Assembly: GCA_050084515.1 (NCBI GenBank)
Contig: CM114271.1
Location: 47,616,001 to 47,680,000 of the forward strand
Direction: 5' to 3'
DNA length: 64,000 nucleotides
Origin: Blasia pusilla
Lineage: Eukaryota
Shown here: positions 1 to 64,000 of the stretch, in pieces
Numbering within the stretch: position 1 is the first letter of the stretch
Layout: the number at the start of each line of letters is the position of its first letter
Program-made: the position numbers and the translations under genes
Notes under the pieces: generated by a model
Told to the model about the DNA's origin: nothing
What the model saw: the letters and a program-made list of their open reading frames with translations, nothing else
The model's database searches: none

Positions 1-863
1 GAGTCCGCCGATAAATATAGCTAGTAACGGTGATAACAGAGTAGCAGGTAACAAGGGGTTTGAGGGGAGAAACCTTTGAAAGCGGAACGAGTTGAGGGGG
101 TGCCGCGTGACATGGTAGAATGCATTCGGAGTGAAGGTAGTTCTTGATCCTTCATCCGTGTCGTTAGGTCAAGGGTTTGGTTAATGCATGGCCGAAGGAT
201 CGGAGAATCTGATATATGTCTGAAAATCGATGGTGTTTATGGTGTTTCTTCCTGTCCCAATATTTGAGGTAGATGTAATGGTGACAAAGTTTTTCTGTTT
301 GTCTCGTTCCAATTGTGGAGTGTTGGTAAGACCCGTCCTATGACCGTTTGGACGATAATTCTCCTTGGTACCATTTGGAGTCACACTAAGATGCATCGGT
401 CCCATCATCTCTCATCATAAAGATGATAGTGCATTCAATTGGATTTGGAAATTGTTACTAATGATAGGAATAGGATGGAGTAAGCCACATGAGCTTCGGC
501 ATTCATAAAGATTCATTTGATTATGACATAAGTCCACACGATATGGACTTTGTTCACATGCAACCTTATATGATGCGGACGCCTTTGCGGTTATGATACG
601 AGCATGGTGGGTCAAGTGCGGGATGGTGGGCCAAGCGGGTTGGAAGTTGGGCCAGGCGTGGGTTGGTGAGAAGGCGGGATGGCAGGCGGGCTTAGTGTGG
701 GCCTCTCTCGGGCCGAGAGGACCAATTGCAAACCCTATCCACCAAGTAGTATGAAGTCTACAACTATAATACCTATGAAGCTGTACTTTAAGTTGCGGAA
801 TAAATTTCAAGGCAATCACTTCTTTTTTGCAATAAAATCCACAATATTGAGGGAAATAAACAA

Positions 864-1138
864 TCAGATTGAGAGGGAAAAAGTTATGTTTACAAACGGC
901 TTGACGCACAAACCTAGAATTCCCTTTCCAGATATGTAATGACGTATTTCAAAAAAGAATTCACTTAAATGAGTGAAAGAAAGAATTGAAGTAGCTAATG
1001 AAAAACTATTTCTCGAATGGAGATGATGAGCACGATCCGTAAGGAATGAGTCAAACATGTCCCTTATAGCCCCATATATCTCTATGGCTAAGGGGACCAA
1101 TAAATTCCCATCATGAAGGAAACTATAGAGATGGGTCT
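864..1138 (-). pseudogene. 3' half of the restriction-like endonuclease (RLE) domain of a CRE/R2-group non-LTR retrotransposon, split by the Gypsy insertion
   Basis: Minus strand reads HLYSFLHDGNLLVPLAIEIYGA (the 'F/LxPLAxExYG' RLE motif). Removing 1139-10130 plus one GTCT copy joins it in frame to ...VKKKVKKT from 10135+. Confidence 0.7.
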
Positions 1139-3429
1139 TGTCACGTCTCTTAGGATAGATCGGTGAGATCTAGTAGAGCGCCTTCGTGAGTAGCGGAGGA
1201 CAGGCTCAGTAGGTCAAGGATGACCTACTGAGGCCCCGGGAAACTTGAGAGAGTAGTTTTCCCCTTCGTTTCGGCTCATTTGGAGTCATATTGAAAAACT
1301 TACTATTTTAGTTAAGTACCATTTTGAGTATGTGATCAACTTTATATTTTTGGTAAGTGACCCTTGACCTCCTACATCAGGTCCAGAGCCAAGGAGTTGA
1401 CTTGGGAGCATAGGTTACCATGCGGAGAGCTTGGGAGAGGGGAGGTGTATACCTCAAGGGGAGAGACCTTGAGAGCTCATTCTGTCTTTGTTGAACCTCT
1501 TGGCATAAAGTGGCGGAGCCATGGTCCCTAGCGTTGAGAGTATAACCCAAGCCTCTCATTAGGAGAGTGGATTTGGTTTGACATGAGTGAGAGTGCAAAC
1601 ATGTGAGAACTATGGTGTTGTGAGAGAGATTGGATCTTATTTTGCAAAGAGAGAATGAGTGAGTGAGAGAGCTTCATGGTGGAGCTCGCTGGTCACTCAT
1701 TGGTTTTGCAGGTTGGGGATTGTATTCCTTGTTCACCGGTTAATGGGAGTGCTCACCGGAGCAAGAGCCGCTTACTTGTGAACATTTCCTTTGCCAATTT
1801 TTCATGTGGAAGAGTGGCGCGCGGAAGTGCTACCCAATTTTTAATAGGAATTGAGTATAGGGGCGGGTTGCCCCATGCCGGTGCTCTCGAGAGCATCATG
1901 TAACTTGCTGATTTGTATTTTTATAGGTTTTACATTTTTGTTGGGAGAAATCATCGCGGTAGCGCTACCAAATTTTGTGGAGGAGAAAGAGACATTGGGC
2001 TTTACGACAGTCCTCATCAGTTTTTATTGGAATGTTTGATTCTAAATATTTTTTGACACTGTCGTAGATCATGAAGCTGTGCACGCTGTGCAACAAATAG
2101 TATACAATTTGGAGTTGCAAGAAAGATGTTATGGTCAATCTTGCAAAATTGCCATTGCTAATTTGTAGGGTTAAATTGGTCAAACCCTTAACCAACTATC
2201 GCCGTCATAGTCACCGTCAAAGGTCCGCCGTCGATGATCAACCATCACCGTCACCGGTCGGCCGTCACCATTAATGGTCAACCGTTCAACGGTCCATCGT
2301 CCGTTGTCCACCCTTTGGTTGCCATTGCCGCCATTACGGAGTGGAGGGTCTTCCACGACGTTTGTTGATTCTCTTACTTGCGTCGCCACCACGTAACTTA
2401 TTTTTTCCACCACCGTCATCGTAGTTTTGTCATCAACCAGTGATGGCAGATGACCTCCACTTATGGTATTTGAGATTTGATTTCATGCTGCTATGTTATG
2501 ATTGGTAGCCGCTCGACGACGATGGAGTACCGTGCCGTGATGCCCATAGCTGCAACGCGCCGTTGACTGCTGCGTCATGCCGCTCGTGGCCGCACTGCAC
2601 CGTCTCGATCACGGAACCGCTCCTTCACTAAGGAGCAGAGCGTATAAATTTCTGATTGAGGAGCATACGCCGCCAAGTGCCACCCCATTCCCGAGTGCCG
2701 TGCTGTTTGTAGCCGTTCCATACCGCCAGTGCCGCACCCGACCGCTCGACCTGCACCACACATCGAGGAGGTTGAGCAGCATCAATAGAAGAGGAGTACG
2801 ACTTGCTGATTGGAGGAGTTGTCTTCACGACCGAGTTGGGATCAAGATTTGCAGTTGCTGAGGAGTGATATCGATATTATTGTCAGGTTACCCATTCTGG
2901 TCTCTTACCCTGCACGTGTGAGGGATTTCCAAATATTGGGAAGTTATTTAGGATATTGGGTTCGTGTTGATGCTAGGATCATCGATGATGTATGGGTTAA
3001 GGGGACATAGACCTGTGTGGGATGTCTAGAGTTGAGGATGGTTTGTCGATGAGACAATAGATCACTGATTTGCCACACCACGCTGCTTGTTGCCGCACAA
3101 CACACGTCTCAATGAAAGAGTGTAGATTGAGTGCCGCATGTTTAGTTTGAGTGAGTGAGAAATTACTTGCAAGATTGAGAGTGATCGTGTGAGAGGGGCA
3201 TGAGGGCCATCACGACGTCCTTTCAGTATTTTGAGAGGTGAGGTAGTGGACCTGAGAGTAGCTCTAGAGGGTTTACGCGGAGTGGTGCGAGGTTTCGAGG
3301 GTCTCCACGTGAGAGACCACCATGATCTCCTTTTGTGTCATCTTCAAACGAGGGGGAGCGTATAGAGGAGTGTGTTAGTGATCCATCGTACACATTGAGT
3401 GGTCCTACCAATTGGGCGTACGAGATGGA

Positions 3430-4700
3430 CGACCGGGATAGAGGACCGCATAGGTTTTCGGCACTATAGAGCTACACAACTTCATTGCGGAGTTTAGGAG
3501 TTGGTGTGACTCACATCGGGCTAGGAATTCTAGAGAGTTCAACCCGTTTACACCATGGAACGGTATGTTCCAGCATTTAGAGGGGACGCCCATGGACGAT
3601 TACCATGAGTTCTCCAACAGATATGCCCAGGAGATTGAGGCATGACAACTCTACTATGACCCACACTATGTGTCATGGACGGAGCCTTTCCCAGATGAGG
3701 AGGAGGAGTCATGAGAGGCTACTTCCTATTCCAATAGTGACGTTTTAGGAGGGGTCACTCGCATTGGAGCAGTTGCACCATCTAGTCGGGTTCGTCCCAG
3801 GTTCAACCTCGTGGTTGAGTTCTTCGCTGAGTTGAGGGCGAGCTACCAAGGGGTATGGACGGAGAAGTTGTGGATCATCCACGACTTCTAGAGGTGCCGG
3901 GTGAGAGTTTGCGTGAGGCTTACATTCGCTTGCGCCGGTTGATCAATGTCACTTAGGGGATGACAGAGGCTCAAGCTATCCACTCATGGTACGCGATGTT
4001 GGATCGGACCCTGTGGACACGGGTGCGGGACGGGGTGCTCCTTATGAACACCTCCCCTACGTTAAGAGATGTTTATAGGATCGCCGAGAACATTGAGCGC
4101 AATATGGCCGAGGAGAGCGTAGCCACCATGGGTTCTAGGCGAGAGCAGTCACGATTGTCTGCACCACCAGTGTAGCAACGTGGACTCCGAGATAGGTTGA
4201 TTGTGGCATCACGAGCTTAGGGAGGATACTGGGAGGCCATGCATCTTCATATGCGGCTCAGCAGCAGGTGCCTATGATTACTTGTTGGTCATATGGTGGA
4301 GCCCATCATTAGTGCGATTGCACTTGTTAGGGTCATGGACGTGTGCCTCAGCATGGAGGAGGAGATGGTGCTACACCAGGAGATTATCAGTGTGACTATT
4401 ATCAGAGGTATGGTCATACACGCACCAAATGTTTCAATTTACATCCTGAGTTACGTCTTGACCGAGGGCCACAGAGAGCACCAGAGTGAGTAGCCGGTCC
4501 GGGTGGGCTAGAGATTGTACACCACGTGGTCCCGTTGGGGGACGAGGAGCTGGAGTTGTCCGACATGGTGGTGGAGCTGCGTGTGGAGGAGGTAGAGTAC
4601 CACCACCTAGACGCGCCGAGGGAGACGCCGGACATGAGGCTGGGATGGCTGCTCAGATACAGCAGCTACAAGAGCAGATTTCCGCTATGGCATTGAGGTT
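3430..4700 (+). pseudogene. gag-like region with two degenerate CCHC zinc knuckles
   Basis: RFFGTIELHNFIAEFRSWCD...FNPFTPWNGMFQHLEGTPMDDY is homologous to 20480-20660 of the second copy. Degenerate knuckles at ~4283-4320 and ~4392-4435 match the intact CWMCGGSHRQRDC and CDHCHRYGHTRDRC in the second copy. Confidence 0.7.
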
Positions 4701-4899
4701 ACCCGATGCCGGATCTGAGGCATCGACATCATATGGAGCAGCCAGAGATATGGAGGATTCTCGTTGGATGTGCGGGGTTGCCCAGATGGAGGCCGCCGTA
4801 GTTGTGATGCATGGAGTAGCCGTAGAGTTGGATCCACAACAAGGGGAAGCCAGAAAATACACTAGGCTCACTGTATATCACCCGACAGGAGGTTGTGGT

Positions 4900-5070
4900 G
4901 AGGATTCCCTAGGACATCCTACAGATGAGTCCGGGGTGCGAGCCAAGGCGATAGTGACTGATGTAGAGTCCTACGACGTCTTGGTTGGTGGAGCAATGTT
5001 ATACCCAATGGGGTTTTCCCTGGATTATTGGGAGGAGTCAGCGTCCTACTGACTAGGATGACAGTCAGGT
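4900..5070 (+). pseudogene. C-terminal part of retroviral-type aspartic protease
   Basis: SYDVLVGGAMLYPMGFSLDYWEE matches 22660-22760 of the second copy, which also keeps the catalytic-like VLLDNGA at ~22366-22387. Confidence 0.55.
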
Positions 5071-5454
5071 GATGGGTACCTTAGCTCATTACCCGTTCGA
5101 TTCATAGATGCAGTGATCGAGCGATGGCGAGGAGAGATGGCGACCTTAGCAGCATTTAGTAGTGCCATCACTTGGCCTAGTGATTTGATTGAGGGACATG
5201 TCCATGCAAAGGATACTCCCGTTCCTGACATTTCTATGGAGAGGAGTCTTATGGGAGCTGCATCATATAGTGGAGGAGAGGTGCCGCTTGTGGGGCTCAA
5301 GTGAGGGGCTTCGACGATTGGCGGATGAGCACGTGCAGACCGCGTGGAGCGAGGCGTTTGCACCGGAGTATGACAGGTCTGAGGGACCCGAGGTAGCAGG
5401 GAGTGCTACGATGATATCCTTGGATACCACACCCATTGTGTGGCATATTCTAGA

Positions 5455-6410
5455 GGAGGATATTCAAGTGTTAGATCTCTTTGGAGGGATTAGCATCGGG
5501 TTAGCTGTTGTTTTGCAAGTAGGATTGCGAGTGCACCAGTACTTGTATGTGGAGAGTGATGATGTTGCAAGGCGCGTCTCACTACAACATGTGGCATAGT
5601 TATGCCTACATTTTCCCAACTTGCTCTCTGCGTCCGCTGTACAGGGGTACCAAAGTTCCCTACCAAGAGATATTTCATTGCTGGGGATGCAGGACTTGGA
5701 GCGGGTAGGGACCATTGATTTGGTCATTGCAGGTTGGCCATGTCAGGGTCAATCGAGTGCTGGACGAGGCATCGGGTTGACTGACACTCGATCCAGGTTA
5801 TTTTGGGAGATGCTGAGGGTCTTGAGATATTTGCAAGAGCATCAGCCTCGTTCTCCGGCTTACATTGTGGAGAATATACCGATCTTGGGCGATTTGAGGT
5901 CACAGGTGGTGACGAGTGTACATCAGGTGCGTGCATGGATCGGCCCAACATTAGTTTTGGATGCGTCGAGTGTGGGTTCTCGAGCACATCGCCCGCGTCT
6001 ATGGTGAACCAACATGGTACCACACGAGGTGTTACAGAGGGCATATGCAAGAGTGGAGCGCCCCTCGCACTTGTTTGTGGATTCTATTCTGGATCCGGGT
6101 CATCGATCATGGCAGTGAGGCACGATGATCGACCGCCAATGACTATGGTCAATAGGGTAGGCTCGCCGCGGGCAGCCTTTCCCACGTTTGTGAGTTTTCC
6201 CGCTTCCTATGCATACAAGGAGGCCGGTCCAGGCTTGGTTTGGGATGACCATGTTCAGAGGTTGGTGGAGCCTAACGCTGACGGGAGAGAGCGGGCGATG
6301 GGATTTCCCAAAGGAGTGACGACAGTACCGTTAGTATCAGAGGCATCACGACGCCGTGTCTTGGGTCAGGCGATGGACCTGAACTGCTTGACATGGATCT
6401 TCAACTTGGG
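5455..6410 (+). pseudogene. DNMT3-like C5-cytosine DNA methyltransferase domain inside Gypsy pol
   Basis: Motifs in canonical order: I VLDLFGGIS, II YLYVESD, IV IDLVIAGWPCQGQSSAG (catalytic PC), V GLTDTRSRLFWE, VI IVENI, VIII SRAHRPRLW*TN, IX RERAMGFPKGVT, X RRRVLGQAMDLN. Interrupted by stops and a frameshift. Confidence 0.9.
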
Positions 6411-6769
6411 AGTGGTTGAGCAACGTCAGATGAGATTGCGACAGATCACAACGGTTGCGTTGGTGAGCCCCATGCCTACCGAGATGGTGGAGGCAGTGGC
6501 TGGGGGCGAGATCCGAGGAGATCGATACATCATAGGAGATCAGGAGAGACACCCTTGGACTTCTTGGAATTTTTTGCAGGTACGCCAAGAGATGATAGCC
6601 ACAACATCGAGCGTAGTTACGGGCACTACATGTGGAGGAGATCAGAGTTTGCAGTTGGTTGCAGAAGAGCGACCAAGTGTTGGTGTTCGAGACGGGGTTG
6701 CATCATAGCAACCATTGATACCCGCGCCGGAGAGTCCTACCGTAGTCACGATGGAGACTTGGGAGTAAG

Positions 6770-8200
6770 ATATGGGCCCTAAGTTGAGAGGAGAAGAGCC
6801 GCGCCGAATACATGAGTTCCTTAGGAGTTATATGAGCTGCTTTGCATTTAGCATGGAGGATTTGGGTACTTTGAAGGGACCAGGATCCGCATTGAGTTGT
6901 GGAGTGATACGCTGATCTTTTGACGACCCTAAAGGTACAGTGATATGGAGAGGGATCTGATTCAGAGTAGGAGCCAGGACTTGGTTGGAGCAGGACTAGT
7001 GGAGATGTCGCATGGGGAGTATGCATCTGCCACTGTCATGCTTGCCAAGAAGGATGTGCATGGCAACTGGACGGATAGGCGGATGTGTGGGGATTACCGG
7101 CCTATCAATCAGCAGACAAAGTCCGATAGGTATGCCATGCCCACTCCTGAGGAGATCTTTGATGCAATTGGTCACGCAAAGGTCTTTAGTTCATTGGATT
7201 TGCAAGCCGGATACCATCAGCTGCCTATCAGATTGGAGGACAGGCAAAAGACGGCATTTTGGGCCATCGATCCTCACGGGAAGGATTGTTTGTACCAGTG
7301 GCGATTCTTACCATTTGGGTTAAAGAATGTCCCGGCTGAGTTTCAGAGGGTCATGGATAGGATCTTGGCAGGTATGGATTTTGGTAGGTGTTATATTGAT
7401 GACATTGTAGTCTTTAGTGCCACGGTTGAAGAGCATGAGTGACATCTAGAGGAGGTATTTCGATGATTGCCGTTACATGGGCTGAAGCTACATCCAGGCA
7501 AGTGTAAGTTCTTCTATAACCAGATTGAGTACTTGGGTCATACGATATACCAAGGTGGCCTTGGTGTTTAGCAGACAAAGGTAGAGGCTATTTCACGCAT
7601 TCCACGCCCTACAGATGTGATCCGCGTTCGTGCATTCATGGGATTGGCGAACTTCTATTGGCGGTACGTCAAGGAATTTAGTTTGATTGCAAAGCCACTG
7701 ATCTTGCTGACCAAGGTGGATCATGAGTGGAACTAAGGGGATGAGCAAGAGCGAGTATTTTAGCTGCTCAAGGACAGATTGGCGTCTGTGCCCATCTTGA
7801 GGAGACCAATCACGGGCGTCCTTTCCACTTGCATACTGATTGGAGCATGTTGGGGCTTGGAGCCGTGCTCACCCAACATGACGATGATGGTAGAGAGTTC
7901 GTTGTGGCTTATACTAGTCACTCGAAGAATGCTACAGAGATGAAGTATAGCTCGTATGAGGGTGAGTGCTTGGTTGTAGTGTGGGCTGTTGCACATTTCA
8001 GATTTTATCTATTCAAAAATCCCTTTACCATCATTACTGATCATCAGCCACTTAAGTGGTTGATGGAGTCCGACAAGCTTACAGGGAAGCTTGTTAGGTG
8101 GGCTCTTTTGTTGCAGGAGTATGACTTCAAGGTGGTGCATAGACTTGGGACCCTAAACCAAGATGCATATGGTTTGAGCCGTAACCCATGCCCGAGTCAG
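6770..8200 (+). pseudogene. Gypsy reverse transcriptase + RNase H
   Basis: RMCGDYRPIN, LDLQAGYHQL, KTAF, LPFGLKN, YIDD. RNase H motifs HTDWS..GLGAVL, YSSYEGECL, TDHQPL. Confidence 0.95.
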
Positions 8201-8559
8201 CGAGATCGACTGGAGCTCGTTGGCATGGTGAAAGTGATGAGGAGTTGGTGCCGGGATGGAATGCGTCAGCCTATTTGGGCTTGTTGGCTATGGAGAGCCA
8301 AATTGCTGAGACTTTGATGGGGAGGTCTGATGGAGAGTCCTTAGATCTAGAGGCCAGTGAGGAGACGACAGGTGGCCGAGATATTCACAACGATGGAGTG
8401 GTCTTGGAGTACCTGCGTACTGGAAGCGTCGCAAGCACACTGGGTGCTAGAGAAAGGGATCAGATCCTACAACGAGCGAGACGGTTTTGGTGGGAGGGCA
8501 CACATATGTTGCGAGTGTGGAAGGATGGTAGAGTGCGTGTAGTGCCTCATCCTTCGCAT

Positions 8560-9678
8560 AGAGCATGTTTGGTGCGTCATGCCCATGAGGAGTTGGGTCA
8601 TTTTGGAGTGACGCGGACATATAGCTTGCTCCAGATTTAGTATTGGTGGCGAGGCATGTAGACTCACATTCACCAATTTGTTGCTAGATGCATGGTGTGT
8701 GATCGAGTCCGAGTATCAATCAATGCTCCAACTCCACAGTTACATCCACTTCCGATCATGGGTTTAGGTTATAGATGGAGTTTGGATTTTGCAGGACCTT
8801 TGCCTTTGACGGAGTGCCATAGTTGTTACATGTAGGTGATAGTCAAGCACTTCTCGAAGTGGATAGAGTTTGTTGCATTTCCTGACAAAGCGAGTGAGGG
8901 AGTAGCGCATGCCTTCCTAGATTGAGTGCTAAGTCATTACGGCGCACGAGCTGAGGTGTTGATAGACCAGGGTACAGAGTTCTGCAGGGAGTTTGAGGCC
9001 TTGTGTGATCACGCACTCATCGACCACTGCACAACTTTGCGAGATCATCCTGAGTCGGATGGACTAGCGGAGCGGGTTGTGCAGACGGTGAAGAGAGGAC
9101 TACGCAAGTATGGCTTGCAGAGAGGTCACCTAGGAGATTGGGACCTTCAATTGCGGTGGTTGGTGATGGGATACAGATTCAGCAGAGAGGCATCCTTAGC
9201 GTCTTTCTCACCGTACTTGTTGCTTTATGGCCGTGAGCCTGATTTACCTACGGCCATTTGTCCAGATACTAGTGAGGTGTTGAACCTTGATGACCCTCAT
9301 ATATGGATGCGAGCACGTTCTGAGAGGACTGAGTTGTTTCGGAGAATGATGCTCATGGCGTTTGAGAACTTGGCGATTGCGCAACATCGGGATACGTTGA
9401 GGTATGCAACTATTCGGGGAGGTGGCTATCGGCCTACTATCCGGAGGTTTCATCAATGAGACTATGTCTACTTGCAGCAGACGGCACCCACGACATTGGA
9501 TGTGATTGCAGGGCGCACCATCTTGAGAGTGCGTGAGGTTTTTCCATTCGGTGTTTTCTCATTGGAGGCACGCGATGGTATGGTTTGGAAGGACCATGTG
9601 AATAACTGTGCGCCATGTCATCTTCCAAACATTGACGGTACAGTTGATCCGAGCTTAGCAATAGTTCATGCAGGCTTG
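8560..9678 (+). pseudogene. Gypsy integrase (HHCC + DDE)
   Basis: HEELGHFG...CMVC, WSLDFAGP, VLIDQGTEF, HPESDGLAERVVQTVK, FSPYLLLYGREP. Confidence 0.9.
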
Positions 9679-9819
9679 CGGTGAATGTTTTGTGGTTCTG
9701 CCCGTGGTGCAACCACTATGCTAGTCTGTGATGGGTGTTAGAGAGGATGGCTTATGGCATGTTTGACGCCACCTCTCACTAGGGTTCCTTAGGGACGATG
9801 GATGTGTCCCAAATGTACA
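9679..9819 (+). pseudogene. PHD finger at integrase C-terminus
   Basis: In frame with the preceding ORF: R*MFCGSARGATTMLVCDGC*RGWLMACLTPPLTRVP*GRWMCPKC. This is C4HC3 spacing with the PHD-typical CL.PPL..VP.G.W.C..C. Confidence 0.85.
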
Positions 9820-10130
9820 TATAATAGGTAGTTCTACATTCCGACTTGTATCTGTGACATGGATGACAAGAAGGCGACTAACGATGCAGCCACATGAGCG
9901 TCTGGCCTTCTTGCTCTTAGCGTCCGAGAGATGTATGTCATGGTAGGTAGGGATAGATGGCTATTTGGAGTTAGAAGGACCTAATCACCAGCTAGGGGGG
10001 CGATTGGAGATATTTTGGTACTTCTTGTCTCGTTGTTTGGATGCCATGAGTTAGCATGGGATCGTGCGTATTTGTGTGTGTGTTCAGTGACAACGATGTA
10101 TGTTGTGTAGCGATGTGTATGCGCACGACA

Positions 10131-10440
10131 GTCTTCTTTACCTTTTTCTTCACCGTTTCTTATAGCAATATCCCTCGTGCCACCACTTGGGCTCACACAA
10201 CCTCCCGCGTAGGATTTGTCACGTACTATAACGTCCGTTGCCACCACCTCAGCCTCTCGTGTCATATAAAGATTAGTACGGATAAGGGAATCCCACATGG
10301 AGTAGTGCCTCTCTCTCTCTACACATGGAAGCCACTCTTGCGAGCAGTACTGAACATGATATCCCCCACAACATCATGAGTGGCAATCTTCTCACCCCCA
10401 ACTGGACCGTCTGCTAAATGCTCATCAAGTGGATCTAGAC
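10131..10440 (-). pseudogene. 5' half of CRE/R2-group RLE domain (degenerate zinc knuckle, RHD-like and PD..D motifs)
   Basis: DPLDEHLADGPVGGEKIATHDVVGDIMFSTARKSGFHV*RE then IRTNLYMTREAEVVATDVIVRD. Continues at 1138 across the Gypsy insertion. Confidence 0.7.
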
Positions 10441-10999
10441 TTTTGGAAAGGAATAGCAGATTTTGGTTTTCAGGGTTGTCTAAAAGTAGCAACAAAGCAA
10501 GGAGAAAATAGGTGAAAAAGTTCTTCAATTTGTGCTTATTTTGAGGTTTAAAATTGCACGACAAATAACTGCTTCCTCTCTCAATATCTCCATTTTGTTC
10601 AATGACCATGGAAATTACTGATGTAAGGAAGAGGATCAAAGAAGCTGTGATCAAGATCCAATATATAAGCATCTGGCCCCAGCGCGGATGAGCACTCAAA
10701 GAAGGCAATAGAGGCAAGATATCACACCAAAACATTGGAAAATACGTGAGGAAATCTAGCCATAACGATTCTTACTCTCCATTATCTAGTACCAATCTAT
10801 CTTTATCGGATTTGAATAGGAACTTTGATGATGAATTTGTGAAGATTTTGATACTCTACAAGAAAAAAAAGGTTCAAAGTCTTATAAGGGTATCTCTTCA
10901 AAGTTGCAAGAGTAGTCAACTAGGTTGAAAGTAATCTTAGATGTTTGCAGTACTATGGAATCTATTCTAAAGGGATCTTAGACTCAATGAATTTCACTA

Positions 11000-13905
11000 T
11001 AGAAGTTGGAAAGTTCTCTTATAGAAAAAACCATTGATGGTTTATCTAATATCATTGAGAAGTTTGTGTTACAAGTAAAATCCCTTTTGATGGATGAAAT
11101 TACTCTACAATTGACAATGACAAACTCAGAGGTGCTCCAATGCTAAAATCAAATTTGTAATGCTAGGAATTTCTATGTGCTTAGATTCCCTTTGATCTTT
11201 GCTCCAAGAAGTTTAGAGAGACAATCCTTCATCAATCTTGAATTCTTTTCCAATACCAAAGGTGAGTTGTCATTGTGGATATCAATACAAAACTTCCTTT
11301 ATCACTCTATTGAATTTGGTTATCGATTGTTTTAGAAGGCATTAATTTGAGTTTTATTTTGGTTACTAGCTTTGCATACTTGGAAGACAATCTTGTGGTT
11401 CTATTCTGTCATAGAGAAATTTGGATAACATTATAGCAAGCATTCCATTAAATTCTACTATATTTTCATGATATTTTCTCTCATATCCTCTTCATGGTGT
11501 TCTAAGTCTATATTGAAAGACACCAACATATGCACTATCCACAATATGATTTCATATCAAAGCAACATATCCTCCTAGGTGATGTTTGCAATCAATCCTT
11601 ATTATGTTTAAAGAACATAGGGCCTTATTTTCCAATGATCCCTGATCGGCAAGCACATGAATCTAGTAAAGATAATTGCATGATAACTTCCCTTATATAT
11701 CTTGGGGGAAGTTGGAATAATTTCCATTATATACCATAATAGATCCAAAAAAATCTTGTGATGAGTTGGATTCAAATAGCCAACCTCTTATATTTTGGGT
11801 AAATTCGAGGATCTTTCTAAAATATAGTCCTTATTGTATTTGAAAAAAAGAACTGATGCCGTGAAAACCAATCCCAAGACTACCAAGCACATGGATTTGC
11901 TAAAGGTCATTGGTGAATTCCTTCTCTACATACATTAGGGGAAGTTGAAATGCTTTCCATTTAGCACCATATAGATAAAAAAAAAACATGTATTGGATTG
12001 CATCTTGATTTTCCACCTCTTATGTTGTTCTTTAAATTAGAGACTCTAAAATGCCATGTTCTGAAGCATCAATTTTATCAAACACATCAAATCCTTCCCT
12101 CAAATACATTATGGAGACTTGGAAACATCTAGATTTCTAACAAGTAACTCGACAAATATATTGCTATGGAAGCACTTGTACCTTCAAGTTGGATTCCCTT
12201 CCATTTCTATCCATTCAACCATGGCACAAATGAAAAAAATAAACCCCATTAGTCATGATAATCACATTTGCTCTTTTAATAAATATTAGTGCGTAACAAG
12301 AGAATGGCTTCCATCCAATAACCTTTGGGAAGGCCAAAATGCTTTCCATTTTTAACGAATCGGAATGAAGATTCAGTATTTTATTCCATCGTAATGTATT
12401 CCCAATTTAAAAAGCATCTATTGATATTCTATAGAACCCTCACTATAACACCATAGTTATTTTTAAGGAAATAACTATCACATGAGAAAATCGATTGATT
12501 TTATAATCCCTTTGTACGGCTCTAGACTATTTGTTCGCTGGGCTACAGAAAAGGTGGAATGCTTTCTATTGGCTTCTAAATGACTACCACTTCATGTTGT
12601 GGTATTTGACAAAATTATAGCCTTAAAAATTTTCAATACTCTAAGTCATTTATCCAAGGAATCGTATGACATACCTAGCATGTGATCCATCTACTACGAA
12701 TAAGCATAATGTGTGAATATTAATTTTTAGAATCCCTTCATATTGTATTTAAACAACTCCTTCCAAAGTTGTCATATCATGGCATTGGAGTTTTTTCCAT
12801 TTTCTTCTAAATACGTCTTTAATGCACGAGGATCCAACTCATCAAGATTCTTACAAATAGAAATGAAAATTGAAATAAATCTATAAAACTCAACAATGAA
12901 ATCAATTTTCATTTCTCATAGATTTTTAGGAATAGTAACCAACCTTTCTCCAATTGATGTCGAACGTACTATCCATGCTCAAAACACTATTATATCCATA
13001 TTTCACCATCAATTGCACTTGTCAAATACTTTGGAATTCCAATATGAAAGGTTTGGTATCATTTAAATAAGGCTCATAAATAAAAAAACTTCTTTAGATA
13101 TAAGTTTACAAATGTCCTCAAAGATCCATTTTCATCTATACAAAACCTAAAAGTCTCCATTTTTAACGTCTTCTTTGCATTTGCATGAAATCATCCCTTG
13201 TCATGATTTTCTCAAAGTCACGAGAGATTTCAAATCACATTTTAAGCATCAACCCATGCTCGCACATAATCTGGTGGGGCTTTACCTCAAGTCCAAGTCT
13301 CTCTTTTATGAGTCTCTCGCGGATATGTCTATGTCCACATACTTATGTTAGGCCTATGGATGGACATGTCCGTGCCAGCTCGAGTATCCCCAGTCCGCAC
13401 CTGATCCCGCTAGATAGATTTGAGTTGACAAAGCCCACACCCATTGTGTGGCCTCTAACCAGGCCCACAGCCCAAGCTTGGCCCCCATTGGGCAGGCTCA
13501 GGCCCGCATAGGGCCCGCATGGCGGTCCGGCCGAGGGCCAAGCCCCCCATGTGGGTCTGGTTGCGGTCTCCCATCACTGGGTCTACGCGGCGGGCTCTAA
13601 TCAAGCCCTAGTAGGTTCGGATGCGGGTTGCGCTCGGGTGCGGGCCGGGCATGTCCGTCCCATGGACGAACTTGTTCGTTTTCGTGCAACCTTGTCTTTG
13701 ATATAATATCTTAACTCCTTTGAGATTCTAGAAACAGATATTTTTGGAATGTCCAAACTTTTTGGGTCATTAATGCCATGGTATGGCTTCCCATCCTTGT
13801 CAATGTGTAATCTTTCTTTGTAAAAAATCTTGGCCATATGCATTGGAGCCTTCAATTCAGAGACAAAAAAGTGATCATGCCATAGCATTGCAAATAGCTA
13901 AGGCT
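11000..13905 (-). mobile_element. Heavily decayed Mutator-like (MULE) transposase relic
   Basis: HFFVSELKAPMHMAKIFYKERLHIDKDGKPYHG (same N-terminal motif as the 44750-46230 relic) and a KYGYNSVF..MDSTFDIN-like first catalytic Asp at ~12955-13010. The lower boundary is approximate. Confidence 0.5.
13349..13672. mobile_element. MITE-like GC-rich insertion in the MULE relic
   Basis: GC-rich island with many GCCCGC/GCGGG motifs and imperfect terminal inverted repeats (TATGGATGGACATGTCC vs reverse complement CATGGGACGGACATGCC). It interrupts the MULE reading frame. No clear TSD. Confidence 0.4.
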
Positions 13906-14309
13906 ATGATGCCCACACTACCGGGGACCTAGGAAGTGATTCATGATCGTGGCTCCAAAGAGAACAGACCTTGGTGTGACCCACCAAAGTTGCAACCTAG
14001 ACTAACTAGTTGAGCGACTAGGAAAGGCGGCGGAACCAGTTGCGAGACTAACGATAGGCAAGACGCACATGTGTCTTGTAACTTGTCTTAGAGGTGAGAA
14101 AGGGGTGCAGCTACTTGAGGGGACCAAGCCAAGGCAAGCAAGGTTTGAGACCTTGGAGCAAGGAGTGAAGTCAAGGGCTAGAAGCAAGAACACATGAGTA
14201 GGCAAGATGGGTGAGACACCATGAGACTAGTCATGAAACGCAAAGGGTGGCAAGACAACCATTACATGCCAAATGAGGAGTCAAGATGGGAGAGATGCCA
14301 TGAGACTAG

Positions 14310-15738
14310 TGGAATGTATAAGATTTTCAATTTTATAGTCGTTTACTGAGTTGGATCCCCAAGAGGATCATTGTTTGATGAAAAGAGAGTTTCAAATTAC
14401 AATTTTGTTGTAATAGTTGTATTTAGGTGTGAATAATTTATATTCAATGTCTTAACAATATCTTTGGATCTTTCTTAGTACCAAGGTTTCTTTTCTCAAT
14501 TCTCTCTAGTGGAGTTGACAACACGCTCAGGTAGATTTCCTCTCGACATCAAGAAACCTCACAGAGATCTCAACAAGAAAGCTGGCTTCTCCTACCATCG
14601 AAACTCAATTCGTCTCGGCATGCTACTCTTTGTCAAACAGATTTCCTACAACTCCATGTTGATTATTCCATTGATGAGAAAGGTTCACCTGATTCACTCT
14701 TCACTCTGTAGACCCAAAAAGAATACATAAGCATTGCACATCAAAATGAAGGAATGAGTACTTTACTACTCCATCAAGAACGAGAAAGCTTCAAAGTGTT
14801 ATACAAGCTCGAGAGGGTACTACTCCCTTGCTCGGACCATTCCTACAGCATGAGGACTTCGTAAGAGAATGATGATGATAGCTATTTGCATGTTTCTTAA
14901 ATACTCACTGAAGTAGGAGTGATCCAAAGATTCAATTGAATCTTTGAAGAATTACATCTTTTTATTCAAAGAAGACTTGTAAATACACTATGATTTTGAT
15001 ATTATTATTATTATATATTATTATGGAGAAGAATGAGTAAGATTAAAGTGAATCACGAAGCTCCAAGGACAAGGCGAATTGAAGGTGTTCTTGATGAAGA
15101 TGGTGTCTCTTCAACATTTGTAACTACCTAGATCTATGGTGCTCTTCTCTTTTCCTAAGATTCCTATGAATCCGCAGAACAAATCTGTCTTAACTACCTA
15201 CCTGATACAAAGAGTTGCGCCTTTTCCTAGTCTAACTGTTCTAACTACGTGTCGCTTGAAATCACTATCAGTCTTAGGTTTGCTTCGCTGCTAAGTTTGG
15301 ACTTCTTTTGCTTCGCTTAAGGACGAAGCTCTTTCTCCTAGTCTGAAGACGAAGCGCTTCATTCTTTATTCTTGTTCCAGGGGCTTCGTTCTTCGTGCTT
15401 CGATTAAGAGCGAAGTACTTCTTTCCCTTCTTCTTCTTCATGCTTCGTTTAAGAGCAAAGCACTTCATACAGAAGTTCTTCACAGACCTTTGTTGTCTTT
15501 TCGAAGCTTCTTGCTGGGTCTTAAGACTTTGTTTCTGTATTTTCCTCTCCTCTAAGGCAAATCCTTGATTATCTACCTCTCCGCCTTGTCCTTGGAGCTT
15601 CGTGATTCACTTTAATCTTACTCATTCTTCTCCATAATAATATATAATAATAATAATATCAAAATCATAGTATATTTACAAGTCTTCTTTGAATAAAAAG
15701 ATGTAATTCTTCAAAAGTACAAAATTGTGGGTATCACA
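14310..15738. mobile_element. Solo LTR (same family as 56710-57910)
   Basis: TG...CA (ends AAAATTGTGGGTATCACA) with 5-bp TSD ACTAG (14305-14309 / 15739-15743). Colinear with 56710-57910. Splits a ~79-bp tandem unit that resumes after the TSD. Confidence 0.9.
14943..15715. repeat. 134-bp near-perfect inverted repeat inside the solo LTR (arms 14943-15076 and 15582-15715)
   Basis: Arms are reverse complements with one visible mismatch. The left arm is absent from the 56710-57910 copy. Confidence 0.9.
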
Positions 15739-18069
15739 ACTAGTCACAAAACACAAAGGGCAGCAAGACAACTATTAGACACCAAACGAGAAGTCAAGAT
15801 GGGCATTAGCCAATCGACACATGAAAGGAAACTCCAAGATATATTTGGGAGCTGAGATTTGCATAAGTTGCAAGAAGCCTCCACCAAGCCATCTTGATGG
15901 ATAAGCAGTCAAACGTTGGACCGCGGGCTGCGCGAACCATTTTTGGATTGAGGGCCAAAATCAAGGGTCCAAGGGGAGCAATGGGATAGGTGGGAATCCC
16001 AAAAGTTCCTATGAGAGGGGGAGAGGGGGAGCTCTCCCTCTAGTCAAGCCCTTGAAACATGAACTAACCATGATGCATGTTTGGTTGTGTTTCAAGTTTG
16101 AGGCAAGGGACTCACCTTGGGGAATTAATCGATGCGCTTTGGTTCAAGCAAGTGACTTGGGGACAATGCTCAAGGCTTTGGGAAGAGGCTTCATATGTGA
16201 AGATTTTTTGTCATATGGCCAATGATGGAAGTGATCTTAATATGTGGATCATCCTAAAGGCAAGCAAGAGAGGTCTTGATGCAAATAATTATAGCTAGTC
16301 AAACGTGTGTGAGATAGCCACTATTTTACCTAGTGATGGAAGTGAATATGTTGATCATTGTGACATCATTGTATGACTTCATGGATGAGGAGTAAGGCAT
16401 ATATTGGACCTTAATGAAGGATGCATTCCATTACACTTTGTTCACTTATTTATCTATGGTGAAGTAGGTTGACATCTTGGAATACCATTCCTCCAATGTG
16501 CTACGACGCCTCAACCTCAAAGAAGTGTTAAAACATGGGGATATGGAAGACACTCAATTTTTTGATGATTGCAATGAGGAAAGAGTTGATGAAGATATAA
16601 TTGGGGAGAGGAGGACCAAGTGTATTACAACCTTGTGATTTTCAAGCTTTTAAGTGCATACAAGGTAGGGGGGGAAGATGAAAATTGACTACTTTGATTA
16701 GGTCAACTTACTCAAGAATATATGGTTGACGTCTATGCCACCGTGGAGATGCAACGATTACTATGGGTGTACTTGAATTAGAAGGAGTTGAGGGCTGATC
16801 TATATCAAAGTGTAAAGGATGCCATGTATTGTCATGATGCAGATAGCACAAGGTTTGGGAGACGTATTATATTACCCTCTTCTTTTATTAAAGGGTTGCA
16901 TCATATGCATCAATTATATCAAGATGTAATGGAAATTGTGAGGCACTTGGGAAAGTTTGATTTCTTTTTTACTATGACTTGCAATCCTGAATGGGAGGAG
17001 ATTATATTAGCATTATTATATAGTCAGTCAATTGCGGATCGACCACATTTTGGTTGCACACGTCTTTGAGAAGAAGGAAATTTTATGACTTAAAATCAAC
17101 AAGCAAATATTGGGGCGAGTTGTAGGGTACACTCATGCGGTAGAATTCCAAAAGAGGGGTCTTCCGAATGTGCAAGTTTATACTATTTTAGGTCATGAGG
17201 ATAGATTGCGTAATACTTTTGATTATGACCAAAAAAATTTCAGTTGAAATCCTGGATTAATGAACCCACCCAAGGCTTTATTTTATAGTTGAAAATTGCA
17301 TGATGTATGGTCCATGTGGAGCTTTGAATCCAAATGCACAATGAATGGCTAAGGAAACTAGAAAGTGTATGAAAGGCTATCCTAAAGCATTTGCAATTAA
17401 CACTATAAACACAAAAGATGGTTTTCCAATCTATGGCAGGTATTATTCCCCCTATCCTCAACTTACCAGTATTCCTTCTATAACATGTGATATGATGTAT
17501 TCATTAATTGCTATTGCATTTGGAGAATGGTAGGGCAGTACTTAAGCGCAAAAATTCATTGGATAATCGTTGAGTAGTACCCTATAATCCTATGGTGTGC
17601 ACCCTTCTTGATTATCATATTCATTCGAAGATTATAAATAGTATTACGGTTGTGAAGTACTTATACAAATATGTATGTAAGTAATCTGATGTTGTGTCAT
17701 TTAAGTTGGCGAAAAAATACAGATACATCTGTGCCAATGGACATTATTGATGAGACAACCCTATATCTTGATGCGAGGTATGTTGTTGCGAAATAAATTC
17801 TCACTTGCATTACTTATTAAATTTCCAATATCAATATTGATTCATATATTTTACTTATAAGAAAGATAATATCTACTATTTACTTGGATTTGGAGATATC
17901 CAATTGTTATTCCACATCTATACCTTCTTCTAGGGCACGTTGGCGGCTCTTCAAGTTTAATTTACATCTAGGAAATCCAAGTATTGTACGATTAGTAATT
18001 CACCTTACGGAGCAACAAATACTATACTTCAATGATGGTGATGCCCCTCATGATATTTTGCTATCACTT

Positions 18070-18506
18070 TGACGACATAGAGAGTCAGCGGACTGTTCAG
18101 GTGCAACTTTGTCCCAAGATGTCGGATGAGGTTGGCAACAGGCCTCTTGTGTCGGGAACGTCGTTTGTGGCGACTTTCCTAATTTGGTTTTAGTCCGTCA
18201 GGTGGCCCGTTGACCGGGTCAACAATCATCCGATAACCTGTGCACGTAGGTTACCGTTGGTAGGTATTTTTGGGGGAAGAGCTTTTTGGCTCTTCCCAAG
18301 GGTATAAGAGTGAGAGAAATGGCTTTCTCAAGCCATCTTTCTCATGTTGAGCCTTAGGAGCGCCTCTCTTGCATAGACGTGTGTGGGTGGGTAGGAGTTA
18401 GGGTGCTAGCATCCCAATTCCCTCATAACAGAGGGTGGATGTGGTTTGATATGCCGATGTACATTCATGAGTGGAGTTTTAGGCAAGGTGAGCCATTTTT
18501 ACTACT
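18070..18506 (+). repeat. Long direct repeat A1 (LTR-like)
   Basis: High identity with 23362-23783. Begins TGACGACATAGAGAG and contains a TATA-like GTATAAG. Confidence 0.9.
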
Positions 18507-21500
18507 CTTTTACATGAAAAAGATGTCAAGAGGCAGGTGGGAATTCGTTGTTTGCAGGTAGGCAAGCGAGTTTCCTCGGTGGGGAGCTCTTGGAGATGCA
18601 AGTGTCGCATTTGTTTGTCATTTTTTTTTAGGTTTGGGAGGCCGTGCGCGGAAGCGCTGCTCATTTTCTCCTAATTTTTGGGGTAACGGATTGGAGTAGA
18701 GCAGCAGCAGAGTGGCAGACAGGGTGCTCCAACGTTGACGGGAGAATGGCGAATCTAAGGAGAGAGAGAAAAGACATTAGGAAGTGCAGCTGGCTGGAGG
18801 AGGTCGGCTAGGCTAGGTCACAATTTAGGGCAAGATATTTAGGTTAGGGGCGCGGCTGAGGTTTCGTACAGTTGCGGGTGGAACTACGGAAGCTGGTAGT
18901 AAGCACGGGGAGTCCGCAAAGTTGAGGGTAAGGAGGCGTCGACCTAATGCAGGAGGTGCGGAGATTGGGGTGCAGAGTGCGTGGACGAGAGTTCAGAGGC
19001 CATAGGGGGTAAGGAAAGCCATTAAGACTAGGTGACGTACATACGTACATGCCTTCTAACGTATGTACCATTAAGGGCGGGTGCAAGGCCGCATAGCGCG
19101 GAGCGCCCGAGTGTAGTGGGGCTAGGGAGAAAAGGACAAGAAAGGAGGAGGGCACGGGCCAAGGCCTTCCCCATCATCCCATTTAAGTCTGGGCAGGGGC
19201 AGGAGCCATTATGGCTCCAAGACAATAGGAAGGAGTAAGGGCGGGCTCATAGGGAGCTGCACCGCGCAAGCAGAGTTGGGAGGTCAGCCTTTGGGGCTAG
19301 GTAAGAGCGATGAGAGGGCTAGGGCCGCACGCTAGGGGGCGCCGCACCGGGCCAGGAAGGAGGAAGGAACAAAGGTGGGAGCAAGGGCTGGCCGCATAGG
19401 GGCGTGCCGGGACCAAGGACATAGGGAGCTGTATAGAGCAACGCGCCAACAAGCCAAGTTATGGCCATGGACGGGGCAGTCGGAGTTGGAGAAGGAGATG
19501 GGTTGGGAGTGGCTTGGATGGTGTACGGGTTGAACGTGGTAGGGCAGTCCGACATGGTACCACAGTTGACGGGAGTGACGTGGTAAAGTGGGCTGTGGTC
19601 GGTAGGGAAGACGTGGTTGGGGTCGAACGTGGTCGAGTTGGGTTACGTAGTGGAGAGTTTTTTGAGACTTGGTGTCTCGCGAGCATGGATGGGATTGGGA
19701 GTTTGTCGGTCATTGCTAGTCGATTGGGGGCCGACTTGGTAGATCTTCACCGATTGTGGGTGCAAGGGTTGTGATTGAGACACACATGCCGATGTTGATG
19801 AGAGGTTCGACGTGATGGTCAAGGAGAGTGTTGTGTTGGGGAGGTTGCCGTACCTCATATAGGAGTCAATGTTGACGGTGGAGTAGATTGAGGATGGGCG
19901 TGATCAGGTTATCCATTCAAGTCCCTTTTCCCGCACTTATCTTGTGTGATTGAGAGTGCTGGGTATCAGATAGTTGTTGGTGTTAGATGGGTGTAGCGAT
20001 GGTGACGAGTGTAGTCTCAATGCATGTGTAGCATGTTTGTGGATATATGGCGGTTGCCAAGTAGGGGTCGTGTGTATGATCCGAGAGTATGTTTATGACT
20101 TAGGTGAGTTAGTTGGGAGGCTCATGGTGAGCCCGAGTGTTGAGTGTGCGTAAGGCCGGGTGTGTCCTCACGGGATTACCATTAGCGTAGGTGAGCTAGT
20201 GAGGAGTGTGGGAGACTCTCGTTGAGTTTGAGTGCTTGAGCGAATGAGACAGGGTTGTCATCACGGGGTTCTTCCAGAGTTTGAAAGAACGGGGTAGTAC
20301 GAGTAGTGGTAGTGGAGTGACACAGAATGGTGTGAGGTATCGAGGGGTTTAGGGAGTGAGGAACCATCCAGAATCCCATCCGTGGATGGATCGTCATCAC
20401 TAGATAGTGGATCCGATAACGAGATCGTAGATAGGGACAGTGACAGGTGGAGAGAGATGGATGACATGGGCCACCGGGGTATGGGTCGTTTCTTGGGTGC
20501 GATAGGCACCATAGATTTAGATGATTTCATCCAGGAATTTGACACGTGGTGCAACTTCCAGGAGATACAGACCCCTATGCAGTTCAACCCTTTTATGGCA
20601 TGGAAGGGGTTGTTCCAACACTTGGAGGGTCCGCCCATGGATGATTACATGGAGTTCTGATCTCTATACTCTATAGGGATCGATGCTTGGATGATGTATT
20701 GGGCTCGAGGGTATGTGTTCACTGGTGGCCGCGAGGCGTATGATGGGATAGTGAGGGCGGAGAGACCTTCACCATCACCTCGGGGACTAGATGGAGAGGA
20801 TGACAGTGAGAGTGGTGAGGTGGCAAAGACCTCTCGTGGTAGAGGACCACCGAGTTTCAATCCTATAGTGGAGTTCTTTCGACAGTTGGGGAGGAGCTAC
20901 CAGCTGGGCGTGCGGATTGACAAGCTAAAGAGTCTACAGGATTTTCAGCAGAGATCGGGTGAGAGTTTGAAGGAGGCGTTCTTGCACATGCGACGGTTGA
21001 TCATTGCCACATATGGAATGACCAAGGCACAGTCACTGCAATATTGATACGGGGTGCTGGATGAGGAGCTACGGAGGAGAGTTCAGGATGCGATGTTGCT
21101 TCACACGGCGAAGCCCACCTTGAATCAGATCTTTGAGTTGTGTGAGCGGGTAGAGGTCAACATGAGTGAGGAGTGGGTGGTGATCACCATTTTTTTTGGG
21201 ATTCGACGCATCGACAAATAGAGTAGACCCACAGGTATCCCAACATACATCAATACCACGGAAGCGGGCCGGTGGGCCCAGAGAGCAGGGTGGGTATTGT
21301 GAGCCGATGAAGCAACGGCCCGTACCGACATATATTTCCCAGCAGGGACCAAGGTTGGCTTGTTGGATGTGTGGTGGGTCACATAGGCAGAGAGACTGCC
21401 CACAACATGGGAGAGGGCCACGGGCGCCTCCGATTGCTCAAGAACCAGAAAGGATGTCCCCACCAAAGTTGCAATGTGATCATTGTCACCGATATGGTCA

Positions 21501-23361
21501 CACTAGAGATAGGTGTTATGATCTTTGCCGGGAGGTACATCTTGAGGTAGGCAGAAGTCGGGGGCGAGAGAGTTGGTGGAGATCGAGGAGTTGATGATCG
21601 TGGTGGTAGAGTTCCACCACCAGTCAGGGGAGATGGAGGACGTGCACCTGATGCAATGCTCCTCACTCGCATCGATCAGTTGGAGTAGTGGATTGCTGCC
21701 ATGACGATGATGCAGCTAGTGATAGGCACAAAGCCGAGAGTAGCTAGTGTGACTCTAGCCTCCACGTCATATCAGGATACAGGGGACGGGGTTGAGGTTT
21801 ATGTGTAGTGCGGCTGAGGTTGAGGCTGCTGCCATGGTGACTCCGTGTGCTGTGAGAGTAATCAAGCCATCGAGAGGTGGGGTTGAGATTAACCCACAGG
21901 AGGGGACCAATGAGTGACACGCCAGGGTTCCCCTGTCGTTCACATTGTCGGAGGCACTTCATACACCGTCGATGGTGCCTCGACGACCGGTAGTACCCAT
22001 GGGTGGGACAAGTGCGTCGACGTCATGAGGAGTTGGAGAGACGACTCCTATGCCAACGTGGGAGGAACCAGTGTCGACCATGTTGTTGGAGGTGGCCACT
22101 AGGGTGAGGGTGATTCCATTTTTTTTGCCATGGAGTTGGCGACATTGGGAGTTGGACCAACGGAGGTGTTCTGGCTGGCCGCCACGTTGTGTGAGCATGG
22201 AGAGGTGACTGCCTCTCATTCAAAGATAGTTGAGAAGGTGGTGGACTTGCCCTCAGAGTAGGTGCTCAAGACGTCTCCCATTGAGTCATGGCATGCGACG
22301 ACGGCGAAGTTGGTAGATATGCCAGCTAGGCCAGCGATAAAGCGAGCCATGATCATACCAGGTGTGGTGTTGTTGGATAACGGAGCTGGAGTGTTTTGCT
22401 TGGTTAGTCCCACAGGTACGGTGTACCACCCGTAGCGCGTCCTACATGTCAAGAGCGCAACTCTTGATGTTAGGGAAAGTGGTGTGTTTGGCGTTGGGTT
22501 TACGAAAAGGCGACATTGAGCATTGTCCCTTTCAGATACAAACCTCTATTGGGGGCGTCTCAACCACGCAGTACATGACTCGACAGGAGTTTGTGGTTAG
22601 ACTCCAGCCAGAGCATGAGTTGGGTAGTGTGATGGTGCGCACTTGGGTGATTACGACACCGGCAAAGTCATACAATGTGATGGTAGGGAGTACAGTGTTG
22701 TATCCCCTTGGTTTCATCCTAGATTTTTGGGAGGAGACGGTTTCTTATCGTCTAGGGTAGCAATCAGGTGATGGATGCATGAGTCATCTACCGGTGTTGT
22801 TTGCAAGAAGTAGTGGTGGCCGACCACATGAGGATATGGTGACCACGTTGGCAGCATTCACAAGTGGTGTTCACTGATCAGGAGGGTTCGGGAAGAGGAG
22901 CACACATGCGGAGGACATTCCCGTAGCGGATGGTTCCACGAAGAGACATGCGAGGGTGGGTGTCTCTTCCCATGGTGCAGAGCTTCTTTATGGTTGTTGG
23001 GGTCAAAGGTTGAGATGCGTGGACTGCAAAAAAGCTTCTGAGGCATGTGTGGAGCAGTGTCTATGTTTGGAGCAAGGTACGAGAGTGTTAGATCTCTTCG
23101 GAGGGATCAACACGGTGGGTTGCTGCAGTGTGGAAGTGTTACGGGGATGACGACACCGATGGTGCTAGATGTGTACAGGATAGGAGATCTTGTTGGGTAC
23201 ATATGTGTGGGCTATTTGGAGTTAGAGGGACCCAAAAAGATCGATGTTGTGTGGTGTGCAGATGTGACCAACGATATGGGTACAATGGTTACATCTTATT
23301 TTGACGCGATGTGGATAGAGTGGTCACATCTTATTTTGACGTAGGTAGAGTTCTATCGCGT

Positions 23362-23783
23362 CGACGACATAGAGAGTCAGCGGACTGTCAGGTGCAACTT
23401 CGTCTCGAGATGTCGGATGAGGTTGGCGACAAGTCTATTATGTCGGGAACATCGTTTATGGCGATTTTCCTATTTTGGTTTTAGTCCGTCAGGTGACCCG
23501 TTGACCGGGTCAACAATCACCCGATAACATGTGCATGCAGGTTGCCGTTGGTAGGGCTATTTTTGGTTCTTCCCAAGGGTATAAGAGTGAGAGAGATGGC
23601 TTTCTCAAGCCATCTTTCAAATGTTGAGCCTTAGGAGCAGCTCTCTTGCATAGACGTGTGTGAGTGTGTAGAAGTTAGGGTGCTAGCGTCCGGATTCTCT
23701 TATTGCACAGGGTGGATGTGGTTCGATATGCCGATATAGATTCATGAGTGGAGTTTTAGGCCGGGTGAGCCATTTTTACTACA
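23362..23783 (+). repeat. Long direct repeat A2 (LTR-like)
   Basis: Copy of 18070-18506, ending CATTTTTACTACA. Confidence 0.9.
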
Positions 23784-23816
23784 CTTGATTTAGTTGTGGG
23801 GTCTCGATGTATATGT

Positions 23817-23819
<3 letters not shown>

Positions 23820-23847
<28 letters not shown>
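23820..23847. repeat. (TA)n microsatellite
   Basis: About 14 perfect TA units. Confidence 0.95.
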
Positions 23848-23850
<3 letters not shown>

Positions 23851-25689
23851 TGTTTATTTATAGATGATATATATCGACCCGTGTGTTGTGTGGTGTGTAG
23901 ATGTGACCAGCGATGTGGGTCATATAGCGATGTGTATGCGCACGACAAGGGAGACAACTCTTACAAAATGGTTTGCAAGTAATGGATCTTACTCAAAGTC
24001 TCCAACGCTCGACAATTTTTATATTTTGATTTTCCAACATATTATCGTTGGTATAATAAGACTTGGGTTCAAAGGGTAAAAATGAAATATGGTTGTGATC
24101 ATCCTATTAGCCGCTTATATCTTACTCATCCAAGTAAATAGTACACGCTATCTTTCTTATATTTATGCATAATTGGATGTGGCATTTATTAAATTGGGGT
24201 TGCAAGAATTCAATCAGATAAGATAATTTATTTCACTGACTTGCAAGTGAAGGAGAACATCATTGGTTGAGATTACTCCTTCATCAAGTTCGAGGAGCTA
24301 CAACATTTGAATGTTTTAGAACTGTGCATGGAGTCTTGCATCCAACATTTAAGGAGGCTATTATCCAATTAGGACTTCTTGACGATGATAGGGAAGTGTT
24401 CTCTCGCTTTGAAGAATCTTCTATGGTTTGTATACGTGCTTCACTTCATCATCTCTTTGAAATTATTCTAGCTTAGAGCACATCTGTAAAACCTACATCA
24501 CTCGGGAGTCATAGAAGATATTCTATATGAACAACGTGAGGTAAGTCTCAATTTTTAACACTTCTTACAACAAGTATTCTTCTTGAAATCTAGCTAAACA
24601 AACTAATCATAAGTTCTTTTCTTTGCCTTGACTCTGCCATTACATAAAACAAGCATTCTGGATCTTTGCGTTGATTCTATCATTTATACTTTGTTGTTGG
24701 AAGTGCATCATTACTTGCAAGATTAAGGAAAGAGATTATCTCATTTTCTAAACATGCTCCAAGGTAATTTCCAAAGCATGAATGCACACTCCTTTTTGAA
24801 GTAACAAGAACTACTTAGGCATTATATGAACAAGTACAATTGGGAGCAGCAAGTTTGAATGAAGGAAAACGTGTTATTTGGGATGCTACAAATGATGAGC
24901 TTGATCAGATTTGCTTAATTGACCCCGAAAATGGAAAAACCTTTGTATATATATAATCTTTTCTTGGCAAGTGTACGAAGTGCAAGAGGTATAGCTTTGG
25001 TTGTGGCATCTTCGGAAATAACTGCTTTATTATTATAGAGAGGACACGCCGCACATTCACGCTTCAAGATTCCAATCAATATTTATGAGAGTTCTGCAAG
25101 TAAGAATTCCTTTATTCATAACACAAATGGCTAAAATTTTTCTTCATAATCTTTGGTCCGTCTCAGGATTGCAACTTCTAATTTACTTGCCTATGTGATT
25201 TATAGTTTACGTGTCAAAAGTGATGTTGCACGCTTAATCTGTGTTGCAATGCTCATTACAAGGGATGAAGCACCTATGACTCATTGTCATGCCTTTGAGG
25301 TAGTAAATCGCTCTTTCCAAGATATCATGGGAGTTGTTTCTTCAGATGTAAGGCACATACCATTTGGTTGAAAACTCATGATATTTGGTGGTGACTTTTA
25401 TAAAGTATTGCATGTTCATCATGGGGATCGTCCATAAATCATCCAAGCTATTATAAAGATATCATCTATATGGTACAAATTTTCCATCCAAACTACCTCC
25501 ACATCGATTGTGTTTGAAGATTGGTGCACCGATTATGCTCTTGCGGAACATGAATGGTTCCAAAGGACAAACAAATGGAATTAGATAGGTGATTGATGGA
25601 TTCATGGAACATCTTATAGATGCAAAAATCATCATAAGGAAAAATATTGGAGATCAAGTTTGTATTTCATGTATTTCATTGGTCGCATC

Positions 25690-26495
25690 AAACTCCGGCT
25701 TGCCTTTCCACTACGTAAGCTTTAATTGCCTACTCCTCCAACCTTTGCCATCATTATTAATAAGTCTCAAGGTCAAACTCTCCAAAAAATAGTAATTTTT
25801 TTGTGTACTCGCGTCTTCTCACATGGTCAGTTATATGTAGCATTATCTAGATAATGCTACATATAACTAACCACGTGGGCACTCTATCCATATTACAATT
25901 GGAAGCATGCACACTCAAGTAAAGATAGTAACTATACATGAAATGTGGTTTGTAAAGAAATAATTGGATAAAGAAATATTTATGTGTAACTTTTATGAAA
26001 TCCATATTTACATGTCAACTGCAACGACTTTTACGCCCGTGCATTGCACAACCACCTTACTGGTGAGGTCACTTGCAATCACAACAGGAAAAAAGATGAG
26101 TTCCCAGACTCGGGTTTGCCTTTTGACTACGTAAGCTTTAATTGCCTATTCCTCCAACCTTTGCCATCATTATCAATAAGTCTCAAGGTCAAACTCTCCA
26201 AAAAGTAGTAATTTTTTTGTGTACTCGCGTCTTCTCACATGGTTAGTTATATGTAGCATTATCTAGAATAGGCCAACTACATTCTATCCATATTACAATT
26301 GGAAGCATGCACACTCAAGTGACTATACATGAAATGTGGTTTGTAAAGAAATAATTGGATAAAGAAATATTTATGTGTAACTTTTATGAAATCCATATTT
26401 ACATGTCAACTGCAACTACTTTTACACCCGTGCATTGCACAAGCACCTTACTAGTGAGTTCACTTGAAATCACAACAGGAAAAAAGATGAGTTCC
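25690..26495 (+). repeat. ~400-bp tandem duplication spanning the Helitron 3' terminus and ~40 bp of flank
   Basis: Units ~25690-26105 and ~26107-26495 each contain NKSQGQTL, the terminal hairpin and CTRR (CTGG 26060-26063, CTAG 26451-26454), then ...CACTTG.AATCACAACAGGAAAAAGATGAGTTCC. Confidence 0.85.
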
Positions 26496-27605
26496 GAGGG
26501 CCGGATGATTGAAATCCGGCATCGGCATGCAATCGAATACTAACTGAGCCGATTGGAGCCTCCTTGGTATGTGGAGAGTTTGCCAAAGTATAGTCATGCA
26601 TTTTATTCTTCAAGCATTTTCATTAGGGCATGTCACTTTTGGTCGGGCAGCATTTGACCTATTGTCATTCATAAGCGTCAAATGTTTTCTCCTTCAAATG
26701 TAGAGACCAAGGAAAGAAAGAAATGGTATGTAAGTAGGAGCTGAAATATGAGCGCCGGGAAGGCTTTATTTGAGGAGAGATCATGAAAAGGTTGGATTAT
26801 AGCTAGAAAGCTAGGTTGGATGTGATAGTATGGCCTATCATTCTCTTCCATTCATCTTGCCCTAGAGAAGATGTATTTGTCTTCGTACTTATGGTACTCG
26901 CTTGAGGTACGACTAAGTTTTTGTCTCGAAGATTTATTTCAATTCTTCTACTAAAATTTACTCCATATGAGACCTTTAAAGAATATTCTCCATATGAGAT
27001 CTTCCCGTTCAACTATTTTCTCCATTTCTTTCTTCCCCTCCCATATTGAAATTGAAATAAAAAAATATTACATGTGAAATCTTCCGTTTTCATCTTGGTA
27101 ATCATTCACATAATGCAAAAAAAGCACTTCTTTCGCAATGTAAGGCTCTCTTTCCATACCTTTAAAACAGGAGAAACGTATCAAGCCTATCAACAAACTT
27201 ATCAACCCTGAAAAAGAGGACCTTGCCAATCATGAATTCAGCCTCCTTATAATCACACATCAATCTTCTAGGGAATGAGAGTGGACAATACACGAAGTAC
27301 CGAGAATTCTATTGAAAACATGCCCGTGTGGAAAAGGTGATTTCAAAATTGAACGTGCTGGCTCTATCGGAGGAATTCTGCAGCCACGATTCCTATCAAT
27401 CTTTGGGCGTGCGAAGATGAAAATTCTCCACTCATGCGCGTCCCACATACCTTGAATGATCCACAACGTACATGGAACGCATTTCCGAACACGAACCAGC
27501 AGACCACTTATTTCCTGCGCACGGCGACTAGGAATGACCAGCTCCAGCCGCAACCTACGACCAGTTCATGATCTAGTTTCCATCCTAGGACGAAGAGTTG
27601 CCTGC

Positions 27606-30600
27606 CTAACGCTCTTTCAGTGCTGCCGATCGGATAGTGGACTTCTTTGAGTTTGCAGCAGCCAAAATGGAGGGGTTGTCATTCCAAAAACGATCTTTAA
27701 TCAAGTCCTCATGTACGACTACCACAGTTGACCTCGTCCTTTTTATCGGCACTCCATTGTCAGGTTTCACCACATTCTCATCCTGTGGACACATGCGAAG
27801 GCCATCACATCAGCCTTCACGAAACGATGACAGCCTTCCTGAAGGTGCGCTCGGGAAAGCACTACAATACATTAGGATAAGAATCACGGTGTCCAGAGGA
27901 GGTGGTGAGAACGAAAGATTGTCCTAAGAAGTACACGTAAGATCGTTGGAATTATTATTCATCTACCTAGGTCTAATCAAACGGAGGGGATAAAGAGAAG
28001 CACACTCTCTCTGCTAAGGTACGAAACGACGAAGCCTACCTTCCTCTTGAAGACCAGTGATCCTTTGCGGAAAATCGCTGGCAGATCGTTATAGTTTATA
28101 CCAAATCGTGTATGCAGAAGCTCATTCTTGAAGTCTGCTAGTGTACCCTGCCCATTACATGCTGGAAATTAGTGAGCAAGTCAAAGCAAGAACACAGACA
28201 GCATCAACTCAACATCGATCATTCTGCTCTGATTACAATTGGTAAAAGCAAGTACTGTAGGAGAGGAATCCACTTCTCACAAGCACCAACAGCAATCAGT
28301 CACGATTTAACTGGAAATAGTTGTTTTCAGTACCTGTGTATTTCCAACTATTTCCTGAGGTTGACACAAGTCAGTTGTGTCAACCTCAGGAATACCTTAC
28401 AACCCTTCTCTGTGGGTGGTTGGGTTTAAACCCCAAAACTACAAGTCCCGACAGGCCTGGTATGTTGGGACGACATGTTCTAAAGCAGTGCTCCTGGGTA
28501 GCTTATAATGAGTGAACCGCGTGCAAGCAATATAGCAATACTCTCTGTCGAGTTGCCCATTGCTGTAGTTGGAACCTGTAGTGAGCTTGCGATGTCGTTC
28601 CCCTGGTTGGTAGGTGTGGATTAGTGTGTCCTGTAATCCATGCGACTTGCGGCAGTTGTGCCACAAGTAAGGTGTCCAGTGGACTTAGTTGGAGAAATGG
28701 AGACCTCTCCTTCTTTTGAAGCTGGATTCACGGGCCCTCCTCTGCAGCTTAATGCCAGGGCTGTTCACCTTGGAAGGTAGTGATGATCTCTGGGGGTAAC
28801 AAGCGGGCTCTCTTTGGGCACCCTGCCGCTTGGAGGCAGCCCCTCCGCACAAATAGGACAGCGAGTCCCTGTCTGGACTCTCGGGCTGGGAGCTTAAACA
28901 TTCTCCCCAGATCCTAAATCAGTTGTTTGCCAAACCTCTACATATAATCAGCGGCCTTGAGCCCAATATATCTCAGTCCTCCCAAGCTTGTGAGGAGTAT
29001 CAGCTCACCTATCAAAGGCACAGACCAACGCCCACCATCCCCAAGCTGGGTGGGGAATACCGGCATGTTTATGTGAGACGCTCAAAGGCCCCCCGGAGTT
29101 CGGACCTGGGCAGCGAGTTCAATCTGGTCTACAGGAGGAGACCACGGTTCCACATGATCATTTTTGGTGTACGTCCCACAGTAGACTTTGTCTCATTTAA
29201 GATCATGTGCGCAGCTTTGGGCTTTGAATTCCTGGCTACTGCTGGGGTTACTCGGATGATGAACGGCAATCAATGTATCTTCAAGGCGTCTATCAAGGGC
29301 AGAGGAGGCCAATACTTGGCTTGCCACAAAAACCAGGTGTCTCAAGATCTGAGACGTGCCTACAACTGGAGGGCTATGGTAGTCGAGGGTGGTTCCAGCT
29401 TGAAGGAAAGGCCCATCTCCACAAAACCGCTGGTGATCTACACACCTAATATCTTTAGTGTTCTCCAAGGGACCAGCGATGAAGAGCCTGCACATGAAGA
29501 GGTTCCATGTCGCAAGCAGCCACACCGACGCCAAAAGCGTGCCCGCCGATCCCCAACCCACTTAGTGACAGGTCTCCGTTTGGGTACCTGGAACTTCTGT
29601 GGACTGACCCATGCAATGAAGCAGCTGGAGGTTGCTGAAGTTTTGCTGAAAAATCAAATACATATATGCGGGGGTCAGGAAACTTGGGAAACCAAGTTAA
29701 TGGAGATACCCCATGTACCACACTATGCATGGTTTGGAAAGATGTGCAGCACCCAGGCGGACAACAACAGAGGTATGAAGGGTGTCGGGTTCTTCATCAG
29801 AGACTTCATGGTGGACAGGTGTGAGATCATCAGCACAGGGCTCGAGTATGAACACAGCATATGGGTCAAAGTCCGAGCTGAGTGCAACTCGCGGGATATG
29901 TATATCGGGTGTATTTACATGCCTACAAACAGTGAATCTGCTGCTGTGATAGAGGCAGCGTTTGATAGTGTGAAAACTGATTGCCTTGGGTTCCAGACAA
30001 AGGGGAACATAGTCTTGCTGGGAGACTTCAACAGTTGGGTGGGGCAAGGCACTGATCCCCAAGCGGAGATCGAATGTTTGGAGATGTGAGAGTGAATGGC
30101 AATGGCACACGGCTGATCACGATGTTGAGGGAACTTCAACTGATGGCACTTAATGATAGGCATAAGGTGGGATCCCCGGCTTGGACTAGGGTCAACTTCA
30201 AGGAGAATGAGAGCTCCATTGTGGACTACATAGCTGTGGATGAGGAACTCTACACACGCAGTGGGAAGATCACAGTGGATGCGACAGACATTGGAAGATC
30301 AGATCATTCATTGGTCTGGACAGAGTTGCAGCAAAGGCTAAAATGCTCGACCAAACCAGTGAAGAGGGTGATCAAGAAATGGAGGATAGAGGACTTCCAA
30401 GATGAGGGCAACAAGAAGGTGTACATTGGCAAGCTGGAAGAAAATCTCTTGGCATTTGACACTTTCATTGAATCTACCGTCAAGACCTTTGGGTTCACAA
30501 GAACAACTGTGGACATGGTGCTGGCATGGTGGGAGCGTGGAGTGACAGATGCCGCCGAGATTGCTGTCGGCAGGAAATTGATAATATGCGGCAGAGCCGT

Positions 30601-33600
30601 CAAATGGTGGTCCTTGGAACTCAAGGCAGCCATTGCCAAACGAAGGGAAGCGTATGTCACAAGTGCCAAAGCCAGGGACAATGCATCCTTGTGGGCAGAG
30701 TATGTGGCCCTACGCAAGGAAACCCGTCTTCTCGTGCGCATGCACAAGAAGAAAATGAACCAAGCCACATACTCATCCATCAATGAGAATTTCACTGAGA
30801 ATCAGAAAAAGTTCTGGATGGAAGTGCAGAAATTGAGCAAGGCCAGGGACAGAAACGACGTAAAGGCCTTGAAGAGAAAAGACGGTGGAATGGTGACCAC
30901 AGCTAAACAGATCCGACATGTGTTGGAAGGCCATTACAAGGAGTTAGGCAGGAAGCCCGCTCGGACATCCCTTGAAGAGCAGAACTTCGAGAGGGTGGTG
31001 GAGGATTTTGTTAAGATACAACGGGAGAAGGCAGATGATGAGGTTGAGCTGGGCAACCCATATAATGATTGGTTCTCCCTGGCTGAGGTGGGAGCAGCGA
31101 TCAAAGAACTGGTGAACCACAAAGCAGGCGGTGGTGATGAGCTTGTGAATGAGCTGTTGAAGTATGGGGATGCTGCCATGGCTCGTTCTCTAGTGAGTCT
31201 CTTCAACCTGGTCTGGCGGGCAGAAGTCATCCCACAAAGATGGCGGATGGGAGTCATCGTGAACCTCTTCAAGAAGGGTGAGCGAGAAGACCCTGGAAAC
31301 TACAGGGGTATTACATTGCTGAGTGTAGTCGGGAAGCTCCTCTGCCGTATACTCAACAATAGGATCTCTATGTACCTGGAGGAGAATTCTGTCATCAAGG
31401 AAGGCCAGGCTGGCTTCCGGCAAGCCCGAGGATACGTGGACCACATCTTCACCTTCAGTCAGATCATCCAGGGTAGGAAAAAAGAGGGGAAACCCACCTA
31501 TTGCTTCTTCTTAGACCTCAAGAAGGCATACGACACTGTATGGCGTGACGGGCTTTCTTATAGCCTGTGGAAGGTGGGGCTGAGAGGGAAAATGTGGAGG
31601 GTGGTGGAGAAGATGTACCAGAACACAAGGAGTAGAGTTCTGGTAAAAGGCCAAAAGAGTGGGACATTCGACATCAAGCAAGGAGTGGCTCAAGGATGCC
31701 CGCTCTCCCCCACCCTCTTCAACATTTTCGTGAATTCCCTACTGGAAGAAATGGAGGATAGTGGACTAGGCATACGGGTGGGCAACAACTCTATTGTTGC
31801 CCTCATGTTTGCTGATGACTTTGGTGGCCTTGAGGTAACAGGAGAGAAACTCCAAGAGATGATCTCCCTGACCAAAATCTGGTGTGACATGTGGGGCATG
31901 GAGGCAAATGTACTGAAGTGCGGTGTGATGATTTTCAATGGCAAGGAGGACCAAGACCAACAGTGGTACTGGGGTGACCAAGAGATCCCCCGTGTGGCTA
32001 CCTACACCTATCTGGGCATAGAATTCTCGGAAGATTGCATGTGGGATGCACACATCAAGAAGACTACTGAGAAAGGCCACAAGAAGGTGAACGGTCTGTC
32101 CAGATTCCTACAGTGCCGGGACATCACATCAGAAGTAAAGCGCTGTGTCATTTTGCATACCATTCATCCCTCGCTGGAATACGGGGCAGCAGTGTGGGAT
32201 GCCAACACCAAACAAAGGGATAGGCTTGAAGCTGTGCAGCTGAAGGCGTTTCGGGGTATGATGTCAACTTCATCACGAACAGCCCGCGTTGGTGTGAGAT
32301 CAGAACTAGGTGTGGAACCCTTGGAGGATAGACGTGACATCGCCAAGTTGAAATGGCGGAGGCAGCTGGAGACAATGGACTCCCATCGCTATCCTAAAGA
32401 GGTGATGGGGAAAACCTGGACCCAAAGAAGACCCGTAAAGCAGGCCAAATCTTGGACGAAAAAGGTTCAAGAGATTGTGCAAGCATCCAAGCTCCCAGCA
32501 GGGCCTGAACTGTGGGAGCAAGATGAGAAAGCATTTGTGGATACCATAACCAAAGCAGTGGGCAAACGCTCACAGCAGAACAGCATGGAGGAAGCCATGA
32601 AAATGTCTGACCTCTCTCTTTTGACGGTATATCCCGAGAGGGCAGAACTGAAGAACTATTTGCGGGGAACCCCTTGCTTGGGAACCCGGCTCAAGTTCAA
32701 GTTCAGGACGGGGGCAATCCCCTTGAACCATAAGAAAAGCAGGATGGGAACACAACTAAACTCTTGCGCCTTGTGTGACGATGGGGACGAAACCTCTAGT
32801 CATTACTTGGTCTCCTGCGCAAAATTCACAACACACAGAGCAAGAGCATATGCTGATATTGCTAAGCTGGTAGCACCAGAATTGTTCAACACATTCAGTA
32901 GCCTTGATTCATTGCCCAAAGCTGCTGCACTGGTAAGTAATGTCTATTGGGGATCCCAATCAGGTAAAGTAGATTGTGTGGTGAAGAGTTTCTTGGTTGA
33001 CACTTGGAAGCTCCGCACAAACACGTTGTTTGGTCAGCACTCACACTATATGAGAGTGTCTCCCTCCTCTCATATGGTACCTTCTTCACTTGCTTCTCTC
33101 TCTACACCCATCCCAGTCTCAAGCACCGTCCAACCAGGGCGCGGGGTCTATGGTCGCAAGGCTACGACAGGCACTACTTAATGAGTACAGTCTGTGGGTG
33201 TGGTGAGATCCCCAGTTAGGATTGGAGCATGGTCACAAATATACACTGCGAGCTCACAGATTAGGTTCACAGTCGTGGACCTAATCTTCCTTCCTTCCTC
33301 TCATCTGCCTCAGATATGCTATCTACCTAAGTCTTTCCAAGACCAGCTGCATGCTTATCATTACAAAATGGATCGAGTTCATTCTGGAATTCTTACACGC
33401 ACTCGGTCGGACAACGATACACAGAGAGAACACATGACGACTGAGGACAAATGCAATGATGTGTTCAAAATTAAGAATTGGTGCTTGATGGAACCTTGAT
33501 TAAATTCTGAGCTTCAGCTGGACTGATCCCAGACTGCACTATGTTCCAATAGCACGTATTGTATTGATTATTTACATGGCCTGCAAATTAGAGTCCAAAA

Positions 33601-34988
33601 GCAGTTGTGAGTAATCTTTTCTCCAATGTCTCATGAAAACGCTCTAAAGAAGCATGGCCAGTACCTAGGAATAGATTCATCGACGGTTTGACCTGGAAAT
33701 ACAATCGACGCACACTTTCACTTCCGCTCACCAAACCTGAAAGAGCTGCTATGCAACAGATTCGTGCAACAGTTTGTTGGGCAGTAGCTTCTTGTCTAGA
33801 GATGAGACTTTAGCAGACATACCATTCACAAAGTCACTAGTTTGCCGAAACCCTATCATTCGCTCAAGCAGCCAGCAAACATGGTCGACCATCTATCTTC
33901 CAATAGGAGGGTGAAGGATTTATATCCCTGACGCAAGGTGGCTCCATACGCCGTGTGTTTGATTGATCGGATTGAGGGGGCTGAAAGGTTCTTAGAGCTT
34001 AACTTACAATCAACTTGGCGCCAAGAAAGATAATCTCGAAGGATGAGGTCGGAAGGATAGCACACTGCTCTTCCATCGAATGATGGAGCGTACTCCAACT
34101 TCTTATCCGAGAAAAGCTGAGGCCATTTCAACACGTAGGTTGCGGAGAATAGTGATACAATGATTGATACCAACTTGCTGCACACGGCAGAGCCCTAAAT
34201 GAGAATCGTTAAACATACTGTTCTTTTTCGGTAGCAATCTAATCTTGCGCCACAACCCACAAGATTATAGATCTCTCGACCTGACGCCGAAGGAAAACGA
34301 AGAATGAGTTGGGCATCCGGGATCCCAAATGTGTACCTTGCTCGACGCTGGTAAAGGGTGCTGCTCTTCCGCAAAACAAAACTGCAGGGTGAACACCGTG
34401 ATCCTCAGCTTCAAAAATTGGGACTCTTCACCAAAGCCTCCATGAATCTTTTTTTTCAAACACTCATGATGTGACCAAACGCAATGGGGAAAGTTCCAAG
34501 TCACTTTGCAGATACGATGTTTAATCATAACCATTGAACTCAGGTCTGCCTTCTCGTCTGTCATCACACTTTCGTCATCCTTCTTTCCTCACTATTTTCA
34601 ACGATTGTCTCATTGGTCCCCTCAAATGTGCACCGCTACAACAGCAATTTGACACTTGAAGCTACGACAAGTAATGCAGCGACAGGAGGACAAAACTCAT
34701 AATTAAGCTTAATGAACTCTACAACAAAAAGGCTCCCAGTGAAATTAGAGACCTGAATTCATCGCTAACTCCATATCCGAAGCAGATGTCCGAGATATCT
34801 TCAAGCACAGCTTTCGCACATTCATTCATTAGGCGCAGCGCCTGCTCGTCATTCGGCTTTTGAAAGCCATGCACCTGCGCAAACCGTGTGAAACCGCGTC
34901 CATCCACTCGAATAACAATCCAAGTGTGAGGCATTAGCACATCACTCTGCTCGAAAGCCTTCACATACTCGTACTTGCTGTTGGCCAT
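27606..34988 (-). CDS. THG1: tRNA(His) guanylyltransferase, single Thg1 domain, ~273 aa
   Basis: Exons 34988-34753, 34381-34337, 34177-34008, 33580-33495, 28147-28040, 27782-27606 (822 nt, all GT-AG, phases consistent). Motifs MANSKYEYVKAFE, IRVDGRGF, YGVSDEFS, PSFDGRAVCYP, DYLSWRQVDCHVNNQYNT, KNELLHTRFGINYN. Confidence 0.95.
28419..33190 (+). mobile_element. Near-intact LINE (APE-RT; RTE/CR1-like group) antisense in THG1 intron 4
   Basis: 10-bp TSD TCTGTGGGTG (28409-28418 / 33191-33200). The element ends about 9 nt after the stop codon, with no poly(A). Confidence 0.9.
28923..33181 (+). CDS. LINE ORF: AP endonuclease + reverse transcriptase + C-terminal CCHC, with a single frameshift at ~30075
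   Basis: APE motifs GTWN, QET, LLGDFN, VDY, SDH. RT motifs NYRGITLL, FLDLKKAYD, GVAQGCPLSPTLF, FADD, YLG. Zinc motif CALCDDGDETSSHYLVSC. Confidence 0.9.
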
Positions 34989-37555
34989 ACCGACACAATT
35001 TGATCGCTTATTTGCTGCTGCTTCACTCCCTTTTCTCGCCCTTATTTGCAACTTGTTACTCTGCCAAGCTCTTTTGCCGCAATTCCTCTCATTCTCTGGG
35101 TAAGACTACCAGTGACTGCGGAACCCATCCCGCCGCTCGTGGCGAACATCACAATTTGTCGAACTTTCAGTAAACGTCTGATGATTGTCCAAGCGGAGAT
35201 CCGTATTGACCTGCAGGAATTTGTCAATTAATTACATAGGTCAGAAAAGACTGTACCAACATCACCAGAGAATTGATATCTAGAACGGGTGAGTGACTGA
35301 CAGCTAAAACCAACTCATCTTGCTTTCTTCTCGCGGTTTAGCTGCGACGTTTTTCGAAATTTGTACGGTAAAATTAGACGGATTTTCTATCCAGGTAGGC
35401 CTACGACTTACAGGCGACACGCTTTTTATTATTTCGATCACTCGACTCTTATAGTCGTCATAGAGAAATCCTAGACGAACATACACCTGGAATTGCGCGC
35501 TCTCCCCTACACCCTTCTCCGTGACCATCATCTCTCCCCAGTTCGCGTATCCAGCCGTACACACATCCACAACTGTACTAATCCTGACAAATGGCTCATG
35601 CTGCTCACGAACTTGGTAGAGCCATCCGGTTTACGCCTTTCTCCAGTGCTTCATTTGAAAATTTGCGAAAATACGAAGATCATATTACGACATGTTGCGG
35701 GAAGCTCACAGGTCCATTTTTGGACACCAGAGCTAGTTTGAGTTAGGGTTAGGGCTCCTTACAGAGTAGTACCCAGAGAGTCGCAGTGTAGCCACTTTCG
35801 CATCGTCGGGGATAAATGTACACAACCATCCTGGCGATGAGTGTCGAAAAGCTAACTTTGTCGATGGTTTGTTGATAACTACTGCCGGAGCTTTGAGGAG
35901 TCCGCGTTCTACATGCAGGATGTGCGTGGCTTGTCTCAAGACCCTGCGTAAACCGATACTCGTCAGTCCTCTCATCAGAAGCTTGGCTGCAGTGTAATTG
36001 GGAAAGGTCCATATTGCTTGTCTGATGCGCAGTTTCGTCTCTTAATTAGACGACTACCTAATTGCTTAAGTGGATAGTTCGAAGGCGGCGAAAATTCGAA
36101 GCTATCACAGCTTTGATGAAGTGAAAACACAGTCAGTTTTCGAAGCCAGGTTGTGAAAAGATTAAATTGAGTTCTCAGAAGCAGGGCTCAATCTTTAGGT
36201 CGAATCAAACTGGCCATACGCATAGCACTGCTATATAGTGTGCTCATAGATTTCTTGTATAGCACGTCCCGATATAGCCCGCTTCTATATTTCAATCAAG
36301 GCTTCAAACTGGATCGTCCTACGGCGTTTTCCTCGAGGATACATACCCGCGTTTTGATTCCCTCGCGGGGCTCAACTCCGGGTATTTGTGGGACTTCAGG
36401 CGTGGTACGAGGTTATGTACTTTTCAAGAGAAGAGATGAGTGCAAAGTGCGGAGGTTACCAATTTAGTAAAGGCCAGAGTGCTTCGGAGCGCTGAATCCC
36501 ACAACCGCGTGGACAGTGCGCTTAGAGTATTGCATCTGCGAATTGATACAGCGAGACTTGAAGATCACCGGTTATGGTGGGTGAACTCCCACACGTACTT
36601 CGATTCGAAGTGAGACTACGGGAACAAACCAACCAGTGCGTCTACAGTAATGAATCGGTGGATTGGTTCCTCGAGACTTTCGAATCAGTACGGACGGCAT
36701 AATCCACTGCTGATAATCACACTGCGTGTATTCCCACACACAAGTCACTTCTCTAGTAAGAAAACGCGCTTGCAGTCTCGCATGACTGGATTCAATCCGT
36801 GAGAATTTCGATTCCCTTCGAATCCGCGAGGAATCCCACACGACATGTTCGCTTCTCAGTGACACTTCGTAAAATAGAGCATCCCAAACATTCATAGAGC
36901 CCACCCAATCACAGCCCTTTCCTTCCCGAGCAGTCTGCTTACGTTCCAGTTGGCGCTACCAATCAGTGACACGCGTCTATTTATTGAAGGCTACTACAGC
37001 AGTCATACTCCAGCACCGGTGCGTTCTTGCCCACCAAGGTAGAGGAGGCGACGGTCCACCAACGGCAGTCGCACCAGGCGACGGTTTCTTCGTCGGACCG
37101 TCGGATACGTGGTACCAATTCAACGAGGGAAGTGTCGCGTCTGTGACAAATTGGACGGTCTGGAGCGACGGTAGAGGAGCGCCGCTCCTGCGAAGGAAGG
37201 AATTATTATTACAGTGCGGTGAAGAGGTCTGGACAGATTGTAAAGCGAAACTTTTTGCAAATTATTTCACAGAATTTGAAGTGTTCTTTGATAATTGTGG
37301 CGCGATGATTTGCGGATGCTCCGAAGAAATTGTAGCGCGAGAAGGTTTCGTGGAAATTCTGTACTCTGAGATCTATGAGATCGGCAGATTGTTTGATTGC
37401 GAAAGCTGGACTGGACTGGTGGACGTGGGGGCCAGCTGGGGTTGTTCACCACTTCTTGCTTATGGCTATTAGTGATCTTCCAATTTTGTGATGCTTGGGG
37501 AGAAATCTCACTCAGTCAAGATTTGTATTTCGAGTCTTTCCAAAACTGTAACCCA

Positions 37556-40500
37556 ATGAGCAAGTTTTTCAAGAATTTAGGGCGGAAAGGAGTCGATCTG
37601 GTGAAGCGAAAGATGGACAAAAATGGTGATGGCGAGACTGGAGCTGCTGCTTTTGTTTCCGGTCCTGGTCCGGATTACAATATAGTGGTGAATCCCACCT
37701 TTACTGAAGGGACTCTCGGGTGGTTTGGCTTAGGATGCTCTTTGTCTGTGGGCACGACAGGCGGATCTACCTACTGCATTGGTTATAACCGCAAAGAGCC
37801 GTGGCAGGGTATTGCCCAAGAGATCGGCGAAAGATTGGAAACTGATGTTGAGTACAAAGTGGAAGCTTGGATTGGAATTGGAGGAAACGCAGAAGAAGCC
37901 ACCGTTTCGGCCACCTTGAAGGTCGAACATGAATCAGCAAATACTGACTACTGTTGGATAGGAAGGTCCGCTCCTAATCCATCCGTTTTCTCTCTCTAAA
38001 CTGCACATTCCTCGAAGACTTTTAGGAATCTTACCATACTGCGGAGAAATTCTTTCACCTTGTTGTCTAAAGACGATGCCATGCTTTGGGGAAATATACG
38101 AGGAATTTCTCGGACCCTAATAGGATACATGCTTTGCTTCTGTACGATGGAAGGAATAGGAGATACCGTATGCCTTCCATGTGCTCATATATTGCAAGAA
38201 TAGATTGTTAAGTGGATTGCCGATTTGGTCGGGCCTTTGCGTCGACGTTCATCCACAGACGCATCGGTAGAACTCAGAGAAATGGTTTCCGAAAGTGGTC
38301 GCCTATCCCGTAGGCTGACAAGTTACTTGTTGTACAGTGCGCAAGTTACAAGGGGACAGTGGGTACTCCTGTCCGGCAATCTTCGGGTCAGCAACCTGGG
38401 GCAAAAAGCCGTGCTGTACATGGAAGGCCCCCGTAGTGGTGTTGACATTTTCGTCAGCAGCGTTGCCGTTGTACCTTCGATCTCCAATAGCCCCCTATCG
38501 GTGAGATTACCTCTTTTGCTCCTAATCATTATCGTTGCACTTAAAGTAAAGTAATGCCTTGGAGAGGCTCAGCACATCAAGAATGGTATGAACCAGCTGT
38601 CACTGCTTTCTCTCGTCCTTTTCGTCTGTATCCAATTGCCACGATCCCTGCGCGAACGAACAACCCGTGAACTCTAGATTTAAATAGATAGGAACAATCA
38701 AACCGATAGATACGAAATAAGGAAAGTAGATTGTAGTTCAAACTCATAGTGATACTTCAAGGTTTATGCAAGTTCCTTAAGACCAACCATACTGTTTTGT
38801 GCTTAGATGTACATCTCTCGTGCCAGTTGGGTACAGACGGAAATGTCGAGAGTAGTCACCGACCGATTTAGTCAGTTGGTTGAGTTAGTTAGTGAGTGCT
38901 GGCAAGATTTCTGTTCTGGCTCTGAAGTACACACATTTCTTGTCTTTATTTTTCCAGGGTAATCAGCCTCAAATGTTGGACGAACAGGTAAGCATCAGAG
39001 TCATGGGAATTATCAACCGATCACAGCACTCTGTATTGTTATTCGACCAGTCGTTGGAGTATTGTATTCTAGTACCTAAAAGCGATCAAATGTTTAGAAA
39101 CCTTGAAAGGCACAAAGGTTACCGAACTTTTTGGAGGCCACGACTGAGAGGGGGTTGGTAGGAAGTAGCTTGATAGTCAGCTTGATCTTCTAAACCTTTG
39201 GCACAGGTGAGTTAGACCCATGTAGCTCGTACCTTAGTTAGGATTCAGAATATCCTTCGTAGGCAATACTCTAGGATTGACATCAAATGATAGATAGAAC
39301 CAGGAATTGGCTCCTCTAGTGGTTGAGGCCCGATGCAGGAATGCCACTGTAATGATCTTCGTGAAGATGACTGTCCTTAATTGTATCCTCTGCTAGAGAC
39401 AAACGATTTATTCTTGGTTTGTGTGTCGTCAAGTCTGTTCTTGCCTGAGGATAGTATATGGATTTGTTTTTGACAGACAAGCAGCGCTCTAACTAGAGTG
39501 CCACGAGGCCTCATCCAAAACCATACATTTGAAGATGGTTTAAAGGGATGGACTCCAAAAGGTTGCCAGACGTCTTTGAGTCAGGGCATGAATGGTGGCG
39601 CTGTTCGGCCTTGCAGTGGGAAGTACTTTGTTGTAGCATCAGGACGAACAGAGGGATGGCAGGGTATCGAGCAAGATATAACAGGACGCATAGAGGAAGG
39701 TACTCTTTACGTGGTGACTACCATGGTTCGTATCAATGGGCCTATAACTAATGCAACGGTGCTGGCAACACTGTTTCTATCAGGAGACAACGTCAAGGAT
39801 CAATATATGACTCTAGGAAGGTACCTTGTCGATAGCAAACTTCTTCTCAGCTGTCTGTTTGCCTCCACTTGATGGCACCCTAAGCTGGCTATTGGATGTC
39901 ATTTCCACCAGTGGTAGTCATAGGTGCGAATTTCCTCGAATCTTGTACCCTACGAGAATTAGTCGAGCACCAATATATGGATGACCAATTGATAGGTTTT
40001 TCTGTTTTATTTCATCGCTTGCCACTTTGTTGAAGTCAAAATTAAGTCTGATGCAATTATGGTGAGGAAGTTTTGGGGGTGTCCGATGAATATATTGTAC
40101 TCTGAGGGTGGCAACAGTATGAATAGAATTTGAGGCTTACCCGGTCGAATTGCTTATTGGCACAGCGTGAACGCATCAAATACGGAGTGGACAGAATTGA
40201 CTGGAAAATTTCTTGTGAATAAGGTACCAAAGCGTGCCACAGTTTACCTCGAAGGTCCTCCAGGAGGTGTAGATATTCTTGTGGACAGTCTCAGCGCTTT
40301 TCCTCCGGTCAGAGCCAAACCTGCAGGGCCTCCAACTTTTAAGGTCAGTATATATTCATCGATCATGTGTAAAGAGAATGAAGCTGTTGACCCGCTGTGT
40401 TTTGTAGGCGTTATTGAGATATGACTACTGGATGAGGGGTTATGAGATGGATATCTCTCCGAAACTTTGTCATTTGGTATTTACAAGAAACATCTCATTT

Positions 40501-42679
40501 GCCTTGATTTAGTCTGGGATGAAATAATGCTACATTTCAGTAAGGTACTTGTCCGCTTCAAAGTTTCTGAGAGCAGGTTATCTCCATGCTGTAAGTAAAC
40601 ACTTCAATGATAGTCAAACTTTTCCTTCTCTGAGTCTTTAGAGGCCCACCTCCTTGCAAGCCTACTACGGCTAGTAGAAGTCCATGTCATTGTAAACTAA
40701 GCTTACTCTGAAATTGCAAGTCGCTTCATTTTCAGAAAGGACACGTAGTGAAGGCACTCGTCAACTAAAGGTGATGCGCTACTTTCACAAACTTCCGTGG
40801 CTGTTTCTGCTAGACTTGAAGTTTCATTTGTTGTCTAATATTGGGTTTGTCAATGTTCTTCACTGCAGGATCCAAAATACGGTGCAAACATTGTGAGAAA
40901 TAGTAACTTCGATAACGGTTTAGCTGACTGGTTCCCTCAAGGTTCTTGCCGGTTAAATATTGCTTCTGGAAGCCCCTCTTACTTGGGTGTTGCTGCACAG
41001 AGGTCCTTCATAACGACAGCTCCACCAGCACTAAGTGGAACCTTTCTGCTAGTGACAAATCGTTCCTATGATTGGGAGGGTCCTGCACAGATTGTAACAG
41101 ATAGAATTCAGCTGTTCATGTCCTATCAAGTCACAGCATGGGTTGCAACAAGGTCACATCAAGCACCAATGAGTTACAAAGTGGATGTTTGCCTGAGTGT
41201 GGATGGAAAGTGGCTACAAGGGGGCGAGGTTATGGCAGGTGAATCCTGGACGGAAATTGTAGGATCGTTTCGATTAGAGAAGAAGCCTGAGAAAGTGATG
41301 GTCTACCTTCAAGGCCCTGGCGCAGGTGTGGATATGATGGTGGCAGGACTGCAAATATTTGCAGTGGACCGATTGGCAAGAGTGCCTATGCTACGCGACC
41401 AAGCAGACAAAGTAAGTTAGCATCTGGACGAGGATTCAATTGTTACCCATGGACAGCCTATCCCTCTCGCGAGTGTGTGTGGAATGGCTCTCGGCATTGA
41501 CCCACGTCTAGATACTTAATTTTCTTACGTATCTTTGTTGACTTCGATTTGATTTGGTGTATGCAGGTTCGCAAGCGTGATGTGGTTGTAAGGCTTCGAG
41601 ATTCAAATGGGAACCTTCTTCCGCCAGGTACACGGGTTTCCATTAAACAAACGAGCAACAGCTTTCCAATTGGTAGTGCAATAAACCATTACAGTCTTGA
41701 GAATAAAGCCTATAAGAAGTACTTCGCGGAGACTTTCAACTGGGCAGTATTTGAGAATGAGCTAAAGTGGGGTTGGATTGAGCAGACCCAGGGTGTAAGC
41801 AAATTTGAGAATGCCGATGAACTCTTGGAGTTTTGCTTAACCAATGGAATACAATGCCGAGGGCATTGTATATTGTGGGAAACAGACGACACTGTCCAAG
41901 ATTGGTTAAAGATCTTACCTCCACCTCAGCTAGCGGAAGCCGTCCAAAACAGGGTCTCCAGCCTTTTGTCACGTTACAAGGGCAAGTTTCGGCACTATGA
42001 CGTTAATAATGAGATGCTTCACGGATCATTCTACAAGAATAAGTTAGGTCCTCAATTCCTGCCGTATGTTTTCCAGCTTGCCCATCAGTTTGACCCTGAG
42101 GCTGTACTATTTGTGAATGATTATCATATTGAGGACGGCTGTGATTGCAACTCATCGCCGTCGATGTACATCGAGCATATTCAAGATCTCAGAGCCCAGG
42201 GTGCCCCTATTGGGGGTATAGGTCTACAGGGCCACCTTGACGTTCCTGTCGGACCGGTTATTTGCCAGGCTCTTGATCAACTAGGTACACTAGGAATTCC
42301 AGTATGGTTCACGGAGGTAGATGTCGAATCTATCAACGAGTTCGTCAGAGCCGATGATTTGGAAGTGGTTCTGCGCGAAGCATTTGCCCATCCTTCTGTT
42401 GAGGGGTTTATGCTGTGGGGATTCTGGGAGGGTACCATGTGTCGGAAAAACGCGCAGCTAGTTGACTCGGACAAGAGAATTAATGCAGCTGGACTCAGGC
42501 TCAGTGCTCTAAAGCGGGAATGGCTAACAAACTTGGAATCTGAAACAAGTGGGAACGGCGAGGTAGTTTTTCGTGGGTTTCATGGCACATACACAGTATC
42601 GGTGGAGGGAGGGGGGGTCTCAAAGAACTTTGAAGTTGTGAAGGGTGTTGGTCACTTACAGGTTGACGTGGCTCTTTGA
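37556..42679 (+). CDS. Endo-1,4-beta-xylanase, glycoside hydrolase family 10 with three N-terminal CBM22 (CBM_4_9-like) modules, ~926 aa
   Basis: Exons 37556-37965, 38338-38500, 38958-38987, 39477-39820, 40166-40343, 40869-41411, 41567-42679 (2781 nt, GT-AG, phases consistent). Three N..F..G..GW/WxG..Q modules. GH10 motifs FENELKW, RGHCILW, DVNNE (acid/base), GLQGH, WFTEVD (nucleophile). Confidence 0.93.
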
Positions 42680-44749
42680 TCTCCAACTCAATCTGATCTT
42701 TAGCAGTGAAGCTGTCGGAAGCTGATCCAAGCCAGAGACTCGGTGCATATTCTGAAAGCAGTACTTGTATAAGCAGGGTACGATCCAATTGGCGGACGGC
42801 ACAAGGGTTCTGAAAGTTAGTTACCGATGAGATTTCTTAAGATCAAGTAGGAGGAACACGGCCATTCGCTCCATTCTGATGCAGCTAATCATCGAGACGG
42901 CCAACCTCCTTGTTTACTGGTTCACGGGGTGAGAATTGAGTGGCGTTGGAGATAGGATTTGATATCCAATGTCAAACCTGGGTACCACCGACTTTCTGAA
43001 CAGGCTTCGAAGAGATTCCTTATTAATTTCGTGATCATGTGCAGCAGTTGGGCGAAAACCTACCTAAACTGGTTTCAGACTGGGACAGAAGTCTTCTTCT
43101 GCCGAGATGTTATCCGAAAACGGAGAGCAAGTTGCCAGATTCAGCGGAAGAAGAGACTTGCATAGGCTATCAATACCTTGTTCTCTGTTGCTTATGGATA
43201 AAATATGTGTATTTTTAGAGAATGTACGAATTTTCGATACACGGTTTTGAAAGCCAACCTTCATCATAATTTTGAGCGCAATGGATGACGTGTAGTTGAC
43301 ACTGATGGTACTTATCCTCCAATCTGGTGACCGTATCAAAAATTTGATTTGTGCTATTTGTGCAGGTTTTGACTCCTTGAGTCCCCCTCTTTTGTACTTC
43401 CGATGGGTTTTCCATCACTCGTTTTTATCGAAGTGCATCTTTGATCCAGTGCAAAGGGACGTTCATGGGTCTCTGAAGCCGTACACGATGGACAGCAGCA
43501 CTACTTTAGGGGGAACTCCATCTCGAACTGCTGCACCAGTGTGTATATCAGCGATTGTCAATTGGGCTTCCTGCCCATTATTCGCTCCGCCTTAAGAGCA
43601 CGAGTGTTATGACCTCTCACCCATAAGCACGAATCCCTTAAATTGCCGCGGTCTTGCGGTTAAGACCGTTTAGTGTAGGTCTTAGGGTAGGCCTCAGAGC
43701 CAGGCGCCTCGGCAGGGCTTTAGGATCGACAGTATCCGGATAACGGTTGGCGGACACGCCCTTTAAGCGCTCGGCAATCTGACTATGGTACACGTCGACG
43801 GGTTTCGCTTTCGGCTCATATCGGATATATTCGGACGGAATTCTGTTCGACGTCTCTCACTTTTGTTCCGTGGGTCTGAATGCCGACTTCGGATTGCCGT
43901 CCGTGCGACGTGGGTGTGACTGCCGTCCGACGCTTGAGCACCGTCCGTCCGTCCGTCCCCTTTTCCCGTGTGTTTCGTTTTCCGTTCCGTACTACGTTGC
44001 CGCCGCTGTTCCCTTTTCAAACGAAGCGGTTCAGATCGGATTAGCCCCGACGATTAGCCCTAATCGTTCGTGTTTAGGTGATGGAAACCGGAATACTCTG
44101 GGCTTCGTATTGTGAACTTGCAAATGTGTCGTGGAGTCGATGATTAGTGCAGATTAGTGACGATGAAAGATTGGATTAAGACATGATTAATCCGAAGTTC
44201 CTTTCGCTTGGTAGTGATTTACATCCATCGCAGCAGCCCATTCGGATTTCTTAGCAGCTCAATGTGATGTCATCGTATGGACGACATTTTCACTAGTATC
44301 ACATTTCGGTGTGTGAAAGATATGCTCCATTGAGGTTTCTTGCTCGAATTTCAGTTACACATTCCATTGTGTTTTTTGAACGTGGTAAATCGTTTCCAAA
44401 TGATTAACTTAAACCCAATGAAACACCTATGCTTGCCATCTCCTCGTACATATGATATAATCACTCACAATCACCTCTCCCGTGCCCCCGAAAGCAGGTA
44501 TTCAATCCCAAAAGGAAGTGTTTTCTAATCCGGCCTAGCCCCGAATAATCACAAATCCACCATGATCAGATTCTCATGTTAGCAAGGTATCAATTCGGAT
44601 ATCAAAACTGTTGGTGGTGATAGTAGAAAGGATTTCATTCATTTGAATATGACTATAAGTAAAGCGGATGCTGAAATTATGCTGTAATTATACTGATTCG
44701 TTTATTTGAACACGGACCTCATTGTGTTCGTATTGTGATGTTGCATCCT

Positions 44750-46230
44750 TTTATGTAGGAGTTAATCCAAGATCTTCCAAGCATTTCATAGTATTGTTCC
44801 TGCCTGTCTTCATGGTGAAATATACTAAATACTCCGGTAATTAGACTGTGATAGGATCCAGAACCCCTTGCCTCGTCCATTTTTAAGTGAACATCTCAAT
44901 TGGTATGGTCACCGTAAAGAGGCATGGATCCCAGCAGAACGGGTTGACAACTTTATCCATGGTGAAGAACATAGGCCACATTTCCAAACTACCTTCTGAA
45001 AAAGTAAGACCGATATATCTGGTCAGAAATGTGTCACCATTCGATATTGGTGCGCATATGGGTCGCATGATTACAGGAAGTCGGCTTGGATCTCCTTTCC
45101 CAAGGATGTCTTTGACCCTAACACTCGTCCCAAACGTGGGAAGGGTAGTAGACCGGAAAGCCAGAGCAAACGCCTTGGCCTATCTTAAGGCCGGGGATGT
45201 CAATTCCACTTTGCGGTAATAATTCCAGTAGATCGTCCTGGTTTTTGTATGTTGAGGCACTTGCACACTAAGCATGTAGACAAGGAGGGTCATGTATGCA
45301 ATGGTGACTTAGACAAGACGACGGACATTACAAATGCAATTGTTGCCCCAAAACTGAGTTCGCATTGTAGGGACTTTGTAGAGCGCTTGTTACGATTAAA
45401 TATAAGCCCTTCAATATCATGAAAGAGCATACGAGGTGGATCTGTGTCCACGTTTGCGAGAACCCCACTCACAAACTTGCGTGGGGGAGGGATGCCATGC
45501 TAAAGGCCCAAGATATTTTGAATATTAAGTATTCAATGCGAAGACGAGAATAGGGATATGATGGAATGGATGATGCAACTGCAATTCAACATTGGGTACG
45601 AGCACATCCAAAGAATGTCATATACTATAGGGAGGAAATCTCCAAGTTGGACCAGCCATTTTACCTTGTGCTTTCAATACCTTGGATGCTCTTGAATCTC
45701 ATAGAGCTAGGGAACAGCGGAGCCATACCCATGGATGCCACGCATGGCACCAACACTTATGAGGTTTTTTTTAGTGCCAACACCACCTTCATACTTGCTG
45801 AAATCTGTGTTTATTATACTATGAGCATTCTGCGTATTGTGTGTTCAGATATTTGGTTATCAAGCGATTAGCACAACTGCACGTACTAGTCTGGAATGTG
45901 TATCCCTTATCATTTATTAGAACTACAAGAAGTATCCATTCCACCTTTTGGGAACTTATGTCAGAGTTTTGCCATGAATTCAGCATGATCTTATTCTAAA
46001 CACAAGGTTACTTATGTTCACAGTATCAATTATTCACTCTGTTAGGATTTGATAAGTTCCAGAACGGCCTGCCATTAGTATGGGCAATCCTACAGCGTCA
46101 TCAACATCAAGATCTGGTGGAGACCTTATCCCAAATCAAGGATTGGCCCAATAGTAATATACAAGTCGATTGCGGGCAAGGACCAAGCGCAAATCAATGG
46201 AAGCCCTCTTGCTTCATTGTAGATGATTAC
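44750..46230 (+). pseudogene. Truncated Mutator-like transposase relic
   Basis: RYWCAYGSHD, GRGCQFHFAV, HTKHVDKEGHVCNG, IPMDATHGTN (first D), intron, YQLFTLLGFDKFQNGLPL, WKPSCFIVDD (second D). Stops and frameshifts present. Confidence 0.75.
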
Positions 46231-48257
46231 AAAGAGCACAATTGATGTTGAACATTACCGTAACTCTATGGAAAGTAATATTCCGGAACATGTGGAATGT
46301 TGTATTCAAATTTTTTTCTCACTTGAACATTGCAAAGTTGGTGTTCCTGCAAAAAATAATGCATTCAATCCCCGTGAGGAAGTTGGCTCGAGGGTTGGCT
46401 TGGTGTTGCTTCGGGAAACATGCTTTAGTTGTTACCATGTAAGTATGTTAATAAGTAGTGGTAGTTTAACCTAGTCAGGAGCGTTCCACAAGACATAACC
46501 GCATTGATCGTCCCGGAAAAACCTGTAGCGTCATCCGCACTGTACATCTTTCCTCTATATTAGTCATGGCTATGCGAGATAGTAGCAACTAAAAAAAATG
46601 CTTCGGATGGCCTCCATACCCTACCCCTGAGGTCTTCTCCTCTTCATAAAGTCTTAGCGGCCTAAACTCACGACCTCTAAGTTAGTTGTAACTAGAGTTG
46701 TCCCTAATCGCCACTTACGAAAAGACGCTTAGGATTAATCCACTCCGCTTGTCGATGGAATGGAATGAGCTTCTGGAATGGTGTTGGTGGTTTGGTTTGC
46801 ACTCGTAGTAGAACGGAAACCAATCGGCCTTGAACACACTGAATGGAGTGTTCAAATTGTGAACACCTCGCGAGAGGTGTCCAATATTGCCCGAAAATGC
46901 ACCTTCGGCGTTGAAGTTATTCTTTTCGTATATTCATTCTTCTCACAATGGAGACAAAAAGAAAGCCTTCATTCACCATGGGATTTTAATCTTAGATGAA
47001 ATCTCACAAAAATGCTTTCATTATAGGCAAATACAAAGTTCATGTCACATTTTTGCCTATTTTTTGCCTCAGAACTGCACTAGTACAAGAAAATGTACAT
47101 CCTGCACTAGAACCGAATGTGCTAGTAGCTCATCAGTCACAATAGCGCCTCCAAGCTTGCACCTGAAAATAGAAAACTCATACATAATCAACATATATGG
47201 GAGATGCAAATGGGGAATGCAAACTAACTATATGTACACAAGTTCTATCCATTCACCTGTTGTGAAGTTTCAAGAATGTATAGCATTCGGTATAGCAGGC
47301 TGGAGTGAGGCAAAAGCACGACCGTGGCCGAAATCCCTGCTCAACACAAACATGACAAACATGTCAAGGCAACAAGCAAGGGAGTAAACAGAAAGCTACT
47401 CAAAGTTGAAAATGCCAATAATGCAAAGAACAAAAAACATTGCAACGGAGTGCCTCACCTGTGCAAGGACAAAATGGCAAAACTAATCCTTCCATAAAAG
47501 CGGAAAAACTGATCCTTCCATCCATCTCCTACAGAAAATTCCTAAGAAACAGAACGAAGACACTCACATGAAGGAAAGCAGGGGGTTGGTATTCTGGCAG
47601 GAGAGAGGAAGAGAGGAGAAGAAGAGAGGAGAGTCTCTCTTCAAAAAAAAGGGCCAAATCCTCCTCCTCTCTTCAAAAATTTTTGACATATTTGAAATTT
47701 TTGTTTGCTTTCAAATTCATGAAATCTTTAGAAGAAAGTAGGTAGTGGTCCACATTCGGGCCTAAAGAAACCTCCTTTTTCCAGGGGGCAAAAAACAAGT
47801 AGACATCATAAGACCACTACATCACTCTCCATGTGAGCCTAAGTTTCTTCACATTGCCTGTCTCAGTCTACAATAAGCTGTGCCCAGGGGTATTTTTGTT
47901 GGAGGGCCATTGGCAAATAATTTGACCAGAAGTAGCAATCTCATCTCAATGAAATGATCAAATAAAGACCAACTTTGTGAAATGTGAACACATGAGATGA
48001 TAATTGAACCAAAATATTGTTAGCTGTCTGGAGTAAAGAGGAACTAATGTCCCTTCATTCAGATCCTAAATCTGAGAAACCGAGAAGCTGCACCCCTCCC
48101 AATCCGTCGGAATTTTACAGGTTGCAACTCTTGCAACCCGTCCGAATCAGATGGCTTGCACCCCTTGCAAGCAAGCTCACCATAACAAAGGAAAGATTTT
48201 GAGAAGTGATTCCATTCCACCCTGCACCCACGAAAATCCAATAGGTTGGGAGGAGGA

Positions 48258-49390
48258 AATGGCAATCCGACATGTAGTAGGAATCCTGCACATCTTAGAC
48301 AAGAAAAGAAGCCTACAACTGGTTTGACGAATCTAGGGGAACGAGCCAAAAGTGAAAAAGCCGGCCACAATGCGTCAGAAGTTGGTCTCATAGGAAAGAG
48401 TCCGATCACTCAAGCAGCCAACATGTCGGAATCCGACAGCTTGCCTGGAAATGGTTTAACATTTGCAGTGGTCAAAAAGTGAAAAGTTGCAACCCGTCGG
48501 AATCATACGAGTTGCAAAATTGTAATTCTGAGTAGCTAGAAGAACACAATCCACAAGTCCAAAAAAAATATTCATCAAACTTTTCCAAACACCATTATCG
48601 GTTGAAAAAATCTCGTCCTTTATTACATCCAAAGGAATCTCGGAAATGTACATTTGACCTAGTCTATGATTTCTTCAGCCTCGTCATCTACAAATCTACT
48701 CCTAACTCTCCTAGGTTCCTGTACAAAAGGAATGTCCTGGGATACAAGTGGTTCCTCTGGCCGATTGTAAACGGGGATAAAAAATGTTGGCGAATTCGAG
48801 AGCCTTGGCCGCCCCCTAGGTACACCATAACGGTCCCATGTAACGTGATTTGAGTCCCACCGCCTTCCTCGGCAGTATATCTTGTACGCTCTGCAATGTG
48901 ACACCCATCCAGTATCAATATGTGCTCCGTCCTTGGAAATACCATGATGGCAATCCAACAAGTAGGAGGAATCCAACATGTCTTAGAGAAGAGAAGAATC
49001 CTACGCCTTGTTTGACGATACTAGGGGAAGTTGCCAAAGTGAAGAAGCCCGCCAGAATGCCTCTAAAGAGTCTGAAAGAGTCCGATCACTCATGCAGCCA
49101 ACATGTCGGAATCCGACAGGTTGCTTGGAAGTGGTTAAAAAGGTGCAGTGGTCAAAAAGTGAAAAGTTGCAAGCTGTGGAAATCCGGCGGGTTGCAAAAT
49201 AGAAGTCCTCAGAGTACATAGACGATCATATTCGACAAGACCAAAAAAGATATTCAGCAAACTTTTACAAACACCATCATCGTTCGAAAAAATCTTGTCC
49301 TTTATTACATCCGAAAGAAGCTCGGAACTGTACATTTGATCTATTCTATGAAATCTTTTGCCTCGTCATCAAATAAATCCCTACTCCAAA
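48258..49390. repeat. Diverged direct duplication (~48258-48700 and ~48947-49390; ~690-bp period) inside the MULE
   Basis: Colinear blocks ATGGCAATCC..GTAG.AGGAATCC, GTGGTCAAAAAGTGAAAAGTTGCAA, GTCCTTTATTACATCC occur twice. Confidence 0.8.
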
Positions 49391-49426
49391 CGCTGCAGTC
49401 AAGCTGGATCCTTGAGTTCTTCGACC

Positions 49427-52400
49427 TTACTCGTCATCGTCCGAGAGCTCTTCCAAGATTACTGTCGGCCTTGCCCTCCCGATTTTCGGAATCGTAGGAA
49501 GTGACGATGGTGTCACTACCAATGGTGGGTCTGGAACCGGAGCTCTCGGCTTCGGAGGAGAGTTGTACGCCCCAACTAGCATGTCGTAATCTGCCTTTGC
49601 CTCCTTGCAAAGGTCAAACAGTTCCTGCCTTCCCTCAAGGCAGAGAATGTTCCTGCCACTCTGCCAGCCGCCTCTGATACTTGCCCCTGAAAGGCCCACT
49701 AAGTCAAATACCAAGTCATCCGGCCTTGAGCAGAGCTCGATGAGCGTTTGCATCAGGGCTGGCGACTTTTCCCTTCCTCCAAGTAATGGGGTACCGTCTT
49801 GCATGAAAATTCCCGGGGGAGGGGGGAATTGTATAAACTATCTAAGCTGTACCCATCGGAGCATGGATCCACAGGATCCAGGATCTTAAACACCTGGAAG
49901 TTGTGCTAGGGCCGAACAAAGTAGTAAACATAGGAGTGGTCCATCCGTAAAGAAGCACGTTGGAAACAATGTCAGCAACTTGGCCACTGGTCTACTCTCA
50001 GTGTGGTGACATAATGTGCAACACGTCCCCAAAGAACTTCGCTTAACCCAGAGAACTTCTTTATAATCCTAACATTGGAGCAACCTGTCGGAGTCCGACA
50101 GGTTGTTTAACAAGTGTCTTGTGATTTTTTTGTCCATGAGCAACCCGTCGGAAGGCGACAAGTTTCTGGCTTAAAGCAGCCCATGGTTGGCTAAGAGCAA
50201 CCCGTCGCTTTCATACGGGTTGCATCATTCTAGAAATTGCAAAAGCATTAGCACTTGCAACCAGTCGCTTTCAGACGGGTTGCATCATTCCAGAAAATTG
50301 CAAAAGAAATAGCACTTGCAACCCGTCGGGTTCCGACGGGTTGCATTCACCCAATGGAGACTTGCCCTCAAACTGTAATCCATCGCTTTCAGACGGATTG
50401 CAAAAAGACCCAGCTCAAACAATCCGATGGGTTGCATGCAGAGATGCAACCCGTCGGAGAAAGACAATTTGGATACAAATTAAGAGCCCTTATCCAAATT
50501 TGACTCGTCGCGGATCGGAGTGGGTACTCATTCTTGATGACCCACGATTGCGCCGTCCTCCACTTCAGCGACCTCTTGACGCACTGGAGGTTGAAGAGCT
50601 CATCCTCGCTCCCTCCAGTCAAAACTAAGAAACAGCCCCTGTCACTGAGATAAGCGTCTGCAAAGGAAAAAAAGGGCGCGATCTGGTCATAAGAAAGAGG
50701 GACATTCCAGTCCGGGACCCCGTCGGATGGATTCTCGTCCCACAAGCGCAACCCCGAGGGAAAATCAGCAACGAGGAGATCCACCGCCACCTCTTCGACC
50801 TCCCCATGGACCGTCTAGGGAGCGTGCCCATTTTGTTGAAGCTTTCATCCCAGCGTTGTCAATTTCTCGATGGCGGGTGTCGATGCTTGGGAACTGAAAC
50901 TTTTCAGCTCATCCAGAAGATTCGTGCAGTGAAGGATGACGCTTGTCCGGGTCGTTGTTTCTCTATGTCTTCCCAAGGATGATGTAGTGTATTCCACATC
51001 CTGGTCTGCTCCCTGGGACAACCCTGGCTCCTCTCGCTTCCGCTTCTCCCGAGTCTTCGGTTGGCTTGTTGGGGTCTCTATGACCTCAAACTCTGGTGGA
51101 GTTTTCTTTGCGTAGGACCTGGTCCGACCCTCTCTCCCCGCTCGCCCAGACGATTCCGGCTCTCGCCTTGAATCTTCAGCCTCTCTTTGGGAAGACTCGG
51201 CCTCGAAATTCTTCGATCCCCTCGCCTTGGCTTTGAGACCCGCTGTAGATTTGTCCTTAGCGATGACAACCTTGGACACCAACTCCGCTATCTCGAGGGC
51301 TTGCTCCTCCGCATCTCCTTCGAAAAAGTCTTCACGCTACACAAAATTGGGGATGTCATCCCTACCTGCTGCCACTGCATCATAGAGCAAGCGTAGATCT
51401 TTCTCAGTTATGTCCTTAGGGTCCTTGAAGTCCAGCCAAATCGGGCAATTCTCCACCTCCCAATCGGACATGCTTTGAGCCATCTCCATGTCGTACATGG
51501 AAAATGTGTCTCCATCAGGTGGAGAAGCCCACAATTTGCAGGCTGCCGGTATTTTTTGCCATGTACTTGCATTCTTACAATGGACGAGGTACCTGAACAC
51601 CATGCGTTGGGCAGCTCTTAGTCGAGATGCATCGGCCGCATGCTCTTGAAGATCTCGCTTCTTCTTTGCGAAATCCCTTTTTTCTCCTCTATTTCTTCGT
51701 CAAGGTCTGCCTGAGGGAGGATGCGATCCTTGAACATCGTCCTGAAACCAAGGTTTTTTATGGGCTTGTCCCGCATGTCATCAAGCCAAAGTTCAAAATC
51801 TTCAGCACTCTCTAGGTTTTCTTCCTCCGGAACTGGCTCTATTCTTTTCAGCTCCGCTTGGAGACCCACGAGCATGGACTTCCCAAGAAGCCGCAACGCA
51901 TCCCAAAATGACCATTCACGGAGCTAGTGGGAGATCACTCGATCAGAGACACCTGGAGGATGGTGTGCCGCCCTCTTTTGGGCCTCTGTGCCCTCGAGAC
52001 AGATTTTCATCAGTCGGATTCTCCTAAATTCGCTAATTCTAGTCAAGGCAAATTGATGCACGCGATCAAGAGACACTTTCTCCCCAATCCGACCCTGCGG
52101 ATGACATGGCGCTTGATGATCGCCTTCAGCTCCTTGTAGAAATCGGGGCCAAGTTTGGGGTTGAGAATGGCGATGTAGCGCTGCATCTTGCTTGTCGTGC
52201 CGAGTGCAGATCATCGCAAAGCATGGATGAACTTTGCACGCTCAGACACAGACACTTTCTCCCTCTGCTCCAGCTCCAATGCAGCGCTCTTCTTGGCGGC
52301 CTGTATCTTCGACCAGCAAAGGATTTTCACGGCTACATCTTGGGAAATAAACTTATTTGCCCAAGTCTTTTTTTTTATTTAAGCAACCTTTGCCAGCATC

Positions 52401-54399
52401 TCATTTACAAGGGCGTCGCCCAAGAACCCCTTGTACTCTGCCGCGTGCGTCGTTAGCACTTTCTTCACCCGATGGCAATCCTGGATCCAGTGGTGGGTGA
52501 CATTCCCCTCCGATACAATCCAGCACATCCGAACTCAATATTAGAAATTTTGCAAGGTACATGGGTTCCTGCAACTCGTCGGACTCCGACAGGTCGTCCC
52601 AGCTCATGGTCGGAATGGAAGCAATGAGCTAAATTTTGCAACCCATTGGAGTCAGACGGATTGCATTTAGAGTTGTGATTGCCTGGTTTCAACCTGTCAG
52701 ACTCCGACGGGTTGTCAGATTATCCATATTTAGAGAGTGGTTTCCGCGAAAAAAGTGAACATATCAACCCGTCGGAGTCCGACAGGTTGCGCGATTTCAA
52801 TTAAGGTGCAATTTGACCACAAAAATGTAGCTCCGCTACTTTCAAATGCAACCTATCAGACTCCAACCAGTTGCTTTCAGCCAGAAACATCAAAAAATAG
52901 CTTCGAGTCTAGCAACCCGTCGGACTCCGACGAGTTGCTTTCTTCAAAAAACATCCAAAAACAGCGGTGAGTCGAGCAACTTGTCGGACTCTGACGAGTT
53001 GCTTTCGGCCAAAAACATCCTAAACGAGGGATCAGTCGAGCAACCCGTCGGACTCCGACGAGTTGCTTTCGGCCAAAAACATCCTAAATGAGTGATCAGT
53101 CAAGCAACTCGTCGGAGTCCGACGAGTTGCTTTCGCCAAAAACATTCCAAAAACAGTGGCGACTCAAAAACTTGTCGGAGTCCGATAGTTTGCAGCAAGA
53201 GGAAACTTACGTGTTCATGGCATGCATGGCCGTCTCCACCGTCGCCATGTGATGAGGGTATGGATGTAGCACCACTGCCTTCACGCAAAAATGTGCCTCC
53301 AATGAGTTTGGGCGCTCCTCTGCAAACTGGGTCCATGCCATGAACTTGTGGTTTCCATCCCAGATGAAGAAATACAAGTTCTGCATCCAGCAGAATTCCG
53401 TCCCCTCTATCGCCCTTCTGAATTCTTGTTGTCTCATCCTCCAAAATGTGTCGAGCGCTTCCAAGTCCTCCTCCGTAACCAACGCTTGGGTTCCATGGTC
53501 ATCATAAGATTGAACATAAGCTGTCGACGTAGGATGTTGTCGCTGCCAATTGTTTCAGCTTCGCAATATCCTCATCAGATTGAATATCGCGGACGTACTC
53601 CATAGTTCGCAATTGGCAAAGTGGAATTCTCGGGGCGTATTGGCCCTCCATCAGTGCCATCTGCTTTACCACCTGTCACAGCGGGGACAAGGTCAATAAG
53701 CTACACTGAATTTCCAATGAATTGCAACATGGGCCTTCACATAATTCAGTGAACACTGATCCTCTCTTACCCGCTCGAAGATTGAGTCGGTGTCTAGGCC
53801 AGCCAACTGCTCTGGGACAGCAGCTGGCAAGTCCACTGGAAACTCATCGATCCGATAGAGGTTGATTTCTTCCGCCAGGCTTAGGGACGAGGATGACATC
53901 TCTCCTGCTTCTTCAGCTATATCCACCATCTCCACGCTGGCGGTCCTCATGACCTCATCGTCCGTCACTTGAACTTCGGTCATTTATGGTATATTGATTG
54001 TGTCCCCGGACTTCATCGGGGACATTTCCTGCATCTCAACACTTTTTGTTGGATGGGCAAGGCTTTCTTCCATGGCAATTGCTTTTTCCCTCCGAGCTTT
54101 TGCCAATTCTGCTCTCCTCCCAACGCGTCCAGACGCTTCTTTTCTCGCTTTTCGTCGGCGACCCTTTTCTTCAAGGCATGCGACGCCTCAACCTCTGCAT
54201 TCTGTTTTTCGAGCGCCTCATGTACACGTTTTGCAAGAAGCTCTTGCTTGTGCATCTCCGCTTCCCTTTCCAGCTCCTCGATTTCTTGCTGCCTTATCTC
54301 ATTGGCCGAACGAGGCCCTGGAGATGGTGAAGCAGAAGTCCTCATGGACTTGGGAGTGAAGCTCCCACCCTTGTTTGCTTGAGATTTTTTCCTCGTCAT
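49427..54399 (-). pseudogene. Multi-exon gene: coiled coil, ParB/Sulfiredoxin-like domain, helical/low-complexity linker, beta-class N6-adenine/N4-cytosine methyltransferase-like domain
   Basis: ParB-like: RIPLCQLRTMEYVRDIQSDEDIAKLKQL (~53545-53630) and YFFIWDGNHKFMAW (~53330-53375). MTase: VDLLVADFPSG (motif IV, ~50755-50785), FADAYLSDRGCFLV, then EKSPALMQTLIELCSRPDDLVFDLVGLSGAS...SGRNILCLE (motifs X/I/II, ~49635-49770). Introns 53770-53673, 53210-~52570 and ~50490-~50050. Several stops and frameshifts. Confidence 0.75.
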
Positions 54400-55917
54400 T
54401 GTTTCCGAAAATGCCTCCTATGGACAAGGAAATTTCTCTCTGTGCACGATGAATTGGCTCGAGGAATCTCCTTTATGAGTCGCCTTGCTGATATCACGAT
54501 GAGTCACCTTGATGAGCAGCTCGAATCGTCTCGTGATCGTTCGCTTGAATCGTCTCACGACGAGTCGCCGTGTAAAGCGCCCCTTGGTATCTGGTCAGCT
54601 GCTGCGCGGAAGAGCAATTGAGATCACGAAATGAAAAACCAGAAATGAGCGAGCCTTCCCCTATTTATACTTTTCGAGCCGTTGGGCTGACCGTTGGGTC
54701 GCATCGTCCTTCGACGGCGACGTGCCGGCCGTTATGGTAGTCTAGACATGAAAAAAAACCAACCCGACGGCTTCGACAGGTTGCACCCTTCCCGAGGGTT
54801 CAAGGCATCCATCCTCGTGGCAACCCGTCGGAGACCGACAGGTTGCGCGCCTCCGTCATCTTCGGACAAGAACACGAGGTTCCCACGCAACCTGTCGGAG
54901 ACCGACAGGTTGCTCGCCTATGCTATCTTTGGACAAGAACGCGAGGTATCCGCGCAACCCGTCGGATTCCGGTGGGTTGCACGCTTCCCTCATCTTGGGA
55001 TAACAAGGCGGGCTTCCCGCGCAACTCGTCGGAGGCCAATAGGTTGCACGCTTCCTTCATGTAAGCGTAACAAGGTAAGGCACTTGCGCAATCCGTCTGA
55101 GGCCGACGGGTTGTGCGCCTCCGCCGTCTTTGGGCAAGAAGGTGCGGCCTGCCCAACTCGTCAGAAAGAGACGGGTTGCACACTTCCTTAATGTAAGTAA
55201 CACAAGGTGAGGAAATTGCGCAACCCGTCTGAGGCTGACGGGTTGCGCGCCTCCGCCGTCTTCGGGCAAGAAGGCGTGGCACCCATGCAACTCGTCGGAG
55301 ATTGACGGGTTGCACGCTTCCTTCATGTTAGCGTTACAAGGTGAGGCACAAGCGTGCAACCCGTCCTGAAGCCGACGGGTTGCACGCTTTGCTTATGTTC
55401 GGTTAATAGGCGAGGTACCAGGGTTCCCCGTTGGTTATCGATAGGTTGCACGCTTTTCTATCCCTCGAGTAACAATGCGACAACGCATAGTTCGGAGGCA
55501 ACCCATTGCAATTCGACGGGTCACAAGATCTACCCTGAGTTGGACAATCTCGCAAATGTCCCCAACGATTGGTTGCCTTAGCATATGCAAGTGATATCTT
55601 GTGTTGATGCTAGCAAAATTGACTCAAAAAACCTTTGGTCGGCAAGAAGGGGGTATCAACCCAACGGACTCCGACGGGTTCCAACAAAAAGAAGTGCATG
55701 CTTTGAAACCAACGTCTCTGATTCCCAAATTCTGCAACCCACCTGACTCCGAAAAGTTGCGACAGAATTGGATCCATTGTGTCAGATATTTTCAACTACC
55801 ATACTTCATCTTGTCAGTCAAATCCTGTCAGGAGAATCTGAGTCCCTATTCACTATAAATTAAAAATTCTCATTCGCATTCTCATACCAATTCTCTGTCT
55901 CCTCTCGGTGGAATCTT

Positions 55918-58900
55918 TTGGGAATGGACAATTATGTGAAGCTTACTTGTGGCTGTCATCTAGCGGCCCTTCCTCAATCAGAAATCGTTCGACCGCAAGC
56001 TCGTGAGTCTTTCATGGCAGTGGATGAAAATTTTCTATTAGTTCAATTTCTTCTCCAAATTAGAACCATCTTTGTATCCAAGGATGTTAGGGTGGACGGT
56101 ACGGAGGACATTATAGGTGAGATAGTCCAGCCACTGATTGTAGACCGTAAAGTATGGAATCTCCTAACTCTAGCAAATGGTCAATACAGAGTTTACGGCT
56201 TGCCCCTGAATTCCTCTGTTTCCCAAGTAGACGGTCGAGAACTTCCTAGTGCACCGAGCTCTACGTTTGCAACTCCTAGCTCAGTAGATCCGGCTTCGAC
56301 TCCAACTTCAAACGCTCGTAACAATGTTGTACTTCTTGAAGATATTCCGATGTTTTCAACCTCAGTGGATCTGTCGGACACCAACCGGGCCCTCTGTCCG
56401 CCTACTCATTCCTCTTGCGAGTATCAGGCAATAGTTTGCTATCGTCTCTGGCCTTGAAAATGTTCAAGCACATTCTTGTCGACAAGCTGCCATCCACGTA
56501 CGATGGTAATTGCATTTTTGAGTTGCCTCCACTTGCTGCTCCTGCTCAAAAGAAAGATGGAGGATGCTTGAAGGGTATGGACAGAAAGTCTGATTGTCAT
56601 CGATGGTGCAGGCTTCAACGGACTAGTGCTTCAATTCCAGATGGTCCTTGGATTGTCTCCCGCCACCAATGCGTTGGAGCCTTGGAGTGTAGAAGTCCAG
56701 CATGCCCGTTGTAATGTACAAGTGTTTCTATTTTATAGTCGATTTAGTAAGTTCGATCCCCAAGAGGATCATTGCTTGATGAAAAGAGAATTCGGAATTA
56801 CAATTTTGTTGTAATAGTTGTATTCAAATGTGTGTGAGTTATATTCAATGTCTTATCAATATCTTCTGATCTTTCTTAGTACCAAAGGATCTTTTCTCGA
56901 TTCTCTCTAGTGGAATTGACAGCATGTTCAGGTAGATTTTCCTCTCGACATCAAGAAACCTCACAGAGATTTCAACACAAAAGCTGGCTTCTCCTACTTT
57001 CGGAACTCAATCCGTCTCGGTAGGTTACTCTCTGTCAAACAGATTTCCTACAACTCATGTTGATTATTTCACTGATGAGAAAGGTTTGCCTAATTCACTC
57101 CTCATTCTGCAGACCCAAAAATAATACTCAGACATAGGCATCGCACACTAGAATGAATGAATGATTGCTTTACTACTCCATCAAGAACGAGAAAGCTTCA
57201 AAGTGTATACAAGCTTGAGAGGGTACTTCTCTCTTGCTCGGACCATTCCTACAGCATGAGGACTTCGTAAGAGAATGATGATTATGGCTTCTGCCTTGCT
57301 TCTTAAAGATTCGCTCGAGTGGAAGTGATCCTAAGATTCGAAACGTTCTTGATGAAGCTAGTGTCTCTTCACTATTTCTAACTACCTAGATCTATGGTTC
57401 TCTTAGCTTTTCCTACGATTCCTGTGAATCCGTAGTACAAAACTGTTCTAACTACCACTTTGATACAAAGGGTCGCGCCCTTTCCTAGTCATGTTTTAAC
57501 ATGTGTCTCTTGAAATCACAGTCCTTCTTAGCTTCGCTTCGTTGGACTTCAGGAGGACGAAGTACTCCATGCTTCGTTCTTATCTCCTGTGCTTCGTGCT
57601 TCGTTAAAGAGCGAAGTACCTCATTCTTCTTTTCTTTGTGATGCTTGGTTATGTAGCGAAGCACTTCTTAGACAGAGCTTCGTACATCTTCGTTAAGCTT
57701 CGTTAAGCTTCTTGAGACTTCGTTATTGCGTTTTCCTCTCCTCTAAGGCAAATCCTTGATCTTCCATCTCTCTGCCTTGTCCCAGGAGCTTCGTGATTCA
57801 CTTATTCTTCTTCATAATAATAAATAATCATAATCAAAATCATAATATACAAGAGTCTTCGTTGAATAAAAAGATATATTCTTCAAGATTACAAAATTGT
57901 GGGTATCACACCCGTATCTAGAGTGCAACGGGCGAGTCAATACGTCGCAATTCCCCCCCAAGAATGCAGAAACTCCATATGAGGTCGGTGCCACCATACC
58001 GCCGGGAGGCCATCGATGTCCTCATTGTCACGCATCCCCCTTCTGTGTTGGAGCGTGTACTGCATACATACTTTTCATTGTGCACGACTTGGGCTCCACG
58101 TCAGAGTACACAAGGTTGGTAGTTCATGTTGGCTCCCACACTCATCCTGTGACCGATGCAATTCAGAGACACATCAAGGAGGATATCGCAAAGAAAGTGG
58201 CCAAGGTCTATAGAAACTCTCCGGGTTCAAAGCCGGGAGTGATCGAGCTCACAACAGCATCACAAATTTGTGAACAATTGCTTGGCATCCCTCGATAGGG
58301 CGAGATCACGGCTGCTGAGGAGAAACAAGTGTGGGAAAATCTCGCATTTCTCGCTGATCCTCAATGCTTCCGAAATTTGTTGCATCAAATACGGGTACTG
58401 GATGGAAAGACGGCCGAAATGGATGCCATTGCTAGAATCAAGGCCAACTCCAGATTTCCATTCATTCAGAGATGGTAGTTCATGGGCCAGGGAGGCGAGG
58501 GATCCTGGGCCTATCTCTTCAAAATGTCAACCACAGGTCTGTCGAATGAGGGAAGGGGAAGATCTTTACGGGAGTTGGGTAAGCTTTGATATTTGCTAGA
58601 GAGTGCTGAACGGATGGTTGATAATGGGTGCTCATGTTTATGACCATGTGGAGAAGGGACTCAAAACTATATTTGTCTATGAAGTAAAAGCAGAAGACGT
58701 TGGCAGTTTGAAGATGTGCTGGTTACTCTTATTGGAGGTGGTGAAGGAAAACAAAAGGCCACCTCCGGAAATTTATGGGTTCATGGCGGACAATGCACAA
58801 CCTGGATGGATTGCTATGAGGGAAGTGTTCTAGGGTGGAGAGGTTCAACCGGAGAGGGAAAGGTTGGATGCTTTCCATTGGCAACAGTTTGTGACCCGGT

Positions 58901-61089
58901 ACACCAAATCTTGCATCAAGGAGAATAAGAAGACAGAGCATGTCACTATACTCCAACGGTGCAAGGACAGCAAAACCTTGAAACAGGCCATGGAATGCCA
59001 AGAAGAACTTCATGGGTGGTGGAGGAAGCATGCGATTGAGGGGAAGTACAAAGAGTTGTGCTCTTGGTTGAGTTGGTGGACTGTACGTATGAGACAATGG
59101 GGAAACTTCATGCGGCACGTGACTTCACTATTTCGTCTTGTCAAGCTCACGCTGAGAATTGTTTGAAAAGTTGCAGCTCAAGTTGAGAAGCGTGGGAACT
59201 ATAGGGATTTCAAACCGAAGAAACCAAGAAATTTTCGGATGCGACGGGTTGCCCAAGTGTGCAATCCGTCTGAAATGGACGGGTTTCCTGAGTTTGCAAC
59301 CAGTCGGAAACCGACGGGTTGCATCCAGAATTTTGGTGTAACCCGTATACAAGTATGCAAATCGCATGCATACAAGGCCTGCAAATAGTTCGACCCGGAT
59401 GGGTTTCGGATGACTTGCACTTGGATCTTCCAGCCCGGAGTGGCCAAAGGTTCTTGCAACCCGTCGGAATCGGACGGGTTGCAGTAGGTGTTTCCTGGGT
59501 GTTGCAACATGTCGGAACCCGACGGGTCGCAGAGTTTGACTTCTGAGCTATTTTCGTTCCCTTCTAACATTTCCGTCGTTGCAGGGATTGAACATTCATG
59601 AAAATGCCCTTTGCCCCAACACAAGTGGAGCAGAAAGTGTTCATTCCTCCTGGAGGTCGTCACAAGCATGCCAACAAATTTCACTTGTGGAGGCATGCCA
59701 ACAAGACCAGGCAAGAGCAATCTTTGCGATCTGCAAAGCATCCCATATCTTCCTCACAAAAGGCATAACAAAAGGAAGGGGCCTTCAATCTACCAAACTA
59801 TATGTCGTATGCGGTGTGAGATCGGTGATGAGAAACTCTATGTGGAAGCCTTCAACCGGTGCGTAGCAGGAACTCCCCTCGAGCAAGACGTACACATTGG
59901 TGGGGATATTCGTGGGCGCGTTTCAAGACGTCCCATACAGATGGTGATAGAGCAGTCCGAGCGAGACTCGTGGAGACCATATAAGTATCTTGACTTCAGG
60001 CAAGTGAAGAGGCAGCATCAAGGAACAAATCCGGTGATTGATTTGGATGAGGAAATTATGCCGCCCAGGTATTTGGGGATCCCGGACCGCTCCCAAATCC
60101 GTGATGGAGCAACTTCTCCAAAATCAGTGAATGTTTTATTTCAAAAGCCCTCGGTTGCTGGAAGTTCGCAACATCCGGTCGCTGGGATGGTTCAACAATA
60201 TGGGATTCCGGTAATGGAGGTGGATTGCAACCTAAAACGGTGCCATATATCTCGGAGCAACCCAGGACGTGGACCCAATTGCAGGGCAGGATCTGATGTC
60301 ATAAGGAGAGCATGCGGCACTTTCCTAAATAAGAACTGTACAAGGACTGGACGACCACTGCCTGGGTTTTGGGGACTCAAAAACTTTGATCATTTCACGA
60401 GGACCGCGGATCAATTGAAGTACTTCTTCTGCCCAAATGAATCTTGCGCTTTCCGCAAGTCTTATCCGGCTGCCATTGGAGCTCTGGGGAATACCCCCAC
60501 AATTTGGCCCATTGCCGCAGGTACGAACTGCATTCAAGACGAAGTGGACAATCTTACAAGTGCCGATTTCAGACTCGTAGACGGAGGAAGTTCGGAGCAT
60601 GTTTGCATTACAGAGACCTTTCCATTTCGTATTCAACCCAATATTGACGTCAACATGTACCCGAAGAAGGTGGATAATCTCAATCCACTATTTGTGTTTG
60701 AGTCTAGAAATGGGGTGAAGAGAAACAGAATGTATAGGCCAACGGTGGAGAGAGTAAAGCGAATTGCATCAGCTCGGGAGGCAAAAATGGAGATCATCGC
60801 CACGAAAGATGTCCTGAGTGGCAATGGAATAGGAAGGATGTATTGGGTTAGGAACAACACTGTAAATTCAAGTGTCACAGGGGTGTATGTGGTGCACATC
60901 TCTTGCTTTCCCACATGTTCATGTGATGACTTTGTCCAAAGAGAGACAAGTGGCAAAAGATATTTCCCTTGTAAGCACATGTACTATGTGTTGCTGGTAG
61001 TTTTAAGAGAGTCGGAGGTAGGAGTAGGAATCCACCAACCAATTCTGTCCCTCAAAGAAGTGCAAAGTATTTTAAACAAACCACTTTGA
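55918..61089 (+). pseudogene. Mutator-like transposase (GCM/WRKY-type Zn domain, DDE core, SWIM), disrupted by a solo LTR
   Basis: HQCVGALECRSPACP|YLECNGRVN...CPHC...C...HVGSHTHP rejoins in frame after LTR removal. Core motifs VSFD, GFMADNA, AFHWQQ, then intron ~59119-59584, then TSGAESVHSSW (catalytic E). SWIM motif CSCDDF...PCKH at ~60915-60980. Confidence 0.85.
56710..57910. mobile_element. Solo LTR inserted in the MULE transposase
   Basis: TG...CA, 1201 bp, 5-bp TSD CCCGT (56705-56709 / 57911-57915). Homologous to 14310-15738. Confidence 0.93.
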
Positions 61090-64000
61090 GGATGCAAAAT
61101 GAGGTTTTAGATTTTTTTTTCATTTTTCCAGAACCTTCACTTTGAGCTTGAACTCTATTCAACCTAGGGCAAATGATAGATTTTTTCCAAACCTTGGATG
61201 GAAAAAGTGATTGGTTCCACACTTATGATTCCACTGATTTTTCAGTTTTCTAAATTTTGTGCAATTTGCAACTCGTCGGACTCAGAGGGGTTGCCAAAAT
61301 ATGGAAGAGGAAAAAAAAACTATGGGACTGCTTAATAACTGAGCAAAAAAGTGCAAAAAAATTCACACAAAAAGTTTCCTCTCTTCAACCCAACGGAAAC
61401 TCTCTTTAAAAAAAAGTATCTATTTCCTCTCTCCTCTCTCCTCTCTCCTCTCTTCCTCTCCTCTTACCGCACCTCAAGGAAAGCACAGTGCCAATTGTGA
61501 ATACCTCTACACTAAGGGATAGCTCAACATCACCAAGACGGTCTGGAAAAGGAATGCCCCTAAAGGAAAGACAATGGCACATAATATAACTCGCAAGTAC
61601 CTCTGAGGTTGCTCGTAGCAACAACATCACCATAGAGCTAGAAGATATGCTAAGTGCATTTTAACATTTCTGGTGGACTTCAACTACACACATAAGGGCA
61701 AGTAGAAGGTGGTAAGAATGATGCCAAAACCTATGATCCACAAAATAGGCGGAATTCCCACCAAAAAAACTAACACTGCTCCTTGCAACTACTATGTTCA
61801 TACTTATAAATTTTCCTCGCCGCATTGCTGTCTATGTCCCAGCATCTACTGTCGTAGTTCTGACCCTCCACTTATGGACAAGGTACCCACTTCAAAACCT
61901 TGCAATGATGGTGTCAAGAAGATAGGCAATAGAGTGGAATTTGGTCCCCACATTCCACACCAGGCTGCTGGTCCTCACTTGGGCCGCACACTATAGTCTA
62001 GAGAACTTCATCTCCGTGCACACATTTCAATATCTTCTTGATCAAGACTGAAATGTAAAGTGTCTAAAGCACACTTCACTTCCTCCATGAAACTAAGGCA
62101 CGGTACTTAAACTCAGGGAAATTAAACATGGTCCACCACATCATCGCCATTGTTCAAGTTGATTGGAGAATGCAAGTGATGTCCATCCCTTCTAGACACC
62201 TAAAAAAAAACATGTAGCGTTTCAATGACCGGGTCATACACACAATCAGAAAAGATAAACATTTTCAAGTTGAAGGGTTATCATGCTGTAGTATACTTGT
62301 GAGTGGAAGTCTAACTCAAAGTTCTTCTTCATTTGGCCAAGTACATCTTTCTCCTGATTTTCATGGCTTCTTTAGTTTTGCCATGTTTAGGAAAAACTAC
62401 AGGCTCACCCTGGTCCTCGACTTGGTCAGGACTAGAGGAGATACGGGACGAACGCCGAGATGGACATAGACCTCTTGAAACCGGGTTCATGGTTTGATAG
62501 GCTGGCTTTTCAGAAGCAGGTGAGCTCTTGCCCATGAATGCAGCAAACATATTTTATAGTTTCAAGATTACAGTGCCGATTCTCCCCGTCTCCCTTGCAC
62601 AATGGAACCTATGTAAGAACATTACCAACCATACAAGTAAGCAAAGAATGGTTACGTGGGCATTCAAAGACAGGTTGCACATGTCCATCATGCAAAGAAA
62701 AGGTGCAATGTTTTAGAAGAGGATGAGAGCATCCGCATAGTAGTGATATTCGACTATGTTGCATAAATACTTCTGAGCACATAAATGGAAGAGCCGAATG
62801 CCTGTAAAATTTTTGACTTTGAATAACGATATTCCATCGAACTAACGGCTGCCACCAACTTAACCCATTACCCCTACAAAAGTAGACATAGGGTTGTCTA
62901 CACGTGGATCAACATCTAAAATCTACATACAACTGAGCCCTATGACTCATAGGGCCCAATTTACACAGATACAAACACGATAATATTCAAGCTACAAACA
63001 AGTGAATAAGCATTAGGTGGTATCCGGAATTGACCACGGAAATCTACAATCTCTACTATTTTAGGGTGTTCTAGTAGGTTTTCAAGATGTTGAAGATTGT
63101 CCATTACTTGCACATATAAGAGCATGAACAACGTCATTAATTACTAGCCAACACTACGCTAGATCATAGCATGTATGTGAAGTAAAAAAGGAAAGTAGGA
63201 TGTATGCAACGAGCTTACCACGAGCTAAATTGAGAATGGCGAAGGAGTTGATAACTTCAGTCAAATCTAAAGGCTCGTCTTTCTCCACAAGTACGTTATC
63301 ATCTACAACAGTCTAGTCGATAAGGTAGATGCTCTTAGGAGTGAACCCAATCACCCAAGGGTTTGAGTTTTTTTCGTCGATATTATCTGTTGTGTTTAAT
63401 CTTCTCTTTAGTTGAATCATGCATACAAATTTTGATACCATGTTGCCTTGTGATGCCTTCATAAGATTCTTGATGTGTGGAATCCTCTAGGCTTTCATCT
63501 TCCCTCTCTCATTACCAACTACCAGAAACTCTATTTTTCCTTGCTTGTGGAAATAGGAATCAAACCAAACATGATTCCCCACCATGCGTGCTTTTGGTGA
63601 GAAGGCCACGTTGTATCCGGAATTTCTTGATGCAAGTTCTAAGCAATAGTAGGTATCTACATGAAACCCCAGGATTATCCAATCATCCAAATAATTTTGG
63701 GATTTCTCGTGGGATTGCTTGCATATAATGTTAGCTAAACAGAATTGGGCACATGAGTCCGTGTGAATCATGGGGCTCACCCATGTTTCGACCGACTCTT
63801 GAAATCCAGAAAGAAACGTGTAACATCTGTGAGAAAACAGAAAGTGACGAAATCACTGAAATCTTTACAAAACTTAGAGATACAAAGTGGCCTAGTCCGT
63901 CCGTGCGCTCACAGAAGAGCTTCGATAGAACCTGAATTGGGAGATAACTCGACATACGAGAATGCACTACCGCTGCGGCTCCTGACTATTTGACTACTCG

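Follow-up and report, generated by a model that had tools for sequence, protein, structure and literature searches.

What kind of element carries a methyltransferase-like gene head-to-head with its transposase, and would the product of that gene mark the element's own copies? The question is raised by positions 47581-61475 of the 64-kb stretch of land-plant DNA analysed here (the window), in which a first-pass annotation had recognised a Mutator-like element (MULE) with a captured prokaryote-type gene joining a ParB-like part to an amino-methyltransferase (MTase). Our preferred reading, to which we give a probability of roughly 55%, is that a Mutator-like cut-and-paste DNA transposon of high copy number is present here as a decayed copy with two divergently transcribed genes, the second of which would encode an MTase-like accessory protein directed to the element's palindromes, its domain serving for binding rather than catalysis.

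The boundaries are set by AAGGAAAGCA, a perfect 10-bp target-site duplication (TSD) that occurs twice in 64 kb, on either side of the element (0 of 100 shuffles gave two occurrences). The terminal inverted repeats are weak, amounting to ~75 bp of GA-rich similarity between the ends (Table 1). In an RNA run (X18), seven reads stop matching precisely at 47581, which would follow if other copies have this terminus too. From a DNA run labelled with the same species as the window (X13), 54,912 reads fell on the stretch, 307 of them at a likeness of at least 99%, 11,716 at 95-99% and 42,889 at 90-95%; the reads of at least 99% likeness cover the whole stretch only ~3x. Over the element the depth is 200-1100x (935-1105x for the majority of transposase bins, 213-380x across the accessory gene, and 900x where the last exon of that gene lies), a pile-up that assigns it to a high-copy family. 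The solo-LTR-like insertion is not part of that family, and 792 DNA reads skip it, joining 56704 to 57911. This insertion is related to window positions 14342-15612.

Table 1 Features of the element in window coordinates; the exon structure of the accessory gene is putative.
Feature	Positions	Strand	Remarks
Left TSD, AAGGAAAGCA	47571..47580		One of only two occurrences of the 10-mer in the window
Left terminus, weak GA-rich terminal inverted repeat	47581..47655	+	Aligned with the reverse complement of the right end
All palindrome copies and half-sites, total span	48099..61294		Motif GCAACCCGTCGGAnTCCGACGGGTTGC
Last exon of accessory gene, C-terminal half of MTase-like domain	49427..49837	-	Motif-I-like DLVGLSGAS at 49679-49705; stop at 49427-49429
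Palindrome tandem array, 61 bp x 2.5	50197..50346		Between the two MTase-like exons
MTase-like domain, N-terminal half	50389..50814	-	Motif-IV-like D-F-P-S at 50755-50766
Accessory gene, central part	50815..52241	-	Single reading frame, without Pfam match
Palindrome tandem array, 64 bp x 4.8	52848..53153		Intron after the ParB-like exon
Putative ParB/Srx-like exon	53207..53672	-	IPL..VR and WDGNHK pieces; frameshift between ~53506 and 53556
Accessory gene, 5' part	53771..54398	-	Charged ORF from ATG 54398, stop at 53984-53986, then MTEVQ... to GT donor 53770
Palindrome tandem array, 67 bp x 7.6	54820..55326		Between the two divergent genes
Transposase gene, broken	55864..61089	+	Cys/His-rich N-terminal part, core motifs, SWIM finger at 60886-60999
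Solo-LTR-like nested insertion, 1206 bp	56705..57910		TG...CA, 5-bp duplication CCCGT; inside transposase exon
Right terminus, weak GA-rich terminal inverted repeat	61401..61475	-	Aligned with the left end
Right TSD, AAGGAAAGCA	61476..61485		Second of the two occurrences in the window

Both annotated genes were recovered. The plus-strand gene is transposase-like, with a SWIM finger that matches PF04434 below threshold (E 0.0031, 17.4 bits against a cut-off of 19.6) and core motifs seen by eye (SFDIC, FMADNAQ, LDAFH and AESVH), and would encode a DDE-type transposase with a C-terminal SWIM finger; it has in-frame stops at 58597 and 58831, departs from most copies by indels at 56348 and 59722-59735 according to the DNA reads, and is covered 2-10x by plus-strand-type RNA. 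The accessory gene lies head-to-head with it on the minus strand, is multi-exon, and in intact copies would specify a large protein of the order of 1000 aa. In-frame stop codons (51924, 51337, 50845 and 50815) interrupt its central part, and the frame shifts at 51677, where an additional T, carried after that position by 144 of 324 DNA reads, joins two ORFs into a 221-aa stretch; likewise, an additional A after 54119 (116 of 187 reads) extends the first 5' ORF up to its stop. Minus-strand-type RNA covers the last exon 7-9x, and outside this 3' exon the gene had no RNA reads (zero depth over 53601-54554) and no listed splice joint. The present copy is dead, both genes having in-frame stops and frameshifts and the transposase a solo-LTR-like insert. 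The putative ParB/Srx-like exon found no match in Pfam, PHROGs, NCBIfam, PADLOC or PDB sequences, nor did fold searches with its AF2 model, which is of low confidence (pLDDT 57); the sole lead comes from a protein language model (Atlas), and the IPL...VR and WDGNH pieces lie in different reading frames.

Judging from its sequence, the last ~260 aa of the accessory protein form a strongly diverged beta-class (PF01555-type) N6/N4 amino-methyltransferase domain. A motif-IV-like block (VDLLVADFPSGL, 50749-50784) precedes a block resembling the SAM-binding one (REKSPALMQTLIELCSRPDDLVFDLVGLSGAS...CLE, 49634-49774), which is the permuted beta-class order, catalytic loop before SAM block, of CcrM, M.RsrI, M.PvuII and M1.HpyAVI. 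The last exon drew PF01555 at E 0.0043, PHROG DNA-MTase families at E 0.0016-0.028 and eight PADLOC MTase models (best E 2.1e-4), all below threshold; homologue P0004 reached 26.5 bits against the PF01555 cut-off of 26.7, and a family profile (A3) matched M1.HpyAVI at E 9.1e-6 and CcrM at E 0.018. The N-terminal half has no Pfam match of its own and was aligned by BLASTP with Ceratodon P0001 (27 of 92 residues identical, E 2e-8), ADFPSG falling opposite ADAPEG. Structurally, the fold is predicted from a model of this moss homologue, ~30-40% identical to the window, rather than from the window protein itself, and confidence in the model is low (pLDDT averaging 32.9 overall and 26-66 in 10-residue blocks of the domain). 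Its top rows in Foldseek all belonged to beta-class N6A/N4C MTases (47 matches at E <= 0.001, best E 2.1e-10), and VIA-align scored it at Z 15.2 against CcrM (rmsd 3.9, 196 aligned) and at Z 13-14 against M.MboIIA, M1.HpyAVI, M.PvuII, M.BceJIV, N4CMT and M.RsrI. The SAM-block K, D, G-A-S and E positions align with those of beta-class MTases, and the SAM-pocket-like residues D, G-A-S and E are kept. A TSD-bounded, Mutator-like element whose second gene carries a beta-class amino-MTase-type domain is thus supported, as are the head-to-head arrangement and the MTase motif order; of the first-pass annotation, the ParB part was not confirmed, and the "catalytic motif IV" reads D-F-P-S and not DPPY.

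Evolutionarily, the domain stands far from the prokaryotic enzymes that it resembles. Four homologues of the last exon were found in 1.84e9 proteins, where the relatives comprise only multi-copy moss paralogues and three fragments. No prokaryotic or phage protein lay within E 1e-3 of the C-terminal exon among these 1.84 billion representatives, and none turned up when contigs from viruses, prokaryotic genomes and metagenomes were scanned, so that a recent capture of a prokaryote-type ParB-MTase is without support. Among eukaryotes, the beta class is represented by N4CMT of bdelloids and, according to the preprint on it, by DN4MT1 of Marchantia.

The palindromes are specific to the element within the window: all 14 matches to the 27-bp palindrome GCAACCCGTCGGAnTCCGACGGGTTGC at <=3 mismatches lie inside it (0.00 expected by chance), as do all 57 half-site matches (0.93 expected). 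They occupy four tandem arrays in non-coding parts, with half-sites also near both ends (48099-48501 and 61268-61294). One unit of the 64-bp array folds as a hairpin (z -4.7).

Class, cargo and activity could each be read otherwise. The Pfam MULE, Transposase_mut and DBD_Tnp_Mut models did not match the transposase, even when it was translated through its stops, so the label "Mutator-like" is based on the length of the TSD, on the SWIM finger and on visually recognised motifs, and an origin in another superfamily, Zisupton/KDZ-like or an unclassified SWIM-bearing lineage, has to be weighed. We hold it to be quite unlikely, because the visible motifs follow the order D...D...D-x-x-H...E, which we take to be that of Mutator transposases. 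The 10-bp duplication points the same way, since MULE TSDs are given as 8-11 bp (PMC6446971) and those of Zisupton and EnSpm/Plavaka-type elements as 8 and 3 bp (PMC12730594), and PMC6446971 tabulates SWIM as the zinc finger most often found in MULEs; on the side of another superfamily, PAG2/PAG3-type genes are described on Zisupton and Plavaka elements as well (bioRxiv 10.1101/2025.02.11.637652). Very unlikely, in turn, is that the MTase-like gene is a host gene carried passively in Pack-MULE style and without function for the element. It is covered at no more than a quarter to a third of the transposase depth, the present copy is full of stops and RNA was seen for the 3' exon only; yet reads from other copies at 213-900x place the gene in many copies, so it is no one-off capture, it has kept introns and a divergent upstream region of its own, and no single-copy host gene was found among the 1.84e9 proteins.

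That the protein is an active 6mA/4mC amino-methyltransferase marking its own element copies, as first proposed, is unlikely. The idea draws on the beta-class fold of the homologue model, on the invariance of D45, A52, S53 and E68 of the SAM block across seven family sequences (alignment A2), on the 92-97% identity of the MTase-like domain among Ceratodon paralogues (55-88% elsewhere in the protein) and on the ADxPxGL loop shared by the window and Ceratodon. However, the loop, D-x-P-x-G in the family, reads D-F-P-S in the window and D-A-P-E in Ceratodon, so that both readable lineages depart from the canonical (D/N/S)PP(Y/F/W) and have neither the second proline nor the aromatic residue found in DPPY, SPPY, NPPY and DPPW, which makes methyl transfer doubtful; motif I has no first glycine in the A3 alignment with beta-class MTases, and all PF01555 scores fall below the gathering cut-off. 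Conservation of D, P and G of the loop across two distant lineages, together with the invariance of motif-I/II-like residues in A2, may just as well reflect an unusual active site that works. MTase-like domains that are inactive are also retained in partner subunits such as METTL14 and MTA9. In N4CMT, replacing S and Y of SPPY (SPPY to APPA) is reported to abolish activity (PMC8885841), and the DIRS1 retrotransposon domain is described as having kept a methylase fold in which catalytic residues are replaced and which may serve to bind nucleic acid (PMC4738411), though such domains belong to other MTase clades and, for the present family, inactivity is no more than a prediction. We infer that catalysis was lost in the family and that the domain is more likely a DNA- or SAM-binding module than a canonical 6mA/4mC writer. 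The palindromes could instead be transposase sites. Were the arrays transposase-binding or recombination-prone foldback repeats unrelated to the accessory protein, its role would lie elsewhere, for instance in host-factor mimicry; we regard this as possible but doubtful. Half-sites stand near both ends, where other DNA transposons have subterminal transposase sites, and many DNA reads show rearrangement joints at palindromes (for example 50108/50341 and 55666/59455, opposite strands), but most palindrome copies sit in internal arrays 2.5-7 kb from either end, a placement that fits the VANC and PAG3 precedents better.

Under our preferred reading of an MTase-like accessory protein directed to palindromes, this protein would recognise the element's own 27-bp palindromes, arrayed in introns, subterminally and in the promoter region between the genes, and would there alter the chromatin or DNA state of family copies. 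The mode would resemble that of VANC of the Arabidopsis VANDAL elements (non-TIR MULEs) or the one proposed for the PAG2/PAG3 cassette of red-algal transposons, each likened here by description. VANC is likewise the product of an extra gene in a MULE-type element, targets short motifs that have multiplied into tandem repeats within the non-coding parts of VANDAL elements, and is proposed to act sequence-specifically on the element's own copies (PMC5735166); it differs in that this account does not report it as MTase-like, and in that binding and anti-silencing were shown for VANC, whereas palindrome binding and any effect on silencing would here follow by analogy. The architecture, which the first-pass annotation took to be undescribed in a MULE, has a precedent in a 2025 preprint on the Bostrychia moritziana genome, where Plavaka, Mutator and Zisupton elements are described as carrying accessory genes of PF01555 and ParB-like type next to arrays of inverted repeats (bioRxiv 10.1101/2025.02.11.637652). 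As described there, these elements resemble ours in being large DNA transposons with a PF01555-type accessory protein, with a ParB-like N-terminal domain of weak support and with internal inverted repeats arrayed in tandem, and in having copies that are mostly degenerate and weakly expressed. The red-algal cassette differs in using two genes (methylase plus SET, and ParB-like plus 2OG oxygenase), whereas here both parts would be in one gene with no SET or oxygenase match, and in its red-algal hosts. An element with a methylase-like accessory gene beside its own palindrome arrays would extend to a land-plant host a similar kind of transposon already described from red algae.

The window holds one decayed copy from an abundant family of Mutator-like elements; it combines an accessory gene of beta-class methylase fold with element-specific palindrome arrays. 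The element spans 13.9 kb between the two copies of a perfect 10-mer, AAGGAAAGCA, found at 47571-47580 and 61476-61485 and at no third site in the 64-kb window; in shuffled windows this 10-mer occurs 0.22 times on average, and none of 100 shuffles reaches two. In an RNA run bearing the same species label (X18), seven reads switch from unrelated sequence to that of the element precisely at 47581, and these breaks fit a terminus common to other copies. Inverted similarity of the element ends is weak and imperfect, extending over about 75 bp that are mostly GA-rich; terminal inverted repeats are long in many MULEs and absent in non-TIR MULEs. By eye, the transposase core reads SFDIC, FMADNAQ, LDAFH and AESVH, which we take to be the D, D, [C/D]xxH, E order of Mutator transposases. 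In MULEs, a zinc finger, often of the SWIM type, sits downstream of the catalytic core; here, the SWIM finger PF04434 was matched at E 0.0031 and 17.4 bits, below the Pfam cut-off of 19.6, with CSC...CKH (CxC...CxH) visible in that region, and a language-model atlas returned weak SWIM leads for the 495-aa transposase ORF, its nearest named clusters carrying SWIM at scores of only 0.79-0.80. Pfam gave no match at E <= 1 to MULE, Transposase_mut or DBD_Tnp_Mut, either for single ORFs or for the core (58243-59166) read through its stops with X, in a copy that is decayed. The 10-bp duplication lies within the 8-11 bp given for MULEs (PMC6446971) and mismatches the 8 bp of Zisupton and the 3 bp of EnSpm-type elements (PMC12730594). 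The first-pass annotation had called the element a MULE bounded by target-site duplications, with its transposase on the plus strand; the unique duplication and the sub-threshold SWIM finger speak for this, the absent MULE profile matches and weak inverted repeats against, and "Mutator-like" is used here provisionally.

Near the element, the sole evident host gene is a plant-type xylanase gene at 40839-42679, whose ORFs match CBM_4_9 at E 5e-14 and family 10 of the glycosyl hydrolases at E 1.4e-49. Retroelements lie at 30056-33181 (1041-aa ORF with RVT_1, E 3.4e-33) and at 7745-8317 (190-aa ORF with RT_RNaseH, E 5e-35). The xylanase gene, the RVT_1 ORF and the moss protein that is most closely related to the accessory gene among named proteins mark this DNA, by its context, as that of a land plant. 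GC skew is strongly positive (0.10-0.34 per 2-kb bin) at 1-10000 and 18001-24000, where G+C is near 0.5, and differs in the rest of the window; 18097-18509 recurs at 23388-23786 (88-90%).

Copy number was assessed from reads mapped to 47400-61700 at >=90% likeness; they came from a single DNA run and from three RNA runs, all under the same species label. The DNA run (about 1.97 billion letters) contributed 54,912 mapped reads, of which 307 were >=99% alike, 11,716 were 95-99% alike and 42,889 were 90-95% alike. Summed DNA depth was 935-1105x in most transposase bins, and 213-380x over the accessory gene (49785-54554); it rose to 900x at the last exon of that gene and fell to 87x in part of the intergenic array. 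Since the reads that are >=99% alike amount to about 3x over the mapped stretch, an upper bound on single-copy depth, the family must have many copies, and converting depth to copies would give at least about a hundred for the accessory gene region and several hundred for the transposase. In most family copies, the accessory gene is either missing or more diverged. Its depth of 213-900x nevertheless places it in many copies, and it is therefore not a one-off capture absent from the rest of the family, the outcome against which the first-pass annotation had staked its claim.

The copy in the window is dead, with both of its genes disrupted. A total of 792 DNA reads join 56704 to 57911 without the nested insert, which is absent in most family copies, is 83-91% identical to pieces of 14342-15612, and probably represents a solo LTR left by a retrotransposon family that also occurs upstream in the window at that position. 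With the insert removed, the transposase frame is continuous by eye (...SPACP joined to YLECNGRV...). In the upstream LTR-like region, 14936-15076 and 15582-15722 form a 141-nt inverted repeat, 97% complementary, with its arms 505 nt apart. The transposase also carries indels relative to most copies, 389 of 668 reads having an additional G after 56348 and 576 of 668 lacking two nucleotides at 59735. For the accessory gene, 144 of 324 reads have an extra T after 51677, the addition of which merges two ORFs into a 221-aa stretch, and 116 of 187 have an extra A after 54119, which extends the first ORF as far as a stop that directly precedes the next ATG. The IPL...VR and WDGNHK pieces of the putative ParB-like exon lie in different frames; a short intron in place of a frameshift was considered there and rejected, since its sole in-phase acceptor is purine-rich and would skip the IPL...VR piece.

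Lesions and tandem arrays of the element copy in the window
Feature	Position	Strand	Details
Nested insert	56705-57910		1206 bp; in transposase exon; TG...CA ends; 5-bp duplication CCCGT
Transposase in-frame stops	58597, 58831	+	
Accessory gene, single frame	52241-50389	-	four in-frame stops (51924, 51337, 50845, 50815) and a frameshift
Tandem array	between MTase-like exons		61 bp x 2.5
Tandem array	intron after ParB-like exon		64 bp x 4.8
Tandem array	between the two divergent genes		67 bp x 7.6
Tandem array	transposase intron		35 bp x 2.3

Evolutionarily, the C-terminal part of the accessory protein is related to DNA methyltransferases (MTases). Positions 165-220 of the 221-position PF01555 profile match its last exon (49427-49837) at E 0.0043, and the exon also matches three PHROG DNA-methyltransferase families (E 0.0016-0.028) and eight PADLOC MTase models (best E 2.1e-4), with PF01555 bit scores of 17.5 for the window exon and 13.6-26.5 for its homologues against a gathering cut-off of 26.7. 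When 1.84 billion representatives were searched exhaustively with this exon by phmmer, only four proteins reached E <= 1e-3, and not one of them 1e-10. The nearest named relative is a hypothetical Ceratodon purpureus protein of 758 aa; the other three are unnamed fragments, and all four have sub-threshold PF01555 matches of up to 26.5 bits. In Ceratodon, paralogues, KAG0605740.1 among them, occur on at least four chromosomes. At E 2e-8, the upstream exon (50389-50814) also aligns to the Ceratodon protein, VDLLVADFPSGL facing IDMIFADAPEGL, and a family profile matches M1.HpyAVI at E 9.1e-6 and CcrM at 0.018, setting GSREK...DlSAsTGAS...lalE opposite HPTQK...DPFMGSGTT...IGIE. Beyond these, PDB sequences searched by phmmer with the N-terminal MTase-like exon yielded chance matches only, a search among longer proteins found no homologue for the C-terminal exon, and residues 400-680 of the Ceratodon homologue P0001 retrieved Ceratodon paralogues only (three rows). 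Scans of metagenome, viral and prokaryotic-genome contigs, which reach close relatives only, found no relatives of single exons, and hhalign of the Ceratodon alignment against the central ORFs of the window found no homology outside the MTase-like domain.

Structurally, the AlphaFold model of the Ceratodon protein is poor, with a mean pLDDT of 32.9 and, for residues 431-640, means of 26-66 in blocks of ten residues. Even so, Foldseek returned 47 matches at E <= 0.001 (best E 2.1e-10), the best rows being CcrM, M.BceJIV, M1.HpyAVI, bdelloid N4CMT, M.PvuII, M.MboIIA and M.RsrI, and VIA-align over residues ~385-645 gave a Z of 15.2 for CcrM (196 residues, rmsd 3.9) and of 13-14 for the other enzymes named. 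The permuted class-I order, in which the catalytic loop is N-terminal to the SAM block, is seen in this model, and the window has both halves in the same order. The specificity of these matches thus supports a predicted beta-class amino-MTase fold in permuted order for the accessory protein. This part of the first-pass annotation is borne out by homology, by order and by the fold of a low-pLDDT homologue model, at PF01555 scores that all fall below the gathering cut-off.

The catalytic motif IV that had been read in the same exons is not in its canonical form. At the tetrad position, the window reads D-F-P-S and four of four Ceratodon paralogues read D-A-P-E rather than (D/N/S)-P-P-(Y/F/W), so that the second proline and the aromatic residue are missing; active amino-MTases are described as carrying DPPY, SPPY, NPPY or DPPW, and a change from SPPY to APPA kills N4CMT (PMC8885841). 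In the alignment of motif I, DPFMGSGTT of M1.HpyAVI stands opposite DLVGLSGAS and DWSANTGAS; across the SAM motifs, the family retains the D, the second G and the E of '..lE' but not the F and the first G of motif I. Among the Ceratodon paralogues, conservation nonetheless peaks in the MTase-like domain (92-97% identity versus 55-88% in other regions), and the window and Ceratodon agree in the D, P and G of the loop though they are only ~29% identical in the N-terminal half; the domain is therefore under constraint, and we favour a binding module over an enzyme with an unusual site.

For the N-terminal part, the ParB/Srx-like domain of the first-pass annotation found no match in profile or fold searches, which were run on a frameshifted exon and a poor model. 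There was no ParB-clan match for the putative ParB-like exon in Pfam (E <= 1), PHROGs, NCBIfam, PADLOC or PDB sequences (E <= 10), no homologue for profile building among longer proteins or metagenome contigs, and no BLASTP match to P0005, a further Ceratodon homologue. The single-sequence AF2 model of the exon (pLDDT 57) gave no Foldseek match at E <= 0.001, and its best Z in a wide VIA-align search, 3.1, was not above noise. The Ceratodon proteins have nothing in common with the ParB-like part or the central region of the window gene. The sole pointer to ParB comes from the language-model atlas, where the exon lies near a cluster with 11% ParB_N members (0.93) and near DUF6551 (0.91). If the ParB part is real, the accessory gene is a single-gene fusion.

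The non-coding DNA of the element carries a 27-bp palindrome, GCAACCCGTCGGAnTCCGACGGGTTGC, that has 14 matches in the window at <=3 mismatches, all within 48489-61294 (expected 0.00), and its half-site has 57 matches, all within 48099-61294 (expected 0.93). These copies make up the four tandem arrays of the table and stay out of the coding blocks, and one array unit folds as a hairpin (z -4.7). Downstream of the accessory stop, a direct repeat of ~300 bp (48394-48688 and 49074-49370, 84-85% identical and 680 bp apart) carries palindrome half-sites in each copy.

Expression was low, with only 297, 432 and 305 reads mapped from the three RNA runs, and strand-consistent, at 4-9x of the minus-strand type over 48354-49784 and 1-11x of the plus-strand type over 58371-61232; depth was 0 over 53601-54554. 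Most RNA reads are 90-95% alike and thus stem from other copies, and among the joints listed for the three runs there was no splice joint of the accessory gene. Two short intervals recur with unrelated flanks. The 128 nt at 48812-48939 are covered by 13-23 reads in each run, with the same unrelated sequence on both sides and with G at 48897 in all RNA reads versus only about a quarter of DNA reads, as would be seen if a piece of one particular family copy had been exonised into, or had come to lie within, some other transcript. Inside the LTR-like insert, the 75 nt at 56981-57055 have constant unrelated flanks in 6-27 reads of each RNA run, one run showing them on both strands.

Comparable accessory genes are known from red algae. 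Giant Plavaka transposons of Bostrychia moritziana are described as carrying PAG2, which joins PF01555 to SET, and PAG3, which joins an N-terminal ParB-like domain (HHpred E 0.29) to a 2OG oxygenase and is adjoined by tandem arrays of inverted repeats, and PAG homologues are stated to occur on Mutator, Zisupton and Fanzor-type elements of other red algae (bioRxiv 10.1101/2025.02.11.637652). The likeness to this cassette, by description only, lies in a PF01555-type gene with inverted-repeat arrays; the window gene differs in that Pfam found neither a SET nor an oxygenase domain in it. Among the cases collected by Iyer et al. are eukaryotic methylases originating in phage ParB-terminase loci, Dam-type enzymes of chlorophytes and chytrids that are fused to ParB-HTH, and, in DIRS1 retrotransposons, an MTase domain that is inactive (PMC4738411). 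Within plant MULEs, we found no description of a methylase-like gene in the open literature, supplementary tables aside, and a methylase is not among the extra motifs (FAR1, SET, PMD, OTU) in the table of a MULE survey, again leaving its supplementary tables aside (PMC6446971). The architecture, which the first-pass annotation did not know from any MULE, has precedents in the PF01555 and ParB-like accessory genes that the preprint reports on red-algal transposons. The element thus takes a known theme into a land plant, its catalytic loop rewritten and its backbone Mutator-like. Overall, what was first seen in this DNA is partly confirmed and its interpretation partly supported.

Functionally, our best guess, to which we give a probability of about one in three, is that the accessory protein would be a self-directed DNA-binding or chromatin module acting at the palindrome arrays of its own element. 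VANC of VANDAL MULEs is reported to act on motifs tandemly repeated in the non-coding parts of the element (PMC5735166). In an anti-silencing system of this type, a TE-encoded protein binds such motifs and reduces their methylation; of this, the window element shows the motif arrays. That the protein is instead an active 6mA/4mC writer seems unlikely, with the methylase fold and the retained SAM residues on one side and the altered tetrad on the other. Fainter still is the prospect that a fused ParB-like/methylase-like protein loads on parS-like arrays of the 27-bp palindrome in the non-coding DNA of its family and from there either writes an amino-methyl mark through an unorthodox D-x-P-x-G site or shields the copies from 5mC silencing, as a module homologous to PAG2/PAG3; the ParB part of such a fusion is the one that profile and fold searches left unmatched. 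If true, this would be an ancient self-recognition system hopping between DNA-transposon superfamilies across Archaeplastida.

To our knowledge, few transposons have genes acting on their own chromatin or DNA marks; examples include VANC, fungal elements with TET/JBP, DNMTs of retrotransposons and the PAG cassette of red algae. A high-copy family with a methylase-fold protein and element-specific palindrome arrays would bring such genes to land plants, the protein and a 27-bp site making a concrete pair to test, and a beta-class MTase fold that is constrained with a rewritten catalytic loop bears on the origin of pseudo-enzymes or new specificities.

Follow-up and report, generated by a model that had tools for sequence, protein, structure and literature searches.

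Our analysis revealed that a putative Mutator-like DNA transposon of about 13.3 kb in Blasia pusilla carries arrays of a 27-bp palindrome that are confined, within the window (the whole 64-kb stretch of DNA that was analysed), to the non-coding parts of the element. We read the palindromes, tentatively, as arrays of docking sites that let the transposon family single out its own DNA, with the accessory protein slightly favoured as the binder. By analogy, arrays of binding sites of the VANDAL/VANC type are the best reading and are partly supported. The proposed function would belong to the active progenitor of the family and not to the present dead copy.

The motif consensus, GCAACCCGTCGGA-N-TCCGACGGGTTGC, is an odd palindrome with 13-bp arms, a free centre base and four CpGs per 27-mer, and its arrays are real and far beyond chance. 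A search with a loose centre and at most three mismatches returned 20 matches, compared with 0 in 100 shuffles. At no more than 7/26 mismatches, the scan of the 64-kb window found 39 full sites, every one within 48099-61294, and 0 in the remaining ~50.7 kb. Half-sites (no more than 2/13 mismatches) numbered 57, all of them inside 48018-61295 and 0 outside, against 0.27 expected from Markov simulations of the element. Four extra gapped or solitary sites in non-coding DNA, flagged by half-sites at 50423, 54772, 55371 and 59240, bring the total to about 43, and the half-site at 50715 was the sole exonic case. Intervals within arrays were 57-71 bp, with Tandem Repeats Finder periods of 61, 64 and 67/132. 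These values agree with an earlier note on this DNA, which had described about 40-45 copies of an odd-length palindrome with 13-14-bp arms, a 1-nt centre and several CpGs, spaced ~58-67 bp. Its statement that none occurs outside the element defined by a target-site duplication (TSD) holds for the sites of the window, but the definition is less secure, as the duplication is only plausible and the left boundary is insecure by read depth.

The six clusters occupy the left subterminal region, two introns of the accessory gene, the divergent upstream region, the transposase intron and the exact right terminus, and all six avoid the exons, which by our count make up about 60% of the element. The earlier note had correctly named the introns and the divergent promoter. 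Six palindromes in the left subterminal region (48099-49195) lie partly inside a ~680-bp tandem duplication (48259-48709 and 48947-49394), one duplicate of which is missing in other copies, where a DNA joint from 48567 to 49255 skips 687 bp. The second intron of the accessory gene holds seven palindromes (50080-50472; period 57-61, final interval 71), flanked by the homologous segments 50790-50608 and 49780-49613, which are collinear with a 1207-aa relative; a candidate AG acceptor lies at ~49992, and RNA depth was 0 in bin 49970-50443. Ten palindromes in the first intron (52571-53193; period 64 in the younger half) fall between residues 321 and 328 of the same relative, next to a GTAAGT donor at ~53209. 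RNA reads over 52340-53287 reached 4.9x and exceeded those of the flanking exons, suggesting that this array is not cleanly intronic in all transcripts. The largest array, with 11 palindromes and two gapped sites (54758-55760; period 67, higher-order 132), is situated in the divergent upstream region, 87-94 bp inside both divergent TATA boxes: TATAAATA on the minus strand (54663-54670), on the side of the minus-strand gene, and TATAAAT on the plus strand (55854-55860), on the side of the plus-strand gene. Its RNA depth was ~0 and its whole-genome read depth was the element minimum; a control region shared by both genes would be expected to show both the TATA-flanked position and the near-absence of RNA. 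The transposase intron contains four palindromes and one half-site (59240-59530) between a GT at ~59118 and a TTGCAG acceptor at 59584, and a terminal palindrome (61268-61294) makes up the right end and directly borders the candidate TSD.

As the earlier note had also claimed, the palindrome is conserved while the spacers differ. Palindrome identity was 0.73 between clusters and 0.75 within them, whereas spacers between clusters reached 0.45, compared with 0.46 for shuffled sequence; in the array at 50080-50472, even adjacent spacers are unrelated, yet the interval is still 57-61 bp. Compensatory co-variation of the two arms was absent (9 cells observed, 9.2 shuffled), which indicates that the symmetry belongs to the consensus, as in a dimer site, and not to a maintained hairpin. 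Array turnover among genomic copies was evident, since other copies have the palindrome in common and differ in spacers and repeat number; a palindrome edge coincides with an end of 11 or 12 of the 15 DNA joints listed from whole-genome reads. In the same reads the element family is highly repeated and the arrays are not over-represented. Recent amplification from one seed could also account for a motif conserved within a single dead copy.

The element itself (48018-61295), a decayed copy of its family, was delimited by the TSD candidate and by read depth. The 9-bp CCAAAATAT at 48009-48017 and 61294-61302 (9/9; 10/11 if extended) is a plausible TSD, within the length range of about 8-11 bp typical of the Mutator superfamily, with a chance expectation of ~1 over the whole search space and, by estimate, ~0.01 if the right end is fixed. 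Whole-genome read depth marks the right boundary, dropping from 828 in bin 60872-61345 to 86 in bin 61346-61800; left of 48074 it stays near 380, with 289 reads diverging at 47965, and this lack of a drop leaves the left boundary uncertain. Local alignment of the two ends scored 21 (shuffled mean 19.3, maximum 29) and yielded no terminal inverted repeats beyond the motif, the best alignment being the palindrome itself. Both genes in the present copy are broken by stops or frameshifts, and the copy is a fossil.

The transposase gene (55924-61089, plus strand) is interrupted by a stop at 58831 and by frameshifts. It encodes a putative WRKY/GCM1-like zinc finger (57870-58298), whose nearest Atlas clusters carry GCM, FLYWCH, FAR1 and DBD_Tnp_Mut (score 0.95), a candidate transposase core (58600-59620) with FMADN, DAFHW and AESVH blocks spotted by eye, and, near the C-terminus, a SWIM finger (E 0.0031; 17.4 bits, under the cut-off of 19.6). 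The DxxH and AES.H blocks of the core may correspond to the DDE core of MULE transposases. No Pfam MULE match to the transposase ORFs appeared at E up to 1, and a search for homologues of the 495-aa ORF found none. Membership of the Mutator superfamily is suggested by the CCAAAATAT duplication candidate, the weak SWIM match, the Atlas zinc-finger clusters and the blocks identified by eye.

The accessory gene (49430-54399, minus strand, with stops and frameshifts) is oriented divergently from the transposase gene, and tblastn with the relatives P0075 and P0019 gave collinear segments along it. By collinearity to P0075 (1207 aa), its layout is that of a ~1100-1200-aa protein with an N-terminal DGQHR/ParB-like domain, a helical middle and a C-terminal DNA methyltransferase-like domain of the N6_N4 type (PF01555), encoded opposite the transposase. 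PF01555 matched the window ORF at E 0.0043 and P0075 at E 5e-5, and neither match reached the Pfam cut-off of 26.7 bits. In the window and the relatives alike, methyltransferase motif IV has the form D-x-P-[ST]-G in place of the usual (D/S)PP(Y/F), which makes catalysis uncertain. Among the ORFs covered by the Pfam scan (E up to 0.01), the weak N6_N4_Mtase and SWIM matches were the sole ones. The assignment of the N-domain as ParB-like is weak. Pfam ParBc matched neither the window ORF, nor the 31 relatives aligned with it, nor the long relatives; TIGR03187 (DGQHR) was weakly matched by 4/32 sequences (best E 0.001) and DndB by 1/32 (E 0.066). A profile search with the N-domain found no ParB among solved structures, and Foldseek gave no match for its model (pLDDT 84.5). 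A wide structural search returned three matches at Z of at least 2, including PadC (Z 2.5) and KorB (Z 2.1). The HTH is the part of ParB that reads parS, and neither an HTH nor another DNA-reading domain was detected in the accessory protein. The helical middle region, in a low-confidence model of the relative P0018 that is helical after the N-domain (mean pLDDT 61.5), gave no specific fold match; the best, at Z up to 6.5, were generic helical bundles. The label 'parS-like' used in the earlier note depends on a ParB assignment that these searches reproduced weakly. Bacterial ParB/parS and the related CTP switches (KorB, Noc, PadC) likewise have palindromic sites, often several, bound there by a dimeric protein of the ParB/Srx superfamily, but they differ in that neither a ParBc match nor an HTH was found in the Blasia protein, in the 27-bp site with a free centre and in the eukaryotic transposon setting.

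Under the docking-site reading, an element-encoded, probably dimeric and sequence-specific protein would bind the 27-bp dyad, and dense sites in the shared upstream region, the introns and the ends would concentrate it on the element, where it would set the state of transcription or DNA modification. The sites would multiply and turn over through tandem duplication of a unit composed of one palindrome and its local flank. From the sequence evidence, the binder is probably some element-encoded protein, and it may be the accessory ParB-like/methyltransferase protein specifically, an identification that we favour with reservation. The closest architectural parallel, which the earlier note had drawn accurately, is provided by VANDAL21 and VANDAL6 of Arabidopsis. 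According to the available parts of the reports, these are also Mutator-superfamily elements without long terminal inverted repeats, with an accessory gene alongside the transposase and a short motif that forms dynamic tandem repeats in introns and upstream regions, is rare elsewhere (in Blasia, as judged within the window) and varies in repeat number among copies (PMC5735166, PMC10398659). Unlike the VANC motifs described there, which are 8-9 bp long, non-palindromic and in a single orientation, the Blasia motif is a 27-bp dyad with four CpGs. In Pfam, the accessory ORFs and their ~1200-aa relatives match PF01555 weakly only, and they are of a different build, so that by Pfam matches and build the Blasia protein is unrelated to VANC and bears a DNA methyltransferase-like domain. 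For VANC, motif binding and loss of methylation have been demonstrated; for the Blasia protein, binding is proposed.

Accessory proteins of a similar kind occur in algal transposons. In the accessible text on the red-algal Bostrychia Plavaka elements (EnSpm/CACTA; accessory genes PAG2 and PAG3), these DNA transposons possess a PF01555 methylase and a weakly ParB-like domain, with tandem inverted-repeat arrays beside the ParB-like accessory gene, and their authors suggest a protein that attaches to, and modifies, the element encoding it (10.1101/2025.02.11.637652). The Blasia element, by contrast, would belong to another superfamily, being Mutator-like, and carries both domains on one protein, whereas Plavaka has them on separate proteins, the ParB-like domain in fusion with a 2OG oxygenase and the methylase in fusion with SET; its arrays lie in introns, the divergent promoter and the ends, and the likeness concerns the type of array and not the motif sequence. 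By domain layout, it also resembles Sola1-1_Ec32, a giant DNA transposon of the brown alga Ectocarpus, for which the available part of the report describes a ~1100-aa ParB-like and DNA methyltransferase protein transcribed opposite the transposase, with self-binding and self-modification proposed and repeat arrays not mentioned (PMC12477816). The Blasia element differs from it in being Mutator-like, not Sola1. The TnpA sites of En/Spm contain CpG and are partly arranged as inverted pairs. Like En/Spm TnpA, with its subterminal 12-bp motifs, and the terminal-inverted-repeat sites of MuDR/AtMu1, the Blasia element holds many copies of an element-specific motif; in those systems, as far as the accessible source describes them, the motif is bound by an element-encoded protein that also controls transcription and methylation of the element (10.64898/2026.08.24.746577). 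Their sites are terminal or subterminal, unlike those of Blasia, which form mostly internal arrays in introns and the promoter region.

The transposase is a serious rival as the binder, because it has a zinc finger of its own and a palindrome stands at the exact right terminus. The alternative that the palindrome is the transposase's own site, marking the ends and amplified inside, with the transposase as a transcription factor that activates or protects cognate copies, appears rather doubtful. Consistent with it, the last 27 bp of the element are a palindrome adjoining the candidate TSD, the first 1.2 kb at the left end holds six sites, and the nearest Atlas clusters of the zinc-finger module are those named above; for AtMu1, the available part of the report describes a transposase that binds the terminal inverted repeats of its element and turns on cognate copies (10.64898/2026.08.24.746577). 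In whole-genome reads, the half of the element with the transposase and its intron palindromes is 2-4 times as abundant as the accessory half, suggesting that many palindrome-bearing copies lack the accessory gene. However, 28 of the 39 sites are internal, in the two accessory-gene introns and the promoter region, no intact site stands at the left terminus (the nearest is 80 bp inside), terminal inverted repeats are absent apart from the motif (21 vs a shuffled mean of ~19), and the left boundary is itself uncertain. The claim in the earlier note that the palindromes are loading sites for the element's own protein is upheld as to non-coding arrays conserved against their spacers and contested as to the accessory protein as binder.

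It is unlikely that the arrays are neutral by-products, left when slippage, unequal exchange or abortive gap repair carried copies of a terminal or subterminal palindromic unit inward, to survive outside coding sequence. In favour of this view, periods of 61-67 bp make the arrays ordinary tandem repeats, exons free of the motif would also result if purifying selection acted on nothing but the genes, and the arms decay independently of each other and faster at CpG positions (0.22 vs 0.12 per site). Furthermore, the array bins have the lowest read depth in the element (106-272 vs 208-1152 elsewhere), bin 52814-53287 (404) excepted, which suggests that the arrays are its least conserved parts. 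Against this, the same 27-mer must have seeded at least six separate places with unrelated flanks, the older array kept palindrome and spacing while its spacers diverged to random, and drift poorly explains the position between two TATA boxes.

A part of the arrays in host silencing, either as its targets or as its sources, with CpG-rich repeats drawing DNA methylation or yielding small RNAs, is highly improbable. The consensus site has four CpGs, and C>T or G>A accounts for 44/69 changes at CpG positions, the pattern that methylated DNA would give. Against this, the stem lacks compensatory changes, 13 bp is short for small-RNA processing, and an element would be expected to lose a host target rather than to multiply it. 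Tandem repeats are nonetheless frequent targets of RNAi and RdDM, as discussed for VANDALs in the available parts of two reports (PMC5735166, PMC10398659).

A more specific form of the docking-site reading, which we regard as a long shot, is that the accessory protein recognises the dyad and deposits there a mark other than 5mC, either 6mA on the central GANTC or 4mC on the four CpGs, keeping host 5mC silencing off. GANTC, present at the dyad in 20/39 sites, also speaks for the docking-site reading as a whole: it is the target of CcrM/HinfI-type methyltransferases, which belong to the same Pfam family as the accessory methyltransferase-like domain. Against that reading, the promoter array mostly lacks GANTC, which occurs in 1/8 of its regularly spaced sites. 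If true, dense marks on the promoter and intron arrays would hold off the host 5mC machinery, an anti-silencing through competing DNA methylation on a Mutator-like transposon with liverwort relatives. Published work on algal transposons already describes ParB-like/methyltransferase accessory proteins and, next to them, tandem arrays of inverted repeats.

A 1.2-kb gap in the transposase gene (56705-57910), considered as an intron, was rejected as such: it is a nested insertion of an unrelated repeat, as indicated by ~790 DNA reads that join 56704 to 57911 and by a second copy of the repeat at 14310-15738 in the same window. Relative to the present copy, most genomic reads carry 1-2-bp deletions at 59722-59735.

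Common to the arrays is a core of 27 bp, the odd palindrome GCAACCCGTCGGA-N-TCCGACGGGTTGC, with 13-bp arms, four CpGs in its consensus and an unconstrained centre base (A13 C9 G12 T5). Tandem Repeats Finder resolved arrays between 50197 and 55387 with periods of 61, 64 and 67/132 bp, every reported unit of which starts with GCAACCCGTCG. A loose-centre scan allowing at most three mismatches returned 20 matches, against 0 in 100 shuffles. When up to 7 of the 26 arm positions were allowed to mismatch, the window contained 39 sites, every one within 48099-61294 and therefore inside the Mutator-like DNA transposon (hereafter the element). All 57 half-sites with no more than 2 of 13 mismatches likewise fell within 48018-61295, where simulated sequence of the element's composition would hold 0.27, and none occurred in the remaining ~50.7 kb of the window. 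Four of them reveal additional non-coding sites that are either gapped or solitary, which brings the total to ~43; the half-site at 50715 is exonic. An earlier note, made by a model from the bare sequence, had correctly described how many copies of the palindrome there are and how far apart they lie, as well as their arm length, centre and CpG content, and its claim of confinement to the element holds throughout the window. A metagenome scan revealed no arrays, and the single sites on two high-GC contigs were judged to be chance matches.

The sites are distributed over the left subterminal region (48099-49195, six sites), the second (50080-50472, seven) and first (52571-53193, ten) introns of the minus-strand accessory gene, the divergent upstream region (54758-55760, 11 plus two gapped), the transposase intron (59240-59530, four plus one half-site) and the right terminus (61268-61294, one). 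The accessory gene was mapped with two ~1200-aa relatives obtained by phmmer, and tblastn yielded collinear segments at 53660-53213, 52513-52079, 52163-51765, 51621-51277, 50790-50608 and 49780-49613. The first-intron array comes between residues 321 and 328 of a relative, with a GTAAGT donor before it at ~53209, and the second-intron array falls within the next large gap, with an AG after it at ~49992. The largest array lies 87-94 bp from each of two flanking TATA boxes, the minus-strand TATAAATA at 54663-54670 and the plus-strand TATAAAT at 55854-55860, and the transposase cluster is bounded by a GT at ~59118 and TTGCAG/G at 59584, after which the frame reads ...NTSGAESVH.... Homology gaps together with splice and TATA motifs thus bear out the placement first proposed, in two accessory-gene introns, the divergent promoter region and the transposase intron. 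Among the 15 joints listed of 368, none was confined to RNA, so the intron borders were placed by homology and splice-site motifs. RNA reads were few and mostly 90-95% alike to the window copy, indicating that they derived from other copies; they run in the direction expected of a minus-strand RNA over 48548-49969 and a plus-strand RNA over 58500-61345. RNA depth was ~0 over the promoter array and the 49970-50443 array, and over the array at 52340-53287 it reached 4.9x, above the flanking exons, which is at odds with clean splicing.

A 9-bp direct repeat, CCAAAATAT, stands on both sides of 48018-61293, its right copy adjoining the terminal palindrome, and no long terminal inverted repeats were found beyond the palindrome itself. 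Just past the right end the read depth falls tenfold. The left boundary is less certain: the flank at 47600-48073 is itself highly repeated, whole-genome depth staying at ~380 left of 48074, and at 47965 a set of 289 reads departs into a different but consistent sequence. The element may be nested in a further repeat, or its left end may lie beyond the candidate target-site duplication. The plus-strand transposase gene matches SWIM weakly and contains a zinc-finger ORF, the nearest Atlas clusters of which carry GCM, FLYWCH, FAR1 and DBD_Tnp_Mut, as well as DxxH and E blocks of Mutator type visible by eye. Its 495-aa ORF had no homologues among near or longer proteins. Both genes are interrupted by stops and frameshifts, making the copy in the window a fossil.

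The 1.2-kb gap at 56705-57910 proved to be a nested repeat and was rejected as a transposase intron; position 56704 is joined to 57911 in ~790 genomic reads, and the insertion is absent from most genomic copies of the host element. A second copy of this ~1.2-1.4-kb repeat (identities 86% and 71%) at 14310-15738 carries a 134-bp inverted repeat of 99% identity (14943-15076 and 15715-15582). At the left end of the element, a tandem duplication of ~680 bp (48259-48709 and 48947-49394, 81% identity) holds two palindromes per unit and is reduced to one unit in some genomic copies (joint 48567->49255). The same subterminal region contains a minus-strand 107-aa ORF ending in an acidic tail (48659-48982), with no Pfam match and no homologues, whose bin has the element's highest RNA depth (~10x, in a direction fitting minus-strand RNA); this ORF may represent a third gene or else the 3' untranslated region of the accessory gene.

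The window exon of the accessory gene bearing WDGNHK has 72 relatives at E <=0.001, the best at <=36% identity, and the long relatives come from the liverwort Riccia sorocarpa, where they are hypothetical proteins. The C-termini of these proteins score against PF01555 (N6_N4 DNA methylase) at E 5e-5 to 9e-6, just under the Pfam cut-off, and motif IV has the form D-x-P-[ST]-G in the window's gene and in its relatives. The N-domain gave no ParBc match; of 32 relatives, four reach TIGR03187 DGQHR and one reaches DndB. Its profile recovered no ParB among solved structures, only a ribosomal protein at E 0.2, and its confident model (pLDDT 84.5) had no Foldseek match at E <=0.001. In a wide structural search only three chains reached Z 2, two of them ParB-like, namely PadC (2.5) and KorB (2.1). 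The region after the N-domain, modelled in a relative, is helical and of low confidence; its fold matches are all generic helical ones, and this poorly modelled stretch yielded no recognisable HTH. With weak fold matches and no recognised HTH, the earlier designation of the protein as ParB can stand only in the broad ParB/Srx sense.

The observation of the palindrome arrays is sound and their arrangement is striking. In VANDAL elements, the motifs bound by VANC build up in introns and upstream regions as dynamic tandem repeats and are rare elsewhere (PMC5735166); the architecture of our element matches this, as the earlier note had anticipated. Closer parallels are red-algal Plavaka elements, with one PF01555/SET protein and one ParB-like/2OG-oxygenase protein (10.1101/2025.02.11.637652), and a brown-algal Sola1 element whose 1104-aa ParB-like/DNA methyltransferase protein is encoded opposite the transposase (PMC12477816). 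This VANDAL-like architecture, combined with the algal accessory genes, suggests that the palindromes are rather probably self-recognition arrays for an element-encoded protein. Of the original proposal of parS-like loading sites, the idea of the element's own protein as reader fits the architecture and the algal precedents, whereas the parS-reading part of ParB was not found in the accessory protein. As the putative binder, the accessory protein is a tentative choice, slightly favoured over the transposase. Binding by the transposase is a weaker possibility, to which its own zinc finger and the palindrome forming the right terminus point, along with the AtMu1 transposase, reported to activate cognate copies via terminal repeats (10.64898/2026.08.24.746577).

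Neutral repeat expansion would be an unlikely account of the arrays. Palindrome identity was 0.73 between clusters and 0.75 within them, while spacer identity between clusters (0.45) equalled that of shuffled sequence (0.46), confirming the reported conservation of the motif amid differing spacers and giving a sign of selection on it; in the array at 50080-50472, even adjacent spacers are unrelated and the spacing is still 57-61 bp. The two palindrome arms showed no co-variation beyond shuffles, so hairpin selection was rejected as the cause of the symmetry, which instead belongs to the consensus, as for a dimer site. Changes per site were 0.22 at CpG positions versus 0.12 at other positions, and 44 of the 69 changes at CpG positions were C>T or G>A, as would be expected if methylated DNA were decaying in a dead copy. 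That the arrays are a host-silencing target is very improbable. As a further lead, GANTC occupies the dyad in 20 of 39 sites, and in only one of the eight regularly spaced sites of the promoter array; this sequence is the target of CcrM/HinfI-type enzymes, which belong to the same Pfam family as the accessory methyltransferase domain.

Alignment of about 1% of one whole-genome run at >=90% likeness gave a summed depth of 106-1152 along the element, revealing a highly repeated family. The transposase half (56132-61345; ~800-1150, nested repeat left out) has 2-4 times the depth of the accessory half (50444-54709; ~210-360), indicating that many copies are without the accessory gene or have a more diverged one. 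Array bins were among the shallowest (268; 272 and 404; 145 and 106), which argues against an independent, more abundant satellite, in a test blind to palindromes with other spacers. In 11 or 12 of the 15 joints listed of 368, an end coincided with a palindrome edge, as skips, back-steps or strand switches, indicating that other copies share the palindrome and differ in spacer and repeat number.

For other lineages, both the components and the proposal of self-binding have already been published; new here is the combination, within one Mutator-like element, of a single ParB-like/methyltransferase accessory protein with arrays of a long CpG-rich dyad across promoter, introns and ends. If its own protein binds the arrays, the family would offer an independently evolved second example of the VANDAL principle, in which a transposon encodes a reader and also bears, in many copies, the word to be read; the reader would here be fused to a DNA-modifying enzyme, in an element with relatives among land-plant (liverwort) proteins. 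It would also give the scattered ParB-like/methyltransferase accessory genes of red, brown and green algal transposons a concrete DNA target, and the family is easy to test thanks to the length and CpG richness of the dyad and to its very high copy number.

Elsewhere in the window, direct repeats at 18061-18509 and 23353-23786 (86% identity, ~5.3 kb apart) surround a strong GC skew and are probably an LTR retrotransposon. GC skew of 0.2-0.38 accompanies GC content above the surroundings over 1-10000, 18000-24000 and 30000-32000, and a ~410-bp tandem duplication of 89% identity occupies 25689-26498.
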